Source of the DNA: Hyphomicrobiales bacterium
Lineage (GTDB): Bacteria > Pseudomonadota > Alphaproteobacteria > Rhizobiales > Aestuariivirgaceae
DNA length: 64,000 bases
Reading direction: 5' to 3'
Assembly: GCA_031416755.1 (NCBI GenBank)
Contig: JANOUE010000023.1
Coordinates: 34,972-98,971, forward strand
Part shown: positions 1 through 64,000 of the stretch, piece after piece
Position numbering within the stretch: the first letter of the stretch is position 1
Layout: each line of letters starts with the position of its first letter
Made by a program: the position numbers and the translations under genes
Notes under the pieces: model-generated
Database searches by the model: none
Told to the model about the DNA's origin: nothing
What the model saw: the letters and a program-made list of their open reading frames with translations, nothing else

Positions 1-422
1 TCTCCGAGACCTGAAGCAGCAACTTTTCTTTCTTGGTCAAAGAGATCGCCTTTGGTGATGAGCAGCAATTTAAAATCACCTTGCAGCGCTTCCAATGCTT
101 CACGCGCGTGGGGCAAAAGCTCCACCGGATGTTGCAACATTTCGCGGCCCTGCTCTAACAACTTGGCGATGGCGGAAGCTTCCACTTTGCCGCCGGTCAC
201 TTCAATGGCCGTTTCGATCATCGAGAGCGTGAAGCCCTTGATGCCGAAGCCGTAAAATTTCAAATTCTTGCGCTCGGCGGCTTGCAGCTTTTCGTGTATA
301 TGTTCGGGAGCTGCATGATCGCCCAACAATGTTACAAACATATTCTGGGTGAATTTAAAATGGCGCTCATTGTGCCACAAGGTGTCATCCGCATCGAAAG
401 CAATGGCGGTCAGTTTGCTCAT
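1..422 (-). CDS. HAD-superfamily hydrolase, 3' end runs off the window (absent from ORF track)
   Basis: Manual translation from ATG at 422: [19 protein letters not shown]...[17 protein letters not shown]...[18 protein letters not shown] motif I (DxDxT) is present; the ATG overlaps the gshB TGA (ATGA). Confidence 0.85.
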
Positions 423-1360
423 CTTTTAGCTTCGACCGTGTCTATAATGAGTTCTGCAATATCGGCACCACCAAATCGTTTCACTTGCCTGATGCCTGTG
501 GGAGAGGTGACATTGATTTCTGTCATATAGTCGCCAATGACATCGATGCCGGTAAATATTAATCCGCGCTTTTTCAGTTCCGGGCCAATTGCTTCGCAAA
601 TCTCATGCTCGCGTTTGGTCATGGTGGTTGGGGCGGCCACTCCACCCACATGCATGTTAGAACGATTATCAGCTTCAGCAGGAATGCGGTTGATAGCCCC
701 TGCCACTTTGCCATCCACCAGAATAATGCGCTTATCGCCTTTGCGCACATCGGGAAGATATTGCTGAGCAATGAATGGCTCGGCTTTATAAAGTTCAGCA
801 AACATTTCCAGAACCGACGAGAAATTCTGATCTAGTTTGTTGGTTCTGAACACACCCGAACCGCCATTGCCATAAAGCGGCTTTAGAATAACGTCATTGT
901 GGTGTTGGCGAAATTTCTCAAGTTCTTTCACATCACGCGTGATCAGCGTAGGCGGCATGAGATCAGGGAATTTCAGAATGAAAAGTTTCTCGGGCGCATT
1001 GCGCACTTCAGTGGGGTCGTTCACCACGAGTGTTTTTGGGTGGATCATATCCAGTAAATGCGTGGCGGTAATGTAGCCCATATCAAAGGGCGGGTCTTGG
1101 CGCATGAAAATTGCATCTTGGGTTGAAAGATCAATGCGCTTGGCCGGGCCCAATTCAAAATGCGCACCCTTCACATCTTGCACTTTCACATCATGGCCTT
1201 CAGCTGAAAGTGTGGCACCTTCATAGGCCAATGATTTCACATGATAGATAAACAAACTGTGACCACGGCCTTGCGCAGCCAACATCATGGCAAAGGTTGA
1301 GTCGCCCGTGATATCAAAAAGTTCAATCGGGTCTGATTGAACTGCAATTTTGAGCGACAT
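419..1360 (-). CDS. gshB: Glutathione synthetase
   Basis: [36 protein letters not shown] and EINVTSPTG motifs. Start placed at MSLKIAVQ (1360). Confidence 0.97.
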
Positions 1361-1361
1361 T

Positions 1362-1721
1362 TTAGCGATCTCCGGAAAAGGCATTCTCAATATGTTTAGG
1401 CCAGAGATAAGCGTTCACGGCCACAATATCAAAGCGACAAAAACTACGGGCTGCAATTTGATCTTTTGCCATCCAAAGACCAGCTGCTGCAGAAATGCGT
1501 TTGGATTGATATGGTGTCACCGAAATCAATGCTTCATCATGAGTTTTGCGAGCTTTAACTTCTATGAAGGCCGTGGTTTTTCCACGGCGCATGATTAAAT
1601 CAATTTCACCATGATATGACTTAAAGCGCCGCGCAAGCAAGCGGTAGCCTTTCAGGCGCAATAGCCAAAGTGCTGCTGTTTCTGCTCGGTGACCACGTAA
1701 TTCCGCAGCTTGGCGTTTCAC
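1362..1721 (-). CDS. yraN: YraN family (UPF0102) putative nuclease
   Basis: G..AE..A..L, GEIDLI, FIEVKAR and RFDIVAV motifs; usual rsmI-yraN-gshB order. Confidence 0.92.
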
Positions 1722-2605
1722 GCTTCACCTTTGAGTTTCAAAATGCGGGCATAGATATCTTCTTTTTTCAACCCCAAATTTTTGGCCACAATGGTTGCTG
1801 CCTTACTGGCTGCGTAATCTTGAAGTGCAGCTGCAATGGCACTTTCAATATCTTCTTCAGCAATCACTTCGATTTCACTTTGCGCCGGGCCGATGACCAA
1901 AACAATTTCACCTTTTACAGAACCACGAGTTGCCAAAACCGCTGCCACCTCCAGCGCGGTTCCACGCAAAACTTCTTCATGTATTTTAGTAAGCTCACGA
2001 GCTACAGCAAGCGGACGATCGCCCAATGCAGCTGCAACATCAGCAAGGGCATCGATGATGCGGTGGGGGCTTTCAAACGCAATCAAAGTTGAGGGAAGTT
2101 TTTTGAAACTCAGCAACATCTCTCTGCGCGCTTTAGATTTCTGCGGTAGAAAACCGATAAAAGTGAAGCAATCGGTTGGCAGACCCGATAACGCCAGCGC
2201 CGTGAGTGTGGCCGAAGCACCTGGCACCCCGGTGACCACCAGGCCTTCCGCGATGCAAGATTGCACCAGGCGGTAACCGGGATCAGACACCAAGGGCACG
2301 CCAGCATCGGAAACCAGTGCGAAAGATTTGCCGTCTTGCAATGCGGCAATAATTGCAGGGCGAACTTTCTCGGCATTGTGTTCGTGATAGGGTTTCATGG
2401 TATTGCGGATGCCGTAGCGCTCTAAAAGCCTTGAGGTAATGCGCGTGTCTTCGCACAGAATATAATCGGCTGCGGCTAATACATTAAGGGCGCGAATGGT
2501 AATATCACCCAAATTGCCAATCGGTGTGGCGACAACGTGAAGCCCGGCATCAATACTCTGAGCGTCATAACGATGCGGGCCTATATGGTAACTGCGCTCA
2601 GCCAT
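1718..2605 (-). CDS. rsmI: 16S rRNA (cytidine1402-2'-O)-methyltransferase
   Basis: VVATPIGNLGDIT.RA, CEDTR, ALVSDAG.P.VSDPG, FESPHR and RELTK.HEE motifs. Confidence 0.96.
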   Translation of the reverse strand: MAERSYHIGPHRYDAQSIDAGLHVVATPIGNLGDITIRALNVLAAADYILCEDTRITSRLLERYGIRNTMKPYHEHNAEKVRPAIIAALQDGKSFALVSDAGVPLVSDPGYRLVQSCIAEGLVVTGVPGASATLTALALSGLPTDCFTFIGFLPQKSKARREMLLSFKKLPSTLIAFESPHRIIDALADVAAALGDRPLAVARELTKIHEEVLRGTALEVAAVLATRGSVKGEIVLVIGPAQSEIEVIAEEDIESAIAAALQDYAASKAATIVAKNLGLKKEDIYARILKLKGEA

Positions 2606-3743
2606 TGAGTTCACGTATGATGGCGTTGAGAATAGGGCGCCCGCGCGGTGTGGCCATTAGCTGCGAACCACAACGGGTAACCATACCCAGGCTTTCGAGG
2701 GCTTCAATTTTCGAAAAATCTATTGCAGAACCCGAGAGTGCTGCATGACGCTCCAAGTCGATACCTTCTTTAATTCGCAAGCCCATGAGAAGATATTCTG
2801 GTGCTTGCTCATTTGGCGTGAGTACGGTTTCTTCAGCTAAGCCATGGCCTTTCGTCTGCACCATCTGCCGCCACGTCTCGGGGTGTTTTTCACTCATCAG
2901 GCCTAAGCGATTTTCACCAGCCCGCAACCGGCTATGAGCACCTGGTCCGGCACCCGCATATTCGCCATAGCGCCAATAGGTGAGATTGTGTTTGCTCTCG
3001 TGGCCAGCTGCCGCGTGATTTGAAATTTCATAAGCACTTAAGCCATGCTTGGCTGTAAGCTCTTGCGTGATTTCATAGAGAGTGGCAGCCTCATCATCAT
3101 CTGGAATAATGAGCTTGCCTGCATCAAACAAATCTTGGTAGCGCGTCTCAGGTTCAATGGTGAGTTGATAAAGTGACATATGGCCCTGCTGCTCGGCCAG
3201 CGCCCGTGTGAGTTCGTGACGCCACTGGGCTTGGCTTTGATTGGGCCTTGCATAGATTAGGTCAAAGCTCACACGCGGGAAAATTTTAGCAGCGAGTCGG
3301 AATGCAGCCAGAGCTTCATCAGGTGTATGCTGGCGACCCAGAGCTTTAAGATCGGCCTCATCAAGTGATTGCACGCCGACTGAAACGCGGTTCACGCCTG
3401 CCGTGCGATACCCTCTGAAATTTTCGGCCTCAACCGAAGTCGGATTTGCTTCTAATGTGATTTCGGCATCATCTGCCACAGACCATAGCTTGGCAATATG
3501 ATCTAAAATAAGCGCAACAGCTTCAGGCGGCATCAAGCTTGGTGTGCCCCCACCAAAGAAAATGCTGGTGACTTTCTTGCCGCGTGATTTTTGTTCCAAC
3601 CATGAAAGTTCGGTTGTGATGGCTTTGGCAAAACTCATATGGTCAACGGCATCATGACGCACGTGACTGTTGAAGTCGCAATAAGGGCATTTGGCCTTGC
3701 AGAACGGCCAATGCACATAAATACCAAAATCAGAAGAGGTCAC
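2598..3743 (-). CDS. hemW: Radical SAM heme chaperone HemW
   Basis: YVHWPFCKAKCPYCDFNS (CxxxCxxC), FFGGGTPS, EANP, YEISNHA and HNLTYW; follows rdgB. Confidence 0.93.
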   Translation of the reverse strand: MTSSDFGIYVHWPFCKAKCPYCDFNSHVRHDAVDHMSFAKAITTELSWLEQKSRGKKVTSIFFGGGTPSLMPPEAVALILDHIAKLWSVADDAEITLEANPTSVEAENFRGYRTAGVNRVSVGVQSLDEADLKALGRQHTPDEALAAFRLAAKIFPRVSFDLIYARPNQSQAQWRHELTRALAEQQGHMSLYQLTIEPETRYQDLFDAGKLIIPDDDEAATLYEITQELTAKHGLSAYEISNHAAAGHESKHNLTYWRYGEYAGAGPGAHSRLRAGENRLGLMSEKHPETWRQMVQTKGHGLAEETVLTPNEQAPEYLLMGLRIKEGIDLERHAALSGSAIDFSKIEALESLGMVTRCGSQLMATPRGRPILNAIIRELNG

Positions 3744-4338
3744 TGAGTAATTTCTCCAACGCGCGGCCTCGGTGAGAAAGTGAATTCTTTTTCGCGTGAG
3801 TCATCTCAGCAAAAGTTTGGTCCTGTCCATCTGGCACGAAGACTGGATCATAGCCATGCCCCAATGCCCCACGTGGCGGCCACACTAAAGTGCCTGGTGC
3901 TACACCTTCGTAATATCGCTCCACACCATCGGGCCACATCACGCAGAGTGTGCATTTAAACTGGCCCTTCCGCAGCTCAGGAGTTGTGGCACCTGCGCTT
4001 TGCAATTTTTCCTCCACCAGCCGCATCGCCATGCTCCAATCGCGGGTGGGGCCGGCCCAATCGGCGGTGTAAACTCCTGGGTCACCGTTCAGCGCGTCGA
4101 CACATAATCCTGAATCGTCGGAAATTGAAATCAGACCTGAATGGGTCATCGCAAAGAGAGCTTTGATCCGCGCATTGCCGCGAAAATTATCCTCGGTCTC
4201 TCCGGGCTCTGCAAGACCAAGTCCACCAGCCGAAAATGTGGTAACGCCATGTGGCTTCAACAATTCGGCAAACTCTTCCAGCTTGCCTTTGTTGTGTGTG
4301 GCGATGACAATTTTCTGGCCGGTGAGACTGCGGTTCAT
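3730..4338 (-). CDS. rdgB: Non-canonical purine NTP pyrophosphatase (RdgB/HAM1)
   Basis: [29 protein letters not shown] and SHRGRAL motifs. Confidence 0.95.
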
Positions 4339-5048
4339 TTCAGTGCAGCTTTCTGCATCTCTACCAAAGTTTTAATGCCGCCACCCGCGAGGCCCAAAAG
4401 TTGCAGCAGCATATCTTGGCTGAAGGGCTCACCTTCGGCAGTGCCTTGCACTTCGATAATGCCGCCAGAGCCTGTCATTACGAAATTTGCATCTGTTTCG
4501 GCTGTCGAATCTTCGGCATAATCCAAATCCAAAATGGCAGTGCCGCCATGGATACCGCACGAAATAGCCGCCACATGATCTTTGATCGGAGAGATTTTAA
4601 ACATCTCGCGCGCCATCATCCATGATATGCAATCTTGCAAGGCAATAAAGCTTCCGTTGATCGCCGCAGTGCGGGTGCCGCCATCGGCTTGGATTACATC
4701 GCAATCTAAACTGATCTGGCGTTCACCCAATGCGCGCAAATCAACCACCGCGCGAAGCGATCGGCCAATGAGGCGTTGAATTTCTTGGGTGCGACCCGAT
4801 TGCTTGCCTGCAGCCGCTTCGCGCCTCATGCGCTCGCCCGTGGCGCGGGGAAGCATGCCATATTCAGCAGTCACCCAACCTTTGCCGCCGCCTTTCAACC
4901 ATGGTGGAACACGTTCTTCCAATGAAGCTGTGCACAGCACATGGGTGTTGCCAAATTTTACAAGGCAAGAGCCTTCGGCATGGATTGAAACGCCGCGCTC
5001 AAAGGTGACGCTGCGGAGTTCATCATTTTTACGGCCAGAGGGGCGCAT
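4335..5048 (-). CDS. rph: Ribonuclease PH
   Basis: [49 protein letters not shown] and DLDYAEDS motifs. Confidence 0.97.
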
Positions 5049-5115
5049 GGTAAAACCTTTCAAATTGAAAGGGCGTTCTAGACCGGATTTCGCGGTGGAG
5101 GAATAAATAAATACA

Positions 5116-6447
5116 TCAATGAATTTTCGACATCTTGCGTGCGTGGTTCAGGCCCTGTTCCACACGAGGGGTATGCCGAATGGCGAGGCGTTCGCTGAGA
5201 AGTGCCTGCGCCAACCGCCAATTTCCAGCGCGTTCAGCGGCAACAATTAAAGTTTGCGTCAGTAAGTCGCGCTGAGCGTGGCTGCCACCAATGCGGATAA
5301 TTTTATAGCGGATTGGTAAAATTAAATTTATGGCGATACGATAATCGCCAGCTGCAAAGGCAAATATCGCGTCGATAAGCGTGCGCCCCACCTCACGCGT
5401 GAAGGCGCGGTTATCGCCTTCGCCTTCGGTTACATAGCGATCAATCGACGCGAGAAATCGTTGTTTTATATCGGCACCGCCGCTGCGTGAAATGGCCAAG
5501 GCGATATGGAGATCATTGAAAACCAGCACATGGTCATCGGCATGGGTTAACCATTGCTCGGCTAAGGGTTGCCAGCGCTTGCCAACATCGGCACCTGCGA
5601 GTTCGAGGCGCCACAATAAAGCAGCCGCGTCAACAAGATCGAGAATTGAATCCAATTTCAATTTGGGAGCGACGTATTTGTCATAGTCAGTGAGCACACG
5701 TGCAAACTCACCTTCCTCAATCAAAAACAGCGCCAAGTGCCAGCCATTGTGGACCGCCAAGGCTTGGGCTTTACTCCAATTCGGCTGCGAGCGTTTTAGA
5801 AAATCAATTCCCTCTCGTTGACGGCTTTCCGTTTCAAATACATGCGCCACTGCGTGCACCGCCCAACCATCTTCTGCATTCAAGGCAATGGCTTTTAAAC
5901 CAATCTCTTCGGCTTTGTGCAGCTCACCAGATTCCTCTAAACCGAAAGCATATTGTCCGAGTATGTAGCCATAATGCGGCCCACCCTCGTCCCAGGCAGG
6001 TAGGACTCTGGCGATTGAATCGCGAATGCTCATGGAATGGCCCAGATAAAAATAACTGTCATGGGCAAAGCGTAAAGCCAACGCATCCGTGGGATGATCA
6101 AGTAAAATATCCTCCCAAATATCAGTCGCCTGAATAATGGCCCCACTAGCCCAAGCCTGTGCCGCTGCTAAATGGCGCTTTTCACGTGAAGTGGCTGCCT
6201 TGGCCGAAACAGCGGCAGCGTTAAGTGCTGCGATGACTGAGGGGTGGTCGCCGCGAAACCCGCTGAGTAAAAATAATGTTGCTGTAGCGGCTTGCCCCAG
6301 CATGAAACTGGGGTCAATCTCTGCCGCAGCTTGCAAAGAAGCCACCGGATCACCTTTCCAAGCGTAATAGTCAGCGATGGCGCTATCGATAGCTGCAGCG
6401 GAATTTGCTGTTCCGGTTACAACCAAGCCTTGGATGTCCCTTGCCAT
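5116..6447 (-). CDS. TTC38-like tetratricopeptide-repeat protein, function unknown
   Basis: Recognisable TTC38-like segments: [49 protein letters not shown]. Confidence 0.75.
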
Positions 6448-6462
6448 TGCAACAATTTACTC

Positions 6463-6492
6463 GATGACAGACGGGCGGTCGAGTCCCTATAT
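6463..6492 (+). promoter_or_regulatory. Probable RpoH (sigma32)-type promoter of hrcA
   Basis: CCTATAT (6486-6492) matches the rhizobial RpoH -10 consensus exactly. The -35 is weak (GATGAC, 17-nt spacer). Confidence 0.45.
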
Positions 6493-6499
6493 TGTGGCC

Positions 6500-7591
6500 A
6501 TGACATTGATCCCACCAATATCTTTTCCCGACGACCGCGCCACTGGCCTTGCAGGCCTTGACCAGCGCTCACGCGAGATATTCCGGCGGCTTGTAGATAC
6601 GTATTTGGAAACTGGTGAACCCGTGGGTTCTCGGTCTATTTCCAAAATGCTGCCTTCTGGTCTTTCGCCAGCTTCCATTCGTAATGTGATGATGGACCTT
6701 GAAGATTCGGGCCTGATCTATTCACCGCACACTTCGGCCGGCCGTATACCCACTGAAGCGGGTTTGCGTTTCTTTGTCGACGCGCTGTTGGATGTGGGTT
6801 CAGTGACAGAAAATGAGCGCACCATTATTGATGCGCAGATCAAATCGGGCAATCATCCGCGGCGCTTTGAAGATGTTTTGGGTGATGCTTCGATGATGTT
6901 ATCGGGACTCTCACACTGTGCAGGTGTCGTGTTATCACCCAAATTATCGCCACGGCTAAAGCATATTGAATTTGTAAATCTCTCGCCGGGCCGCGCCCTT
7001 GTGATTTTGGTGAGTGAAGAAGGGTCCGTTGAAAACCGCGTTATTGATGTGCCTGCCGGATTGCCAGCCTCCATTTTTATGCGCGCCACAAATTATCTTT
7101 CGGCCGTGGCCCAAGGGCGCACCATAGATGAAGTGCAAAACTTGATAGCCACTGAAATGCAAAAACTCCGCAGCGAATTGGATGAAGTCTCCGCGCGATT
7201 GGTGGAAACGGGCCTTGCCGTGTGGGCGGGTGGTTCAGATTTTGATGCGCGCTCTCTAATCGTCAAAGGCCAGGCCAATCTTTTGGAAAATACCACAGCC
7301 ACCATTGATTTTGACCGCATGCGTAAACTTTTTGAAGATATTGAAAATAAACGTGAACTGGTGGATTTGCTCGGTCTCGCTGAACGCGCTGAAGGAGTGC
7401 GGATTTTTATCGGTTCCGAAAATAAACTGTTTTCCATGTCGGGATCTTCTTTGATTGCAGCTCCATTCCGCAATGCTGAGAACAAAATCGTTGGCGTTCT
7501 TGGCATTATCGGCCCCACACGGCTTAACTATGCCCGCATCATTCCCATGGTGGATTATACGGCCAAGGTGGTGGGCAAGCTTATTTCTTAG
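6500..7591 (+). CDS. hrcA: Heat-inducible transcription repressor HrcA
   Basis: Y..TGEPVGSR, SPASIRNVM.DLE, PHTSAGRIPT..G.RFFVD and GIIGPTRLNY motifs. Start placed at ATG 6500. Confidence 0.96.
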   Translation: MTLIPPISFPDDRATGLAGLDQRSREIFRRLVDTYLETGEPVGSRSISKMLPSGLSPASIRNVMMDLEDSGLIYSPHTSAGRIPTEAGLRFFVDALLDVGSVTENERTIIDAQIKSGNHPRRFEDVLGDASMMLSGLSHCAGVVLSPKLSPRLKHIEFVNLSPGRALVILVSEEGSVENRVIDVPAGLPASIFMRATNYLSAVAQGRTIDEVQNLIATEMQKLRSELDEVSARLVETGLAVWAGGSDFDARSLIVKGQANLLENTTATIDFDRMRKLFEDIENKRELVDLLGLAERAEGVRIFIGSENKLFSMSGSSLIAAPFRNAENKIVGVLGIIGPTRLNYARIIPMVDYTAKVVGKLIS

Positions 7592-7937
7592 ATGTGTATT
7601 GCTGGTGGAGCGCTGTGATGACTTCAGCAATCAGGCCATTAGGCAGATCTTGGCCAAATAGGAATTTCAAATTTCCTTTCGCGCCACGGTAAGGTTTAAG
7701 GCGTTCAATCAAAGCGGCATTTTCAGTGAGCGGTGGATATAATCCGACATGATTTTTAAATGCCGCAAAGTAGAGAAATATTTTACCATCTCTCACTGCG
7801 GGCATTTTATAGCTTATTACTTCAGTAGCTTGGGGCGCAATTTGCGCAGCCATCTTTCGAATTTTCGTCAGGATTGGGCGAGCAGGATCTGGTGCCCTTG
7901 CAATATAATCATCAATGTCGGCGCTCATCCGAACCAT
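7581..7937 (-). CDS. DUF1801 (YdhG-like) small protein
   Basis: IDDYIA, EVISYKMPA, YFAAFKNHVGLYP and KGNLKF pattern typical of DUF1801. Confidence 0.8.
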   Translation of the reverse strand: MVRMSADIDDYIARAPDPARPILTKIRKMAAQIAPQATEVISYKMPAVRDGKIFLYFAAFKNHVGLYPPLTENAALIERLKPYRGAKGNLKFLFGQDLPNGLIAEVITALHQQYTSKK

Positions 7938-7973
7938 GAGTTTACCTAGCAGCTTTTGTGTATTGGTTTAAGT

Positions 7974-8002
7974 CTTGATTTTTGCGGCGTTTGCTCCGAT
8001 AT
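7974..8002 (+). promoter_or_regulatory. RpoH (sigma32) promoter of grpE
   Basis: CTTGAT-N16-CCGATAT versus the consensus CTTGAA-N15/16-CCTATAT, 35 nt upstream of the grpE ATG. Confidence 0.7.
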
Positions 8003-8037
8003 GCGGGGGTACAAACCGAAAGCGAAACGGATATTCC

Positions 8038-8610
8038 ATGACAGATGAACAGAACAAAGCTGAAGCAGGCGCCGATGAAATCTTGGCAGCCGATGCCTTG
8101 AACGAAGCCTTAAAAGCTGAAGCTGATCCAAAGGATGCTGAAATTTTGGCCCTGAAGGAAGAAGTTGCGGCTTCGAAAGACCGATTGCTTCGTCTTGCCG
8201 CTGAAATGGAAAATTTACGCAAACGCACCGAGCGCGAAAAGGCCGAGGCGACACTTTATGCCGCCACCAATTTCGCGCGTGATTTGCTGACTGTAGCTGA
8301 TAATTTGGGCCGGGCATTGGAAGCCTTGCCTGCGGAAGAACGTGAAAATGCTGGTGAGATTGAAAAGAACCTGATTTTCGGCGTCGAAGTGACCCAAAAA
8401 GAATTACTGCAAGTGTTCAACCGCCACGGCATCAAGAAAATTGAAACCGTGGGCCATAAATTTGATCCCAATTATCATCAAGCCATTTATGAGGTGCCAA
8501 CCTCAGAAAAACCACCCGGCATTGTGATGCAGGAAATGCAATCAGGTTATGCCGTGGGTGAGCGCTGCTTGCGCCCTGCTATGGTAGGTGTCTCCAAAGC
8601 TGAGGGCTGA
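8038..8610 (+). CDS. grpE: Nucleotide exchange factor GrpE
   Basis: LR..AEMENLRKR.ERE, FARDLL.VADNL.RAL, FDPN.HQA and GY...ER.LRPAMV.VSK motifs. Confidence 0.97.
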   Translation: MTDEQNKAEAGADEILAADALNEALKAEADPKDAEILALKEEVAASKDRLLRLAAEMENLRKRTEREKAEATLYAATNFARDLLTVADNLGRALEALPAEERENAGEIEKNLIFGVEVTQKELLQVFNRHGIKKIETVGHKFDPNYHQAIYEVPTSEKPPGIVMQEMQSGYAVGERCLRPAMVGVSKAEG

Positions 8611-8688
8611 CCTCTTTACGACTTAACCCAATTGTATCAGCTTGCCGCCATACATTCCCAGTGATGCGGAATGATGCGGAAGAGGCAC

Positions 8689-8849
8689 ATGGCTGAATAC
8701 ACACTCGACATTTACAAAGACAAGCGCGGTGAGAACCGCTGGTGTTGTTTCTCCAAAGCCAAGGCCAAGCAAGTGGGCCGCTCATCTGAAGGCTTTGCAT
8801 CACCATCAGGCTGCAACGGCAACGCAATATGAACGGCTGCTCCGGTTAA
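8689..8849 (+). pseudogene. YegP/DUF1508-like small gene, apparently frameshifted near the 3' end (absent from ORF track)
   Basis: RBS GGAAGAGG, then MAEYTLDIYKDKRGENRW...VGRSSEGFASPSGCNGNAI* (TGA 8830-8832). Adding one base gives the family-like ending N-A-I-x-N-G-C-S-G* (TAA 8847-8849). Confidence 0.55.
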
Positions 8850-8854
8850 TTTTG

Positions 8855-8884
8855 GGGCTGCCATGACAGGCGGCAGCCCTTCTA
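8855..8884 (+). terminator. Intrinsic terminator-like hairpin after the YegP-like gene
   Basis: GGGCTGCC-N9-GGCAGCCC followed by TTCT. Confidence 0.55.
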
Positions 8885-8986
8885 TCACGGCTTGACCATT
8901 GCAGCGCACAATGCCAAACAGCGCCGCATATGAGTTGCAGCGTTCTTTAATTCGCTCAAGTCTGCAACTTGACCGAAAGACGCTGA

Positions 8987-10789
8987 ATGATAGACACATC
9001 CCAAATCCGCAATTTCTCCATAATCGCCCATATTGATCATGGCAAATCTACGCTGGCTGATCGCTTGATCCAGCTGTGTGGTGCCGTTGCTGACCGCGAC
9101 ATGGTAGACCAGATTCTCGATTCAATGGATATTGAGCGCGAGCGTGGCATCACGATTAAAGCCAACACGGTGCGCCTTGACTATAAAGCCAAGGACGGCA
9201 AGGATTATGTGCTCAACTTGATCGACACACCGGGCCATGTGGATTTTGCCTATGAAGTGTCGCGTTCGCTTGCAGCTTGTGAAGGTTCGCTTCTGGTGGT
9301 GGATGCTTCTCAAGGTGTTGAAGCGCAAACTCTGGCCAATGTGTATCAGGCCATCAATAACAATCATGAAATCATTCCCGTGCTCAACAAGGTGGATTTG
9401 CCCGCTGCTGAGCCTGAACGTATTCAACAACAAATAGAAGATGTGATCGGCATTGATGCGTCCGATGCTGTGAAGATTTCTGCTAAAACTGGTTTAGGCG
9501 TGCCAGATGTTTTAGAGGCCATTGTAAACCGCCTGCCAGCCCCAAAGGGCAACCGTGATGCGCCATTGAAAGCGCTGCTGGTTGACAGCTGGTATGATGC
9601 CTATCTCGGCGTGGTCGTGCTCGTTCGAATTATTGATGGTGTGCTGAAAAAAGGTATGCGCGTGCGCATGATGGGTACGGGCGGACTTTATCCAGTTGAA
9701 CGCGTTGGCGTGTCGCGACCTAAAAAAGTTGTCGTCGATGAACTGGGACCAGGCGAAATTGGCTTTTTCACCGGTGCCATTAAGGAAGTGGCTGATACGC
9801 GGGTTGGCGATACAGTCACTGAAGATAAGAACCCAACGGCACAAGCTTTGCCAGACTTCAAAGAAGCGCAATCAGTGGTGTTTGCTGGCTTCTTTCCAGT
9901 TGACGCTTCTGAATTCGAAGATTTGCGCGAGGCTATGGGCAAGCTGCGTTTGAATGACGCGAGCTTCTCTTATGAAATGGAAACCTCAGCTGCTTTAGGC
10001 TTTGGTTTCCGCTGCGGCTTCTTGGGGCTGTTGCATCTTGAAATCGTGCGTGAACGCATTGAACGCGAGTTCAATGTTGAAATCATCACCACTGCCCCCT
10101 CTGTGATTTATAAGATTGCTCTGCGCGATGGCAGCCATGTTGACATGCATAACCCAGCGGACATGCCAGATGTGTCCACCATTGTGGCCATGAATGAGCC
10201 ATGGATTGAAGCCACTATATTAGTGCCCGACGAATATTTAGGCTCAGTGTTGAAGCTGTGCGAAGATCGCCGTGGCCGCCAAAAGCAACTGACCTATGCA
10301 GGCTCTCGCGCCATGGTGGTTTATGAATTGCCACTCAACGAAGTGGTTTTTGATTTTTATGATCGCTTGAAGTCAGTGTCCAAAGGCTATGCCTCATTCG
10401 ATTATAAGATGACGGAGTATATAGCGGCTGATCTCGTCAAGCTTACTATTTTGGTGAATGAAGAACCGGTAGATGCTTTATCGATGGTGGTTCACAGATC
10501 GAGAGCCGAACAACGTGGCCGTGTGATGTGCGAAAAATTGAAAGACTTGATCCCACGTCACATGTTCAAAATTCCAATCCAAGCCTCGATTGGTGGCAAG
10601 GTGGTGGCGCGTGAAACTTTGTCTGCTATGCGCAAAGACGTGACAGCTAAATGCTATGGCGGCGATATTTCTCGTAAACGCAAACTTCTCGACAAGCAGA
10701 AGGAAGGCAAAAAGAAAATGCGCCAATTCGGCAAGGTTGAAATTCCGCAGGAAGCGTTTATTGCGGCGCTGAAGATGGATGAGAATTGA
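8987..10789 (+). CDS. lepA: Translation elongation factor 4
   Basis: [43 protein letters not shown] and [14 protein letters not shown] motifs. Confidence 0.99.
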
Positions 10790-10805
10790 GTAGGGCTTTG
10801 GCCCC

Positions 10806-11684
10806 ATGATCTTGCTCGCCATTGATACAGCGCTGGCCAGTTGTTCGGCCTGTGTCTACGATTCTGATAAACACCAAATCCTCGCTGAAGAACGTGATCT
10901 CATGGAACGCGGCCATGCCGAGGCCTTGCCGCCGATGGTGGCACGGGTGATGGCTGCTTCTGAACTTCAATATAGCGATTTGAAGCGCATTGCCGTCACC
11001 ACTGGGCCCGGCACTTTTACCGGAATTCGCATTGGGTTGAGTTTTGCCCGCGCCTTGGGGTTAAGCCTTAATATCAAAGTGGTGGGGATTGATACACCCA
11101 CTGCCTTACGCTTTGCCAATGTGCAGGATGGTTTGCCATCGGCAGCGGGCTTTGCCGAATACTCTGCAGGCTTGCCTGATCCTGAAGTCATGCCAAGCCC
11201 AAATTATTTGCGCGACGTTGATGCAAAGCCGCAATCTTCACGCTTACGCGGCCTGCCAGATTTGCAGATTATGGTGGTGGATCAATCTGCGATTTCGACT
11301 TTGGCTGAACTTCATGCCACATGTTTTGTTGAGGCTTGGGACGAAAGTGCCCTGAGCAGTTTAATGGCGAGCCCCGGCGTTGGCGCTTTGCTGGCAAAAT
11401 CTGCCGAAGGGCCTGTGGGGATGCTGCTTTACCGAGTGGTGGTGGGCGAAGCAGAAATTCTCACTCTAGCTGTGGACCCAAATTTACGCAGACGAGGTGC
11501 TGGCAGGGCTTTGCTTCAAGCCTTGCTCAATTTAAAAATTCCGCAGATATGTCTTGAAGTGGCCAGCAGCAATGAAGACGCAATCAAACTTTATGCCTCA
11601 GCAGGTTTCAAACAGGTTGGCTTACGCAAAGCCTATTATGCGGCAACCGGCGATGACGCGTTGATTTTGCGATGGGTCGTATAA
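10806..11684 (+). CDS. tsaB-rimI: Fusion of an internally shortened TsaB (t6A synthesis) with a RimI-type N-acetyltransferase
   Basis: aa 1-143: LAIDT, GHAE.L.PM, IAVTTGPG.FTG.RIG and P.YLR..DAKPQ. aa ~154-292: LH..CF...W, EAEILTLAV.P..RRRG.G..LL, LEVA..N..A..LY...GF..VG.RK.YY. There is no stop between the two parts. Confidence 0.85.
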   Translation: MILLAIDTALASCSACVYDSDKHQILAEERDLMERGHAEALPPMVARVMAASELQYSDLKRIAVTTGPGTFTGIRIGLSFARALGLSLNIKVVGIDTPTALRFANVQDGLPSAAGFAEYSAGLPDPEVMPSPNYLRDVDAKPQSSRLRGLPDLQIMVVDQSAISTLAELHATCFVEAWDESALSSLMASPGVGALLAKSAEGPVGMLLYRVVVGEAEILTLAVDPNLRRRGAGRALLQALLNLKIPQICLEVASSNEDAIKLYASAGFKQVGLRKAYYAATGDDALILRWVV

Positions 11685-12370
11685 GAGCAATTTTCATTCT
11701 GCTGGGGTTTCTGGCACTCACCCTGCCACTGATGCCAGTGCAATTGGTGCTCGGCTCAAAACGCTTGCCTTGGATTTACCACCGCCTGCTGTGCAAACTG
11801 CTAGGAGTTAGACTTGCCCTTGAAGGGGCGCCGCCAGCAGGCGCCGCTTTGCTGGTGGCCAATCATAGCTCATGGCTTGATATTCCCGTGCTCAGTGCTG
11901 TTGCCCCGGTGTCATTCATAGCAAAACGCGAAGTTGGCACTTGGCCACTTTTTGGCGCACTGGCGAAATTGCAAAGCACGGTTTTTGTGAACCGTGACAG
12001 CAGGCACTCCACCGGAAGCGAGCGCAAAGAAATTGCAACACGCTTGAAACAAGGAGATTGCCTGGTTTTGTTCCCTGAAGGCACGTCCAGCGATGGCACA
12101 GATGTTTTGCCGTTTAAATCATCTTACTTTGGAGCTGTGGAAGGTTTGGATGTTTCAGTTATTCCAGTCACCATCTCATATCTGGGCGAGCCAAAATTTT
12201 ACGCTTGGTTTGGCGAGATGGATTTGCTGCCGCATCTTTGGCAGGTGATCAAATCTGGGCCCCTTAAAGTGCGAGTGACATTCCACCCCGCTCTCACAAA
12301 GGCTGACCGCAAAACCATGGCAGCCCGAGCTTTCACCACTATTGCCCGCACCCTTGGAGAAAGCCGATAA
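11672..12370 (+). CDS. Lysophospholipid acyltransferase (PlsC family, OlsA-like by position upstream of miaB)
   Basis: NH.SWLD (HX4D), FIAKREV and LFPEGTS motifs. Confidence 0.85.
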
Positions 12371-12389
12371 ATCCGCTAGGGGAGCGCTC

Positions 12390-13739
12390 ATGAGCAAATC
12401 TGTTTTCGTTAAAACTTATGGCTGCCAGATGAATGTCTATGACAGTAGCCGCATGCAAGATGTGTTGGCACCCTTAGGCTATGGCGTTGTCGATACGCCG
12501 GAAGCTGCTGATTTGGTCATCCTCAACACCTGCCACATCCGCGAAAAGGCTGTTGAGAAAGTGTATTCCGAGCTGGGTCGTTACCGCGATATGAAGCTTG
12601 CACGCGGTGGCAAAATGACAATTGCCGTTGCCGGTTGTGTGGGCCAAGCTGAGGCGCACGAGATTACGCGGCGGATGAAATCAGTTGATCTCGTCTTCGG
12701 GCCACAAACCTATCACCGCCTGCCAGAACTTTTGAAACAGCACGAAACCACAGGCCTTGCGGTGGTCGAGACTGAGTTTGCTGTGACTGATAAATTTAAT
12801 GGCTTGGCCCGCCAACAAGTGCGCCACCCTACATCGCGCAGTGTAACCGCCTTTCTTACCATTCAAGAAGGCTGCGATAAGTTCTGCACCTTCTGTGTGG
12901 TGCCATATACGCGGGGTGCAGAATTCTCGCGCGAGCCATCGCAAATCATTGATGAGGCCAAAAAACTGGCCGACCTTGGGGTGCGTGAACTCACACTGTT
13001 GGGCCAGAATGTGAATGCCTATCACAATGGCAGTGCTAGCCTTGCCAGCTTGATTACTGAACTGTCACATATCACTGGCATTCAACGCATCAGATACATG
13101 ACCAGCCACCCGCGCGATATGACTGATGATTTGATTGAAGCCCATGGGGCAAACCCAAAGCTGATGCCTTATCTGCACCTGCCGATACAATCGGGCTCTG
13201 ACCGCGTGCTGAAATCTATGAACCGCGGACATAGTTCGGCTGCATATCTGAAACTCATCGAGCGCATCAGAGTTGCACAACCCCGCATCGCTATGACCTC
13301 GGATTTCATCGTTGGTTTTCCTGGTGAAACTGATCAAGAGTTTGAAGAAACCTTGCAGCTGGTGCGCGCTGTGAATTATGCGGGCGCTTTCTCATTCAAA
13401 TATTCACCGCGCCCGGGAACTCCTGCCGCAACGCGTGAAGATCAAATTGCTGAAGAGATTAAGAATGAACGGCTGGCACGTTTGCAAAACCTGCTCACCA
13501 GCCAACAAGCAGCTTTTAATCAGTCCTGCGTTGGCCAAACTCTTAACGTGTTGCTTGAAAAACCGGGCCGCCAAGCAGGTCAGCTGATTGGCCGCTCGCC
13601 CTATTTGCAATCAGTGCATCTTGACGCCCCAGAAACCTTGATTGGCTCTTTTGTGGATGCCACAATATTAGCTGTTGGCCCCAACTCACTTTCAGGGCAA
13701 TATGTCGAAACACTGCCAACGGGAGGTCCCCTGATTTGA
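12390..13739 (+). CDS. miaB: tRNA-i6A37 methylthiotransferase
   Basis: [48 protein letters not shown] and a C-terminal TRAM domain. Confidence 0.97.
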
Positions 13740-14737
13740 GCCCATCTGCCAATGCTTTAAAACCGCAAGACTCTGAAGACGGCGTTCTTGCACTTGCCTT
13801 TGATGATAACCGCGTGCTGGCCCTTTTGATGGGTGAACATGACGCTCATTTGGCGGTAATTGAACAGCGCTTGGGCGTGGCGATTACGCCGCGCGGAAAC
13901 CGTCTTTCCATTCGCGGTGATCGCACAACATCCGAATTGGCGCGCTCGGTTCTCCTCCATCTCTATACCAAAGCCGCACGTGGCGAAGAGATTAACCGTG
14001 GCGAAATTGATGGCGCAATTCGTATGGTGAAAGTGGCCGAAGAAAAAGAAGTGGCATCCGGTGGTGTTCGCACCAGACGCAAAACCGTTTCTGCTCGCAC
14101 CGCCAACCAACAAGCTTACATTGAACAAATTCGCAAAAACGAGTTGTGTTTTGGAGTTGGCCCAGCAGGCACCGGTAAAACTTATCTCGCAGTTGCTTGC
14201 GCTGCCGAAGCTTTAATGAACGGGGAAGTGGACCGCATTATTCTCTCGCGCCCCGCAGTTGAAGCTGGCGAACGTTTAGGGTTCTTACCGGGCGATATGA
14301 AAGAAAAAGTCGACCCCTATTTACGCCCGCTTTATGATGCGCTTTATGACATGATGCCGCAAAGCTTGGTAGCCAAAGCCTTAGCAGAAAATCAAATTGA
14401 AATCGCACCCTTGGCTTTCATGCGCGGCCGCACACTGGCTTCGGCTTTTATTATTTTAGATGAAGCGCAGAACACCACGCCCCAGCAAATGAAAATGTTT
14501 TTAACCCGTTTGGGCGAAGGCAGCCGCATGGTGATCACTGGCGATCCCACACAAGTGGATTTGCCTTATGGTGTGGTTTCAGGATTGGATGATGCGCTTT
14601 CAGTTTTGGATGGTGTAAACGGCATTGGCGTTACAGCTTTTCAAACCGCTGACATTGTGCGCCATGCTTTGGTAGGCCGCATTGTTGCAGCTTATGACAA
14701 AAAAGGGGCCGCGAACTCGCGCAAGGTGCGGGGTTAA
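13736..14737 (+). CDS. phoH: PhoH-family ATPase
   Basis: [37 protein letters not shown] and LDEAQNTT motifs. Confidence 0.93.
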
Positions 14738-15196
14738 ATGCTCAACTTACAAATCGAGCATGCGGAGTGGAAATCCATTCGGGGGCTTAAGTCGCTTGCA
14801 GAAAAGGCTTTCGAGGCATCCACACTTTCAACGCAGCGCAAAAAGGAAATCACAATTCTCTTTGCTGACGATGCAACTTTGAAAACTCTGAATCATGATT
14901 GGCGTGGACTGAACCAGCCAACCAATGTGCTTTCATTTCCAGCGCCAAGCGGTGTGAAAGCGCCTCGCGGAGAGATTAAACCCTTGGGCGATATTGCATT
15001 GGCTTATGAGACGGTTGTTCGCGAAGCTCAAGCTGGAAAAATTTCATTGAAGGCTCACACGGCGCATCTGATTGTGCATGGTATTTTGCATCTTTTGGGC
15101 TATGATCACATCGACGAAACGGATGCCGCTAAAATGGAAGCAAAAGAAATTCGCATCTTGAAAAAACTTGGGCTTGCCGACCCGTATCAGAATTGA
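14738..15196 (+). CDS. ybeY: rRNA maturation endoribonuclease YbeY
   Basis: PTNVLSFP, LGDI and HGILHLLGYDH (H3xH5xH) motifs. Confidence 0.95.
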   Translation: MLNLQIEHAEWKSIRGLKSLAEKAFEASTLSTQRKKEITILFADDATLKTLNHDWRGLNQPTNVLSFPAPSGVKAPRGEIKPLGDIALAYETVVREAQAGKISLKAHTAHLIVHGILHLLGYDHIDETDAAKMEAKEIRILKKLGLADPYQN

Positions 15197-15204
15197 GTTT
15201 ATAA

Positions 15205-16152
15205 ATGTCTGCGCCGAAACAAACCATTATTTCAAAAATCCGCCGTAAACTTGGCCGCAGCAAAATTGACTTGCGAGAAAGCTTGGAAGGCGTGATTGCC
15301 AGCCATGTGGAAGAAACTGGTCCTTCCACTCTGCCTGACGATGCGCGCTCGATGATGCAAAATCTTTTGGGTTTTGCAGATTTGCGCGTTGACGACGTGA
15401 TGGTGCCGCGCGCCAGCATTGTGGCTGCTGAAGAAACATCTTCGATGCGCGATCTGCTCTCGCAATTTATTGAGGCTAATCATTCGCGCATGCCAATTTA
15501 CCGCGAGTCACTCGATGATATTGCAGGCATGATTCATGTGAAAGACTATTTGCGCTGGATGGCCACCAAAGGCACCAAGAAGAAAACCAAGGGAGGTGCT
15601 GAAACTGGCATCGCACTGGCCAGCGGTGAACTTTCTTCCAGCATTAAACAACACCCAAGCGTGATCCGTGAGGTGCTGTTTGTGCCGCCTTCAATGCCAG
15701 CTCCTGACCTGCTGATTAAAATGAAAGCTTCTCATATTCATTTGGCTGTCGTTGTCGACGAATATGGTGGCACTGATGGCCTGGTTTCGCTGGAAGATCT
15801 GGTTGAGGAAATTATCGGCGATATTGCTGATGAGCATGATACAGATGCAGAAGAAGGCATGATCCGCAAGCAGAGCGATACAGTTTATGTGGCCAGCGCC
15901 TTGATTAGCATTGCTACGCTGGACGAGATGTTCAAGGTTGATTTACTTCCTGACGATCAGGAAGATGAGGCTGATACGTTGGGTGGGCTGGTGTTTGAAA
16001 TGGCAGGCCGGGTTCCGGCGCGTGGCGAAATAATTCGGCATAGTTGTGGTCTCGAATTTGAAATTTTAGAAACTGACCCTCGCCGCGTTAAACGCGTTCG
16101 TATTCATCTGAAAAAGCCAGAAACTGATGCAGAAGTTGCAAACGCAGCCTAG
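15205..16152 (+). CDS. corC: CBS-domain HlyC/CorC family transporter-associated protein
   Basis: DVMVPR, HSRMPIY, VVDEYGGTDGLV..ED.VEEI.G.I.DEHD and DTLGGL motifs; follows ybeY. Confidence 0.88.
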   Translation: MSAPKQTIISKIRRKLGRSKIDLRESLEGVIASHVEETGPSTLPDDARSMMQNLLGFADLRVDDVMVPRASIVAAEETSSMRDLLSQFIEANHSRMPIYRESLDDIAGMIHVKDYLRWMATKGTKKKTKGGAETGIALASGELSSSIKQHPSVIREVLFVPPSMPAPDLLIKMKASHIHLAVVVDEYGGTDGLVSLEDLVEEIIGDIADEHDTDAEEGMIRKQSDTVYVASALISIATLDEMFKVDLLPDDQEDEADTLGGLVFEMAGRVPARGEIIRHSCGLEFEILETDPRRVKRVRIHLKKPETDAEVANAA

Positions 16153-17144
16153 ATTAATCCAGCACTGATTGCATGGTGTTTTAGGTTCACAATTGGCCTT
16201 GCACCGGTGTGCGAAATAATTTCTGCTGCCGCAAGGCTGGCCAGTTCAGCGCAGCGTTGCAATGGTAGTTTACGAGTGTGCCCGAATAAAAATCCTGCTG
16301 CATAAAGATCGCCAGCGCCGGTCACATCCAATACATGACTGACAGGGAGAGCATTCACGGTGACGGTTTCATCCCCCTTCACGATCAGCGAGCCTTTTTC
16401 AGAACGTGTAATTGCAGCCAGAGGACAATCTTTTCTGATAGCCGCAACGGCACCGTCGAAATTTTGGGTTTGGTAAAGCGACTTGATTTCGCTCTCGTTG
16501 GCAAACACAATATCAATACAGCTGCGAATAAGATCTAAAAAACTATCGCGGTGGCGTTCAACGCAAAATGAATCAGACAGTGAAATTGCCGTGAGATTTC
16601 CAGACTCCCGCGCAATCAAGGCGGCCATTCGAAACGCATCCTGAGCTTCAGGCTTGTCCCAGAGATAGCCCTCCATATAGGTGACCGCCGAGGCCTTGAC
16701 GATTTTAGCGTCGACATCAAACTTGGTGAGATTAACACAAGCCCCCAAATAGGTGTTCATGGTGCGCTCAGCATCTGGCGTTACCAAAATGAATGAGCGG
16801 GCCGTGGCCGGTCCAGAGTTTGCTGCCGCGGTGTTAAAATGCACCGATTGATCCAGCATATCATTCCTGAATACGGCACCCAATTTATCGTTTTTTACTT
16901 TGCCGAAATATGCTGCTTTGCCGCCGAATGAGGCGATTCCCGCAGCTGTATTACCAGCCGAACCGCCTGAGACTTCTGTTGCTGGCCCCATCACCGCATA
17001 GAGGTGTTCGGCGCGCTCTTCATCGATCAAATTCATGGAACCTTTGACAAGGTTCTCGCGCAGCACGAAACTATCATCGACCATAGCAATGACATCGACA
17101 ATGGCATTGCCGATGGCGAGTACATCAAATTGCTTTTGCGTCAT
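16149..17144 (-). CDS. PfkB-family carbohydrate kinase (adenosine kinase-like)
   Basis: IGNAIVD, SGGSAGNT, ERTMNTYLGA, FANESE and D.TGAGDL.AAGFL motifs. Confidence 0.88.
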   Translation of the reverse strand: MTQKQFDVLAIGNAIVDVIAMVDDSFVLRENLVKGSMNLIDEERAEHLYAVMGPATEVSGGSAGNTAAGIASFGGKAAYFGKVKNDKLGAVFRNDMLDQSVHFNTAAANSGPATARSFILVTPDAERTMNTYLGACVNLTKFDVDAKIVKASAVTYMEGYLWDKPEAQDAFRMAALIARESGNLTAISLSDSFCVERHRDSFLDLIRSCIDIVFANESEIKSLYQTQNFDGAVAAIRKDCPLAAITRSEKGSLIVKGDETVTVNALPVSHVLDVTGAGDLYAAGFLFGHTRKLPLQRCAELASLAAAEIISHTGARPIVNLKHHAISAGLI

Positions 17145-17219
17145 AAATGGAAGCCCTTTTTCAGATAGACCTAGCGCATGGGTCTTGTAGAAACAAGTTA
17201 AAGCCCTTAATTCAGCGGC

Positions 17220-17885
17220 ATGTTTGCAGCCCTCATCAAAACCCTAAATGACCTTACTTCGCCCGAATTTCGTGGCGTTTTGTTAAAGTCTATCGGGCTT
17301 ACGCTCATATTATTTGTTTGCGTTTTAGTGGGCGTTGAGGTGTTGCTATCATTCCTCACCTTGGTTCCATGGCCGTGGTTGCAAACAATTATCGCACTGG
17401 GCACCGGATTTGGTCTCATTGCAGCTTTTTTCTTTCTAATGGCCCCAGTCACAGCGCTGTTTGCTGGATTATTTTTGGATTGGGTAGCCTCAAAGGTGGA
17501 ACTTCGACATTATCCCCATCACGCTCAGGGCAAAGCACTTTCGACATTCACAGCACTTGCTTTTGGCCTCCAGTTTGCCGCGATCTCACTAGCCGTCAAC
17601 ATTGTAGTCTTGCCCTTGGTGTTTTTTGCCGGATTCGGGATTGCACTCCTTGTGTTTGCCAATGCCTATTTGATCAGCCGTGAATATTTTGAAATGGCCG
17701 CCTCACGGTTCATGTCGCCTCAGGCCGCCAGAGCTCTCCGCAAGAAACATTTCAAGCGGGTTTATTTGGCAGGATTTTTGCCGGCCGCCCTGGCCAGTAT
17801 TCCGATAGTCAATCTGCTCGTTCCTCTATTTGCCACTTCATTTTTCGTTCATATATTTAAATCGGTGCCAAGCTCTTCGGCTTAA
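17220..17885 (+). CDS. EI24/CysZ-like integral membrane protein
   Basis: Several hydrophobic helices; ...GLFLD.VA..VE, GREYF-like SREYFEM, and IP.VNLL.PLF.T motifs. Confidence 0.7.
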   Translation: MFAALIKTLNDLTSPEFRGVLLKSIGLTLILFVCVLVGVEVLLSFLTLVPWPWLQTIIALGTGFGLIAAFFFLMAPVTALFAGLFLDWVASKVELRHYPHHAQGKALSTFTALAFGLQFAAISLAVNIVVLPLVFFAGFGIALLVFANAYLISREYFEMAASRFMSPQAARALRKKHFKRVYLAGFLPAALASIPIVNLLVPLFATSFFVHIFKSVPSSSA

Positions 17886-18510
17886 ACCGGCAAATATCAG
17901 AAATGCGGCAGCGCCAACATTCTGGCCTTCGCGCTTTGCAGATATAACGGCCATGTAAAATCAACCAATGGTGAGCATGGCGCAAATAGGGTTTAGGCAC
18001 AGCTTTGAGAAGCTTGGTTTCAACTTCCATCGGGGTTTTCCCTGGTGCCAGGCCAAGTCTATTCCCGAGGCGAAAAAGATGCGTATCTACAGCGATGGTG
18101 GGTTCACCAAAAATACTATTGAGAACCACATTGGCCGTTTTGCGCCCCACGCCAGGCAGCGCCTCCAAGGCCTCTCGTGAGGAGGGAACTTCACTGCTAT
18201 GCTTGGATACCAGATGTTGCGACAGTGCATAAATGTTTTTAGCTTTGGTGCGGAAGAGGCCGATGGATTTGATTGCATCGCGTAACTTATCTTCGCCCAT
18301 AAGTATGATTTTTTCTGGCGTGTCAGCTTTTGCAAACAGCAGTTTGGTGGCGCGGTTCACGCCTTCATCGGTTGCTTGGGCTGAAAGCACTACGGCCACC
18401 AAAAACGTAAAAGCATTGACCGAATGAAGTTCGCCTTTGGGTTCTGGGTTCTCAGCATGAAAACGCCTGAACATCTCTTCTATCTGGGAAGCTTTAAGGC
18501 GGGCTGGCAT
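17857..18510 (-). CDS. nth: Endonuclease III
   Basis: LLVAVVLSAQATD-like segment, HhH motif LPGVGRKTANVV, VDTH, and the C-terminal Cx6Cx2Cx5C 4Fe-4S motif. Confidence 0.96.
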   Translation of the reverse strand: MPARLKASQIEEMFRRFHAENPEPKGELHSVNAFTFLVAVVLSAQATDEGVNRATKLLFAKADTPEKIILMGEDKLRDAIKSIGLFRTKAKNIYALSQHLVSKHSSEVPSSREALEALPGVGRKTANVVLNSIFGEPTIAVDTHLFRLGNRLGLAPGKTPMEVETKLLKAVPKPYLRHAHHWLILHGRYICKARRPECWRCRISDICRFKPKSLAPI

Positions 18511-18568
18511 AATAGACCTTTCGCAAATCGGGTGGCTTCAGGCTGGCACCTGTTCTAGCTTCACCTAC

Positions 18569-19426
18569 ATGGAACCGGATCACATTTCAAATTTAGACGA
18601 TTACGAGAGGGTGCGCAGTGTGCTTGCAAACCTTACAGAAAATTGGCGCGACCAACCTTCGCTGGAAGATTTGGCCCGACCGCTGGGTTTGGAACCAGAG
18701 CAACTGCAACGCCTGTTCTCACGCTGGGCTGGTCTGACACCGAAAGCGTTTTTACAAGCGCTCACTCTTGATCATGCGCGCGCGATGCTGAAGGATTCGG
18801 CAAGTATCCTAGAAACCTCTCTGGAAGTTGGTCTATCAGGGCCGGCACGGTTGCATGATTTATTTGTAACCCATGAAGGCATGACCCCGGGAGCTTATAA
18901 AACCAAGGGGCTTGGTGTTGTGATTTCATATGGTTTTCACCCTTCGCCTTTCGGCTTGGCTTTGGTGATGGTGACAGCGCAGGGACTTTGTGGTCTTGGA
19001 TTTTCAGATGCCGGTGGCGAGGCAGTTACTTTGAATGACATGCAGCGGCGCTGGCCCAAGGCGATCTATGTTGAGAATCCAACGCAAACAGCACCCTATG
19101 CTGCCCATATTTTTGCGCCCGAAAAATGGTTAGATGGCCAGCCTTTGCGCGTTACATTTATTGGCAGTGATTTTGAAATTCGCGTTTGGGAGAGTCTGCT
19201 TAAGATTCCGATGGGCCGGGCTGTCACCTACAGTGATATTGCAAGTTCGATTGACAAGCCAAAAGCTGCGCGCGCGGTGGGGGCAGCTGTGGGGCGCAAC
19301 CCAATCTCTTTCGTGGTGCCCTGCCACCGGGTGATTGGAAAATCCGCTGCTCTCACAGGCTATCATTGGGGCCTTACGCGCAAACGGGCAATATTGGGCT
19401 GGGAAGCTGGCCAGCTCGCCACTTAA
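18569..19426 (+). CDS. AraC-HTH plus methylated-DNA--protein-cysteine methyltransferase (Ada-like, lacks the N-terminal Zn domain)
   Basis: RLHDLFV, ARAVG.AVG.NP, PCHRV active site and GY.WG..RK motifs. Confidence 0.9.
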   Translation: MEPDHISNLDDYERVRSVLANLTENWRDQPSLEDLARPLGLEPEQLQRLFSRWAGLTPKAFLQALTLDHARAMLKDSASILETSLEVGLSGPARLHDLFVTHEGMTPGAYKTKGLGVVISYGFHPSPFGLALVMVTAQGLCGLGFSDAGGEAVTLNDMQRRWPKAIYVENPTQTAPYAAHIFAPEKWLDGQPLRVTFIGSDFEIRVWESLLKIPMGRAVTYSDIASSIDKPKAARAVGAAVGRNPISFVVPCHRVIGKSAALTGYHWGLTRKRAILGWEAGQLAT

Positions 19427-19468
19427 GATTTGCTTTGCAATCGTGTGAGCCATTGCTAAACGCAATTT

Positions 19469-20275
19469 ATGACTTTGAAACTTGCCATAGCCGGTGCCGG
19501 CGGCCGCATGGGCCGGGTGCTCGCCCGCGTTATTCATGAAACTGAGGGCTGCGTGGTTGCGGGCGGACTTGAAGCTAAGGGCTCGGCATTGCTAGGCACC
19601 GACATGGGTGTTCTTGCAGGTATTGGCGCATTGAATATTTTGATCAGCGACGATGTGGAATCGGTGCTTTCGCAAGCTGACGGAATTATTGATTTCACCG
19701 TTCCGGTTGCATCGCTTGCATTGGTTCACCACACTGCTGCCCTCAAAAAAATCCATGTGATTGGCACCACGGGCATTAATGCCGCAGGCGACGCACAAAT
19801 TCTTGCTGCTTCCAAATCCACCACCATTGTGAAAACCGGCAATTATTCGCTCGGTGTCACTATTCTGGCAAATGTTGTGAAAAAAGTGGCGGCCGCTTTG
19901 GGCGAGGATTTTGATATTGAAGTTTTGGAAATGCATCACCGTCATAAAATTGATGCGCCTTCAGGCACGGCCCTTTTGCTGGGTCAAGCCGCAGCAGATG
20001 GCCGCCAGATAGATTTGAAACAGCATTCCGTGCGCAGCCGCGATGGCCACACAGGTGCCAGGCAATCTGGCGATATCGGCTTTGCAACTTTGCGTGGTGG
20101 CTCAGTGGTGGGCGATCACACAGTTATGTTTGCCGGCGCTGCCGAGCGCATTGAACTGAGCCATAAGGCGGAGAGTCGCGATATTTTTGCTTATGGCGCG
20201 GTTAAGGCTGCGCTCTGGTGCAAGGATCAAAAGCCTGGCCTTTATAATATGAATGATGTTTTGGGATTGAATTGA
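19469..20275 (+). CDS. dapB: 4-hydroxy-tetrahydrodipicolinate reductase
   Basis: GAGGRMG, IDFT, VIGTTG and [16 protein letters not shown] motifs. Confidence 0.97.
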
Positions 20276-20276
20276 A

Positions 20277-20897
20277 ATGAGTGGACGTTTGGTGCTGGTT
20301 CGTCATGGCCAGAGCGAGTGGAATTTGAAAAATCTATTCACCGGTTGGAAAGATCCAGATCTCAGCGCGCAAGGTGTTTCAGAAGCAAAAGCTGCAGGCC
20401 AACGCTTGAAGGCTAAAGGTTTGAAGTTCGACATGTGCTTCACATCAGCGCTCACGCGTGCGCAGCACACATTGCAATTGATCCTCGCTGAGCTTGGCCA
20501 GACCGGACTTGCCGAAACCCGTGATCAAGCCTTAAATGAACGCGACTATGGCGAACTCACTGGCCTCAACAAAGATGATGCACGCGCTAAATGGGGTGAA
20601 GAGCAGGTGCTGATTTGGCGGCGTTCATTCGACGTGCCGCCCCCCGGTGGTGAATCACTCAAAGATACTTTGGCAAGGTCGCTGCCCTATTACATGCATA
20701 TGATTCAGCCGCATGTGTTGGAAGGCAAAACCGTTCTGGTTGCAGCCCACGGCAATTCGCTACGTTCTCTCATCATGGCAATTGAAGGCCTGACGCCTGC
20801 GCAAATTTTGCAGCGTGAATTGGATACAGGTGTTCCAGTCTATTACAAACTGAAGGCCAATTCGCGACCTGAAAGCGTTGAAACATTGAGTGCGTAA
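20277..20897 (+). CDS. gpmA: 2,3-bisphosphoglycerate-dependent phosphoglycerate mutase
   Basis: [23 protein letters not shown] and AAHGNSLR motifs. Confidence 0.96.
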
Positions 20898-21406
20898 TGA
20901 TTAGAATTCTTGGTGCCGCAGAATTTGAAAGCATCATTCCACGGCTTGCTGAGATTCTGATTGATGCTGTTGATTCTGGTGCCGGGGTTTCCTTTATGAA
21001 ACCCCTTTTACCTGATGTGGCGCAAGATTTTTGGCGCGGGCATATTTCTGGCATTGCTGCTCACGTCACATTCCCTATTGTTGCTGAACTTGACGGTGCA
21101 GTAGCCGGAATTGTTTTATTGATGCGGGCCTGGGCGCCCAATCAACCCCACAGATCCGATGTCGCCAAACTTTTGGTGCACCGTGATTTCAGAAGGCGCG
21201 GTGTCGCCACCGCTTTAATGCAATCGTTGGAAGCTAAAGCAATAAACCTTGGTCAAAGCCTTTTAACTTTCGATGCCGTGGCCAACAGTGCCGCTTCGTC
21301 ATTTTATGAAAAGCTTGGATATATCTGCGTGGGCAACTATCCCAACTACGCCTATTCGGGCGACGGCACATTGGACGACACCGCCTTGTTTTATAAAAAC
21401 ATTTGA
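20897..21406 (+). CDS. GNAT-family N-acetyltransferase
   Basis: GAGVSF, PNQPHR.DVAKLLVH...RRRG.A and FYEKLGY motifs. Confidence 0.85.
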   Translation: MIRILGAAEFESIIPRLAEILIDAVDSGAGVSFMKPLLPDVAQDFWRGHISGIAAHVTFPIVAELDGAVAGIVLLMRAWAPNQPHRSDVAKLLVHRDFRRRGVATALMQSLEAKAINLGQSLLTFDAVANSAASSFYEKLGYICVGNYPNYAYSGDGTLDDTALFYKNI

Positions 21407-21410
21407 AGCG

Positions 21411-23525
21411 TCAATTCTTGCCAAACAGAAAATCGAAAAGATATTTTTTCTTTTTCTTGACCGGCGGAGGTGGGGCCTCCTCTATAGCAACTTCTTCATC
21501 TTGCGCCGGAGATTCTGCTTGCGAAACGACAATCGGTTGTTCGATTTCAACTTGTGCGACAACTGGTTCCACATAACCCGGCAGTGGTGAAGGAATGAAG
21601 CCCTTATGGGCTGGCTCCATCACATCGCGCCATACTTGCGTGGGCAGCGAGCCGCCGGTTAGATTCTTAGTCGGGCTATTGTTGTCGTTGCCCATCCAAA
21701 CACCGGTTACCATATAGGGAGTGAAACCAACAAACCATGCATCGCGGTAGTCTTGGCTGGTGCCAGTTTTTCCGCCAATATCAAAATCGCCAAATTGGGC
21801 TTTGGTGGCAGTGCCTTGCCGCACCACAGCTCTGAACAATTGGTTCATTTCACCCAATTCGCGGTCCGCTACAACTTGCCCTAAGCCATCACCGCCGCGT
21901 TCATAGAGCACTTGGCCATCACGCGTTGTGATACGCCGCACCACATAGGGCTGCACCGACCTTCCGCCATTGGCAAAGGGCACAAATGCTGCCGTGAGTT
22001 CAAGCGGGGTTACTTCGGAAGTCCCTAAGGCAATCGAAGCATCATGGCCCAGATTCGACAGGATGCCCAAACGTTCTGCGGTTATCGCAACATTATCTGG
22101 TCCCACCGCTTGAGCCAGTTTTGCAGCAACAGTATTGATCGACAGAGCGAAGGCATTTTCTAAAGTCACTGGACCTTGATATTTATTCTTGTAATTTTGC
22201 GGTGACCATCCCCCGATATTCACTGGTTCATCAATCACAATGGAATCGGGCCTATAACCTTCTTGAAAGGCTGTGAGATACACAAAGGGTTTGAACGCCG
22301 AGCCTGGCTGGCGCTTGGCTTTGGTCACGCGGTTATATTGGCTTTTCTTATAGGACCTTCCGCCCACCATGGCCGTCACAGCACCTGATGTATCAACTAC
22401 AACCACCGCTCCTTCACTCACCCCAAGCTTCTTGCCGCTTTCTTGCAGGCGCTTGCGCAAAGATTTTTCGGCATTGGCTTGAATGATGGGATCAATGGTT
22501 GTTTCAATCACGATCGATTGTTCATAGTTTTTGACCAGCAGTGGCAACTGTTCTGCAATCCAATCAACGGCATATTGTTTGGCTGGAATATAGTTCGATG
22601 AGACTAAGCTTGAAGGAGCCAATATTGAAGCTTGACCGTCTTCAGCAGAGATGAAATCCTCACGCACCATGGCATTTATAACAAGTGAAGCCCGTGTGGC
22701 GGAAGCCTCTGGATGATTGGTGGGATTATAAGTGGTTGGGGCTTTTAACATGCCAGCCAAAGTGGCCGCTTCCATAATCGAAATTTCAGCAGCAGGTTTA
22801 TTGAAGAGCACATGTGCGGCTTGCTCAATGCCAATGGCATTTGGGGCGAAGTATACGCGGTTGAGGTAGAGCTGTAAAATTTCATCTTTGGTGAATTTGG
22901 ATTCCAGCCAAATCGCAAGAACCGCTTCTTGTGCTTTGCGCGTTACGGTTTTTTCAGGCGACAGAAACAGATTCTTGGCCAATTGCTGCGTGAGCGTTGA
23001 TCCGCCTTGCACCATTCTTCCGGCTAAAACATTGCGCAGCATTGCTCGGCTCAAGCCCAGCGGATCGATACCATAATGGCTGCGAAAGCGATGATCTTCA
23101 ATTGCAATCACGGCATTGGGCACATAATCTGGAAGTTCGCTGATGCGCGCTGTGTCGCCAAAAAATGCGCCTTGCTCGGATAGCACTGTACCGTCGGACG
23201 CTAACATCATGATGCCGGGTTGGCGTTCTGGAATTTGTAAAAGACCGCGCGCATCCAAACTGAACCAGATATAGGCAAAGGCCAGGCCAGCAGTCACTGC
23301 CCCCCAAAAACTTAAAACAAAGAAAAAGCTTATGAGACGCCCTAGTAGGGACCGTTTACGTTTAGTCCGCTTTGCCTCTGGCACGCGGCCACGATAATCA
23401 TCTGCAAATAGCTGCGGCTCTTTTCGGGCGTTTTGCCTGTTGTTTTTGCTCGTCCTAACCAGTCCCATAACCCCGCGCCCCCGCACTTCCGCATTATCAA
23501 GTCCGCGGTTGGCGATCGTTAGCAC
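21411..23525 (-). CDS. Class A penicillin-binding protein (PBP1A family); start uncertain
   Basis: Transglycosylase motifs EDHRF..H.G, QGGST.TQQLAKN, RK.QE and LYLN; transpeptidase motifs S..K (GSAFK), S.N (SINT) and KTGT. Confidence 0.93.
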   Translation of the reverse strand: MLTIANRGLDNAEVRGRGVMGLVRTSKNNRQNARKEPQLFADDYRGRVPEAKRTKRKRSLLGRLISFFFVLSFWGAVTAGLAFAYIWFSLDARGLLQIPERQPGIMMLASDGTVLSEQGAFFGDTARISELPDYVPNAVIAIEDHRFRSHYGIDPLGLSRAMLRNVLAGRMVQGGSTLTQQLAKNLFLSPEKTVTRKAQEAVLAIWLESKFTKDEILQLYLNRVYFAPNAIGIEQAAHVLFNKPAAEISIMEAATLAGMLKAPTTYNPTNHPEASATRASLVINAMVREDFISAEDGQASILAPSSLVSSNYIPAKQYAVDWIAEQLPLLVKNYEQSIVIETTIDPIIQANAEKSLRKRLQESGKKLGVSEGAVVVVDTSGAVTAMVGGRSYKKSQYNRVTKAKRQPGSAFKPFVYLTAFQEGYRPDSIVIDEPVNIGGWSPQNYKNKYQGPVTLENAFALSINTVAAKLAQAVGPDNVAITAERLGILSNLGHDASIALGTSEVTPLELTAAFVPFANGGRSVQPYVVRRITTRDGQVLYERGGDGLGQVVADRELGEMNQLFRAVVRQGTATKAQFGDFDIGGKTGTSQDYRDAWFVGFTPYMVTGVWMGNDNNSPTKNLTGGSLPTQVWRDVMEPAHKGFIPSPLPGYVEPVVAQVEIEQPIVVSQAESPAQDEEVAIEEAPPPPVKKKKKYLFDFLFGKN

Positions 23526-23611
23526 TCAATCTCTTGACCAAAGATGAATGGTCAAACTTAAGCTTCTGGGTTTTCGGGTTTAAACATGGTGCAATAATGG
23601 CAACAGCGTGA

Positions 23612-25150
23612 TCACATCACGGCGCCCACATACCACGGCACATATTCATTATCGCCATAGCCCAATTCTTCGGATTTGGTTTTCTCGCCCGAAGCGGCGC
23701 GCAAAATGAGATCAAAGATTTCTTGGCCCTTGGCTTCCAGTGAAACACCTTCGATTATGTCTCCACAATTGATATCCATGTCATCAATCATGCGCTCATA
23801 GATCTGGGTGTTGGTCGCAAGCTTGATGGAAGGGCAGGGCTTGTTGCCATAAGCCGACCCACGGCCCGTGGTAAAGCACATCAAATTTGCTCCACCTGCC
23901 ACTTGGCCCGTGGCTGATACCGGATCATAGCCCGGCGTATCCATGAATACAAAACCCTTGGCCGTTACTGGCTCAGCATAGCGATAAACCGCCGTCATCG
24001 GTGTGGTGCCACCTTTTGCGGCAGCACCCAAAGATTTTTCCAGAATAGTGGTAAGCCCGCCCAGCTTATTGCCGGGCGATGGGTTATTGTTCATCTCCAT
24101 ATTATTGCGGGTTGTGTAATCTTCCCACCACTTGATAATCTCAACCAGCTTCTCGCCCACTTCGGGGGTTATGGCACGGCGGGTTAGCAAATGTTCAGCG
24201 CCATAGATTTCAGGCGTTTCTGAAAGAATAGCGGTGCCGCCGTGGCGCACCAGAATATCAACAGCAGCGCCCAAAGCCGGGTTTGCGGTGATGCCGGAAT
24301 AGCCATCAGAGCCACCGCATTGCAGCGCTAAAATGAGCTCGGAAGCGGAACAAGTTTCACGCTTTTGTGCATTTACAGCTGGCAGCATGGCTTTAACAGC
24401 TGCAACTCCGGCAGCCACAGTTTTGCGGGTACCTCCGGTTTCTTGAATGGTCATGGTGCGGAAAGTTTCGCCTTCCTCCACACCATAAGCTTGTTTGAAG
24501 CGCGGAATTTGAAAGCCTTCGCAACCAAGCCCCACCATCATCACGCCGCCCATATTTGGGTTGGTGGCATAGCCCCATGCGGTGCGTTTAAAAATGTCAA
24601 AAATCACGCCGCGATAATCAATTACGCAGCCATTATCTTGGGTGAGAGCCACCACACCATCAATGTTGGGATAATCTTTAAGAATGCCAGAGCGGTTGAT
24701 TTCTTGGGCAATGAAAGTTGCAACTGTGGCCGAGCAATTCACCGAGGTCATAATGCCAATATAATTGCGCGTGCCAACTTTGCCATTTTTGCGCCTAAAC
24801 CCTTGGAACGTAGCGCGGTCTTTTTCTGGCAACATTTCGACAGGCATCACACCTTGGGAAAAGGCATAGTCATGCGAAAGCTCGCCCATCTCCACATTGT
24901 GCTCATGCACCCAATCACCGGCAGAGATTTCCGAACTGGCAAAACCGATAATTTGACCAAATTTGCGGATGGGAGTTCCTTTGGCAATCGCAGTCGCAGC
25001 CATTTTGTGGCCGCGCATGATCCGAGCAGTGGCTGTCACACCCTCCGCCGGCGTCTCACCTTTTTCCACAATGCGGGTGCTGACCAGTACATTATCATTG
25101 GAATTTAAGCGCAACATTGCGGGTGCTTGCATGATCTGGATTCTCGCCAT
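23612..25150 (-). CDS. UxaA/GarD family sugar-acid dehydratase with N-terminal SAF domain
   Basis: GHK.A...I..G..IRKFG, VGTRNY, GLGCE, QCGGSDG.SG..ANP, SETPEI.GAE, NPSPGNK.GG.TT and FTTGRGS motifs. Start is 25150 or 25132. Confidence 0.9.
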   Translation of the reverse strand: MARIQIMQAPAMLRLNSNDNVLVSTRIVEKGETPAEGVTATARIMRGHKMAATAIAKGTPIRKFGQIIGFASSEISAGDWVHEHNVEMGELSHDYAFSQGVMPVEMLPEKDRATFQGFRRKNGKVGTRNYIGIMTSVNCSATVATFIAQEINRSGILKDYPNIDGVVALTQDNGCVIDYRGVIFDIFKRTAWGYATNPNMGGVMMVGLGCEGFQIPRFKQAYGVEEGETFRTMTIQETGGTRKTVAAGVAAVKAMLPAVNAQKRETCSASELILALQCGGSDGYSGITANPALGAAVDILVRHGGTAILSETPEIYGAEHLLTRRAITPEVGEKLVEIIKWWEDYTTRNNMEMNNNPSPGNKLGGLTTILEKSLGAAAKGGTTPMTAVYRYAEPVTAKGFVFMDTPGYDPVSATGQVAGGANLMCFTTGRGSAYGNKPCPSIKLATNTQIYERMIDDMDINCGDIIEGVSLEAKGQEIFDLILRAASGEKTKSEELGYGDNEYVPWYVGAVM

Positions 25151-25172
25151 TAAACTGTTATAACAGTTTAAT
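25149..25172. promoter_or_regulatory. Perfect 24-bp palindrome, putative operator between divergent sugar-acid genes
   Basis: ATTAAACTGTTATAACAGTTTAAT is its own reverse complement. Confidence 0.7.
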
Positions 25173-25216
25173 AGGCGCAACTTGCGGCGACAACAACAAT
25201 CTTGAGGCACCAAAAA

Positions 25217-26242
25217 ATGAAAAACCGTCTCTTCAAGGCCCCGTCCGGAGCCAGCATCTCATTTACAGAATTGGGCTTTGGTGCAGCACCTCTAGGAAAT
25301 CTTTATCATCCCGTAACTGAAGCCGTTGCCCAAGCCACTTTGAATGCGGCATGGGCACAAGGGGTTCGCTATTATGATACATCCCCACTCTATGGTTTGG
25401 GACTTTCTGAAACCAGGCTCAATCATTTCTTGCGTGATAAGCAGCGCTCCTCTTATGTTCTCTCCACCAAAATTGGCCGCTTACTTGAAGTGTGCCCACC
25501 TGATCAACGCACCGGCATTGGAAAATTTTTTAACACGCCAAACCGCCGCGAGGTTTTTGATTATAGCTATGATGGCGTGATGCGGTCATTAGAATTTTCG
25601 CTTGAACGACTTGGCATTGATCACATTGATATTGTTTATGCCCATGATTGTGATGTGTTTACCCATGGTTCAGAAGCAACGCGTGATGAGCATGTGAAAA
25701 CGTTTATGGCTGGGGGTTACCGAGCGCTGGTTAAACTCCGTGAGCAAAACGTGATCAAAGCTTTTGGCGCCGGTGTGAATGAGTGGCAGGTGTGCGAAAC
25801 ATTGGCCAAGCAAGGCGAGTTTGATTTGTTCCTGCTGGCCGGGCGCTACACGTTGCTAGAGCAAGAAGCACTCAATTCCTTCCTGCCCCTATGTCAGGCG
25901 CGCGGCATCGGTATTGTGCTGGGTGGGCCATATAATTCCGGTATTCTCGCCACCGGCCCCAAGAAGGGCGCCTTCTATAATTATGATGCGGCCCCCAAAG
26001 CGATCTTGGAACGCGTCGGGAAAATTGAAGCCATTTGCAAATCGCATAAGGTTAAACTGGCTGAAGCCGCTTTACGGTTTCCGCTGCTGCACCCATCTGT
26101 TGTTTCGGTGATTCCAGGGGCTGCTAGCCCACAACACGTGGCACTTAATGTGAAAACACTCAAAGCCAAATTACCAAAAGCCTTGTGGAAGGCTTTGAAA
26201 ATTGCCGGACTGATGGATGAAAGGGCCATCACGTCAAAATGA
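25217..26242 (+). CDS. Aldo/keto reductase (D-threo-aldose/L-fucose 1-dehydrogenase-like)
   Basis: LGFG.APLGNLY, DTSPLYGLGLSE, FDYSYDG..RS.E.SL.RLG, LLAGRYTLLEQ and GG.YNSGIL motifs. Confidence 0.85.
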   Translation: MKNRLFKAPSGASISFTELGFGAAPLGNLYHPVTEAVAQATLNAAWAQGVRYYDTSPLYGLGLSETRLNHFLRDKQRSSYVLSTKIGRLLEVCPPDQRTGIGKFFNTPNRREVFDYSYDGVMRSLEFSLERLGIDHIDIVYAHDCDVFTHGSEATRDEHVKTFMAGGYRALVKLREQNVIKAFGAGVNEWQVCETLAKQGEFDLFLLAGRYTLLEQEALNSFLPLCQARGIGIVLGGPYNSGILATGPKKGAFYNYDAAPKAILERVGKIEAICKSHKVKLAEAALRFPLLHPSVVSVIPGAASPQHVALNVKTLKAKLPKALWKALKIAGLMDERAITSK

Positions 26243-27060
26243 AAATTGATTCTCATCACCACTTCTGGTCGCCTGCCCGCGGTGATTATGGCTGGATGAG
26301 TGGCAGCGGATTAGAGCACTTGCGCAAACCCTTCCTGCCGCCTGATTTAGAGCCACACTTAAAAATGTTTGGCATCGACCGCACTGTGCTCGTGCAAGCC
26401 GCGCCCACCGTGAATGAAACAGAATATTTGTTGGGCGTGGCAGATGCCACTGACTTTGTTGGAAAGGTTGTAGGGTGGATAGATTTTGAAAATCACGATG
26501 ATCTGAAACATTTGCAGCGCCTTGCCAATCATTCAAAGTTTTCCGGCGTTAGACCAATGATCCAAGATTTACCTGATACAAACTGGATGCACCGCAAAGA
26601 TGTAGCGTGGGCATTCGATGCAATCATTGATCTTGATCTCACATTTGATGCCTTGGGTTTTCCCGTCCACATTGAGCCTTTCCAGCGCCTTTTTGACCGT
26701 TATCCAACCATGAGAACTGTCATTGATCACGGCATGAAGCCGCGCATTGGGGAAGCAGAATTTACTGATTGGGCGACGGGAATGCACCAGCTGGCCGAAA
26801 CTACACCTGCCTTTTGCAAGCTTTCCGGCCTCGCCACGGAAGCCAACCCTGGCTGGTCGGTTGCGAATTTAGCTGCCTATGCCCGCCACATTATCAAGAG
26901 CTTTGGTGCGTCGCGAGTGATGTGGGGCTCTGATTGGCCTGTGCTGGAAATGAACGGCTCATATCCCTCATGGCATAATGCTGCCCAGCTTTGCGTGGAA
27001 AATGCCGAAAAAGATTACGTTTTTGGCAGAACCGCTGGCGAATTTTATCGAATTAAATGA
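26239..27060 (+). CDS. Amidohydrolase-family lactonase (L-fucono-1,5-lactonase-like)
   Basis: IDSHHHFW, VLVQAA, GVRPMIQ, VIDH..KP, CKLSGL.TEA and MWGSDWPV motifs. Confidence 0.85.
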   Translation: MKIDSHHHFWSPARGDYGWMSGSGLEHLRKPFLPPDLEPHLKMFGIDRTVLVQAAPTVNETEYLLGVADATDFVGKVVGWIDFENHDDLKHLQRLANHSKFSGVRPMIQDLPDTNWMHRKDVAWAFDAIIDLDLTFDALGFPVHIEPFQRLFDRYPTMRTVIDHGMKPRIGEAEFTDWATGMHQLAETTPAFCKLSGLATEANPGWSVANLAAYARHIIKSFGASRVMWGSDWPVLEMNGSYPSWHNAAQLCVENAEKDYVFGRTAGEFYRIK

Positions 27061-27101
27061 TGTTAAAAGCTCAAAAAATAAGGTGCGAACACATTAATCA
27101 T

Positions 27102-27125
27102 TGATGTAAATACATCTTTACATCA
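27102..27125. promoter_or_regulatory. Inverted repeat upstream of pckA containing an exact TyrR-type box
   Basis: TGATGTAAA-TACATC-TTTACATCA: 9-bp perfect arms whose core is TGTAAA-N6-TTTACA. Confidence 0.6.
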
Positions 27126-27170
27126 TTTTATTTCTCGGCCAAGTTGCCCTCAACATCTGAGGAGACAAGC

Positions 27171-28769
27171 ATGACAGCCCTTGCAGAAACATCACCACAA
27201 GCCGCATTGATCCGTGCGCAACTGGCCAAGCTTGGCTTGCGTTGGCTTGGCAGCCTTTCCTGCAATGAAAGCGCAGCCAGCCTCTATCAAGCTGCTCTTG
27301 CCAATGGCGAAGCTAAAGCTTCAGCCACCGGCGCTTTGGTCACCGAAACCGGAGTCCATACTGGCCGCAGCCCAAAGGATAAGTTCATAGTTCTGGATGA
27401 CAATTCTGCTGGCACGGTATGGTGGGACAATAATCAGCCTTTGAGTCCGCGGCATTTTGAAATACTCAAAGCCGACATGATGGTGCATGCGCGCTTGAAA
27501 AATCTTTATGTGCAAGACTTAGTGGCCTGCGCAGATGAAGCCCACGCCCTGCCAACCCGGGTGATCACCGAGTTTGCTTGGCATGCTCTGTTCATCCGCC
27601 AATTGTTAAAGCCCGCAAATCTGGCAGAGGCCTTCACGCCGAAACTCACCATTCTCAATTTGCCCAGCTTCAAAGCAGACCCGGCCCGCCACGGCACGGC
27701 GAGTGAGACGGTTATTGCCTTTGACCTGAGCAATAATTTGATCTTGATCGGCGGCACCGCCTATGCTGGTGAAATTAAAAAGGCAGTTTTTACAGTTCTC
27801 AATTATCTGCTTCCTGCTGCAGGCGTATTGCCGATGCACTGCTCGGCCAATGTCGGCGAAGCTTCCGATACAGCAATTTTCTTTGGCCTTTCTGGCACTG
27901 GCAAAACGACTTTGTCTGCTGACCCCTCACGCGCTCTCATCGGTGATGACGAACATGGTTGGGGTGAAAATGGTGTGTTCAATATTGAGAATGGCTGTTA
28001 CGCAAAAGTGATAAATCTTTCTGCCAAAGCTGAACCAGAAATCTACAAAGCGGCACTCGCCTTTGCCACCGTCCTTGAGAATGTGGTGATCGATGATGCG
28101 ACTCGCAGCATTGATTTCAATAATGCAATGCTGACTGAAAATACACGCGCAGCCTACAATCTGGATGCAATTGCCAATGCCAGCAGCACTCGCCAAGCTT
28201 CCGCACCAAAAACTATCATTATGCTGACTGCAGATGCATTCGGCGTGTTGCCACCCATTGCGAAACTAAATACCGAGCAAGCCTTGCAACAATTTCTGGC
28301 GGGCTACACCGCAAAATTGGCCGGAACCGAGTGCGGTGTTAAATCTCCTGAAACCACATTCTCGGCCTGCTTTGGCGCACCATTTCTGCCGCGCCATCCA
28401 CATGTCTATGCGGACCTCTTGCGCAACCTTATCACCAAGCATGGCACGCGTTGCTTTCTCGTCAACACGGGTTGGACCGGAGGAGCCTATGGCACTGGCA
28501 CACGCTTGCCTTTGGCTGTGACGCGCCGGTTGTTGCAGGCAGCCTTATGTGGAGAACTTGATAATGCTGAGATGCGCACCGACAGTAATTTTGATGTGAT
28601 GGTGCCTATCCATATTGACGGCGTAGATGATGCAACTTTGAACCCGCGCCTGACATGGGCTGATCCAGTTGCTTATGATCGCAGCGCAAGCAATCTGGTG
28701 GCGAGTTATGCTAAAGCGCTCGGCCGCTTTCATATGGCAAAGCCAGCGCAAACCTTGGCAGCCGAATGA
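27171..28769 (+). CDS. pckA: Phosphoenolpyruvate carboxykinase (ATP)
   Basis: [52 protein letters not shown] and FSACFGAPF motifs. RBS GAGGAG. Confidence 0.95.
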
Positions 28770-28770
28770 G

Positions 28771-29895
28771 TTAGCGGATTTTGAAGCTCGCCCGGTAAAA
28801 ACGCCATACTGCAATGAAACTGATAATGATAAATGGTGGCCACATGACAAGCCAGGGCGAGGTGCCGGAAATTGTAGCGGCCACCGCTGTTTGTTCAATG
28901 ACCGCAATCATGCAGACAAGCACCAGAACGGCAAGGCCAATACGGTAAGCATCGCCGCGTCTGGCCCGAGACAAAGCAAATGGCAAAGCCACTAACGCAA
29001 AAAGTGGGATTGCCAGAATTTTCATGATGCGGTTGTGTAACTCTGAAACCATTTTTGAAACTGGCGTATTTTCAGGTGGTTGGTTTTGTCGCCAAATCAA
29101 TTCCCACATATTGAGTTCGCGCTCATCTGAACCGCGTGGGCGAAATGCGCCCCCCACTATACTGTCCAGCGGCAAGTCTAAGCTCTCGGTTTGGACTAAA
29201 AGCGGAAGAGCAATTGCTGAGGCGCTGTCTGGATTTGGCGGCGCTTGCAGGCGCAACCGGTTACTGGCTAGCATGCGCAACACCGGACCACCAGTTTCAT
29301 CTGCCGCCAGCAAAACTCCAGCACTTGCAGTAAGTGTTTCACTGCCATCTTTGGCGTTATCGTCAAAAACAAAGAGCTTACGGAAACTATAATTTGATTG
29401 ATCGAGATGATCGACAATAAAAGTTCGCGTTCCGGACTTCATGAAGATGCCCTCTTGCGCTAACTCGTAGGCATCTACATTGGTCAGTGTATAAATTACA
29501 GACCTATAAGAATAGCGGCCATAGGGCTGTAACCAGCCAACCGCCACCAGATTGCACAGCATCAATACGAAAACCAGCATTAAGACAGGGCGAAAAAGCC
29601 GCAGTAAATTTATGCCTGCGGCCTGCAGTGCATCAATCTCATGCGATTTGGAGAATTTGTTAAAACCAAACAAGACACCCAAAAAAATTGCGATTGGTAC
29701 TGCGAGCCCTAAATAGTTTGGAACCAGATAAGCCAACATTTTGAATACAGCAGTGAATGAGTTCTTCTTACCCAATGTGAGATCGAGAAACCCCAACATT
29801 CTTTCGGCCAACAAAAGTGTTAGACTGATAATCAGCGTAGCGGCCATTGGCGTCAAAACCAAACGCAGTACATACCGATCTATGATTTTCAACAT
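28771..29895 (-). CDS. LptF/LptG (YjgP/YjgQ) family LPS export permease
   Basis: IIDRY.L, P..L.LA.P, E..AL.AAGI.L.RL..P, ELH.R and hydrophobic termini. Confidence 0.85.
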   Translation of the reverse strand: MLKIIDRYVLRLVLTPMAATLIISLTLLLAERMLGFLDLTLGKKNSFTAVFKMLAYLVPNYLGLAVPIAIFLGVLFGFNKFSKSHEIDALQAAGINLLRLFRPVLMLVFVLMLCNLVAVGWLQPYGRYSYRSVIYTLTNVDAYELAQEGIFMKSGTRTFIVDHLDQSNYSFRKLFVFDDNAKDGSETLTASAGVLLAADETGGPVLRMLASNRLRLQAPPNPDSASAIALPLLVQTESLDLPLDSIVGGAFRPRGSDERELNMWELIWRQNQPPENTPVSKMVSELHNRIMKILAIPLFALVALPFALSRARRGDAYRIGLAVLVLVCMIAVIEQTAVAATISGTSPWLVMWPPFIIISFIAVWRFYRASFKIR

Positions 29896-29989
29896 CAAGC
29901 TTGAACCTGCTTATCGTTAGTAAAACTCCCATAATCTGCAATTGCATGGAAAGCCATGATTTCATATAAGGGTGAAGATTGGGTCAGAA

Positions 29990-30778
29990 ATGAAAAAAAA
30001 CCATAAACATCGCATCCCGTGGATTGGCACCAGCTGGAAAATGAACAAAACCCGAGCTGAAGCTCGCGCATTTGCTGAGACTCTTAAAACCGCGAATGTT
30101 GTTGCTCATCCAAAGGTTCAACCCTTTATCATTCCGCCATTTCCTTATATTGCTGATGTAGCTGATATTCTCGCTGGCACTTCGGTAAAAATTGGCGCGC
30201 AAAATATGCATTGGATGGATCAGGGCGCTTGGACTGGTGAAGTCTCAGCCTTGATGCTGAGAGATTGCGGCGCCAGCATTGTTGAGATTGGGCACAGCGA
30301 GCGGCGCACATATTTTAATGAGACTGATGAAACCGTCGCCTTGAAAACCCGCGCCGCTTTGCACCATGGGCTGGTCGCTTTGGTGTGTATTGGCGATACC
30401 CGTGACGAGTTTGAGCAAGGGCGCACTGCCCAAGTTTTGGAAAAACAAGTGCACGCGTTACTCAAATATGTCAGTGCTGATGCCAAAGACAAGCTTGTCA
30501 TCGCTTACGAGCCGGTGTGGTCAATTGGTGAAGGTGGAACGCCAGCGTCGCCTGAATTTGCCAATGAGCAGCACATTAAAATTGCAAACCTGGTTGAAAA
30601 GATCACTGGTGCTGCTGTCCCTATTCTTTATGGTGGCAGCGTCAACGCACAAAATTGCGTAAGCTTGGCCGAGCAATCACATATTGATGGATTGTTCATC
30701 GGCCGAGCGGCATGGAATGCAGAAAGCTATATCAACATCATAAATTCAGTTCTTAAATCAAGCGGAGATCTCATATGA
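29990..30778 (+). CDS. eryH: Triose-phosphate isomerase paralog, EryH/TpiB type (L-erythrulose-1-phosphate isomerase)
   Basis: [11 protein letters not shown] (S in place of the TIM Asn, as in EryH), [27 protein letters not shown] and LFIGR; directly precedes an RpiB homolog. Confidence 0.75.
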
Positions 30779-31209
30779 AAATTGCATTGGGTGGTGATAG
30801 TGCGGGCAAGCCATTGATAGATGTAATTGAGGCACATCTCAAAACCAAGCCTGAACATGCGGTTTCAAACCTGAGCCAGTCTGGTTTTTATGCAGACCTC
30901 TCGGCCCTGGTTGCCAGTGCAGTAAGCGATGGGACCTATGAGCGCGCTATATTATGTTGCGGAACCGGAATTGGCGTGTGCATTGCAGCCAATAAAATTC
31001 CAGGTATCAGAGCAGCCCTAACCCACGATACTTACTCTGCTGAACGTGCCGCCAAATCTAACAATGCGCAAATTATTACCATGGGAGCGAGGGTGATTGG
31101 GCCTGAATTGGCCAAAGCCATTGTTGATAGCTGGCTTGCATCAGAATTTGACCCCAATGGTTCGTCGGCTTCAAATGTCGAGGCCATCAACAAATTGGAC
31201 GCAAAATAG
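30775..31209 (+). CDS. eryI: RpiB/LacA/LacB isomerase, EryI/DerI type (D-erythrulose-4-phosphate isomerase)
   Basis: [50 protein letters not shown]; coupled to eryH by an ATGA overlap. Confidence 0.75.
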
Positions 31210-31211
31210 TT

Positions 31212-31811
31212 TTATTTAGTGGTTTGTGGATAAATGGTCTCGCCACGCCGCAGCATATCAACAAATGCTGCTATCCGTTTTTTGCGACCGGCTTCAGTTT
31301 TCAAATTGTGCATGCGAAAAGCCAAGGCAAAGCGATTTTGTTCGCTAAGATTTTCAAACATTTTCTTGGCATTTGGATCTGCATCAATTGCGCGCTGAAG
31401 GTCGTCAGGAATTTTAAGGTTCTTCCCACTTTTATAGGCTCGGTCCCACCGGCCATCAGACTTGGCTGCGGCCACATGTTGCAAACCATGTTCGGTCATG
31501 CGGCCTTCAGCAACGAGGCGCGCCACATTATCGACATTGATTTGACTCCAAATGCTTTTCGGGCCGCGTCTCGTGTAACGTTGCAGAAAGCTCTTCTCGT
31601 CAAAGCCTTTGCGCACAGCATCAATCCACCCCCAGCACAAAACAACATCTATGGCTTGCTTGGCATTTATTGAGGGCAGGCCGGATTTCACTTTGTGAAT
31701 TTTAATCCAGAGTTCTTGTTCAGTCGCGTGGTGTTTGGAGAGCCACAGATAAAAACTTTCAGCGTCTGAAAATTCACGCACTTTAGTTGGATCGACTATG
31801 ATGGGAGCCAT
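31212..31811 (-). CDS. YdeI/OmpD-associated family protein
   Basis: A.DVVLCWGWID, QRY..R...S.WS..N, P.DL..A, and F..L....R...A.KR.A.F motifs. Confidence 0.85.
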   Translation of the reverse strand: MAPIIVDPTKVREFSDAESFYLWLSKHHATEQELWIKIHKVKSGLPSINAKQAIDVVLCWGWIDAVRKGFDEKSFLQRYTRRGPKSIWSQINVDNVARLVAEGRMTEHGLQHVAAAKSDGRWDRAYKSGKNLKIPDDLQRAIDADPNAKKMFENLSEQNRFALAFRMHNLKTEAGRKKRIAAFVDMLRRGETIYPQTTK

Positions 31812-31865
31812 GTGCAACCTTCAAATTAGGGCCGAACATTTACAATACTGCTGCGGCTTGTCAAC

Positions 31866-31880
31866 GTTCACTTAATGTTC
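31866..31880 (+). promoter_or_regulatory. Alphaproteobacterial LexA (SOS) box upstream of comM
   Basis: GTTC-ACTTAAT-GTTC is an exact GTTC-N7-GTTC. A degenerate GAAC-N7-ATAC lies at 31834-31848. Confidence 0.8.
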
Positions 31881-31942
31881 TTGCCACAGTGCCCGATCTG
31901 CGCTAGCCTTCATTCAGAAGTTGAGTGCGGCAGGTGGGGATT

Positions 31943-33475
31943 ATGACAGCACGGGTGGCAACAGTGGCATTTCACGGCGTTGAAGCTGTGGCGGTGGATG
32001 TGCAAGCGCAATTCATGTCGGGTCAAACTGTGTTTCAGGTTGTGGGCCTCGGCGACAAGGCCATTGCCGAAAGCAAAGAACGCGTGCGCGCTGCTCTCCA
32101 TGCCATTGGCCTTGGCCTGCCCGGCAAACGCCTCGTGGTTAATTTATCGCCTGCCGACCTACCCAAAGAAGGCAGTCATTATGATTTGCCAATCGCATTG
32201 GCTGTGCTTTCAGCCTTAGGGGTTATTCCACCCGATTTTCTGGAGCGTTATGTTGTCATGGGTGAGCTCGCACTTGACGGCGGTCTCTTGCCAGTATCTG
32301 GTGCTTTGCCTGCCGCCATGGCTGCGAATGCCCGCGACTTAGGATTAATTTGTCCCAAAATATCTGGTTCAGAGGCCGCATGGGCATCTGACGATTTGGA
32401 TATTTTGGCGCCTGATAATCTCATCCAACTTATCAATCATGTAAAAGGCAGCCAAGTTCTCTCGCGGCCAAAGCCGCATCTAGCAATGATCGATAAGGCC
32501 CTCCCTGACCTTGCAGATATTAAAGGCCAGGAAGCGGCCAAGCGCGCCCTCGAAGTTGCAGCAGCGGGCGGCCATCATTTGCTCATGGTAGGGCCGCCTG
32601 GTGCTGGCAAATCTATGCTGGCCCAGCGTCTGCCCTCAATACTCCCGCCGATGGATCCTCGAGAAATGCTCGATGTGAGTATGATTGCCTCACTGGGCGG
32701 TGAATTGAAGGATGGCCAATTGACCAGGCGCAGGCCTTTCCGATCGCCGCATCATTCAGCATCCATGCCCGCACTTGTGGGGGGCGGGCTTCGCGCAAAA
32801 CCGGGTGAAATGGCACTCGCGCATCATGGAGTTTTGTTTTTAGATGAACTCCCCGAATTCCAACCGCGCGTTTTGGAGGCCCTACGTCAGCCGATGGAAT
32901 CAGGAGAAACTGCGGTTGCCCGCGCCAACTACCACATCACATATCCCGCTCGCTTCCAGCTGATCACGGCGATGAACCCGTGCAAATGCGGTATGGCTGG
33001 TGAGCCCGGTCACACCTGCAGGCAAGGCCCACGCTGTGCAAGCGATTATCAGGCCCGTATTTCGGGGCCATTGCTTGACCGGATCGATATTCAAATTGAA
33101 CTTTCGGCGGTGCGCGCATCTGATCTCACATTGCCCGCCCCCAAAGAACGCAGCGCCGATGTGGCTTTACGGGTTGCTAAGGCCAGAGCTATTCAGCAGC
33201 AGCGATTTGCCGATTTGGGCCAATCGCACCTTCGTACCAATTCACAAGCAGATGGCAATGTATTGGAAATCATTTCAGCTTTAGACCAAGCTGGCACCAC
33301 ACTCATCCGAGATGCAGCAGATGCCATGAATCTTTCCGCGCGCGGGTACCACCGCGTGCTTCGCGTGGCCCGCACGATTGCTGATCTTGATGGCCGTGAA
33401 GCGATTTCCAGATTACATCTGGCGGAAGCATTAAGTTACCGTCAAAAACCTGCCGGGCTACGCCAAGCTGCATAA
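31943..33475 (+). CDS. comM: YifB/ComM Mg-chelatase-like AAA+ ATPase
   Basis: ESKERVRAA, NLSPADLPKEGSHYDLPIA, GPPGAGKSMLA, PFRSPHHSAS, LFLDELPEF, AMNPC.CG and ISGPLLDRID motifs. Confidence 0.95.
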   Translation: MTARVATVAFHGVEAVAVDVQAQFMSGQTVFQVVGLGDKAIAESKERVRAALHAIGLGLPGKRLVVNLSPADLPKEGSHYDLPIALAVLSALGVIPPDFLERYVVMGELALDGGLLPVSGALPAAMAANARDLGLICPKISGSEAAWASDDLDILAPDNLIQLINHVKGSQVLSRPKPHLAMIDKALPDLADIKGQEAAKRALEVAAAGGHHLLMVGPPGAGKSMLAQRLPSILPPMDPREMLDVSMIASLGGELKDGQLTRRRPFRSPHHSASMPALVGGGLRAKPGEMALAHHGVLFLDELPEFQPRVLEALRQPMESGETAVARANYHITYPARFQLITAMNPCKCGMAGEPGHTCRQGPRCASDYQARISGPLLDRIDIQIELSAVRASDLTLPAPKERSADVALRVAKARAIQQQRFADLGQSHLRTNSQADGNVLEIISALDQAGTTLIRDAADAMNLSARGYHRVLRVARTIADLDGREAISRLHLAEALSYRQKPAGLRQAA

Positions 33476-33581
33476 AGTTAAGTGGATATTCACCACCTGT
33501 TGACTCTCAATGCAATCTGTTAGGAATTCTCAAACTATGCCTGCCACAATGGCTCCATTGGGGACGTGAGAGGTAGATTGT

Positions 33582-35399
33582 TTGGGCCAGAACCTTGAGA
33601 AAGAAGAAATTGTAAGAGCGCTAAAGAATGAGCAAGGCGTTTTGCCGTTGCTAATTCCAGTACTGGCACTCGCAACGACATCAATGCTGATTTTTGCAAC
33701 AATTTATTTTGCCTCGCATAACTATTATCAAATTGCAGCGACCATCCTAATTGCTGGCGTTCTGGGAGTTCTAATTGCGTCATTTACCATGGTGAGGCGC
33801 TCCAATGACGGCCGTACACATCGCCTCATGGCTGCCGTTGCTGCTGCCCAACTGGCAAGAACACAAGCTGAAATTGCTGCACGCGAAAAATCGCGCCTGC
33901 TTGCAACCATGACCCATGAAATCCGCACCCCGCTGAATGGCATCATTGGAATGTTGGGATTGTTGCAAGAAACTGAGCTTACACCTGAACAATTGAATTA
34001 CAGCTCAATTGCTCATTCTTCAAGCCGCACACTTCTCTCGATCGTTGATGAAATTCTCGACAATGCTAAAGCCGTTGCGAAAAAGTCAATTTCTTCGCAA
34101 ACTGTTGATTTAGTGGGTCTAGTGGAAGTTGTTACCGAACTGCTTTCGCCGCGCGCCCATGCTAAGGCCATTGAAATATCAGCTTATATTGCTCGCAATG
34201 TACCAACTTTGGTGGCTGGCGACGACGTTCGTTTGCGTCAAATTCTATTTAATCTTGCCGGCAATGCGATCAAGTTTACGGAGAAAGGCGGGGTGGCAAT
34301 CGATGTCACCTTGAATAGCCAGAACCAACTGCGCTTTGTCATTGCTGATTCAGGCATTGGCATGACCGTTGAAGAACTCGGCCGGGTTTTTAACGAATTT
34401 GAGCAGGCAAGTTCGAATACGTCGCAAAAATATGGCGGCACAGGCTTGGGCCTTGCTATCAGCAAACGTCTCATTGCTGAAATGGGTGGAACACTTGAGG
34501 TCACAAGCATTGCTGGTGAAGGCACAGCATTCGCCTTTACCTTGCCCACTCAGCTTGAACCCGTAGCAAGCCCCACAACACTGGCACTGGATAATCGACA
34601 TTACACGCTCGCTATGGCAGCTGGTGTCACCAAACGCCATCTCGCGCAAAACCTAATGGACCTTGGAGCTAAAGTGAGCGAGCTGAAAGATTCAGCCGAA
34701 TTCAAGAATTGCCTTGCCCATTCCACACCGCTCACATCAATCATTTGCGACAGTTCGTTTGCTGAAGAGTTGCAAACTTGGGTGAAAACAAAGTCTGCAA
34801 AAAAAGCCAATAGTGTGTGGGTCATGCTGAAATCGGAAGAGCGCAGTACCCATAAATCGCTGCTCTCAGCGCCGTTTTCTGGCTATTTGTTGCGGCCCTT
34901 GCGCCGTTCCACTTTACTCTATCTCTTATCAGCGCAAGACGGCGCCATTCTTAAATCTGCCAGCTCTGAACTTCGCCAAGCAACCAAGCCACCTCGGGCT
35001 CAAAAATCGCTGCGCCTGCTCTTGGCCGAGGACAACCCGGTCAACTCCTTGCTTATTCGCACGATCCTTACGCGCATGGGCCATGAGGTGCAGGCGGTCA
35101 CCAATGGTGAAGCGGCGGTGCAAGCCCTGTTGCATAACGGCAGGTTTGATATGGCTCTGCTTGATGTTGAAATGCCGCGCATGAATGGCCATCAAACCGC
35201 TCGCGCAATCCGTGAGCATAAAATAAAAGCCAAGGGAAACCGCGCTTTGCCAATCTTGGCACTCACGGCTCATGCAAGGCCCGATGATATTGCCGCTTGC
35301 CATGATGCCGGCATGGATGGGCATTTGGCCAAGCCCTTTGATCAACATGATCTTGAAGATGCCTTGCGCGACTTGATCCGCATTCGCAAAGCAGCCTAG
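33582..35399 (+). CDS. Hybrid sensor histidine kinase with C-terminal receiver domain; start uncertain
   Basis: Two TM segments, H-box [12 protein letters not shown]-box [21 protein letters not shown], and REC motifs LAEDN, LLDVEMP, LAKP. Confidence 0.9.
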
Positions 35400-35472
35400 A
35401 AATAATTGTAATTTGCCCTTGATAGAACTGTCACAATTGTGGTGTTGATAGGTTTCCTACACGGGGTTTATT

Positions 35473-36288
35473 GTGAAGTTAGAACCACATTTTTCAAAGC
35501 GGCTGGATCTTGGCATTAAACTTGCCAAATCGAAAAAGCATGTAGAGCTAGCCCAGCGCTTGCGCTACCGCGTGTTTCATGAGGAAATGGGTGCGGTTGC
35601 TGATTGCCTCACTCTCACGACAAAGCGGGACCAAGATCAGTTTGATGAAATTTGTGACCATTTATTGGTCACGCGAAGCCGCAACGAAAGTTCCAATCCA
35701 GAACTCTGCATTGATGATGAAGAGGTGGTTGGAACTTACCGGATGCTGCGCCAAACCATAGCAAAGAAATATGGTGGTTTTTACAGCCAAAATGAATTTG
35801 ATATAGAGCCGCTCTTGGCCCGAAAAGCAGATTTGTCTTTTCTCGAACTCGGGCGGTCATGCGTTTTGGCTCAGTATCGCGGAACCCCGGTTATTGAACT
35901 TTTATGGCAAGGCATATGGAATTATGTGCGGCATTACAAAATAGATGTGATGTTTGGTTGTGCCAGTTTTGATGGCGTAAATCCTGACGCCCATGCCGAT
36001 ACTTTAAGTTTCCTTGGCCATCACACGCAATTGCCTGAAGATTGGCATGCGCGCGCGCATGAAGCGCATTATCTCGAAATGAAACGAAAAGCAGCTGACA
36101 CCATAGACTGTCGTAAAGCCATGCTCAGCCTGCCACCGCTGATCAAGGGTTATTTGCGTTTAGGCAGCTATATTGGTGAAGGTGCTGTGATTGACCTGGC
36201 CTTCAACACCATCGATGTGTTGGTGGTTTTGCCAATCGCTTCAATTAACCCGCGCTATTTTGCGCATTTCGGTGGGCCTACCAATTAA
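35473..36288 (+). CDS. olsB: Ornithine-acyl-ACP N-acyltransferase (OlsB-type GNAT)
   Basis: AQRLRYRVF.EEMGA, D.D.FD..CDHLLV, VGTYR, LELGRSCV, LLWQG, FGCASF and LPPLIKGYLRLG motifs. Confidence 0.85.
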   Translation: MKLEPHFSKRLDLGIKLAKSKKHVELAQRLRYRVFHEEMGAVADCLTLTTKRDQDQFDEICDHLLVTRSRNESSNPELCIDDEEVVGTYRMLRQTIAKKYGGFYSQNEFDIEPLLARKADLSFLELGRSCVLAQYRGTPVIELLWQGIWNYVRHYKIDVMFGCASFDGVNPDAHADTLSFLGHHTQLPEDWHARAHEAHYLEMKRKAADTIDCRKAMLSLPPLIKGYLRLGSYIGEGAVIDLAFNTIDVLVVLPIASINPRYFAHFGGPTN

Positions 36289-38548
36289 TATCAAAGGCAG
36301 CCAGTGCTGCTAAATTAACAATGTCGTTGGCCGTGGCCGACATGGACGCAATCTGCACTGGTTTTGCAAGGCCGGTGAGCAATGGTCCCACAACTGTAAC
36401 GCCACCCAATTGCTGCAACATTTTGGTGGAAATAGAGGCAGAATGTGCGGCAGGCATGACCAACACATTGGCTGGCCCTGTCAAGCGGCAAAATGGATAA
36501 AGTGCCATTGCCTCAGGTGAAAGGGCAACGTCTGCTGCCATTTCGCCATCATATTCAAAATCAACTTTGCGCTCATCCAAAACCTTGACGGCGCGCCTCA
36601 CATATTCTGCACGGTCACCCTTTGGATAACCAAATGTGGAATAGGACAGAAACGCCACGCGCGGCTCCACCCCAAAGCGGCGTGCAACACCTGCTGCTTC
36701 CAGCGCAATTTCGGCAAGTTCTTCTGCCGTTGGCAGTTCATGGATCGATGTGTCAGCAATAAACACTGTGCGCCCCCGCACCAACGCCATGGAAACAGCA
36801 ATCGGGCGATGCCCTGGCTTTGCATCAATGGCGCGGCGCACGTTATCAAGGGCTACAGAATAGTTTCGCGTAAGACCCGTCACCATCGCGTCAGCATCCC
36901 CCAAGGCCAACATGCAAGCGCCAAATATATTGCGGTCTTGGTTGGCCATTCGTTGGCAATCACGGAGCAGGAAACCTTCGCGCTGCAACCTTGCATAGAG
37001 GTAGTCACCATAATCAACATTTCGATGAGAAATGCGTGCATTGAGAATCTCAACATTCTCATGCAGCTCAAGCGTTGAAACTTTGAGCGATGCATTGATC
37101 ATATCTTCGCGGCCAATCAAAATCGCTTTGCCCAATCCTTGGTTGGCAAAACTATTGGCGGCACGGATCATCCGGTCTTCTTCGCCTTCCGCAAAAATCA
37201 CGCGGCGCGGCTGTGATTTCACATGTGTGTAAACGCTTTGCAAAGTGCCGACGATGGGGTCAAGCCGCGCTGACAATTCATGAGCATATGCGGCAAGGTC
37301 GGTAATATGCTTGCGCGCAACACCAGAGGCCATGGCGGCCTTAGCAACTGCCACTGGAATGCGAGAAATAAGCCGAGGGTCAAAAGGGGCTGGGATCAAA
37401 TAGTCGCGCCCAAATGATAGTTGCGAACCATGATAGGCGGCTGACACTTCATCAGGCACATCTTCACGCGCAAGTTCAGCCAAAGCTTTAGCTGCCGCAA
37501 TTTTCATGTCTTCATTAATGGTGCGCGCCCGCACATCTAATGCGCCGCGGAAAATGTAAGGGAAGCCAAGCACATTATTCACTTGATTAGGATAATCCGA
37601 ACGCCCGGTGGCCATAATCGCGTCGGAGCGCACTTCAGCCACATCTTCAGGCAAAATCTCCGGATCAGGGTTGGCCATTGCGAAAATAATCGGATTGGCC
37701 GCCATGCTTTTGACCATGGCCTGGGTTAAAGCACCTGCCACTGAAAGCCCAAAGAACACATCAGCTCCATCCATCGCCTGAGCGAGTGTGCGCAAATTCG
37801 TGGGCACGGCATGGGCTGATTTCCATTGGTTCATGCCATCGCTGCGGCCCTGATAAACCACTCCCTTGGAATCACAGAGAATGACGTTTTCATTTGGAAC
37901 ACCCAATGACTTCACCAACTCCACGCAAGCAATCGCTGCTGCTCCGGCCCCATTGCAAACGATCTTGCAGGTTTTTAAGTCGCGGCCCGTGATATGCAGG
38001 GCATTGATTAATCCAGCTGTAGCGATAATGGCCGTGCCATGTTGGTCATCATGAAACACTGGAATGTCCATCAGTTCTCGCAAGCGCTGCTCGATGATAA
38101 AGCAATCAGGGGCTTTTATATCTTCGAGATTAATGCCGCCGAATGACGGGCCCAAATAACGCACCGCACCAATGAATTCTTCGACATTTTTGGTGTCGAC
38201 TTCGAGATCAATAGCATCAACATCGGCAAAGCGCTTGAACAAAACTGCCTTACCCTCCATCACCGGTTTAGAGGCAAGTGCACCCAAATCACCAAGCCCT
38301 AAAATTGCGGTGCCATTGGAAATCACAGCCACTAAATTGCCTTTAGAAGTATAATCATAGGCCAAATCGGGGTTCTCAGCGATGCGCCGCACCGGAACTG
38401 CAACTCCAGGCGAATAGGCCAGTGACAAATCACGCTGGGTTGCCATTGGCTTGGTTGGCGTAATTTCAAGCTTGCCTGGTTTTCCCCGCGAATGGAATTG
38501 CAAGGCTTCCTCGTCAGTAAAGGAAGGTCGCGTGGGGGCTTTGCTCAT
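36278..38548 (-). CDS. maeB: NADP-dependent malic enzyme with PTA-like C-terminal domain
   Basis: DLSLAYSPGVA, NGTAILGLG, KPVMEGKAVLFK.FA, FHDDQHGTA, TGRSDYPNQVNN, and C-terminal FAEGE and DGEMAAD motifs. Confidence 0.96.
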   Translation of the reverse strand: MSKAPTRPSFTDEEALQFHSRGKPGKLEITPTKPMATQRDLSLAYSPGVAVPVRRIAENPDLAYDYTSKGNLVAVISNGTAILGLGDLGALASKPVMEGKAVLFKRFADVDAIDLEVDTKNVEEFIGAVRYLGPSFGGINLEDIKAPDCFIIEQRLRELMDIPVFHDDQHGTAIIATAGLINALHITGRDLKTCKIVCNGAGAAAIACVELVKSLGVPNENVILCDSKGVVYQGRSDGMNQWKSAHAVPTNLRTLAQAMDGADVFFGLSVAGALTQAMVKSMAANPIIFAMANPDPEILPEDVAEVRSDAIMATGRSDYPNQVNNVLGFPYIFRGALDVRARTINEDMKIAAAKALAELAREDVPDEVSAAYHGSQLSFGRDYLIPAPFDPRLISRIPVAVAKAAMASGVARKHITDLAAYAHELSARLDPIVGTLQSVYTHVKSQPRRVIFAEGEEDRMIRAANSFANQGLGKAILIGREDMINASLKVSTLELHENVEILNARISHRNVDYGDYLYARLQREGFLLRDCQRMANQDRNIFGACMLALGDADAMVTGLTRNYSVALDNVRRAIDAKPGHRPIAVSMALVRGRTVFIADTSIHELPTAEELAEIALEAAGVARRFGVEPRVAFLSYSTFGYPKGDRAEYVRRAVKVLDERKVDFEYDGEMAADVALSPEAMALYPFCRLTGPANVLVMPAAHSASISTKMLQQLGGVTVVGPLLTGLAKPVQIASMSATANDIVNLAALAAFDINW

Positions 38549-38647
38549 GTTTGAAAATCACCTGTTGTTTTTCGCAACCTTAGCTGATTTTTCCAACTTG
38601 GCAAAAGAGCATTGGCCGAAACCTCATAATCTCTGATAAGGGAGGCC

Positions 38648-41329
38648 ATGGACCACCGCCCCAGCAGCGCCGACGATGTTGCAACGCCAATGATGGCGCA
38701 ATATCTGGAGATCAAAAAAGACTATCCAGACGCGCTGCTGCTTTACCGCATGGGCGATTTTTTCGAGCTGTTCTTTACCGATGCTGAAAAGGCTTCAGCC
38801 ACTTTAGGCATCGCTCTCACCAAACGCGGCAAGCACAAGGGGGCTGATATTGCCATGTGCGGGGTTCCGGTTCATGCGCTCGATCAGTATTTGCAAAAGC
38901 TCATCCGCCATGGTCATCGCTGCGCTATATGTGAACAGATTGAAGACCCTGCCGAAGCCAAGAAGCGAGGTTCAAAATCGGTGGTGGCCCGCGCAGTTGT
39001 GCGCCTTATCACACCGGGAACACTCACCGAAGATTCTTTGCTCGATGCAAAATCTAGAAATTATCTGGCAGCTCTGACCCTCTCAAAATTCAACGGCGAA
39101 ATGGCTTTGGCCTTTGCCGATATTTCAACCGGTGAACTGGTGGTAACCGCTACAGATCTAAACCGCCTATCTGCCGATCTTGCCCGTCTCAATGCTTCAG
39201 AAATTCTGGTGAATGATAGTGTTCTGTCAGAAGGCACAGTGCATGATGTGCTTAGCCAGTCAGGTGCGGCCATCACCTCCTTAGCTGCCAGCCGCTTTGA
39301 CAGCGCTTCCGCTCAGCACCGTTTGCAGCACCACTATCATGTTGAAACCTTAGACTCCTTTGGTGATTTTCGCCGCATTGATGTGGGCGCCCTTGGTGCC
39401 TTGATCGATTACATTTCAATCACGCAAGTTGGCAAGCTGCCTTATTTGCGCCCACCGCGCAGAGAAGCGCCAGAACAAGGCCTGCTGATTGATGCGGCAA
39501 CCAGAACCAATCTTGAACTCACGCGCAGCCAGACCGGCGAGCGCAAAGGCAGTTTGCTGGCTTGCATGACGGAAACTGTCACGGCGGGCGGCACGCGGCT
39601 TCTGGCTGATGTCATTGCCAGACCCTTGGCCGATGCCGATTTGATCAACCAACGTCTCGATGCTGTTTCATATTTTCACGAGAGTGAAAACCACTGCACC
39701 GACATTCGCACAACGCTTAAATCCATTCCTGATATTGAACGGGCCTTGGCACGTCTTACTGGCGGGCGCGGCGGGCCGCGCGATCTGGCAGCCATCCGTG
39801 ATGGGTTAAAAGCAATCAAGATATTGTGCGGCGTTTTAAGCGAGCAGCCTAGCCTCTCCAACCAGCCAACGCGGATTGCGGCGCTTTACCAAATATTACA
39901 CCTCGCACCACAAAGCATTGCTGAACATTTTGAGCAATCGCTTGCGCAAGAACTGCCACTCTTGGCGCGTGATGGTGGCTTCATTGCAGCAGGCTATCAA
40001 ACCGAGCTTGACGAGAACCGCACATTGCGCGACCAAACTCGCCAAGTTATTGCAGCACTGCAAGCCCATTATGCCGAAGCCAGCGGTGTGCGCAGCCTCA
40101 AAGTAAAACACAATAATGTGCTGGGGTATTTTATCGAAGTCACGGTTCAGCAGGCTGAGATTCTAAAATCTTCGGATGCTGCATCTGATTTCATCCACCG
40201 CCAAACCATTGCCAGTGCCTCACGCTTCACCACACCAAAACTCGCTGAGCTTGAGCAAAAAATTGCGTTGGCTGCCTCTCGCGTTCTCGCCATCGAGTTG
40301 GACCTCTTTAAAGAATTCGTTGTTGAAGTCAGCGACCAGCGCGCACAGCTTTCTGCTGCGGCCATGGCGCTTGCTGAAGTGGATGTCCAAGCCAGCTTGG
40401 CCTTCCTTGCCAGAGAGCGCCGTTATGTGCGCCCGCGCGTTGATGGCAGTTTGAATTTCAATATTGTTGGTGGTCGTCATCCCATTGTTGAAGAAGCTTT
40501 GCGCGCGCAAAGCGCGAGAAGTTTCGCTGCCAATGATTGTGATCTCAGTGAAGATCACAAGCGCCTGTGGCTTCTCACTGGTCCAAATATGGCGGGCAAA
40601 TCAACCTTCCTGCGCCAGAACGCGCTGATTGCTATTCTTGCCCAAGCGGGATGTTTCGTGCCTGCTACATCAGCCCATGTGGGCTGTGTGGACCGTCTCT
40701 ATAGCCGCGTCGGTGCAGCCGACGATTTGGCCCGTGGCCGTTCAACCTTTATGGTCGAGATGATTGAAACGGCTGCCATTCTCAACCAGTCAACACAGCG
40801 TTCACTCGTCATCCTCGATGAGATTGGCAGAGGTACGGCTACCTATGATGGGCTTTCCATTGCCTGGGCCACACTTGAACATTTGCACGATGTCAATGCA
40901 TCGCGGGCACTCTTTGCAACCCACTATCATGAGCTCACAGCGCTTACAGCCACATTGAAAAAACTCCATTGCGCAACCATGAAAGTCAAAGAGTGGAAGG
41001 GTGATATTATTTTCCTGCATGAAGTTGGAGCTGGCACAGCCAGGCGTTCGTATGGCATTCAAGCAGCGAAATTGGCCGGCATTCCCGCTGCCGTCATTCA
41101 TCGTGCGACCGAAGTTTTGAAGCGTCTGGAAGAGGGACGTGAACGTCCACAAAAGACTAATCTTCTCAACGAACTTCCACTGTTTTCCGCTGCCTTTCAA
41201 GCACCCCCAGAGAAGACTGATGAATTGCGCCAACGCCTCGAAACCTTGGCACCCGACGAAATGTCACCACGTGAAGCCTTGGATATGCTTTATGAGCTGA
41301 AGAAACTTAGCTTCAAACCGGAACCGTGA
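38648..41329 (+). CDS. mutS: DNA mismatch repair protein MutS
   Basis: TPMM.QY, YRMGDFFELF, LTGPNMAGKSTFLRQ, STFMVEM, LDEIGRGT and FATHYHEL motifs. Confidence 0.98.
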   Translation: MDHRPSSADDVATPMMAQYLEIKKDYPDALLLYRMGDFFELFFTDAEKASATLGIALTKRGKHKGADIAMCGVPVHALDQYLQKLIRHGHRCAICEQIEDPAEAKKRGSKSVVARAVVRLITPGTLTEDSLLDAKSRNYLAALTLSKFNGEMALAFADISTGELVVTATDLNRLSADLARLNASEILVNDSVLSEGTVHDVLSQSGAAITSLAASRFDSASAQHRLQHHYHVETLDSFGDFRRIDVGALGALIDYISITQVGKLPYLRPPRREAPEQGLLIDAATRTNLELTRSQTGERKGSLLACMTETVTAGGTRLLADVIARPLADADLINQRLDAVSYFHESENHCTDIRTTLKSIPDIERALARLTGGRGGPRDLAAIRDGLKAIKILCGVLSEQPSLSNQPTRIAALYQILHLAPQSIAEHFEQSLAQELPLLARDGGFIAAGYQTELDENRTLRDQTRQVIAALQAHYAEASGVRSLKVKHNNVLGYFIEVTVQQAEILKSSDAASDFIHRQTIASASRFTTPKLAELEQKIALAASRVLAIELDLFKEFVVEVSDQRAQLSAAAMALAEVDVQASLAFLARERRYVRPRVDGSLNFNIVGGRHPIVEEALRAQSARSFAANDCDLSEDHKRLWLLTGPNMAGKSTFLRQNALIAILAQAGCFVPATSAHVGCVDRLYSRVGAADDLARGRSTFMVEMIETAAILNQSTQRSLVILDEIGRGTATYDGLSIAWATLEHLHDVNASRALFATHYHELTALTATLKKLHCATMKVKEWKGDIIFLHEVGAGTARRSYGIQAAKLAGIPAAVIHRATEVLKRLEEGRERPQKTNLLNELPLFSAAFQAPPEKTDELRQRLETLAPDEMSPREALDMLYELKKLSFKPEP

Positions 41330-44059
41330 ATGAGCCCTGAACTGAAATTTGCTGAAGCCTTGAAAACCTTGCCAAAGCAAGATGTGCTGGCTTTGCGCAC
41401 CCAAACTTCGGAACTCATCAAACTCTGCTTGAATGAATCGCGGATTCTCGCCGAAGCGGCCTTGTTGAAAAACGGCAAAGGCACACTGTGTGCTGAACAT
41501 CTGTCAAACACTGAAGACGCAATCATTCGCGCCATCTATTCTTACGCAAGTGACACGGTGTTTGCGGGTGGCGAACCTTTGGGCCTTTCCATTGTTGCTG
41601 TTGGCGGTTACGGCCGGGGCACGCTTGCGCCTGGTTCTGATATTGATCTGCTCTTTCTCATGCCGGGAAAATCAGACAGCAGAGCCGGCCAGATAGTTGA
41701 GTTTCTGCTTTATGCACTTTGGGATGCACGCCAGAAAGTTGGGCATGCGACACGCAATATTGATGACTGTTTGCGGCTGGCTAAGACCGACAATACCATT
41801 CTCACATCAATCCTCGAAGCGCGCTTCATTTGCGGGCAAGAAAAATTTTTCAATGCATTGTCAACGCGCTTTCGCAGTGAAATCGTTTTAGGCAGCGCCA
41901 AGAAGTTTGTATCTGATAAATTGGCCGAGCGCGATTCTCGGCACACCAAATCCGGACAAAGTCGATATGCGGTGGAGCCAGACCTGAAGGATGGCAAAGG
42001 TGGCCTTCGCGATTTGCACACACTCTTCTGGATTGCCAAATTTATCTTCAATGCCAACTCAATCGAAGAGCTGGCAGAAAAAGGCGCATTCACCCGCGAC
42101 GAACTGGCGCAATTTAAGAAATGCGAAGATTTTCTTTGGGCGGTGCGGTGCCATTTGCACTTCATAGCCAAGCGCGGTGAAGATAAATTGAGCTTTGATC
42201 GGCAATCGGAATTGGCCGAGCGCTTGGGGTACAAATCACACCAAGGCCTCAAACATGTTGAGCGCTTCATGAAGCATTATTTTTTGATTGCCAAAGATGT
42301 CGGCGATCTCACCCGTATTTTCTGCGCAAGCTTGGAGGCTAAACAATTCAAGGACGCGCCATCGCTTTCGCGCATGTTAAAAAATTTTTTGCCGCGCAAG
42401 TCAACGACATTCAAAGGCAATACTGCGTTTAAATTGGAATCGGGACGCATTTCAATTTCGCAAGATGATATTTTTGCATCTGAGCCTGTGAACATGCTGC
42501 GCATCTTCAAGTTGGCGAGCGACACCGGGCTAGAAATTCATCCCGACGCTCTTAAGGAACTGCGCAAATCACTGCGGCTTATTGACGAAACGTTGCGCAA
42601 CAATACAGAAGCAAATCAACTTTTTCTCGATATACTTACGGCAAGCACTATGCCTGAAACTTTGTTGCGGATGATGAATGAAGTTGGCGTGTTGGGGCGA
42701 TTCATTCCTGATTTTGGCAAAATTGTCGCGATGATGCAGTTTAATATGTATCATCATTATACCGTTGATGAACATCTCATCAGAAGCGTTGGTATCTTAG
42801 CGGATTTAGAACGGGGCGATCTTACCACCGAACATCCACTATCGGCGCAGCTTTTCCCAACACTCACCTCACGGCGCGTACTTTACGTGGCAACCTTTCT
42901 GCACGACATAGCCAAGGGCCGCCAAGAAGATCATTCTGTGGGTGGTGAGCGCATAGCGCGCGAAATTTGCCCGCGCCTTGGTTTAGATACAGCTGAAACG
43001 GACACAGTGGCCTGGCTCATTCGCTTTCATTTGCTCATGAGTGAAACGTCGCAAATGCGCGACCTAAACGATTTCAAAACCATTCTCGATTTCACGGCAA
43101 TTGTGCAAAGTCCAGAGCGTTTGAAGCTTTTGCTCATCCTTACTGTTGCAGATATCCGCGCTGTTGGACCCGGCGTGTGGAACGGTTGGAAGGGCCAATT
43201 ATTGCGCACACTTTATGCCGAGGCCGAGCCATTGCTCAGCGGTGGGCACACTGTAAGTTCCCGCAAAGACCGGGTCATTGAAGCACAAAACCAGTTCCTT
43301 TCCCATTATCCAAATTGGGATGAAGCTAGTCGCAAGGCCGCGACCAGCCGCCACTATGATGCCTACTGGCTCAATGTGGCCGTTGCTCGGCAAATGCGCC
43401 ATCAAACCTTGGTGGACCGCGCAGTCTTGGGCGAAGCTGCAACTGATATTCATATGGATGCTTTTGCGGCTGTCACTGAAATTACAGTCTACACTCCAGA
43501 TCATCCACGCCTTTTAGCTTTGGTCACTGGGGCTTGTGCGGCGGCAGGCGCCAACATTATTGGCGCACAGATTTTCACAACCAATGATGGCATGGCCCTT
43601 GATACAATTTTGCTCCAGCGCGAATTTGTGGGCGAGGACGACGAACGCAGACGCGCCGCTCGCGTTTGCGATTCAATTGTAAAAACTTTACGTGGACAGC
43701 TGCGCTTGCGCGAGGCTTTGGCTGATGCACAGCAACCCCAAGGCCGCGCACTTGCATTCAAAGTTTCCCCGCGCGTTATTGTTGATAACAGTTCGTCCAA
43801 CAAATACACCGTCGTAGAAATCAATGGTTTGGATCGTGTCGGCCTGTTGCATGGGCTGACTGACGCTCTGTTCCATCTTAATCTCAACATAGCCTCGGCA
43901 CATATCACAACCTTTGGTGAGAAGGCGATCGACGTGTTTTATGTAACCGATTTGACCGGCGCAAAAATTGAAAATGAGAATCGTAAATTCCAAATTGAAA
44001 AGTCATTAATGAGCGTGCTCTCACCGCAAGTCACCTCCAATTCCAGAATGAAAGCTTGA
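41330..44059 (+). CDS. glnD: [Protein-PII] uridylyltransferase / uridylyl-removing enzyme
   Basis: AVGGYGRG.L.P.SDIDL, EPD.K.G.GGLRD, HHYTVDEH, FLHDIAKG (HD) and two ACT domains. Confidence 0.97.
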   Translation: MSPELKFAEALKTLPKQDVLALRTQTSELIKLCLNESRILAEAALLKNGKGTLCAEHLSNTEDAIIRAIYSYASDTVFAGGEPLGLSIVAVGGYGRGTLAPGSDIDLLFLMPGKSDSRAGQIVEFLLYALWDARQKVGHATRNIDDCLRLAKTDNTILTSILEARFICGQEKFFNALSTRFRSEIVLGSAKKFVSDKLAERDSRHTKSGQSRYAVEPDLKDGKGGLRDLHTLFWIAKFIFNANSIEELAEKGAFTRDELAQFKKCEDFLWAVRCHLHFIAKRGEDKLSFDRQSELAERLGYKSHQGLKHVERFMKHYFLIAKDVGDLTRIFCASLEAKQFKDAPSLSRMLKNFLPRKSTTFKGNTAFKLESGRISISQDDIFASEPVNMLRIFKLASDTGLEIHPDALKELRKSLRLIDETLRNNTEANQLFLDILTASTMPETLLRMMNEVGVLGRFIPDFGKIVAMMQFNMYHHYTVDEHLIRSVGILADLERGDLTTEHPLSAQLFPTLTSRRVLYVATFLHDIAKGRQEDHSVGGERIAREICPRLGLDTAETDTVAWLIRFHLLMSETSQMRDLNDFKTILDFTAIVQSPERLKLLLILTVADIRAVGPGVWNGWKGQLLRTLYAEAEPLLSGGHTVSSRKDRVIEAQNQFLSHYPNWDEASRKAATSRHYDAYWLNVAVARQMRHQTLVDRAVLGEAATDIHMDAFAAVTEITVYTPDHPRLLALVTGACAAAGANIIGAQIFTTNDGMALDTILLQREFVGEDDERRRAARVCDSIVKTLRGQLRLREALADAQQPQGRALAFKVSPRVIVDNSSSNKYTVVEINGLDRVGLLHGLTDALFHLNLNIASAHITTFGEKAIDVFYVTDLTGAKIENENRKFQIEKSLMSVLSPQVTSNSRMKA

Positions 44060-44063
44060 ACCA

Positions 44064-45620
44064 ATGTCACTCGCGCGCTCAGCCTTAACCGTAGGTGGCT
44101 ATACCACTTTAAGCCGCATTCTTGGTTTCGTTCGCGACCAACTTGTGGCTTTCACCTTGGGCACCGGGTTCGTTGCCGAAGCCTTCTTTGTGGCCCAAAG
44201 AATTCCCAATATGTTTCGAGCACTATTTGCCGAAGGAGCATTCAACTCCGCATTCGTTCCGCTTTTTGCCAAGAAAGTCGAAGGCGAAGGACTAACGGCC
44301 GCACAAAAATTTGGCCATGAGGTGTTTTCAGTTTTGCTCGCGTGGGTGCTGGTATTCTGCACTGCGGCCATCATTTTCATGCCATGGTTGGTCTACATTA
44401 TTGCTCCCGGTTTTTCAGCCACACCAGAGCGTGTTCAACTCACTGTCGATCTTTTGCGGCTTTGTTTCCCCTATCTCTTGTTTATGTCGCTCACAGCGCT
44501 TCAAGGTGGCGTGCTCAATAGTCTTAACCGGTTCACGGCTGCGGCTGTAGCCCCCATTTTGTTGAACATCGTCATGATCGCCTCAAACATTGTGGTATGG
44601 TATTTTCAAACCGGAAACACGCCAACAACGGGATATATTTTTGCTGTTGGTGTTTCGCTTGCCGGAGTTGCACAGTTTCTTCTGCTGGCGTTTGCGTGCA
44701 GGCGCGCAGGCATGGCCTTCCTGCCGTCTTGGCCAAAGTTGACACCTGATGTGAAGCAAGTTCTGAAACTCAGCGTGCCGGGCATCATTTCTGGTGGCAT
44801 CATGCAAATAAATTTGCTGATCGCCACCATGATTGCAACTTCGATCGATCAAGCTGTGGCTTATCTTTATTATGCCGACCGCCTTTATCAATTGCCTTTA
44901 GGCATTATCATCGTTGCCATTGGCGTAGTGTTACTGCCAACGCTCTCGCGCAAAATTCGCGCCGGAGATCTTCAAGGTGCGATGGATGCCAAGAACCGTG
45001 CATTGGAACTTTCACTTTTCCTTACCCTGCCATCAGCAGCGGCCCTGATGGTGATTGCAGTACCGATTATTCACACCGTATTTGAGCATGGTGCATTTCA
45101 CGCAAACGACACCCAAGGTGTAGCTTTGGCGGTGATAGCCTTTGCCGCAGGTCTTCCGGCCTATGCTTTGAGCAAAGTGTTTCAACCGGGTTTCTATGCG
45201 CGCGAAGATACAAAAACGCCGATGCGTTTTGCTATAGTATCAGTTGTGGTAAACATCACGGCGAGTTTGGTGTTGGCGCATTTTTATGGTCACGTCGGGA
45301 TTGCAATTGCCACCAGCCTTGCGGCATGGACCAATGCTTTGCTGCTCTATGGCAAGCTCAAACAGCTCAAATATTTTGCCTTTGACGCCCGTAGCAGAAG
45401 CCGCTTGCCACTCATCATCCTCTCAACACTGGTTATGGCCGCTGTGCTGTGGGGCGTTGCCTTATTGCTACAAAAGCAATTTGCACCCGAAGCCCATTTT
45501 CTTGACTCGCTCTGGGCGTTGGTGGTCTTAGTCACAGCCGGCATTGTGACTTACTTTACCACAGCGCAAATTTCTGGCGCTTTTCGTTATTCTGACTTAA
45601 AGGCCGCCATAAGCCGCTAA
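44064..45620 (+). CDS. murJ: Lipid II flippase MurJ (MviN)
   Basis: [34 protein letters not shown] and [10 protein letters not shown] motifs. Confidence 0.96.
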
Positions 45621-45636
45621 TTTGGAAAGCACTTTT

Positions 45637-46647
45637 ATGACCGCATTCACTCCTCGCGTATTTTCAGGCATGCAACCAACCGGCAATTTGCATCTCGGCA
45701 ATTATCTGGGCGCCATGCTCAACTGGGTAAAAATGCAAGACACCAATGAGTGTGTTTATTGCGTTGTGGATATGCATGCCATTACGCAGTGGCAGGAGCC
45801 CAAAGTCTTGCGTCAAGCCATACGTGATGTAACTGCTAGCTATATTGCCTGTGGGCTTGACCCTCAACGCTCGATTATTTTCAACCAAAGCCAAGTGCCA
45901 GAACATGCCGAGCTTGCGTGGATATTTAATTGTGTTTCACGTCTTGGTTGGTTGAACCGCATGACGCAATTTAAAGACAAAGCCGGCAAAGACAAAGAAG
46001 CAGCGTCCGTGGGGCTTTATGTTTACCCCAATTTGATGGCGGCAGATATTCTGGCTTATAAAGCAACCCATGTGCCGGTTGGTGAAGACCAGAAACAGCA
46101 TTTAGAATTGACGCGCGACATAGCGGCAAAATTTAACACTGACTATGCCGTTGAATTCTTCCCGCAGCCTGAACCATATATTGTGGGCACAGCGACCCGC
46201 GTAATGAGCCTTCGCGATGGCACCAAGAAAATGTCAAAGTCTGACCCTTCAGATTTATCACGCATCAATTTAACCGATACTGCCGATGACATCGCCAAGA
46301 AAATCCGCAAAGCTAAAACCGATATGGATGCCCTGCCTTCAGAACCAGCGGGCTTGAAAGGTCGCCCAGAGGCTGAAAATCTCGTCGGCATTTTTGCGGC
46401 CTTGAACGGCGGCACTGTGCAAGATGTTCTAAGCCAATTTGGTGGTGGGCAATTTTCTGGTTTGAAAAATGCGCTGGCAGATTTGGCAGTGGAAAAACTG
46501 GCCCCCATCGCCACCGAAACCAAACGCCTGCAAGCTGAGCAGTCATATATTGATCAAGTTCTGGCGGATGGCGCCAGTCGAGCGCGGGCTATTTCAGCAC
46601 CAATTGTGCGCGAAGTGCGTGAAATTGTTGGGTTTTTGGTTTCTTGA
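45637..46647 (+). CDS. trpS: Tryptophan--tRNA ligase
   Basis: SGMQPTG.LHLGNY, YP.LMAADIL, VPVGEDQ.QH.E and KMSKS motifs. Confidence 0.98.
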
Positions 46648-46655
46648 AGCAACCT

Positions 46656-46684
46656 CTTTAAGTTTCTCCGTAATGGGCCTATAT
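46656..46684 (+). promoter_or_regulatory. Probable RpoH promoter of nfuA
   Basis: CTTTAA-N16-CCTATAT, 21 nt upstream of the ATG. Confidence 0.55.
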
Positions 46685-46705
46685 ATCCGACAAGAGGACT
46701 CAACT

Positions 46706-47263
46706 ATGTTTATTCAAACCGAAGCCACCCCAAATCCCGCTACCCTGAAATTTATTCCGGGCAAACCGGTTTTGCCGGGCTCTACCCGTGAATACAAGAA
46801 AGCAGCGGATGCTCTGGAATCGCCATTGGCTGAAAAACTGTTCAGCGTGAACGGTGTTTCGGGCGTGTTTCTCGGTCATGATTTTATTACGGTAAGCAAG
46901 GCCGCAGGAGAGTGGCAACATTTGAAGCCAGCCATTCTCGGTTTGATCATGGATCATTATGTATCGGGCGCCCCAATGCTTACGGATGCGGGTATCATCG
47001 AAATGTCTGGTGAAGAGTTTTTTGATGAAGAACATTCTGAAATTGTGAAAACAATTAAAGATCTGCTCGACACAAGGGTGCGCCCGGCAGTGGCCCAAGA
47101 TGGTGGCGACATCACCTTCAAAGGCTTCAAAGAAGGAATCGTCTATCTAAACATGAAGGGTTCATGTGCTGGCTGCCCCAGCTCAACTGCCACTTTGAAG
47201 CATGGCATTGAAAACCTGATGCGCCATTTCGTGCCTGAAGTTTCGGAAGTCCGCGCGGTTTAA
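46706..47263 (+). CDS. nfuA: NifU/NfuA-type Fe-S cluster carrier
   Basis: MFIQTE.TPNP.TLKF, VRPAVA.DGGDI and GSCAGCPSS..TLK.GIE motifs. Start placed at 46706 (RBS GAGGA), not at the ORF-track start. Confidence 0.92.
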   Translation: MFIQTEATPNPATLKFIPGKPVLPGSTREYKKAADALESPLAEKLFSVNGVSGVFLGHDFITVSKAAGEWQHLKPAILGLIMDHYVSGAPMLTDAGIIEMSGEEFFDEEHSEIVKTIKDLLDTRVRPAVAQDGGDITFKGFKEGIVYLNMKGSCAGCPSSTATLKHGIENLMRHFVPEVSEVRAV

Positions 47264-48033
47264 CGGTTCTCGAATTTTGCTGCCCGTTTTTCTAAAAATG
47301 CCGCCATGCCTTCTTTTTGGTCATGAAGGTCAAACATCGAATGGATGAGCTCTCGCTCCAATTTTAATCCGGAACTTAATGGCAATTCCTCTGCAGCTTT
47401 CATCGCTTGTTTTGCGGCCTTGGCCACGGGGCGAGAAAGGCTAGCAACTTTCATGGCAACGGCCATCACTTCATCCATGAACTTTTCAGATGCAACGACC
47501 AGCGACACCATGCCAATACGTTCAGCTTCGGCAGCATCAATCATGCGGCCTGTCAGAATCATTTCCATCGCTTTGGCCTTGCCCACGGCGCGCACCAAGC
47601 GCTGCGTGCCACCGGCCCCTGGAATAATGCCAAGGCCTGTTTCCGGCAGGCTGAACTTAGCATTTTCTGCAGCAATAATTATGTCGCACACTAAAGCAAA
47701 TTCGCAGCCACCGCCCAAGGCAAAACCTGATACAGCAGCAATGATTGGTTTGGTGATGCTGCTGATGTGATCCCAATCATGCAGAAAATTTTCAGCTTTA
47801 ACCTGCAGAAAAGTTTTATCTTTCATCTCACGAATATCAGCGCCAGCGGCAAAGGCTTTTTCATTGCCGGTTAGAATGATTGCGCCAATTGCAGTGTCAC
47901 TTTCGAATTGATCAAGTGCAGTATTCAATTCCAGCACCATAGCCGAGTTTAACGCATTGAGCGCCTTGGGACGATTAAACTGAATGATGCCAACCGCACC
48001 TTGCGTGGAGACTATGATGCTTTCAAAATTCAT
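47260..48033 (-). CDS. Enoyl-CoA hydratase
   Basis: RPKALNAL, AFAAGADI, GFALGGGCE, PE..LG.IPGAGGTQRL and EGM.AF.EKR motifs. Confidence 0.92.
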   Translation of the reverse strand: MNFESIIVSTQGAVGIIQFNRPKALNALNSAMVLELNTALDQFESDTAIGAIILTGNEKAFAAGADIREMKDKTFLQVKAENFLHDWDHISSITKPIIAAVSGFALGGGCEFALVCDIIIAAENAKFSLPETGLGIIPGAGGTQRLVRAVGKAKAMEMILTGRMIDAAEAERIGMVSLVVASEKFMDEVMAVAMKVASLSRPVAKAAKQAMKAAEELPLSSGLKLERELIHSMFDLHDQKEGMAAFLEKRAAKFENR

Positions 48034-48042
48034 TGATCAATC

Positions 48043-48936
48043 CTATTTCTGACAAACGGAACAATAAAACGTCGATCGCCCCGCCTGCATCATGCGTTTG
48101 ATAGTACCCTTGCATGCCTTCAAGCCGCAAGCATCGCCTTCGCGATCATATGCGGAAAAGCGCTGCTGATAAGTGCCTTTCTCACCATCTGCTCCAACGA
48201 AATCCTGCAACGTTGAACCGCCAGCGATTATGGCTTCGTTCAAAATATCTTTAATGTGGCGCACCAAAACTTCAAGCCGTGGATCATAGGATTTTGACTT
48301 CACCAAACTTCCAGCTTTGCGCAGTGGCGAAAGGCCTGCGCGGTGCAGCGCTTCACACACATAAATATTTCCAAGCCCTGCAATCACCCGCTGATCGAGC
48401 AGGGCGGCCTTTAAGGGTGCTGACTTATGGCGGAATTTTTCTGCCAAATGTATGGCCGAAAGCGCGTTTCCCAAGGGCTCCACACCAATATGCTTGAGCA
48501 GCCTATGCTCCTGCAAAACCTGGGTTTCAGTCACATCCATCATACCAAACCGGCGAGGATCGCTGTAAACCAAGCGCACGCCATTGTCCAAAGTGAACAC
48601 GACATGATCATGCGGGCCATCAGCCTTATGGCCAGCCCCAGTCTCAAAGTAAAATTCTCCTAAATTGGCAGAACTGCTTTCGGGCTGCAAAACCGTAAAT
48701 CGCCCGGTCATGCCCAAATGCACAATCAGGCTTTGTCCATTGTCACAACCGATCAGAATGTATTTGGCACGCCGCGTGAGGTTTTGAACTTTAGCGCCTT
48801 CAAGCTTGCTTGCAAAATCCACTGGGAATGGAAAGCGCAAGTTTGCACGCCGCAAGGCTACGCCAATGATCACATGGTCGCGCAAAATCGGCTCCAGACC
48901 ATTTTTAACAGTTTCAACTTCGGGAAGCTCAGGCAT
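48043..48936 (-). CDS. mutM: Formamidopyrimidine-DNA glycosylase
   Basis: N-terminal PELPEVE, RRAKY, HLGMTG, DPRRFG, GLGNIY.CE and a C-terminal Zn finger. Confidence 0.97.
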
Positions 48937-49007
48937 GGTTAACCGTGTTAACGTGTCGCGGCCTAGATTCAATAGAAGTCTTTGCCGCAATGCACTATCT
49001 TAAGACA

Positions 49008-49769
49008 ATGACACAGGAAAATGAAAATGCAGCATTCGGCTTTCGCCACGTGCCAACGGGTGAAAAGCAAGGCTTGGTGAATGAAGTTTTTTCCAAGGCC
49101 GCCTCGCGCTATGATCAGATGAATGATCTCTTGTCGTCTGGCCTGCACAGGCTGTGGAAAGATGACATGATCACAATGTTAAATCCACCCAAGACCAACC
49201 GCGCATTTAACGCATTGGATGTGGCTGGCGGCACAGGCGATATTGCGTTTCGCATCCTTGACGCAAGCGGACCCAACACGCGCGTGACCGTGGCTGACAT
49301 ATCGCCAGAAATGGTGGGTGAGGGCCAAAAGCGTGGAGAGCGTGAGGGCCGCCTGAGCCGATGTTCCTTCACAGTTGGTAATGCTGAATCATTGGCCTTT
49401 CCGGAGCGGAATTTTGACTCTTACACAATTGCTTTTGGCATTCGCAATGTCACCCACATCGACAAGGCTTTGTCTGAAGCTTACCGCGTTTTAAAGCCCG
49501 GCGGGCGTTTTCTCTGCCTTGAATTTTCTCATATGGAATTGCCGATAGCGCAAAAGATTTACGATGCCTATTCCTTCACCGTCATTCCAGCCGTTGGAAA
49601 AGTGGTGACAGGCGATGGTCAACCCTATCGCTATTTGGTGGAAAGTATTCGCATGTTCCCTCGTCAGGAAGAATTTTCTGAGAAAATGCGGATTGCTGGT
49701 TTCAGCAAAGTAACCCACCGTAATCTCACAGGCGGGGTGGTTGCCATTCACTCTGGTTGGCGCATTTGA
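49008..49769 (+). CDS. ubiE: UbiE ubiquinone/menaquinone C-methyltransferase
   Basis: [40 protein letters not shown] and YRYLVESI motifs. Confidence 0.96.
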
Positions 49770-51301
49770 TGGCCAATGTGTTTTCGAACATCGCGCGCCT
49801 TCTGCATGCTGGCTTTGTGTTGGCGCGCTATGATGCGCTCATTCCTCCTGATCAATTAAAGCAAGCGCCGTGGCCTGCTCGCGCTGTTTTAAAAATTGTC
49901 AAACTCGGCCGCACAGAATCCCTTGCAGGCGGCGAGCACAATAATCTGACAGCAGCCCTCACACGTCTCGGCCCGAGCTATATCAAACTCGGGCAATTCT
50001 TGGCCACGCGCGCAGATATGATCGGAGCCAAGCGTGCATTTGAGTTGAAAGTGCTGCAAGACCGCTTGCCAGCCTTCCCCGATGCTGAAGCGCGGGCCAC
50101 TGTGGAACGAGAATTGGGCAAGCCCGTATCAGAGCTATTTAAAACCTTCGGCCCCGCCATTGCAGCAGCTTCAATTGCCCAAGTGCACAAAGCCACAACG
50201 ATTGAGGGCAAAGTAGTTGCCGTAAAAATTCTTCGGCCCAGAGTTGAAATTCGCTTTCGCAATGATATTGAAAGTTTCGCCTTTGCCGCTCGCATCGTGG
50301 AACGGTTGAGTAAAGAAGGTAAACGCCTGCGCCCCACATCAGCTGTTGCCATGCTTGAAGAGTCCATGAAGCTTGAATTGGATTTGCGCATGGAAGCCTC
50401 CGCACTTTCAGAAATCGGTCAGAACTCAAAAGACGACCCAGGCTTTCGCGTGCCTGACGTTGATTGGGCCCGCAGTGCCAAGCGTGTGCTCACCACTGAG
50501 TGGATCGACGGCACATCCTTGGCCGATGTACCCGCATTGCGCCTAAAAGGCTATGATCTCAACGCGCTGGCAAATACTATTATTCAAAGCTTTCTGCGCC
50601 ACGCCATTCGTGATGGATTTTTCCATGCCGATATGCATCAAGGCAATTTAATTGTAGATCCACAAGGTACTTTGGTGGCGCTCGATTTTGGCATCACCGG
50701 ACGCCTCAGCCAAAGCGACCGATTGTTTCTTGCTGAAATACTCTATGGTTTCATCACCCGCGATTATTTGCGCATTGCGCAAGTGCATTTTGATGCGGGC
50801 TATGTTCCAGACACGCAAGATGTTAATACATTTGCTCAAGCTTTGCGCGCCATTGGAGAGCCGATCATGGGGCTGCCTGCTGAACAGATTTCCATGTCGC
50901 GGCTGCTGACGCAGCTGTTTGAAGTTACCGAGCAGTTCCAAATGCAAACTCAACCGCAATTGTTGCTCTTGCAAAAAACCATGGTGGTGACAGAAGGTGT
51001 TGCCCGCACCCTCAACCCCACACTCAACATGTGGTCGGCAGGTGAACCGGTGGTGCGCCATTGGATTGAACGGAAGTTGGGGCCCTTGGGAAAAATAGAA
51101 CAAGCTGGCGGCAGTGTCATGTCGCTCGCGCGGCTTGGCCTGAAAATTCCAGCACTCATCGATGATGCCCATAAAATCACGCGTAAACTAACAGAGCTCG
51201 CCAACCCTAAGCCAACGCAGCCGCCGCGATGGCACATGCCTGTTTTACTTTTGGGCGTTGCCGTCCTTATTGTGATTGGCTTGCAATTGGTGCTTAAATA
51301 A
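49769..51301 (+). CDS. ubiB: UbiB ubiquinone biosynthesis protein kinase-like
   Basis: LGPSYIKLGQ.LATR, AAASIAQVH, VAVK.LRP, FFHADMHQGN, DFGI.G and QPQL.LLQKT motifs. Confidence 0.95.
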   Translation: MANVFSNIARLLHAGFVLARYDALIPPDQLKQAPWPARAVLKIVKLGRTESLAGGEHNNLTAALTRLGPSYIKLGQFLATRADMIGAKRAFELKVLQDRLPAFPDAEARATVERELGKPVSELFKTFGPAIAAASIAQVHKATTIEGKVVAVKILRPRVEIRFRNDIESFAFAARIVERLSKEGKRLRPTSAVAMLEESMKLELDLRMEASALSEIGQNSKDDPGFRVPDVDWARSAKRVLTTEWIDGTSLADVPALRLKGYDLNALANTIIQSFLRHAIRDGFFHADMHQGNLIVDPQGTLVALDFGITGRLSQSDRLFLAEILYGFITRDYLRIAQVHFDAGYVPDTQDVNTFAQALRAIGEPIMGLPAEQISMSRLLTQLFEVTEQFQMQTQPQLLLLQKTMVVTEGVARTLNPTLNMWSAGEPVVRHWIERKLGPLGKIEQAGGSVMSLARLGLKIPALIDDAHKITRKLTELANPKPTQPPRWHMPVLLLGVAVLIVIGLQLVLK

Positions 51302-51305
51302 GATC

Positions 51306-52487
51306 ATGCGTAAATCCATTCTCCTCATCATCGGCGGCGGCATTGCAGCTTATAAAAGTTTGGAGTTGATCCGATTGCTCAAAGGCAAAGGCATTGCCGT
51401 GCGGGCGATTCTGACCAAGGCGGCAGAAGAATTTGTAACGCCATTGTCTGTGGCCTCTCTTTCCGGCGAGAAAGTCCACAGCGCATTATTCAATCTCACT
51501 GACGAAATTGAAATGGGCCACATTGAACTTTCGCGATCGGCCGATCTCGTTGTGGTGGTTCCGGCCACTGCCGATTTAATGGCTAAAATGGCCAGTGGAA
51601 TGGCCAATGATTTGGCTTCAACCACACTGCTTGCCACCGATAAACCGGTGCTCATTGCCCCGGCAATGAATGTGCGTATGTGGCTGCACGCAGCAACGCA
51701 GCGCAATCTCACAACATTAAGAGACGACGGCATTCATGTAATTGGCCCCAATGACGGCGACATGGCGTGTGGGGAATTTGGCCCGGGCCGCATGGCCGAG
51801 CCAGTTGAAATTCTGGCTGCTATCGAAAATCTCTTCCAACCAAAACTGCTCAACGGCAAAAAAATTCTGATCACCGCAGGCCCAACGCGTGAGCCAATAG
51901 ACCCAGTGCGTTATATCTCCAATCATTCCTCCGGCAAACAAGGCTACGCACTGGCCGAAGCTGCGTTTCAGATGGGGGCAGACGTCACATTGGTTTCTGG
52001 CCCAGTATCTTTGCCACAACCTTTCGGGGTGAAGCTGATTAATGTGCAAACCGCAGATGAAATGTTGGCCGCTTGCGCAAATTCTCTTCCCATGGACATC
52101 GCGATTTTTGTCGCCGCTGTAGCGGATTGGAAAGTAAGCAAGCCTGCAGCCGACAAAATAAAAAAACCAAAATCCGGTGCGGTTCCAACACTCAGCTTCA
52201 TTGAAAACCCTGATATTCTGCAAACTATTGCCAGAGGTTTAAAGCGCCCGACCTTGGTCGTTGGTTTTGCCGCCGAAACTGAAAAAATTATTGAACACGC
52301 ACAAGCTAAACTCGCGAAAAAATCTTGCGATCTCATCGTCGCCAATGATGTGAGTGAAGGCGTGTTCGGCAGCAATCAAAACACTGTGCTTCTGGTTTCA
52401 AAATCGGGCGTCGAGACTTGGCCAAAACTTTCTAAGGCGAAAGTTGCCACGCGCCTCATGTCTCATCTGGCGGGACTTCTGAAATGA
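51306..52487 (+). CDS. coaBC: Phosphopantothenoylcysteine decarboxylase/ligase
   Basis: [43 protein letters not shown] and GFAAET motifs. Confidence 0.97.
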
Positions 52488-52921
52488 AAGTTCAGATCAC
52501 GCGACTAGCCGGTGCAATCGATCTGCCCTTGCCGAGTTATGCAACAGCGGGCGCTGCTGGCTTAGATTTGCGCTCAGCTGAAACCCTCACCTTGAAGCCA
52601 AATGCCAGGGCGTTGGTTGCCACCGGCATCACGATTGCTCTGCCAGATAATTACGAAGCGCAAGTGCGCCCACGCTCAGGACTAGCTGTAAATCATGGTG
52701 TGACAGTGCTTAATTCCCCCGGCACCATTGATTGCGATTATCGCGGTGAAATCAAAGTGCCATTAATCAATCATGGCACGGAAGATTTTGTCGTTATGCG
52801 TGGCGATCGCATTGCGCAAATGGTAATTGCTCCGGTGATACAAATCGAACTGCTTGAGGTTGCCGTAGCTGATGAGACCCCACGCGGTGCCGGCGGCTTT
52901 GGTTCATCGGGGAAAAACTGA
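52484..52921 (+). CDS. dut: dUTP diphosphatase
   Basis: [28 protein letters not shown] and RG.GGFGSSG motifs. Confidence 0.97.
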
Positions 52922-53730
52922 TGACCCTCTCATCTGAAGAAATCGAACGTTATGCCCGCCACTTGGTGCTTCCTGAAGTCGGCGGCCCGGGCCAGAACAA
53001 ACTCAAAAACGCACGTGTATTGATCATCGGCGCTGGCGGTCTTGGGGCACCTATTCTGCTTTATCTCGCGGCCGCTGGTGTGGGCCACATTGGCATTTGC
53101 GATCATGACACTGTAAGTCTTTCCAACTTACAGCGCCAAGTTATTCACACCACCGCACAAATTGGCAAGTTAAAAACCCAATCAGCGCAAGCGATGATGC
53201 ACGCCATTAATCCGCATGTTGAAATCATTCAGCACGCAGGTCGCATCACGCCGGAAAATGCGCTCGCACTCATCAATCAATATGATCTAGTGGCCGATGC
53301 TTGCGATAATTTCAACACGCGCTTTCTGGTGGCCGATGCGTGTTACTTCGCCAAGAAGCCTCTGGTCTCGGCAGCTGTTGGCCAATTCGATGGTCAAATC
53401 TCAACTTTCAAACCTTACTTGAAAAACGCCAAGGGCGAACCCTTCCCAACCTATCGCTGCTTTATTGGCGATCTCCCCGAGCGCGGAATGTTCCCGGCTT
53501 GTGAGGAGGCCGGAATTCTGGGCGCACTGCCGGGCATCATCGGCTCTATGCAGGCCATGGAAGTGATCAAGGAAATTTTAGAAATTGGCGAAAGCCTAGC
53601 CGGGCGGATACTCATGTATGACGCGCTGCTGGCAAGATTCTTTGAAACCAAACTGAGCTGGAATTCAGAAAATCCGCTGAGCGGCAATCACCCGACTATC
53701 GCAACTATCATCGCGGAAAATTACATTTGA
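52921..53730 (+). CDS. moeB: MoeB/ThiF family adenylyltransferase
   Basis: ERYARH..LPE.G..GQ.KL, GAGGLG, D.D.V.LSNL.RQ, D..DNF..R and C.EAG.LG motifs. Confidence 0.88.
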   Translation: MTLSSEEIERYARHLVLPEVGGPGQNKLKNARVLIIGAGGLGAPILLYLAAAGVGHIGICDHDTVSLSNLQRQVIHTTAQIGKLKTQSAQAMMHAINPHVEIIQHAGRITPENALALINQYDLVADACDNFNTRFLVADACYFAKKPLVSAAVGQFDGQISTFKPYLKNAKGEPFPTYRCFIGDLPERGMFPACEEAGILGALPGIIGSMQAMEVIKEILEIGESLAGRILMYDALLARFFETKLSWNSENPLSGNHPTIATIIAENYI

Positions 53731-54312
53731 TCAGCGTTTCTTGGCAACCTTCTTAGGGGGGGTTTTTTTGGCCGCAGGTTTTTTCACTGTGGCTTTTTTC
53801 ACTGTGGCTTTTTTCGCAGCAAGTTTCTTGACCGCTGCTTTTGGTTTTGTTGGCTTGACAGCCGCACCTTGTGCTTTCATGAGGCTTCCAAATTTGGTGA
53901 AAAACTGTCCAGCCAGCGATTGTGCTGTTGAATCAATCAGTCGTGAACCTAGCATTGCCAGCTTGCCACCGATTTGGGCGTCAACAGTAAAGTCCATTTG
54001 AGTTTGCGTGGGCGACAAAGCCGTGAGCTTCACTGTGGCTCCGCCTTCAGCAAAGCCTACAATGCCGCCTTGGCCTTTGCCAGAAATACGGTAGCTTTCT
54101 GGCGCTTTCAATTCAGACAATGTCACTTCACCCGCAAACGATGCTTTCACGGGCCCCACTTTAATGACTACGGTTGCTTTCATTTGGGTGGGTGAGGACG
54201 ATTCGATTTTATCACAACCCGGAATGCAGGCTTGCAAAATTTTGGGATCGTTCAGTCCCTTCCACACAGTTTCGCGTGGCGCGTCGATCACTTGGCTTCC
54301 GTTCATTTTCAT
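53731..54312 (-). CDS. coxG: CoxG (SRPBCC/START-like) protein with a Lys/Ala-rich basic C-terminal tail
   Basis: APRE.VW..LNDP..L..CIPGC, VGPVKA.F, G.G.GG..G.A.G and GGKLA.LGSRLID motifs; tail KKATVKKATVKKPAAKK. Confidence 0.85.
   Translation of the reverse strand: MKMNGSQVIDAPRETVWKGLNDPKILQACIPGCDKIESSSPTQMKATVVIKVGPVKASFAGEVTLSELKAPESYRISGKGQGGIVGFAEGGATVKLTALSPTQTQMDFTVDAQIGGKLAMLGSRLIDSTAQSLAGQFFTKFGSLMKAQGAAVKPTKPKAAVKKLAAKKATVKKATVKKPAAKKTPPKKVAKKR
53780..53812 (-). repeat. Tandem 15-bp repeat encoding KKATV-KKATV in the CoxG tail
   Basis: TTTTTTCACTGTGGC occurs twice in tandem on the + strand. Confidence 0.8.
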
Positions 54313-54530
54313 GGTCGCGCTCCGATATTATGATCTGATTTTTTGGCGGCGCTTGGCCGTGATCTGGAGAAAATTGATAGCGCAATTTCTTCGGGCGAGA
54401 TAGCGCCAATGTCGACCCCATCTGGTGTTTTGATGGTATCAAATTTCTCTGGGGATGCCTAAGCCCCAACCAGCTTCTCGCGCATCAAAGCCATTTTTCC
54501 GCCTCCGCCCGCCAAAGCTTATATTTAGAA
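54309..54530 (-). pseudogene. C-terminal remnant of a CoxF/XdhC-family gene (absent from ORF track)
   Basis: Manual translation: (F)GGRRRK, +1 frameshift, then MALMREKLVGA*ASPEKFDTIKTPDGVDIGAISPEEIALSIF, matching the XdhC C-terminal signature (FVGSRRK...P.G.DIGA..PEEIALSI). In-frame TAG at 54461-54459; the stop overlaps the coxG ATG. Confidence 0.75.
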
Positions 54531-54560
54531 TCAATAAGCTTCTTGTAACCTCAAGGCGGT

Positions 54561-55589
54561 TTAAACGCTTTCGCGCGTATAGGTCTCAAACGGCAAAACG
54601 ATTATCTGCTTGCCAGATTCTGCACCGAGCTTGATGGCACGCAGCATGCCGGTGATCGTCTCTTGGGCAAGGCGCTCAAGTGGATGGCCGAGTAACATCG
54701 TCAAGGTGCCATCAAGCAGACCCGCACGGGTGTCCTCGGTCAATTCGAATCCGAGGCCCATGATTTGCCCGGCTTTGCCACGGGTACGAAGAGCATTCAT
54801 CGCGCCTGAGATTCCGCCACCTGCGATGAAAAGGCCGATGAGATCGGGATTTTCGTCAATCAGGTTTTCGGTCATTTCTTCAGCCACCGCACTTGTCTCA
54901 AATGTCGCAAGTGGTTCGAGGATAGTGAATTCGGGAGCCATTTCGCGGAAGTAAGAGCGGAAACCAATCTCGTTCATCTCTTGGCAGCGGTAGCGATAAT
55001 TGCCGACGAGCACGCCAATTTTTCCTGGTGACTTACAGATGTGATGGAAGGCCCATGCTGCAGCACGACCCAGCTTCCAATTGTCAAGCCCAACATAGTT
55101 GACGCCGTCTGCTTGTGAGAGATGTGAGATCAGCGCAAACACTGGAACGTCCTTGGCCTGTAAGATGGTGACTGCATTTGTGACCAACGGATGCACAGAA
55201 GTTACCACACCCACTGCGTTGCAACGCTCTCCCAGTTTAAGCAGTGTTGCCGCGATGGCCTGCGGGGCCAAATCTTCGGCATAAATAATTTCCGTTTCAA
55301 TTTTTTGATCGCCATGCGCGCGCGCCGCTGCTTCAAGTGCAGCGCCCAGCATCTTGTAGAACTTACGGGAAGGTTGTTGGAGGAGAAATCCAAGTCTCAG
55401 TTTGGGTTTGCGCGAGATGATTTTGGCTTGGATGGCACGAACCCCATAATAGCCAATGCGTTCAGCTGCATCTTTGACCTGTTGAACCGTGTGATCGCGC
55501 ACGGTATTATCACCGGCGAGCACCCGGTTCACGGTTGAAACCGAAACACTGGCCTCGGTGGCTAAATCTCGAATGGTCGGTCGTGTCAT
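54561..55589 (-). CDS. LacI-family transcriptional regulator
   Basis: TIRDLA.EASVS.STV.RVL HTH followed by a periplasmic-binding-fold effector domain; divergent from the ABC operon. Confidence 0.92.
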   Translation of the reverse strand: MTRPTIRDLATEASVSVSTVNRVLAGDNTVRDHTVQQVKDAAERIGYYGVRAIQAKIISRKPKLRLGFLLQQPSRKFYKMLGAALEAAARAHGDQKIETEIIYAEDLAPQAIAATLLKLGERCNAVGVVTSVHPLVTNAVTILQAKDVPVFALISHLSQADGVNYVGLDNWKLGRAAAWAFHHICKSPGKIGVLVGNYRYRCQEMNEIGFRSYFREMAPEFTILEPLATFETSAVAEEMTENLIDENPDLIGLFIAGGGISGAMNALRTRGKAGQIMGLGFELTEDTRAGLLDGTLTMLLGHPLERLAQETITGMLRAIKLGAESGKQIIVLPFETYTRESV

Positions 55590-55783
55590 TTCCAGCAGGC
55601 CCTGTATCAGTTGTCTCAATGCATAGAAACAAAAGACACAAAAAAGATGAAATGAAAGTGTCTCTATAGCTCATCTTGTATCTTGAACTATCTCATGTCA
55701 ATGCTGTTTTCGTAGTCCTCATGGGCATTTCCGTCTTTGAGGCAGTAAAATCGTCGGCAAGACGAAAACCCGGAGGATACAAA

Positions 55784-56764
55784 ATGAAATCGATGAAATT
55801 AGCTCTTCTTGCGGCTGCGACCGCATTTGCAGTCAGCGGCTTTGCCACCTCGGCACTGGCCGAAGGCGCAAAGATTTTTGTGGTTGGCGGCAAAGCTGAC
55901 GATCCATTCTGGTCGATCGTAAAGCGCGGCGCTGAAGATGCTGCCAAAGTTGTGGAAGCTCAAGGCGGCACAGTTACGTGGCTTGCTCCACAAAATTACG
56001 ACAATCTCGGTGTAGACGCTGCGGAATTGATCCGTCAGGCGATTGCCCAAGGTGCAACTGGCGTGGTGGCCCCAAACTGGGTTCCAGACGCAATGGATCC
56101 AGCTTTCAAAGCTGTTGCTGATGCCAAAATTCCATTTATTGTCTACAATGCTGGCGGCATTGAAGCTGCTGATCGTTTGGGCGCTATGAACTATGTAGGT
56201 GCGGTCGATTACCTCGGTGGTGTAGCTGGTGGTGAATACCTCGGCAAAGCCGGCATGAAGGATGGTGTCTGCATCAATTCTCTCCCAGGTGCAGCTAACA
56301 TTGAAGCTTATTGCAAAGGCTTTGTTGATGGCATCACCAAAACCGGTGGCAAGGCTGACGTGCTGCCACTTCCGGCAACAGCCGAAGGCAACGTGACTGC
56401 TGTAGCCCAAGCCGTCAAGGCCTATCTGGTTGAGCATCCAACCGTCAATGCAGTGTTCACCACAGCCAATCTCGATGCGATTGGCGCAGTGCAGGGCATT
56501 GCCGAAGCTGGCAAAGCCGGTGCCGTAAAAGTCTGTGGCATCAACTTTGATGAAGGCATTCTGGCCCAAATCAGTGCTGGCACCCAATCCTGCGCCATCG
56601 ATCAACAGGGCTATCAGCAGGGCTTTTTTGCCGTGTCGATCCTGAACGGTTACATCAACTATGGTTTGAGCATTCCAACACGCGAAATTCTGACCGGACC
56701 TGGCGTGGTGGATGTGACCAACATTGCGTCAACAATGTCTGGTGCCAAGTCGGGAACGCGCTAA
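55784..56764 (+). CDS. Sugar/cyclitol ABC transporter substrate-binding protein (CUT2)
   Basis: RBS GGAGG; signal peptide MKSMKLALLAAATAFA...SALA; DPFW..VKRG, R..GF and IDQQ.YQQG motifs. Confidence 0.9.
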   Translation: MKSMKLALLAAATAFAVSGFATSALAEGAKIFVVGGKADDPFWSIVKRGAEDAAKVVEAQGGTVTWLAPQNYDNLGVDAAELIRQAIAQGATGVVAPNWVPDAMDPAFKAVADAKIPFIVYNAGGIEAADRLGAMNYVGAVDYLGGVAGGEYLGKAGMKDGVCINSLPGAANIEAYCKGFVDGITKTGGKADVLPLPATAEGNVTAVAQAVKAYLVEHPTVNAVFTTANLDAIGAVQGIAEAGKAGAVKVCGINFDEGILAQISAGTQSCAIDQQGYQQGFFAVSILNGYINYGLSIPTREILTGPGVVDVTNIASTMSGAKSGTR

Positions 56765-56785
56765 GATTACTGCACTCTGAACTTG

Positions 56786-56826
56786 GACTGCTCGGCCAGT
56801 TGCTCCTTGGCCGGGCAGTCATTTTC
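56786..56826 (+). terminator. Stem-loop after the SBP gene (partial terminator or mRNA stabiliser)
   Basis: GACTGCTCGGCCA-N9-TGGCCGGGCAGTC (13-bp stem, one G:U) followed by ATTTTC. Confidence 0.65.
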
Positions 56827-56849
56827 AAAGCATTGTTGGAAACACAGTC

Positions 56850-57872
56850 ATGGCCACACACATTAAAATGCCGAGGTTTGCGCCGCCTTTACTGGGCCGT
56901 CTGGCCCGTCGGCCAGAGGCTGGTTCATTGCTCGGACTGATTGTTGTCTACGTGTTTTTCGCAATTCTCGGCGGACAGAATTTTCTTGGGTCACTGGGCT
57001 GGTCGAGTTGGCTGAACATGGCCGCTGAAGTTGGCATCATTGCCTTACCCATCGGCCTTTTAATGATCGCTGGAGAACTTGACATCTCGGTCGGTGCTGT
57101 GCTTCCGGCGTCGAGCTTAACGGTTGCCCTCATCTCTGGTTTTTATGACTTGCCAATCATCCTCGGTATTGCAGGCGGTCTTGCCGTTGGTCTGGCTGTT
57201 GGCTTCGTCAATGGCCTGCTGGTTACCCAAACAAGAATTCCCTCTCTCATCATCACCATCGGCACGATGTTTGCTGTGATGGGGTTGTCGCTTGGTTTTA
57301 CCATCATGATCAAGGGATCCACTGGTGTTTTCATCGTGCCTGATCCGTTCACAAAATCACTCCTCGGTGCTGCCATCGGCGGCGTTTTCCGGGTTGGCAT
57401 TCTGTGGTGGCTGGTCTTCATTGGCATCGTCTACTATCTGCTGCATGTCAGTCCTTGGGGCAATGGGGTCTTCGCCCTTGGTGGCGACCGCGAGAGCGCG
57501 CGCAATGCCGGCATAGCAACTAAAAAACTCACCATGCAACTCTATATGCTGTCAGGATTTGCCGCGGCCTTCGTCGGTGTCATGCAAGTTATCGCCAATG
57601 GCAGCGCACAAGTCGCAGCGGGCAGTTCCTTCATCTTCAATTCAATCATGTGTGTTGTCATCGGGGGTGTTTTGCTTAATGGCGGTGCTGGCTCAGTGAT
57701 CGGCATCGTGCTTGGCACCATGACCTTTGCCATCGTCAACCAGGGGATATTTTATTCGGGACTCGATCCGAATTTTGGCTCGATCATCATCGGTGCAATG
57801 CTCCTCGCTGCCGTACTGTCCAATGACAAGTTCCGCGCCCTTGCCCTCAGTTATGCGGCCAAGAGAAAGTGA
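56850..57872 (+). CDS. Sugar ABC transporter permease 1 (RbsC-like)
   Basis: LMIAGE.DISVG, G..NG.LVT, PS.I.T.G, GN.VFA.GG..ESAR.AGI and V.IGG..L.GG.G motifs. Confidence 0.92.
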   Translation: MATHIKMPRFAPPLLGRLARRPEAGSLLGLIVVYVFFAILGGQNFLGSLGWSSWLNMAAEVGIIALPIGLLMIAGELDISVGAVLPASSLTVALISGFYDLPIILGIAGGLAVGLAVGFVNGLLVTQTRIPSLIITIGTMFAVMGLSLGFTIMIKGSTGVFIVPDPFTKSLLGAAIGGVFRVGILWWLVFIGIVYYLLHVSPWGNGVFALGGDRESARNAGIATKKLTMQLYMLSGFAAAFVGVMQVIANGSAQVAAGSSFIFNSIMCVVIGGVLLNGGAGSVIGIVLGTMTFAIVNQGIFYSGLDPNFGSIIIGAMLLAAVLSNDKFRALALSYAAKRK

Positions 57873-58870
57873 GTGCCGCAATGGAAATGATTGGCACCTT
57901 TTTACGACGCCCCGCCGCTGCCTCGGTTCTGAGTTTGCTTGGCATCCTGGCATTCTATGTGATCTTCGGCGGTGTTGACATTTACAGACTGGCAACTGCG
58001 GCAAGCTGGATGAACTTGGCAGCAAACCTCGGCATCGTTGCAATCCCAGTAGGCCTTCTGATGATCGCAGGGCAGATCGATATTTCCATTGGAGCAATGA
58101 TCCCGGCGGGGTCGATTTCCACGGCAATTATTTCGGGCCACTACGGCCTGCCAATTGAGGTCGGCATGGTGGCCGCAATTGGGCTGGGTGTTCTGGTCGG
58201 CTTGGTCAACGGACTTCTGACAGTGCGCACCACTGTGCCGTCGTTGATCATCACATTGGGCACCCTTATCGCCATGCAGGGTGTCGTTCTCAGCGCGGCG
58301 ATGCTTATCGTTGGAAAAGCCAGCGTTCCGCTCAAGGCACCAGAATGGTCCAAATTCGTGTTCGGCCAATTGTTGGGTGGAACGCATCAGGTCATCATCT
58401 TGTGGTGGATCGCCTTGGCTGTGGTGCTTGCATTCGTCCTTCACAAGACCCGCTATGGCAATTGGATCTATGCGCTCGGCGGTGACAAAGTGTCAGCCCG
58501 CAACGCCGGCATTCCGACAAATCGGGTGACTATCGCGCTTTTCGTCTTGTCGGCAACCGCTGCAAGTTTCGTCGGCATGTGCCAGGCCATCCTGTTCAAC
58601 TCATCGCAGGTTTCAGGCGGCATGGGTTACATTTTCAATGCAATTTCCAGCGTGGTGGTCGGAGGTGTCTTGCTGACCGGAGGCTTTGGATCGGTGGCGG
58701 GAATTTTCGTCGGCACGCTAACCTTCGCCATCGTCATCCAGGGCATTTACTTCACGCAGATCGACCGCAACTGGTCCAATCTCATCATCGGAATAACACT
58801 TCTACTTGCCATGGCGATGAATGAGAAGTTCCGCAGCTTGGCGCTGGCCTATGTGCCGAAAAAGAAGTGA
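57869..58870 (+). CDS. Sugar ABC transporter permease 2 (RbsC-like)
   Basis: LMIAGQIDISIG, KT.YGNWIYALGG...SAR.AGI and VVGGVLLTGG.GS motifs. Confidence 0.92.
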   Translation: MSAAMEMIGTFLRRPAAASVLSLLGILAFYVIFGGVDIYRLATAASWMNLAANLGIVAIPVGLLMIAGQIDISIGAMIPAGSISTAIISGHYGLPIEVGMVAAIGLGVLVGLVNGLLTVRTTVPSLIITLGTLIAMQGVVLSAAMLIVGKASVPLKAPEWSKFVFGQLLGGTHQVIILWWIALAVVLAFVLHKTRYGNWIYALGGDKVSARNAGIPTNRVTIALFVLSATAASFVGMCQAILFNSSQVSGGMGYIFNAISSVVVGGVLLTGGFGSVAGIFVGTLTFAIVIQGIYFTQIDRNWSNLIIGITLLLAMAMNEKFRSLALAYVPKKK

Positions 58871-58878
58871 GTGACACC

Positions 58879-59667
58879 ATGAAACCCCCTATTCTTGCCC
58901 TCAAGAACGTCAGTAAATCATTTGGCCCCATAGAGGTTTTGAACGACATATCGCTGCAAGTTCGTGCAGGCGAAGTGCTGTGCCTGTTGGGCGACAATGG
59001 TGCAGGCAAATCGACGCTCATCAAAATCTTGTCGGGCGTCTATACGCTCACATCAGGTCAAATGGAAATGGACGGGAAACCCGTCACCTTCACCAATCCA
59101 CGTGAGGCAAGCGCCATGGGCATTGCCACCGTGCACCAGTTCGGCGGCACGTTTCCGCTGATGAGCATTGGTCGCAGTTTCTTTGTGGGTGTTGAACCGA
59201 CGAAGGGTTGGGGGCCATTCAAAATCTATGATCGTAAAACCGCCAACGAAGTTGCCGTCAAAGCGGTGCAGGACTTCGGCATCACCCGTATAGATGATGG
59301 CGATCGTCTGGTGGGCGGGCTCTCGGGTGGCGAACGTCAATCATTGGCCATTGCGCGTGCCGTTCATTTCGGTGCGCGAGTTCTCATTCTTGATGAACCA
59401 ACAGCTGCCCTTGGTGTCAAGCAAGCTTCGCATGTCCTGCGCATTGTCAACCAAGCCAAGAAGCGCGGTCTCGCCGTGATTTTTATCACGCATCAAGTCA
59501 TGCATGCCATGGCTGTGGGCGACCACTTTGCGGTGTTGATCCGAGGTGCCGTCGCTGCTGATTTCCGCAAAGGCCAAAAGACCCGCGAAGAAATTACCGA
59601 CCTCATGGCTGGCGGCGAAACCATGGCGGCACTCGAGGCAGAAGTTGAAGGGAAAGTTCATGGATGA
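58879..59667 (+). CDS. Sugar ABC transporter ATP-binding protein (single NBD)
   Basis: Walker A GDNGAGKS, signature LSGGERQ, Walker B LILDEPT and the H-loop ITH. Confidence 0.94.
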   Translation: MKPPILALKNVSKSFGPIEVLNDISLQVRAGEVLCLLGDNGAGKSTLIKILSGVYTLTSGQMEMDGKPVTFTNPREASAMGIATVHQFGGTFPLMSIGRSFFVGVEPTKGWGPFKIYDRKTANEVAVKAVQDFGITRIDDGDRLVGGLSGGERQSLAIARAVHFGARVLILDEPTAALGVKQASHVLRIVNQAKKRGLAVIFITHQVMHAMAVGDHFAVLIRGAVAADFRKGQKTREEITDLMAGGETMAALEAEVEGKVHG

Positions 59668-60664
59668 CTTGCAAAGTGGGACGCGAAACAAACGCGGCGA
59701 TTGGAATCCCAAAGAACCGATTGGACTGGCTGCCTATCTGACATGGCCACGTGAGCCTCGGAAATACCTTGAATGGTTGGTCGGCTATTTGTTTCCCTGG
59801 AACCTGCTGTTCATTGCTGTGGCGCTGGTGCAATGGTTCTATCTTACGCCATCCATCGAAACGCTGAAAACTTTGCAGCTGGATTGGATTGCCTACCTCT
59901 TTGCACGCAATGCGCTTTTGGTTCTTGTCATTTACGGTGCACTGGAACTCCGGCTTTACGTCAAGCGTGCACAGGGCAATCATTTCAAATTCAACGGCAA
60001 GTGGCCTTCCGAGCAGCCCAGCGATGTGTTCATGTTCAAGAACCAGAACATCGACAACATCATTCGTTCCTTTGCCTCAGGTGTTCCGATCTGGACAGCC
60101 TATGAAGTGTTTGGCTTGTGGTGCTATGCCAACGGCTATGGACTGTGGGGAACCTTCGCAGAATATCCCATCTGGTTCATCGCATTTGCTTTTGTGATGC
60201 CAGTTTATCATGAGGTGCACTTCTACTGCATTCATCGCTTGATCCACGTTCCGATTTTCTACAAATACATTCATTCGGTGCATCACAACTCGGTCAACCC
60301 AAGCCCCTGGTCAAGCCTGTCGATGCACCCAATTGAGCATCTCCTGTACTGGTCAGACTCTCTCATTCATCTCATTGTCCCATCTCACCCCTTGCTGTTC
60401 CTCTACAATTTGCAAATCACTGGCACAGGTGCCGTTGTTGGTCACATTGGCTTTGACAAAATGGAACTGGGTAAAAATACTGGCTTTGATACACACGCCT
60501 TTGCCCATTACCTGCACCACAAGCATTTTGAAGTAAACTACGCTGATGGTGCAACTGGCATCGACAAGCTGTTTGGCACTTGGCACGATGGCAGCAAAGA
60601 AGCGCAGGCCCAAATGGAGGCGCGCTATGAAAAGAAGATCGCAAAGGTAAACGCAAAATCATGA
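59660..60664 (+). CDS. Membrane His-box di-iron enzyme, sterol desaturase/fatty-acid hydroxylase superfamily
   Basis: His boxes HEVH, HRLIH, HSVHH, HP.E, GH.G and HYLHH; hydrophobic helices; NY and D.LFGT near the C-terminus. Confidence 0.88.
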   Translation: MDDLQSGTRNKRGDWNPKEPIGLAAYLTWPREPRKYLEWLVGYLFPWNLLFIAVALVQWFYLTPSIETLKTLQLDWIAYLFARNALLVLVIYGALELRLYVKRAQGNHFKFNGKWPSEQPSDVFMFKNQNIDNIIRSFASGVPIWTAYEVFGLWCYANGYGLWGTFAEYPIWFIAFAFVMPVYHEVHFYCIHRLIHVPIFYKYIHSVHHNSVNPSPWSSLSMHPIEHLLYWSDSLIHLIVPSHPLLFLYNLQITGTGAVVGHIGFDKMELGKNTGFDTHAFAHYLHHKHFEVNYADGATGIDKLFGTWHDGSKEAQAQMEARYEKKIAKVNAKS

Positions 60665-61656
60665 CACTTCGTATTGGCATCATTGGTGCAGGCATCATGG
60701 GGGCAGATCATGCCCGTATATTTTCTGAGGAAGTGCCGGGAACAACTTTGCAGGTTATTTGTGACGCCGACCAAGCACGCGCAAAATCGGTCGCAGAAGC
60801 CACAGGTGCAATGCATGTGGTGAGCGATCCACTCGCGGTGATCAATGACGCATCGGTTGACGCCGTCGTCATTGCAGCACCTGACCAATTTCATGCACCA
60901 CTGACATTGGCTTGCATCGCAGCAGGAATGCCCGTGTTGTGTGAAAAGCCCCTCTCACAGGATTCGAAGGAATGCCTGGCGGTGCTGGCAGCTGAGGAAA
61001 AGCGTGGCAAGCACCTTGTGCAAATCGGCTTCATGCGCCGCTTCGACCCATCCTATACCGAAATAAAATCGCTGTTGACACGCGGCGATCTTGGAAAAGC
61101 GCTGATGTTTCATTGTTTCCACCGCAATGTGGCCCCGGCCTATGGCTTTCAAGCGTCCATGGCGATTTGCAATTCAGCACCACATGAATTCGATGTTGCA
61201 CGGTGGATGCTGGATTCGGATTTCAAATCCATCAGCGTCTTCCGTCCACCCTGTGGCGGTCAAACCGCGCCCGTGTTTATGGTGCTCGAAACCATCGCAG
61301 GCCAGCTCGTCAACATTGAAGTCAACATCAGCGCTACCTATGGCTATGACGTGCGCGCTGAATTGGTGGGCGAAAAGGGAACTGCTTTCCTTCGCGCACC
61401 TGTGAATGCCGACATCAACCTTGGCCTCAAACAGATCAACACTTACCCCGCTGACTGGCGCCCGCGCTTTGTGGATGCCTACCGCCAACAAAACCGCGCA
61501 TGGGTCAAATCCGTGCAAACCGGCAAACCCAATCTCGGTGCCTCGGCTTGGGATGGCTATTGTTCCACCGCTGTTGCCGAAGCAGGCGTTGAAGCCTTGA
61601 ACACGGGCAAGACTGTTGCTGTGACGCAGATTGCAAAACCCAAGTTTTATATGTGA
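60661..61656 (+). CDS. Gfo/Idh/MocA oxidoreductase (inositol 2-dehydrogenase-like)
   Basis: IG.IG.G.MG.DH, VLCEKPL, Q.GFMRRFD, HE.D..RW and GYDVR.E.VGE.G motifs. Confidence 0.9.
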   Translation: MTLRIGIIGAGIMGADHARIFSEEVPGTTLQVICDADQARAKSVAEATGAMHVVSDPLAVINDASVDAVVIAAPDQFHAPLTLACIAAGMPVLCEKPLSQDSKECLAVLAAEEKRGKHLVQIGFMRRFDPSYTEIKSLLTRGDLGKALMFHCFHRNVAPAYGFQASMAICNSAPHEFDVARWMLDSDFKSISVFRPPCGGQTAPVFMVLETIAGQLVNIEVNISATYGYDVRAELVGEKGTAFLRAPVNADINLGLKQINTYPADWRPRFVDAYRQQNRAWVKSVQTGKPNLGASAWDGYCSTAVAEAGVEALNTGKTVAVTQIAKPKFYM

Positions 61657-61663
61657 GGCCACA

Positions 61664-62626
61664 ATGAAAATCGGAATGGTCACGGACTCACTTGGGCATT
61701 TGTCGTTCGATCAGATGCTCGACACGGCGGCCCAACTGGGAATTGAAGGCGTTGAGTTCAACGCCGCCAACTGGACATCAGCCCCGCATTTGCATCTGAA
61801 ATCTCTGCTCAGCGACACTGCCGCGCGGAAAACATTTGTTGCTGCGGTAAAGCAGCGCAACCTCGAGATCATCGCACTCAATGCCAATGGCAACCAACTC
61901 CACCCCACAGAAGGCGATACGCAATCAGAAGCCTTGCATGACACGATCCGTCTGGCCGGAGAACTCGGCCTCGAAACCATCGTGCTAATGTCCGGCCTGC
62001 CTGAAGGTGCTGCTGGGGATAAAATGCCAAACTGGGTTGTGTCATCATGGCCGCCAGAAACCCAGACCATGTTGAAATATCAATGGGAAGAACGCGCACT
62101 TCCCTATTGGGCCAAGCTTGCAACCTTTGCTCAGGAGCATGGCGTCAAAAAATTAGCCGTTGAACTGCATGGCAATCAACTGGTTTACAATGTGCCCAGC
62201 TTGTTGCGCTTGCGTAAAGAAATTGGCCCCATCGTGGGTGCCAATCTCGATCCGTCTCATTTGATGTGGATGGGCGCTGATCCGCTGGCGGCAATCGATG
62301 CATTGGGTTCGGCCATCCTGCACATCCACGCCAAAGACACCTTCATCAATAAGCCAGTTGCAGCACTGACCAGCCGACTTGAGAATGGCTCACTGATGGA
62401 TATTCCGGGTCGTGCCTGGAGCTATATCACTCTGGGCTATGGCAACGGCCAGCAATTCTGGAAAGACTTCTGCTACCGCTTGCGCATGGTGGGGTATGAC
62501 GGCTGGCTCTCCATCGAACATGAAGACGTGATGCTGTCGCGTGTTGAGGGTGTGCGAAAATCAGTTGAACTCCTGCAAGCCGTCGCCCCGTCTGAAACCA
62601 GCGACTACAAACCACAGGAATTCTGA
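61664..62626 (+). CDS. Sugar-phosphate isomerase/epimerase TIM barrel (IolE/IolH/MocC-like)
   Basis: GN.LHP, AVELHG, GANLDPSHL.W, HIHAKD and YDG.LSIEHED metal-binding motifs. Confidence 0.88.
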   Translation: MKIGMVTDSLGHLSFDQMLDTAAQLGIEGVEFNAANWTSAPHLHLKSLLSDTAARKTFVAAVKQRNLEIIALNANGNQLHPTEGDTQSEALHDTIRLAGELGLETIVLMSGLPEGAAGDKMPNWVVSSWPPETQTMLKYQWEERALPYWAKLATFAQEHGVKKLAVELHGNQLVYNVPSLLRLRKEIGPIVGANLDPSHLMWMGADPLAAIDALGSAILHIHAKDTFINKPVAALTSRLENGSLMDIPGRAWSYITLGYGNGQQFWKDFCYRLRMVGYDGWLSIEHEDVMLSRVEGVRKSVELLQAVAPSETSDYKPQEF

Positions 62627-62630
62627 CGCA

Positions 62631-62838
62631 ATATTGCAGATAGGCCTAGGAGGTTATGGAACGGGCGGGCGGCATTTCCACACGCCTTTCATCGCCGCCG
62701 CAAGCAATTGCATCCTCGCTGGTATCGTCGCCAATGCCCCCAAAACCATCGCAGCGGCAATGGTCCGCTTGGCTCAAGACACTGATCTACGCCAGTTTAA
62801 GCCAGAAGAGTGCAGTGCGAACCTGTGATGCCGTCACC
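62631..62838 (+). pseudogene. Second Gfo/Idh/MocA oxidoreductase, decayed 5' fragment
   Basis: ATA at the expected start position, then LQIGLGGYGTGGRHFHTPFI...LAGIVA; after a frameshift, IYASL...DAVT (62785-62838); similarity then ends near the IS. Confidence 0.75.
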
Positions 62839-62858
62839 GATGTCTTAGGTACAAAATG

Positions 62859-63257
62859 TTACCTATGCCTCAGGACTATACCCGCAGAGGTTCATCACAA
62901 TGCCTTTACGCTTCAACATCTGATGCAATCTGCGATAGCCAAATCTCTTTTTTGAGTTGATATCTTTCAACATCAAATTGTCGAGCAGGCTATCGGCCAG
63001 CAGCTTCTTCAGCTTGGCGTTCTCATCTTCAAGCTGCGTCAACTTACGGGCATCGCTCACATCCATGCCGCCAAGCCGTGCTTTCCACTTAAAAAACGTC
63101 GCCTTGCCAATCGCATGCTTGCGGCACCGGTCAGCAACTGTCATGCCGCCCTCTTGCTCACGCAATATCCCGATAATCTGCTCTGCTTCATCGTCTTCTC
63201 CTTAAAAACGGGATCAGACTCTACTCACTTTTGGATCAATTTGCAGGGCTCAGGTCA
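62859..63257 (-). mobile_element. Internally deleted IS3-family (IS407-group-like) remnant
   Basis: Left end TGACCTGAGCCC... at 63257; RBS GGAG; ATG 63191; OrfA (REQEGG..V...CRKH.I...TF.KWK...GGM.VSDA.KL..LEDENAKLKKLLA); A6G slippery site joined to the OrfB fragment RFGYRRLH; possible degenerate right end at 62859-62871. Confidence 0.85.
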
Positions 63258-63814
63258 GTGCGATTGCCCTTGCGGTCATCAGCGGTGTGGGCTTGAGCGC
63301 CTCCGATCTGTTGCACATTGCCAGGGTGTTTGGCATGGCGACGATCCACGTGATGTACTGCTTTTTACTCGGCTTCATGTTCACACTGAGCTTCAAAAGA
63401 ATGCCATCGGCTTTGCTGGTTGCCGTCGCGGTCTGGCTCGCTCTCGTGCTCATAAAGCCGCTGATTGGCGACACGCTTGATCCCGACAATCAAGTGGCGG
63501 GCGGCGTCTTCCGCACGCTGGGCGTTGCAAAGCCTTTGGAAAAAGAAATCATCAAATCATTCGCGACCTATGAAACCATCCGCAATGGCATCGAAGAAGC
63601 TTTCCCTGCCAAGCATCTGGAGCGGTTCAGTTTCGCTGTACTCGGCATCAAGGACATCTACAACGGTCAACTCCTGGCCGACGTAATTCGTGATCGCGCG
63701 CGAGACGCCTGGTGGCTGATTGCCACATTCGCAGCCCTCGTCTTGGCGCTGTTTTTGCGTCCCCTCAACATAACCCGACTCACAAAGGAAGAGACCCATG
63801 ACAAAAACTTTTAG
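63258..63814 (+). pseudogene. 3' part of a membrane protein (ABC-2-type permease-like), 5' end lost at the IS boundary
   Basis: An open frame begins right at the IS left end (AIALAVISGVGL...Y.F.LG..F.L.FKR...ALLVAVAVWL) with no convincing RBS/ATG; ends with a TM helix. The family call is by eye only. Confidence 0.5.
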
Positions 63815-63914
63815 TTCTAGATATCTCGCATTTGGCGCATTGTTGCTACCGTCCACCAGCACATTGTGTGAAATTGCGCCAAAAAATGACCCCTCTGGAA
63901 AATGCTCTAATTGA
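63798..63914 (+). other. Short 38-codon ORF with a signal-peptide-like start (possible truncated exported-protein gene)
   Basis: RBS AAGGAAGAG; ATG overlaps the upstream stop region; MTKTFSSRYLAFGALLLP...*. Confidence 0.3.
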
Positions 63915-64000
63915 TTGTTTTTGATTGACTATCGGCCTTTTGCAAGGGGTCATCATTGGACGCGATGCTTGACCCCACATCAATCAACTATTGTCAAATA

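Follow-up and report, generated by a model that had tools for sequence, protein, structure and literature searches.

We describe a LacI-controlled operon that we read, with a probability of about 0.55, as an uptake-and-feeder system whose substrate is a substituted cyclitol, or a sugar derivative closely related to one, and in which the imported compound is oxidised by a predicted membrane di-iron oxygenase, here termed DiFe. The operon lies in a window of 64,000 nucleotides, this being the whole stretch of DNA that was analysed. The imported water-soluble carbohydrate is probably the substrate of DiFe, since the gene is placed in uptake operons here and in many bacteria, often beside a ferredoxin and a reductase; the oxidation is most likely a demethylation. 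We infer the soluble substrate, the demethylation chemistry and the cyclitol identity from such comparisons of sequence and gene order. If true, DiFe would represent a new job for an enzyme family known for lipid and sterol modification only. To our knowledge, the characterised members of the superfamily all act on lipids, sterols or carotenoids, and our literature search found no paper on the DiFe family.

Organisation of the operon

The features of the operon and its 3' border are as follows.

54561..55619, minus strand: LacI-family repressor, divergent from the operon (PF00356, 40.9 bits; Peripla_BP_4, 85.3 bits)
55620..55780: divergent intergenic control region of 161 nt, between the LacI and binding-protein genes
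55781..56764, plus strand: periplasmic substrate-binding protein, CUT2 type, MocB-like (PF13407, 104 bits; signal peptide visible)
56850..57872, plus strand: ABC permease 1 (PF02653, 134.6 bits)
57869..58870, plus strand: ABC permease 2 (PF02653, 143.1 bits; overlaps the permease 1 ORF by 4 nt)
58867..59667, plus strand: single-domain ABC ATPase, 266 aa (PF00005, 105 bits)
59660..60664, plus strand: DiFe, predicted integral-membrane di-iron oxygenase of the FA_hydroxylase superfamily (PF04116, 65.5 bits)
60661..61656, plus strand: putative IolG-like NAD-dependent cyclitol dehydrogenase, Gfo/Idh/MocA family (PF01408 and PF02894)
61664..62626, plus strand: xylose-isomerase-like TIM barrel, a putative isomerase, epimerase or dehydratase (PF01261, 102.7 bits)
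62637..62828, plus strand: N-terminal remnant, about 64 codons, of a second Gfo/Idh/MocA-type gene (weak PRK11579 match)
62863..63165, minus strand: IS3-family transposase OrfA remnant, about 100 aa (HTH_Tnp_1, 55.7 bits)

A preliminary description of this DNA had proposed the order LacI / binding protein–permease–permease–ATPase–di-iron enzyme–dehydrogenase–TIM barrel, and each gene was found where it had been placed; all eight are intact. The two junctions it had reported around the di-iron gene also read as described: the DiFe ATG at 59660 sits 8 nt inside the ATPase ORF (stop codon 59665–59667), and an ATGA at 60661–60664 joins DiFe to the dehydrogenase gene with a 4-nt overlap. The dN/dS of DiFe against five relatives is 0.04–0.06, and the dehydrogenase and TIM-barrel genes show the same values. 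Because it overlaps both neighbours and is constrained as they are, DiFe is an integral member of the operon under selection, as had been claimed.

Imperfect palindromes lie in or near the control region at 55603–55640 and 55728–55768. Promoter-like matches there showed no excess over the shuffled expectation, and we therefore assign no site.

By far the best NCBIfam match of the binding protein is, over its full length, the rhizopine binding protein model NF052284 (170.3 bits, E = 5e-50), a score below that model's cut-off of 420 bits; the solved structure nearest to the protein is 4RU1 (E = 6e-23). The dehydrogenase can be aligned over its entire length with two solved structures, Bacillus subtilis inositol 2-dehydrogenase, IolG (3MZ0, E = 2e-59), and 3EC7 (E = 3e-67), and scores 263 and 193 bits against IolG models with cut-offs of 540 and 355. 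The TIM barrel has a sole solved relative, 2ZDS (E = 1e-18). It had been labelled IolE/MocC-type, a label that is not established, since it scores 38.8 bits with the IolE model, whose cut-off is 290.

The OrfA remnant, which scores 48.4 bits with the IS3 model NF033516 (below its cut-off), marks where the operon is disrupted at its 3' end, and depth and strain sequence of the metagenome contigs shift at about 62650–63230. The insertion sequence is itself a remnant. As for the decayed second dehydrogenase of the preliminary description, a remnant is present, but its assignment depends on a 42-residue match to positions 5–46 of the oxidoreductase PRK11579 (E = 0.0015), and related loci have no counterpart.

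The DiFe protein

The PF04116 domain occupies residues 179–307, its score exceeding the cut-off of 31 bits. The three histidine boxes already recognised, HRLIH (192–196), HSVHH (205–209) and HYLHH (283–287), are present, together with HEVH (184–187) and HPIEH (223–227). Eight histidines (H192, H196, H205, H208, H209, H262, H286 and H287) are invariant in relatives at 28–88% identity. Hydrophobic segments span residues 39–66, 74–95 and 173–191, and the N-terminal 178 residues, outside the Pfam domain, are conserved. Although the AF2 model is confident (pLDDT 92), comparing it with the PDB returned no structural neighbour, nor did a sequence profile of the family match any solved structure.

Neighbourhoods of DiFe homologs

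Among 49 homologs flanked on each side by 5 kb or more of sequence, 35 have LacI, CUT2-type ABC, Gfo/Idh/MocA or TIM-barrel genes within 5 kb, a strong association that bears out what had been predicted; an ABC component is found within that distance in 29, and 13 have none of these partners. The context is conserved, in several arrangements, across Hyphomicrobiales, Rhodobacterales, Comamonadaceae and rhizobial plasmids; relatives at 39% identity or below showed no carbohydrate context. Individual components of the window match those of other loci: the LacI is 45–61% identical to LacI genes directly divergent from DiFe homologs (L011, L057, L039, L014 and others), permease 1 is 80% identical to its counterpart in L008, permease 2 84–88% to those in L008 and L067, the ATPase 78–94% to ATPases adjoining DiFe homologs in more than 25 loci, and the TIM barrel 81–92% to the gene at the same position in L002–L005, L010, L015 and L067.

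DiFe is translationally coupled within soluble-carbohydrate catabolic operons of at least three different pathway types. The Rhizobium leguminosarum locus runs binding protein–permease–ATPase–dehydrogenase–TIM barrel–DiFe–MocD-like and adjoins iolE and iolD; a locus of a fused form of the enzyme has GH95, RhaT and RhaM around the gene; a further carbohydrate locus reads ABC ATPase–DiFe–FGGY kinase–XylA-like–DUF1537 kinase–aldolase. We consider the DiFe system to be real, widespread and uncharacterised, apparently a variant of moc-like feeder pathways.

Redox partners

The preliminary description expected a Rieske ferredoxin and a reductase beside the homologs, which holds for a subset of them. 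Of 77 loci, 16 carry a gene for a MocE-family Rieske ferredoxin no more than 6 kb away, and in nine it is directly adjacent to DiFe; the ferredoxin scores 179.6 bits with TIGR02377, whose cut-off is 136. On Sinorhizobium meliloti 1021 pSymA the minimal module LacI–DiFe–MocE is found, its DiFe being Q92XW9, while a Fuscovulum plasmid carries the operon LacI / DiFe–binding protein–permease–ATPase–MocE–dehydrogenase–TIM barrel. Plasmids of Rhizobium CIAT894, Bradyrhizobium and Paracoccus yeei hold DiFe, MocE, a MocF-like reductase and the TIM barrel together, with no MocD-like gene in these DiFe loci. In P0124 and P0161, DiFe is fused to FAD_binding_6, NAD_binding_1 and Fer2 domains, that is, to an FNR-plus-2Fe-2S reductase, and these fusions confirm the family as a candidate NAD(P)H-driven oxygenase.

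A tblastn search of the window agreed with the earlier observation that it holds no electron-transfer partner: no MocE, MocF, MocD, PanB-like, Hyi-like or FNR-plus-Fer2 gene was detected. The suggestion that the partner was lost at the insertion sequence does not fit the closest relatives with intact ends, however, where the gene 3' of the TIM barrel is PanB-like rather than a ferredoxin (L002, L003 and L010); in L005 and L015 no ferredoxin was seen there either. As close intact-ended relatives have clusters without ferredoxin, a redox partner encoded in trans is, by this comparison, normal for the window's clade, and the electrons in the source genome presumably come from a ferredoxin and a reductase encoded outside the window. 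The window's copy of the operon may nevertheless be impaired, given the lack of both genes in the window and a 3' end broken by the insertion sequence.

This raises the possibility that the operon is a decaying relic in its source genome, the IS3 event having removed downstream genes and left DiFe nonfunctional there with no redox partner at hand. The truncated dehydrogenase gene and IS3 remnant at 62637–63165 would fit, as would the missing ferredoxin, reductase and PanB-like genes and the in-frame stop in the DiFe paralog of the sister operon, L067. We nonetheless regard it as improbable, given the intact run from LacI to the TIM barrel, the low dN/dS and the ferredoxin-free clusters of intact-ended relatives; moreover, the absence of partner genes covers only 64 kb of genome.

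Proposed pathway and the chemistry of DiFe

In the pathway that we favour, the compound would be bound by the MocB-like protein and imported by the CUT2-type ABC transporter. DiFe, whose active site would face the cytoplasm, would then oxidise this water-soluble molecule as a terminal oxygenase, drawing electrons from NAD(P)H through an FAD reductase and a [2Fe-2S] ferredoxin to the di-iron centre. The reaction would most likely be hydroxylation of a methyl substituent, a hydroxylated methyl ether yielding a free hydroxyl and a C1 unit, which would leave as formaldehyde or, in loci with a PanB-like partner, as methylene-THF. The IolG-like dehydrogenase would convert the unblocked cyclitol to an inosose, which the TIM barrel would isomerise or dehydrate for entry into the general inositol (iol) pathway, whose genes would lie elsewhere. 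The link to cyclitols is suggested by the alignment of the dehydrogenase with IolG, the nearness of the binding protein to the rhizopine family and the iolE/iolD neighbours of the R. leguminosarum copy.

Oxidative demethylation is favoured, on circumstantial grounds, by the recurrence of one-carbon genes: 25 of the 77 loci have, at a distance of 6 kb or less, a gene for a PanB-like hydroxymethyltransferase homolog (PF02548), which overlaps DiFe in the unrelated locus L086, and the CIAT894 cluster, alone among the loci, holds an S-(hydroxymethyl)glutathione dehydrogenase (formaldehyde dehydrogenase). The PanB-like proteins could have a different role. Bacteria can use pinitol via iol genes without a demethylase (PMC9788770), so that the use of methyl-inositols does not strictly require one.

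The strongest alternative, which we consider unlikely, keeps the operon and its pathway but has DiFe hydroxylate a C–H bond instead of cleaving an ether, acting on a deoxy-cyclitol or deoxy-sugar or oxidising the methyl branch of C-methyl compounds such as laminitol or mytilitol to hydroxymethyl. Once the IolG-like enzyme had made the neighbouring ketone, the PanB-like enzyme would pass the hydroxymethyl group to THF in a retro-aldol reaction; the route would parallel, for carbohydrates, the C4-demethylation of sterols by ERG25. Enzymes of the superfamily such as ERG25, FA2H and CrtZ hydroxylate C–H and methyl groups by default, and hydroxymethyl transfer at a carbon adjoining a ketone is exactly the PanB reaction; the PanB-like genes, including those 3' of the dehydrogenase and TIM barrel in L002, L003 and L010 and the one overlapping DiFe in L086, would thus be explained. 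However, C-methyl and deoxy cyclitols are far rarer in nature than O-methyl ethers, most loci, the window's included, have no PanB-like gene, and the formaldehyde dehydrogenase of CIAT894 is better suited to free formaldehyde from an ether. The computed evidence is compatible with both chemistries alike.

Least probable of all is that DiFe keeps a classical role, modifying a membrane lipid (fatty acyl, hopanoid, ornithine-lipid or glycolipid) or an amphiphilic alkyl or acyl glycoside, its co-expression with a transporter being only regulatory or for membrane remodelling: this would suit the family, the integral-membrane protein, the database names of its relatives (all 'sterol desaturase/sphingolipid hydroxylase') and those relatives outside sugar loci, but runs against the translational coupling in carbohydrate operons, the control by LacI repressors, the pairing with soluble ferredoxins of the MocE type that is also a feature of the rhizopine oxygenase, the iolE/iolD neighbours and the absence of lipid-metabolism genes from the neighbourhoods.

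Comparison with known systems

The rhizopine moc cluster of S. meliloti L5-30 and R. leguminosarum comprises the MocB binding protein, the MocA dehydrogenase, MocC and the MocDEF oxygenase–ferredoxin–reductase (PMC10107442). The window's operon resembles it in its cyclitol-type binding protein, Gfo/Idh/MocA dehydrogenase, TIM-barrel enzyme and membrane His-box di-iron oxygenase, served in relatives by a MocE-family ferredoxin and a MocF-like reductase, and, judging from the copy at iolE/iolD, as a feeder into the iol pathway. It differs in that DiFe belongs to PF04116 (FA_hydroxylase) and MocD to PF00487 (FA_desaturase), in being regulated by LacI rather than MocR, in a binding protein whose 170 bits fall short of the 420 required by the rhizopine equivalog model and in having neither MocE nor MocF in the window. 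DiFe and a MocD-like gene coexist in some loci and therefore are not simple substitutes. Of the moc-analogous pathway originally proposed, the shared components, the MocE and MocF partners of relatives and the iolE/iolD and MocD-like neighbours speak for the likeness, which is nonetheless one of analogy, not membership.

The window lacks iolD, iolB, iolC, iolJ and iolA, and hence would hold a feeder module, not the inositol pathway itself. Its dehydrogenase is IolG-like throughout its length and its TIM barrel shares a Pfam family with IolE and IolI, although both fall below the equivalog cut-offs.

DiFe shares PF04116 and the His boxes with ERG25/SMO, FA2H/Scs7p, SUR2, CrtZ and CH25H. These enzymes oxidise methyl or C–H groups using O2 and electrons supplied by a separate donor; their substrates are lipophilic, unlike the setting of DiFe, and the eukaryotic members use cytochrome b5. 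Within the superfamily, alkylglycerol monooxygenase (AGMO/TMEM195) provides a precedent for the proposed chemistry: it carries the eight-histidine di-iron membrane motif, as DiFe does, and breaks an ether bond through hydroxylation of the carbon adjoining the oxygen (PMC3304488, PMC3617469), a likeness drawn from published descriptions. AGMO is eukaryotic, tetrahydrobiopterin-dependent and acts on lipid ethers, whereas DiFe is bacterial, ferredoxin-associated and found in a soluble-carbohydrate operon. An oxygenase, ferredoxin and reductase set within a carbohydrate locus is also seen in marine polysaccharide utilisation loci, where a cytochrome P450 6-O-methyl-D-galactose demethylase removes a catabolism-blocking methyl ether with release of formaldehyde (PMC6292453); that enzyme is a soluble haem protein of unrelated fold with an established substrate, while DiFe is a membrane di-iron protein.

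Organisation of the operon

The preliminary description of the window set a His-box membrane di-iron protein, here called DiFe, within a sugar or cyclitol uptake operon. ORF listing combined with profile searches confirmed the gene order it gave, as follows.

54561-55619, minus strand: LacI regulator (ORF listing and profile searches)
55781-56764, plus strand: periplasmic binding protein (ORF listing and profile searches)
56850-57872, plus strand: permease 1 (PF02653)
57869-58870, plus strand: permease 2 (PF02653)
58867-59667, plus strand: single-domain ABC ATPase (profile search)
59660-60664, plus strand: DiFe, a 334-aa FA_hydroxylase protein (profile search)
60661-61656, plus strand: Gfo/Idh/MocA dehydrogenase (profile search)
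61664-62626, plus strand: xylose-isomerase-like TIM barrel (profile search)

The LacI gene and the divergent binding-protein gene are 161 nt apart, while every ORF between permease 1 and the TIM barrel either overlaps the next or is separated from it by no more than 7 nt; the DiFe start ATG lies 8 nt within the ATPase ORF, and DiFe meets the dehydrogenase at an ATGA junction. Promoter and terminator scans of 54300-63400 gave matches at chance level only, and no operator was assigned from the intergenic palindromes beside LacI. The nearest genomes to the window are Aestuariivirga and Hyphomicrobiales MAGs, and reads of metagenome runs contain near-identical DNA in freshwater sediments.

DiFe as a member of the FA_hydroxylase superfamily

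Residues 179-307 of DiFe match PF04116 with 65.5 bits (gathering score 31), and the protein carries the His boxes HRLIH, HSVHH and HYLHH, in keeping with the di-iron ligand pattern of eight conserved histidines (HX3-4H, HX2-3HH, HX2-3HH). An alignment of 32 sequences, reaching down to 28% identity, shows no change at H192, H196, H205, H208, H209, H262, H286 and H287, and conservation of at least 90% at H223 and H283. Hydrophobic segments at 39-66, 74-95 and 173-191, typical of the family, mark the protein as an integral membrane protein. Neither sequence nor profile searches of the PDB returned a solved relative of DiFe, so the family assignment rests on the Pfam match and the His boxes. The model built from a diverse alignment (pLDDT 92.2, pTM 0.89) has long helices at 33-62, 74-101, 129-157 and 170-194; a first model, built on 31 close homologs, reached a pLDDT of 57 and was discarded. 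A Foldseek search of the PDB with the model gave a best E-value of 6.8, which may reflect the limits of the tool on helical membrane proteins, and what the predicted structure contributes is the helix layout only.

Measured against five relatives at 77-82% nucleotide identity, where synonymous sites are saturated, dN/dS is 0.04-0.06 for DiFe and cannot be told apart from the values of 0.04-0.05 for the dehydrogenase and 0.04-0.07 for the TIM barrel.

Outside the Pfam domain, DiFe residues 1-30 (window 59660-59750) carry the motif MDDLxFGTRNKRGDWxP, a small beta-hairpin in the model, which is kept even in a fused enzyme of 45% identity whose host has a GC content of 40%. The motif may serve to dock a ferredoxin or act as a lid element.

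Comparison with the moc and iol systems

The rhizopine (methyl-scyllo-inosamine) binding protein family NF052284 is by far the best family for the window binding protein, with 170.3 bits (cut-off 420) where RbsB reaches 33 bits. The oxygenase of the rhizopine (moc) system, MocD, belongs to the FA_desaturase family PF00487, whereas the window enzyme is PF04116, and MocR is a GntR/aminotransferase-type regulator whereas that of the window is of the LacI family. The moc cluster also encodes the Rieske ferredoxin MocE and the reductase MocF; both are present beside DiFe homologs elsewhere, but the 64 kb of the window contain no MocE-, MocF-, MocD-, PanB-like or FNR/Fer2-type gene. The dehydrogenase scores below the cut-offs of the IolG equivalogs (263 against 540 for NF052679, 192.9 against 355 for TIGR04380); we regard it as IolG-like on account of its end-to-end alignment with the Bacillus subtilis inositol 2-dehydrogenase 3MZ0 (E = 2e-59). 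The TIM barrel reaches 38.8 bits against IolE (TIGR04379, cut-off 290).

On these scores the window system lies outside the moc cluster and the IolG and IolE equivalogs, yet resembles a moc-type feeder, and this combination leads us to class it, from sequence, as an oxygenase-assisted carbohydrate feeder operon built on a different enzyme family. The moc genes feed the general iol pathway (organisation of moc: PMC10107442), and since the window encodes only the IolG-like and TIM-barrel steps, its operon would likewise be a feeder into that pathway.

Neighbourhoods of DiFe homologs

Relatives of DiFe, generically named throughout, number in the thousands: a 90%-clustered collection contains 2,898 that match at E <= 1e-5, and clustering at 50% identity gives 3,152 clusters at E <= 1e-3, 122 of them at E <= 1e-30. 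The clade is a widespread group of uncharacterised membrane di-iron enzymes. A scan of one genome per species yielded 123 relatives, and 79 loci were examined by tblastn with the window proteins, our own gene calls and clustering. Gene calls were scored by GC3-minus-GC2; longest-ORF calling produced antisense artefacts in GC-rich loci.

Two layouts recur. The first has LacI divergent from binding protein, permease, ATPase, DiFe, dehydrogenase and TIM barrel, while the second has LacI divergent from DiFe, binding protein, permease and ATPase, with or without the dehydrogenase. The ATPases beside homologs are 78-94% identical to that of the window. Among the 49 homologs with at least 5 kb of flank on both sides, 35 have at least one LacI, ABC, Gfo/Idh/MocA or TIM-barrel partner within 5 kb, an ABC component being present in 29 and LacI in 26. 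Within 6 kb, 25 of 77 loci encode a PanB-like protein (a PF02548 match that stays under the panB cut-offs), 17 of 77 a hydroxypyruvate-isomerase-like TIM barrel, and 16 of 77 a MocE-family Rieske ferredoxin (TIGR02377, 179.6 bits, cut-off 136), which abuts DiFe in nine. The expectation that homologs would lie near ABC, Gfo/Idh/MocA, Rieske ferredoxin and reductase genes was borne out. The contexts of three relatives at no more than 39% identity (P0130, P0131 and P0137) were uninformative. Formaldehyde dehydrogenase, considered as a recurrent neighbour, occurred in one of 94 loci and is therefore not used as strong evidence.

In a Rhodobiaceae MAG (JANMPF010000496.1; L067:1545-2552) the operon is about 90% identical to that of the window (permease 2, 88%; ATPase, 89%; dehydrogenase, 91%; TIM barrel, 87%), and the same overlapping slot holds a different DiFe paralog, 53% identical, with one in-frame stop codon that may denote a pseudogene or an assembly error. 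This suggests a cassette-like exchange of DiFe paralogs. Two paralogs, one about 75% and the other about 55% identical to the query, occur in many genomes, either within a single super-cluster or split between contigs: L010 has copies at 5264-6274 and 10001-11002, together with a convergent mocD-, mocE- and mocF-like trio and a second LacI gene, L075 has copies at 2637-3701 and 9941-11020, and the paired paralogs of L002 and L055 belong to the same MAG. Such pairing hints at multi-step or multi-substrate oxidation.

Redox partners

A plasmid of Fuscovulum ytuae (63% identity) encodes LacI beside a sterol desaturase family protein, after which come binding protein, permease, ATPase, 'MocE family 2Fe-2S type ferredoxin', Gfo/Idh/MocA and sugar phosphate isomerase/epimerase; by gene content this is the operon of the window with a ferredoxin added. 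Rhizobium sp. CIAT894 has overlapping DiFe and MocE genes with a MocF-like reductase, a TIM barrel and S-(hydroxymethyl)glutathione dehydrogenase, and plasmids of Bradyrhizobium and Paracoccus yeei each carry DiFe, MocE, reductase, TIM-barrel and sugar-ABC genes. The pSymA replicon of Sinorhizobium meliloti 1021 has, beside an IS, a minimal module of LacI, DiFe (AAK65779.1 / Q92XW9, annotated just 'desaturase') and a MocE-like gene. In Rhizobium leguminosarum Vaf-108 the order is binding protein, permease, ATPase, dehydrogenase, TIM barrel, DiFe and a 'fatty acid desaturase family protein' that is 60% identical to the MocD-like cluster, adjoining iolE and iolD. With the exception of this last, the annotated plasmid loci described here have no MocD-like gene, and thus their ferredoxin and reductase must serve DiFe.

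Reductase, [2Fe-2S] ferredoxin and terminal oxygenase occur together at the homologous loci L092, L093 and L094 and fused in the cluster representatives P0124 (45% identical over its full length) and P0161, but not in the window. Both fusions join DiFe to FAD_binding_6, NAD_binding_1 and Fer2 domains, and we take them as direct sequence evidence that the family draws NAD(P)H electrons through a [2Fe-2S] centre. In both P0124 (L083:8001-10034, GCA_041642475.1) and P0161 the di-iron domain is naturally fused to an FNR-like reductase that bears a plant-type 2Fe-2S domain, and such fusions would be handy self-sufficient enzymes for biochemistry.

Other catabolic contexts

The P0124 locus, in a 40%-GC genome, is polysaccharide-utilisation-like: besides GH95, SASA and GDSL esterases it has an AraC-type regulator, the transporter RhaT, a TIM barrel, a URO-D-family protein and the rhamnose mutarotase RhaM. 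The P0123 gene (45% identity) has an ABC ATPase before it and, after it, an FGGY kinase, a XylA-like isomerase, a DUF1537 kinase and an aldolase. P0129 (40% identity; L086:8001-9853, L087:4571-6423) belongs to a cluster under LysR control, in which it overlaps a PanB-like gene; the cluster also encodes a 3-hydroxyacyl-CoA-dehydrogenase-family (3HCDH) protein, a class II aldolase and PhyH, and divergent from it are an MTTB-family methyltransferase homolog and an aconitase-family protein. The pairing of DiFe with a PanB-like protein therefore extends outside sugar loci, in this case to a cluster possibly for catabolism of a methylated amine. By gene content, DiFe recurs in predicted catabolic loci for different soluble compounds, which plausibly share a blocking substituent needing oxidative removal.

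Proposed function

The explanation we favour, at a probability of roughly 0.55, is that the operon of the window, under LacI control, is for uptake and feeding of a substituted cyclitol or a closely related sugar derivative, with DiFe oxidising the imported compound. DiFe would be the terminal component of a reductase-ferredoxin-di-iron monooxygenase, acting at the inner face of the membrane. Support for this system comes as solid comparative genomics. That DiFe acts on the imported soluble carbohydrate is the part we hold with good confidence, and the IolG-like dehydrogenase, the binding protein's match to the rhizopine model and the adjacency of iolE and iolD make a cyclitol derivative the candidate substrate.

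Methyl ether demethylation would be the best single guess for the reaction. It is favoured by the recurrence of C1-handling neighbours (PanB-like proteins and, once each, formaldehyde dehydrogenase and a URO-D-family protein) and by the occurrence of rhizobia among the hosts, the plant partners of which build up O-methyl inositols. Ether cleavage via alpha-hydroxylation is already documented in the superfamily for alkylglycerol monooxygenase (PMC3304488, PMC3617469), and P450 sugar demethylases remove a methyl group by the same logic (PMC6292453); both likewise favour this guess. More tentatively, and with rather less than even odds, the DiFe clade may consist of dedicated carbohydrate or cyclitol demethylases that, with a MocE-type ferredoxin or a fused FNR/2Fe-2S reductase, hydroxylate the methyls of imported O-methyl inositols or sugars, the C1 unit leaving as formaldehyde or passing, via a dedicated PanB-like hydroxymethyltransferase, to THF.

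The recurrent PanB-like neighbour bears on an equally mechanistic alternative to demethylation, by which DiFe would hydroxylate a C-methyl or deoxy position and the PanB-like enzyme would then remove the hydroxymethyl by retro-aldol reaction at a site beside the ketone that the IolG-like enzyme forms. A classical lipid role for DiFe is unlikely, for although the superfamily match itself would allow it, the genomic contexts disfavour it and argue for a soluble carbohydrate rather than a lipid, sterol or carotenoid as substrate.

In legumes, conifers and many algae, O-methyl inositols such as pinitol and ononitol rank with the most abundant soluble carbohydrates, and plant and algal polysaccharides are decorated with methylated sugars. 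Our full-text literature searches returned nothing on the function of the DiFe clade and no dedicated bacterial enzyme that removes the methyl from cyclitols, the sole well-described sugar demethylase in that literature being a soluble P450. In a study of pinitol degradation, bacterial isolates were reported to employ iol genes, and the work named no demethylase from bacteria (PMC9788770). The 'fatty acid hydroxylase' of PMC5789663 is a different, nod-co-regulated gene.

If the demethylase reading is true, it would give the FA_hydroxylase superfamily its first water-soluble substrate class, widen the chemistry and substrate range of these sterol desaturases and fatty acid hydroxylases, and supply the missing bacterial enzyme by which rhizobia and freshwater heterotrophs use methyl-cyclitols (pinitol, ononitol). 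It would also point to an unrecognised PanB-like C1-transfer step and assign a function to thousands of genes labelled 'sterol desaturase family protein' under 'lipid metabolic process', including symbiosis-plasmid copies in Sinorhizobium, Rhizobium, Bradyrhizobium and Mesorhizobium. A possible use is as new parts for rhizopine-style plant-microbe signalling circuits.

Operon ends and possible mobility

On the 3' side of the TIM barrel lies a gene remnant, about 64 codons long, that weakly resembles the N-terminal part of a Gfo-type oxidoreductase (E = 0.0015) and for which blastx found no counterpart in related loci. It is followed on the opposite strand by an IS3 OrfA remnant (62863-63165). 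The preliminary description had suggested that a redox partner was lost at this IS. The loci speak against this: where the closest relatives have kept an intact 3' end, the TIM barrel is followed by a PanB-like gene (L002, L003, L010) or an unrelated one (L005, L015), and all five also have clusters without a ferredoxin. To judge by the remnant, the gene interrupted here is a different, Gfo-type one, without counterpart in related loci.

Metagenome contigs break within window 62650-63230, where word depth shifts (in two runs, for instance, it falls from some 20 to some 8), and contigs of a strain about 95% identical carry different sequence right of 62886; the 3' junction of the operon is therefore polymorphic in the natural population. 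From this strain-variable, fragmented junction (about 62650-63230) the metagenome reads did not yield an intact downstream version of the operon.

DiFe homologs are often plasmid-borne (112 PLSDB records), and from its surroundings the module looks mobile. In S. meliloti 1021 pSymA (L082:6823-8488) it is flanked by transposase genes, DDE_3 and rve-type ORFs, and the window has its IS3 remnant.

At the other end of the operon, just upstream of LacI, a 193-aa ORF (53731-54312, minus strand) has a long repetitive Lys/Ala/Pro-rich tail, ending in …KPKAAVKKLAAKKATVKKATVKKPAAKKTPPKKVAKKR, that is reminiscent of histone-H1-like or DNA-binding tails.
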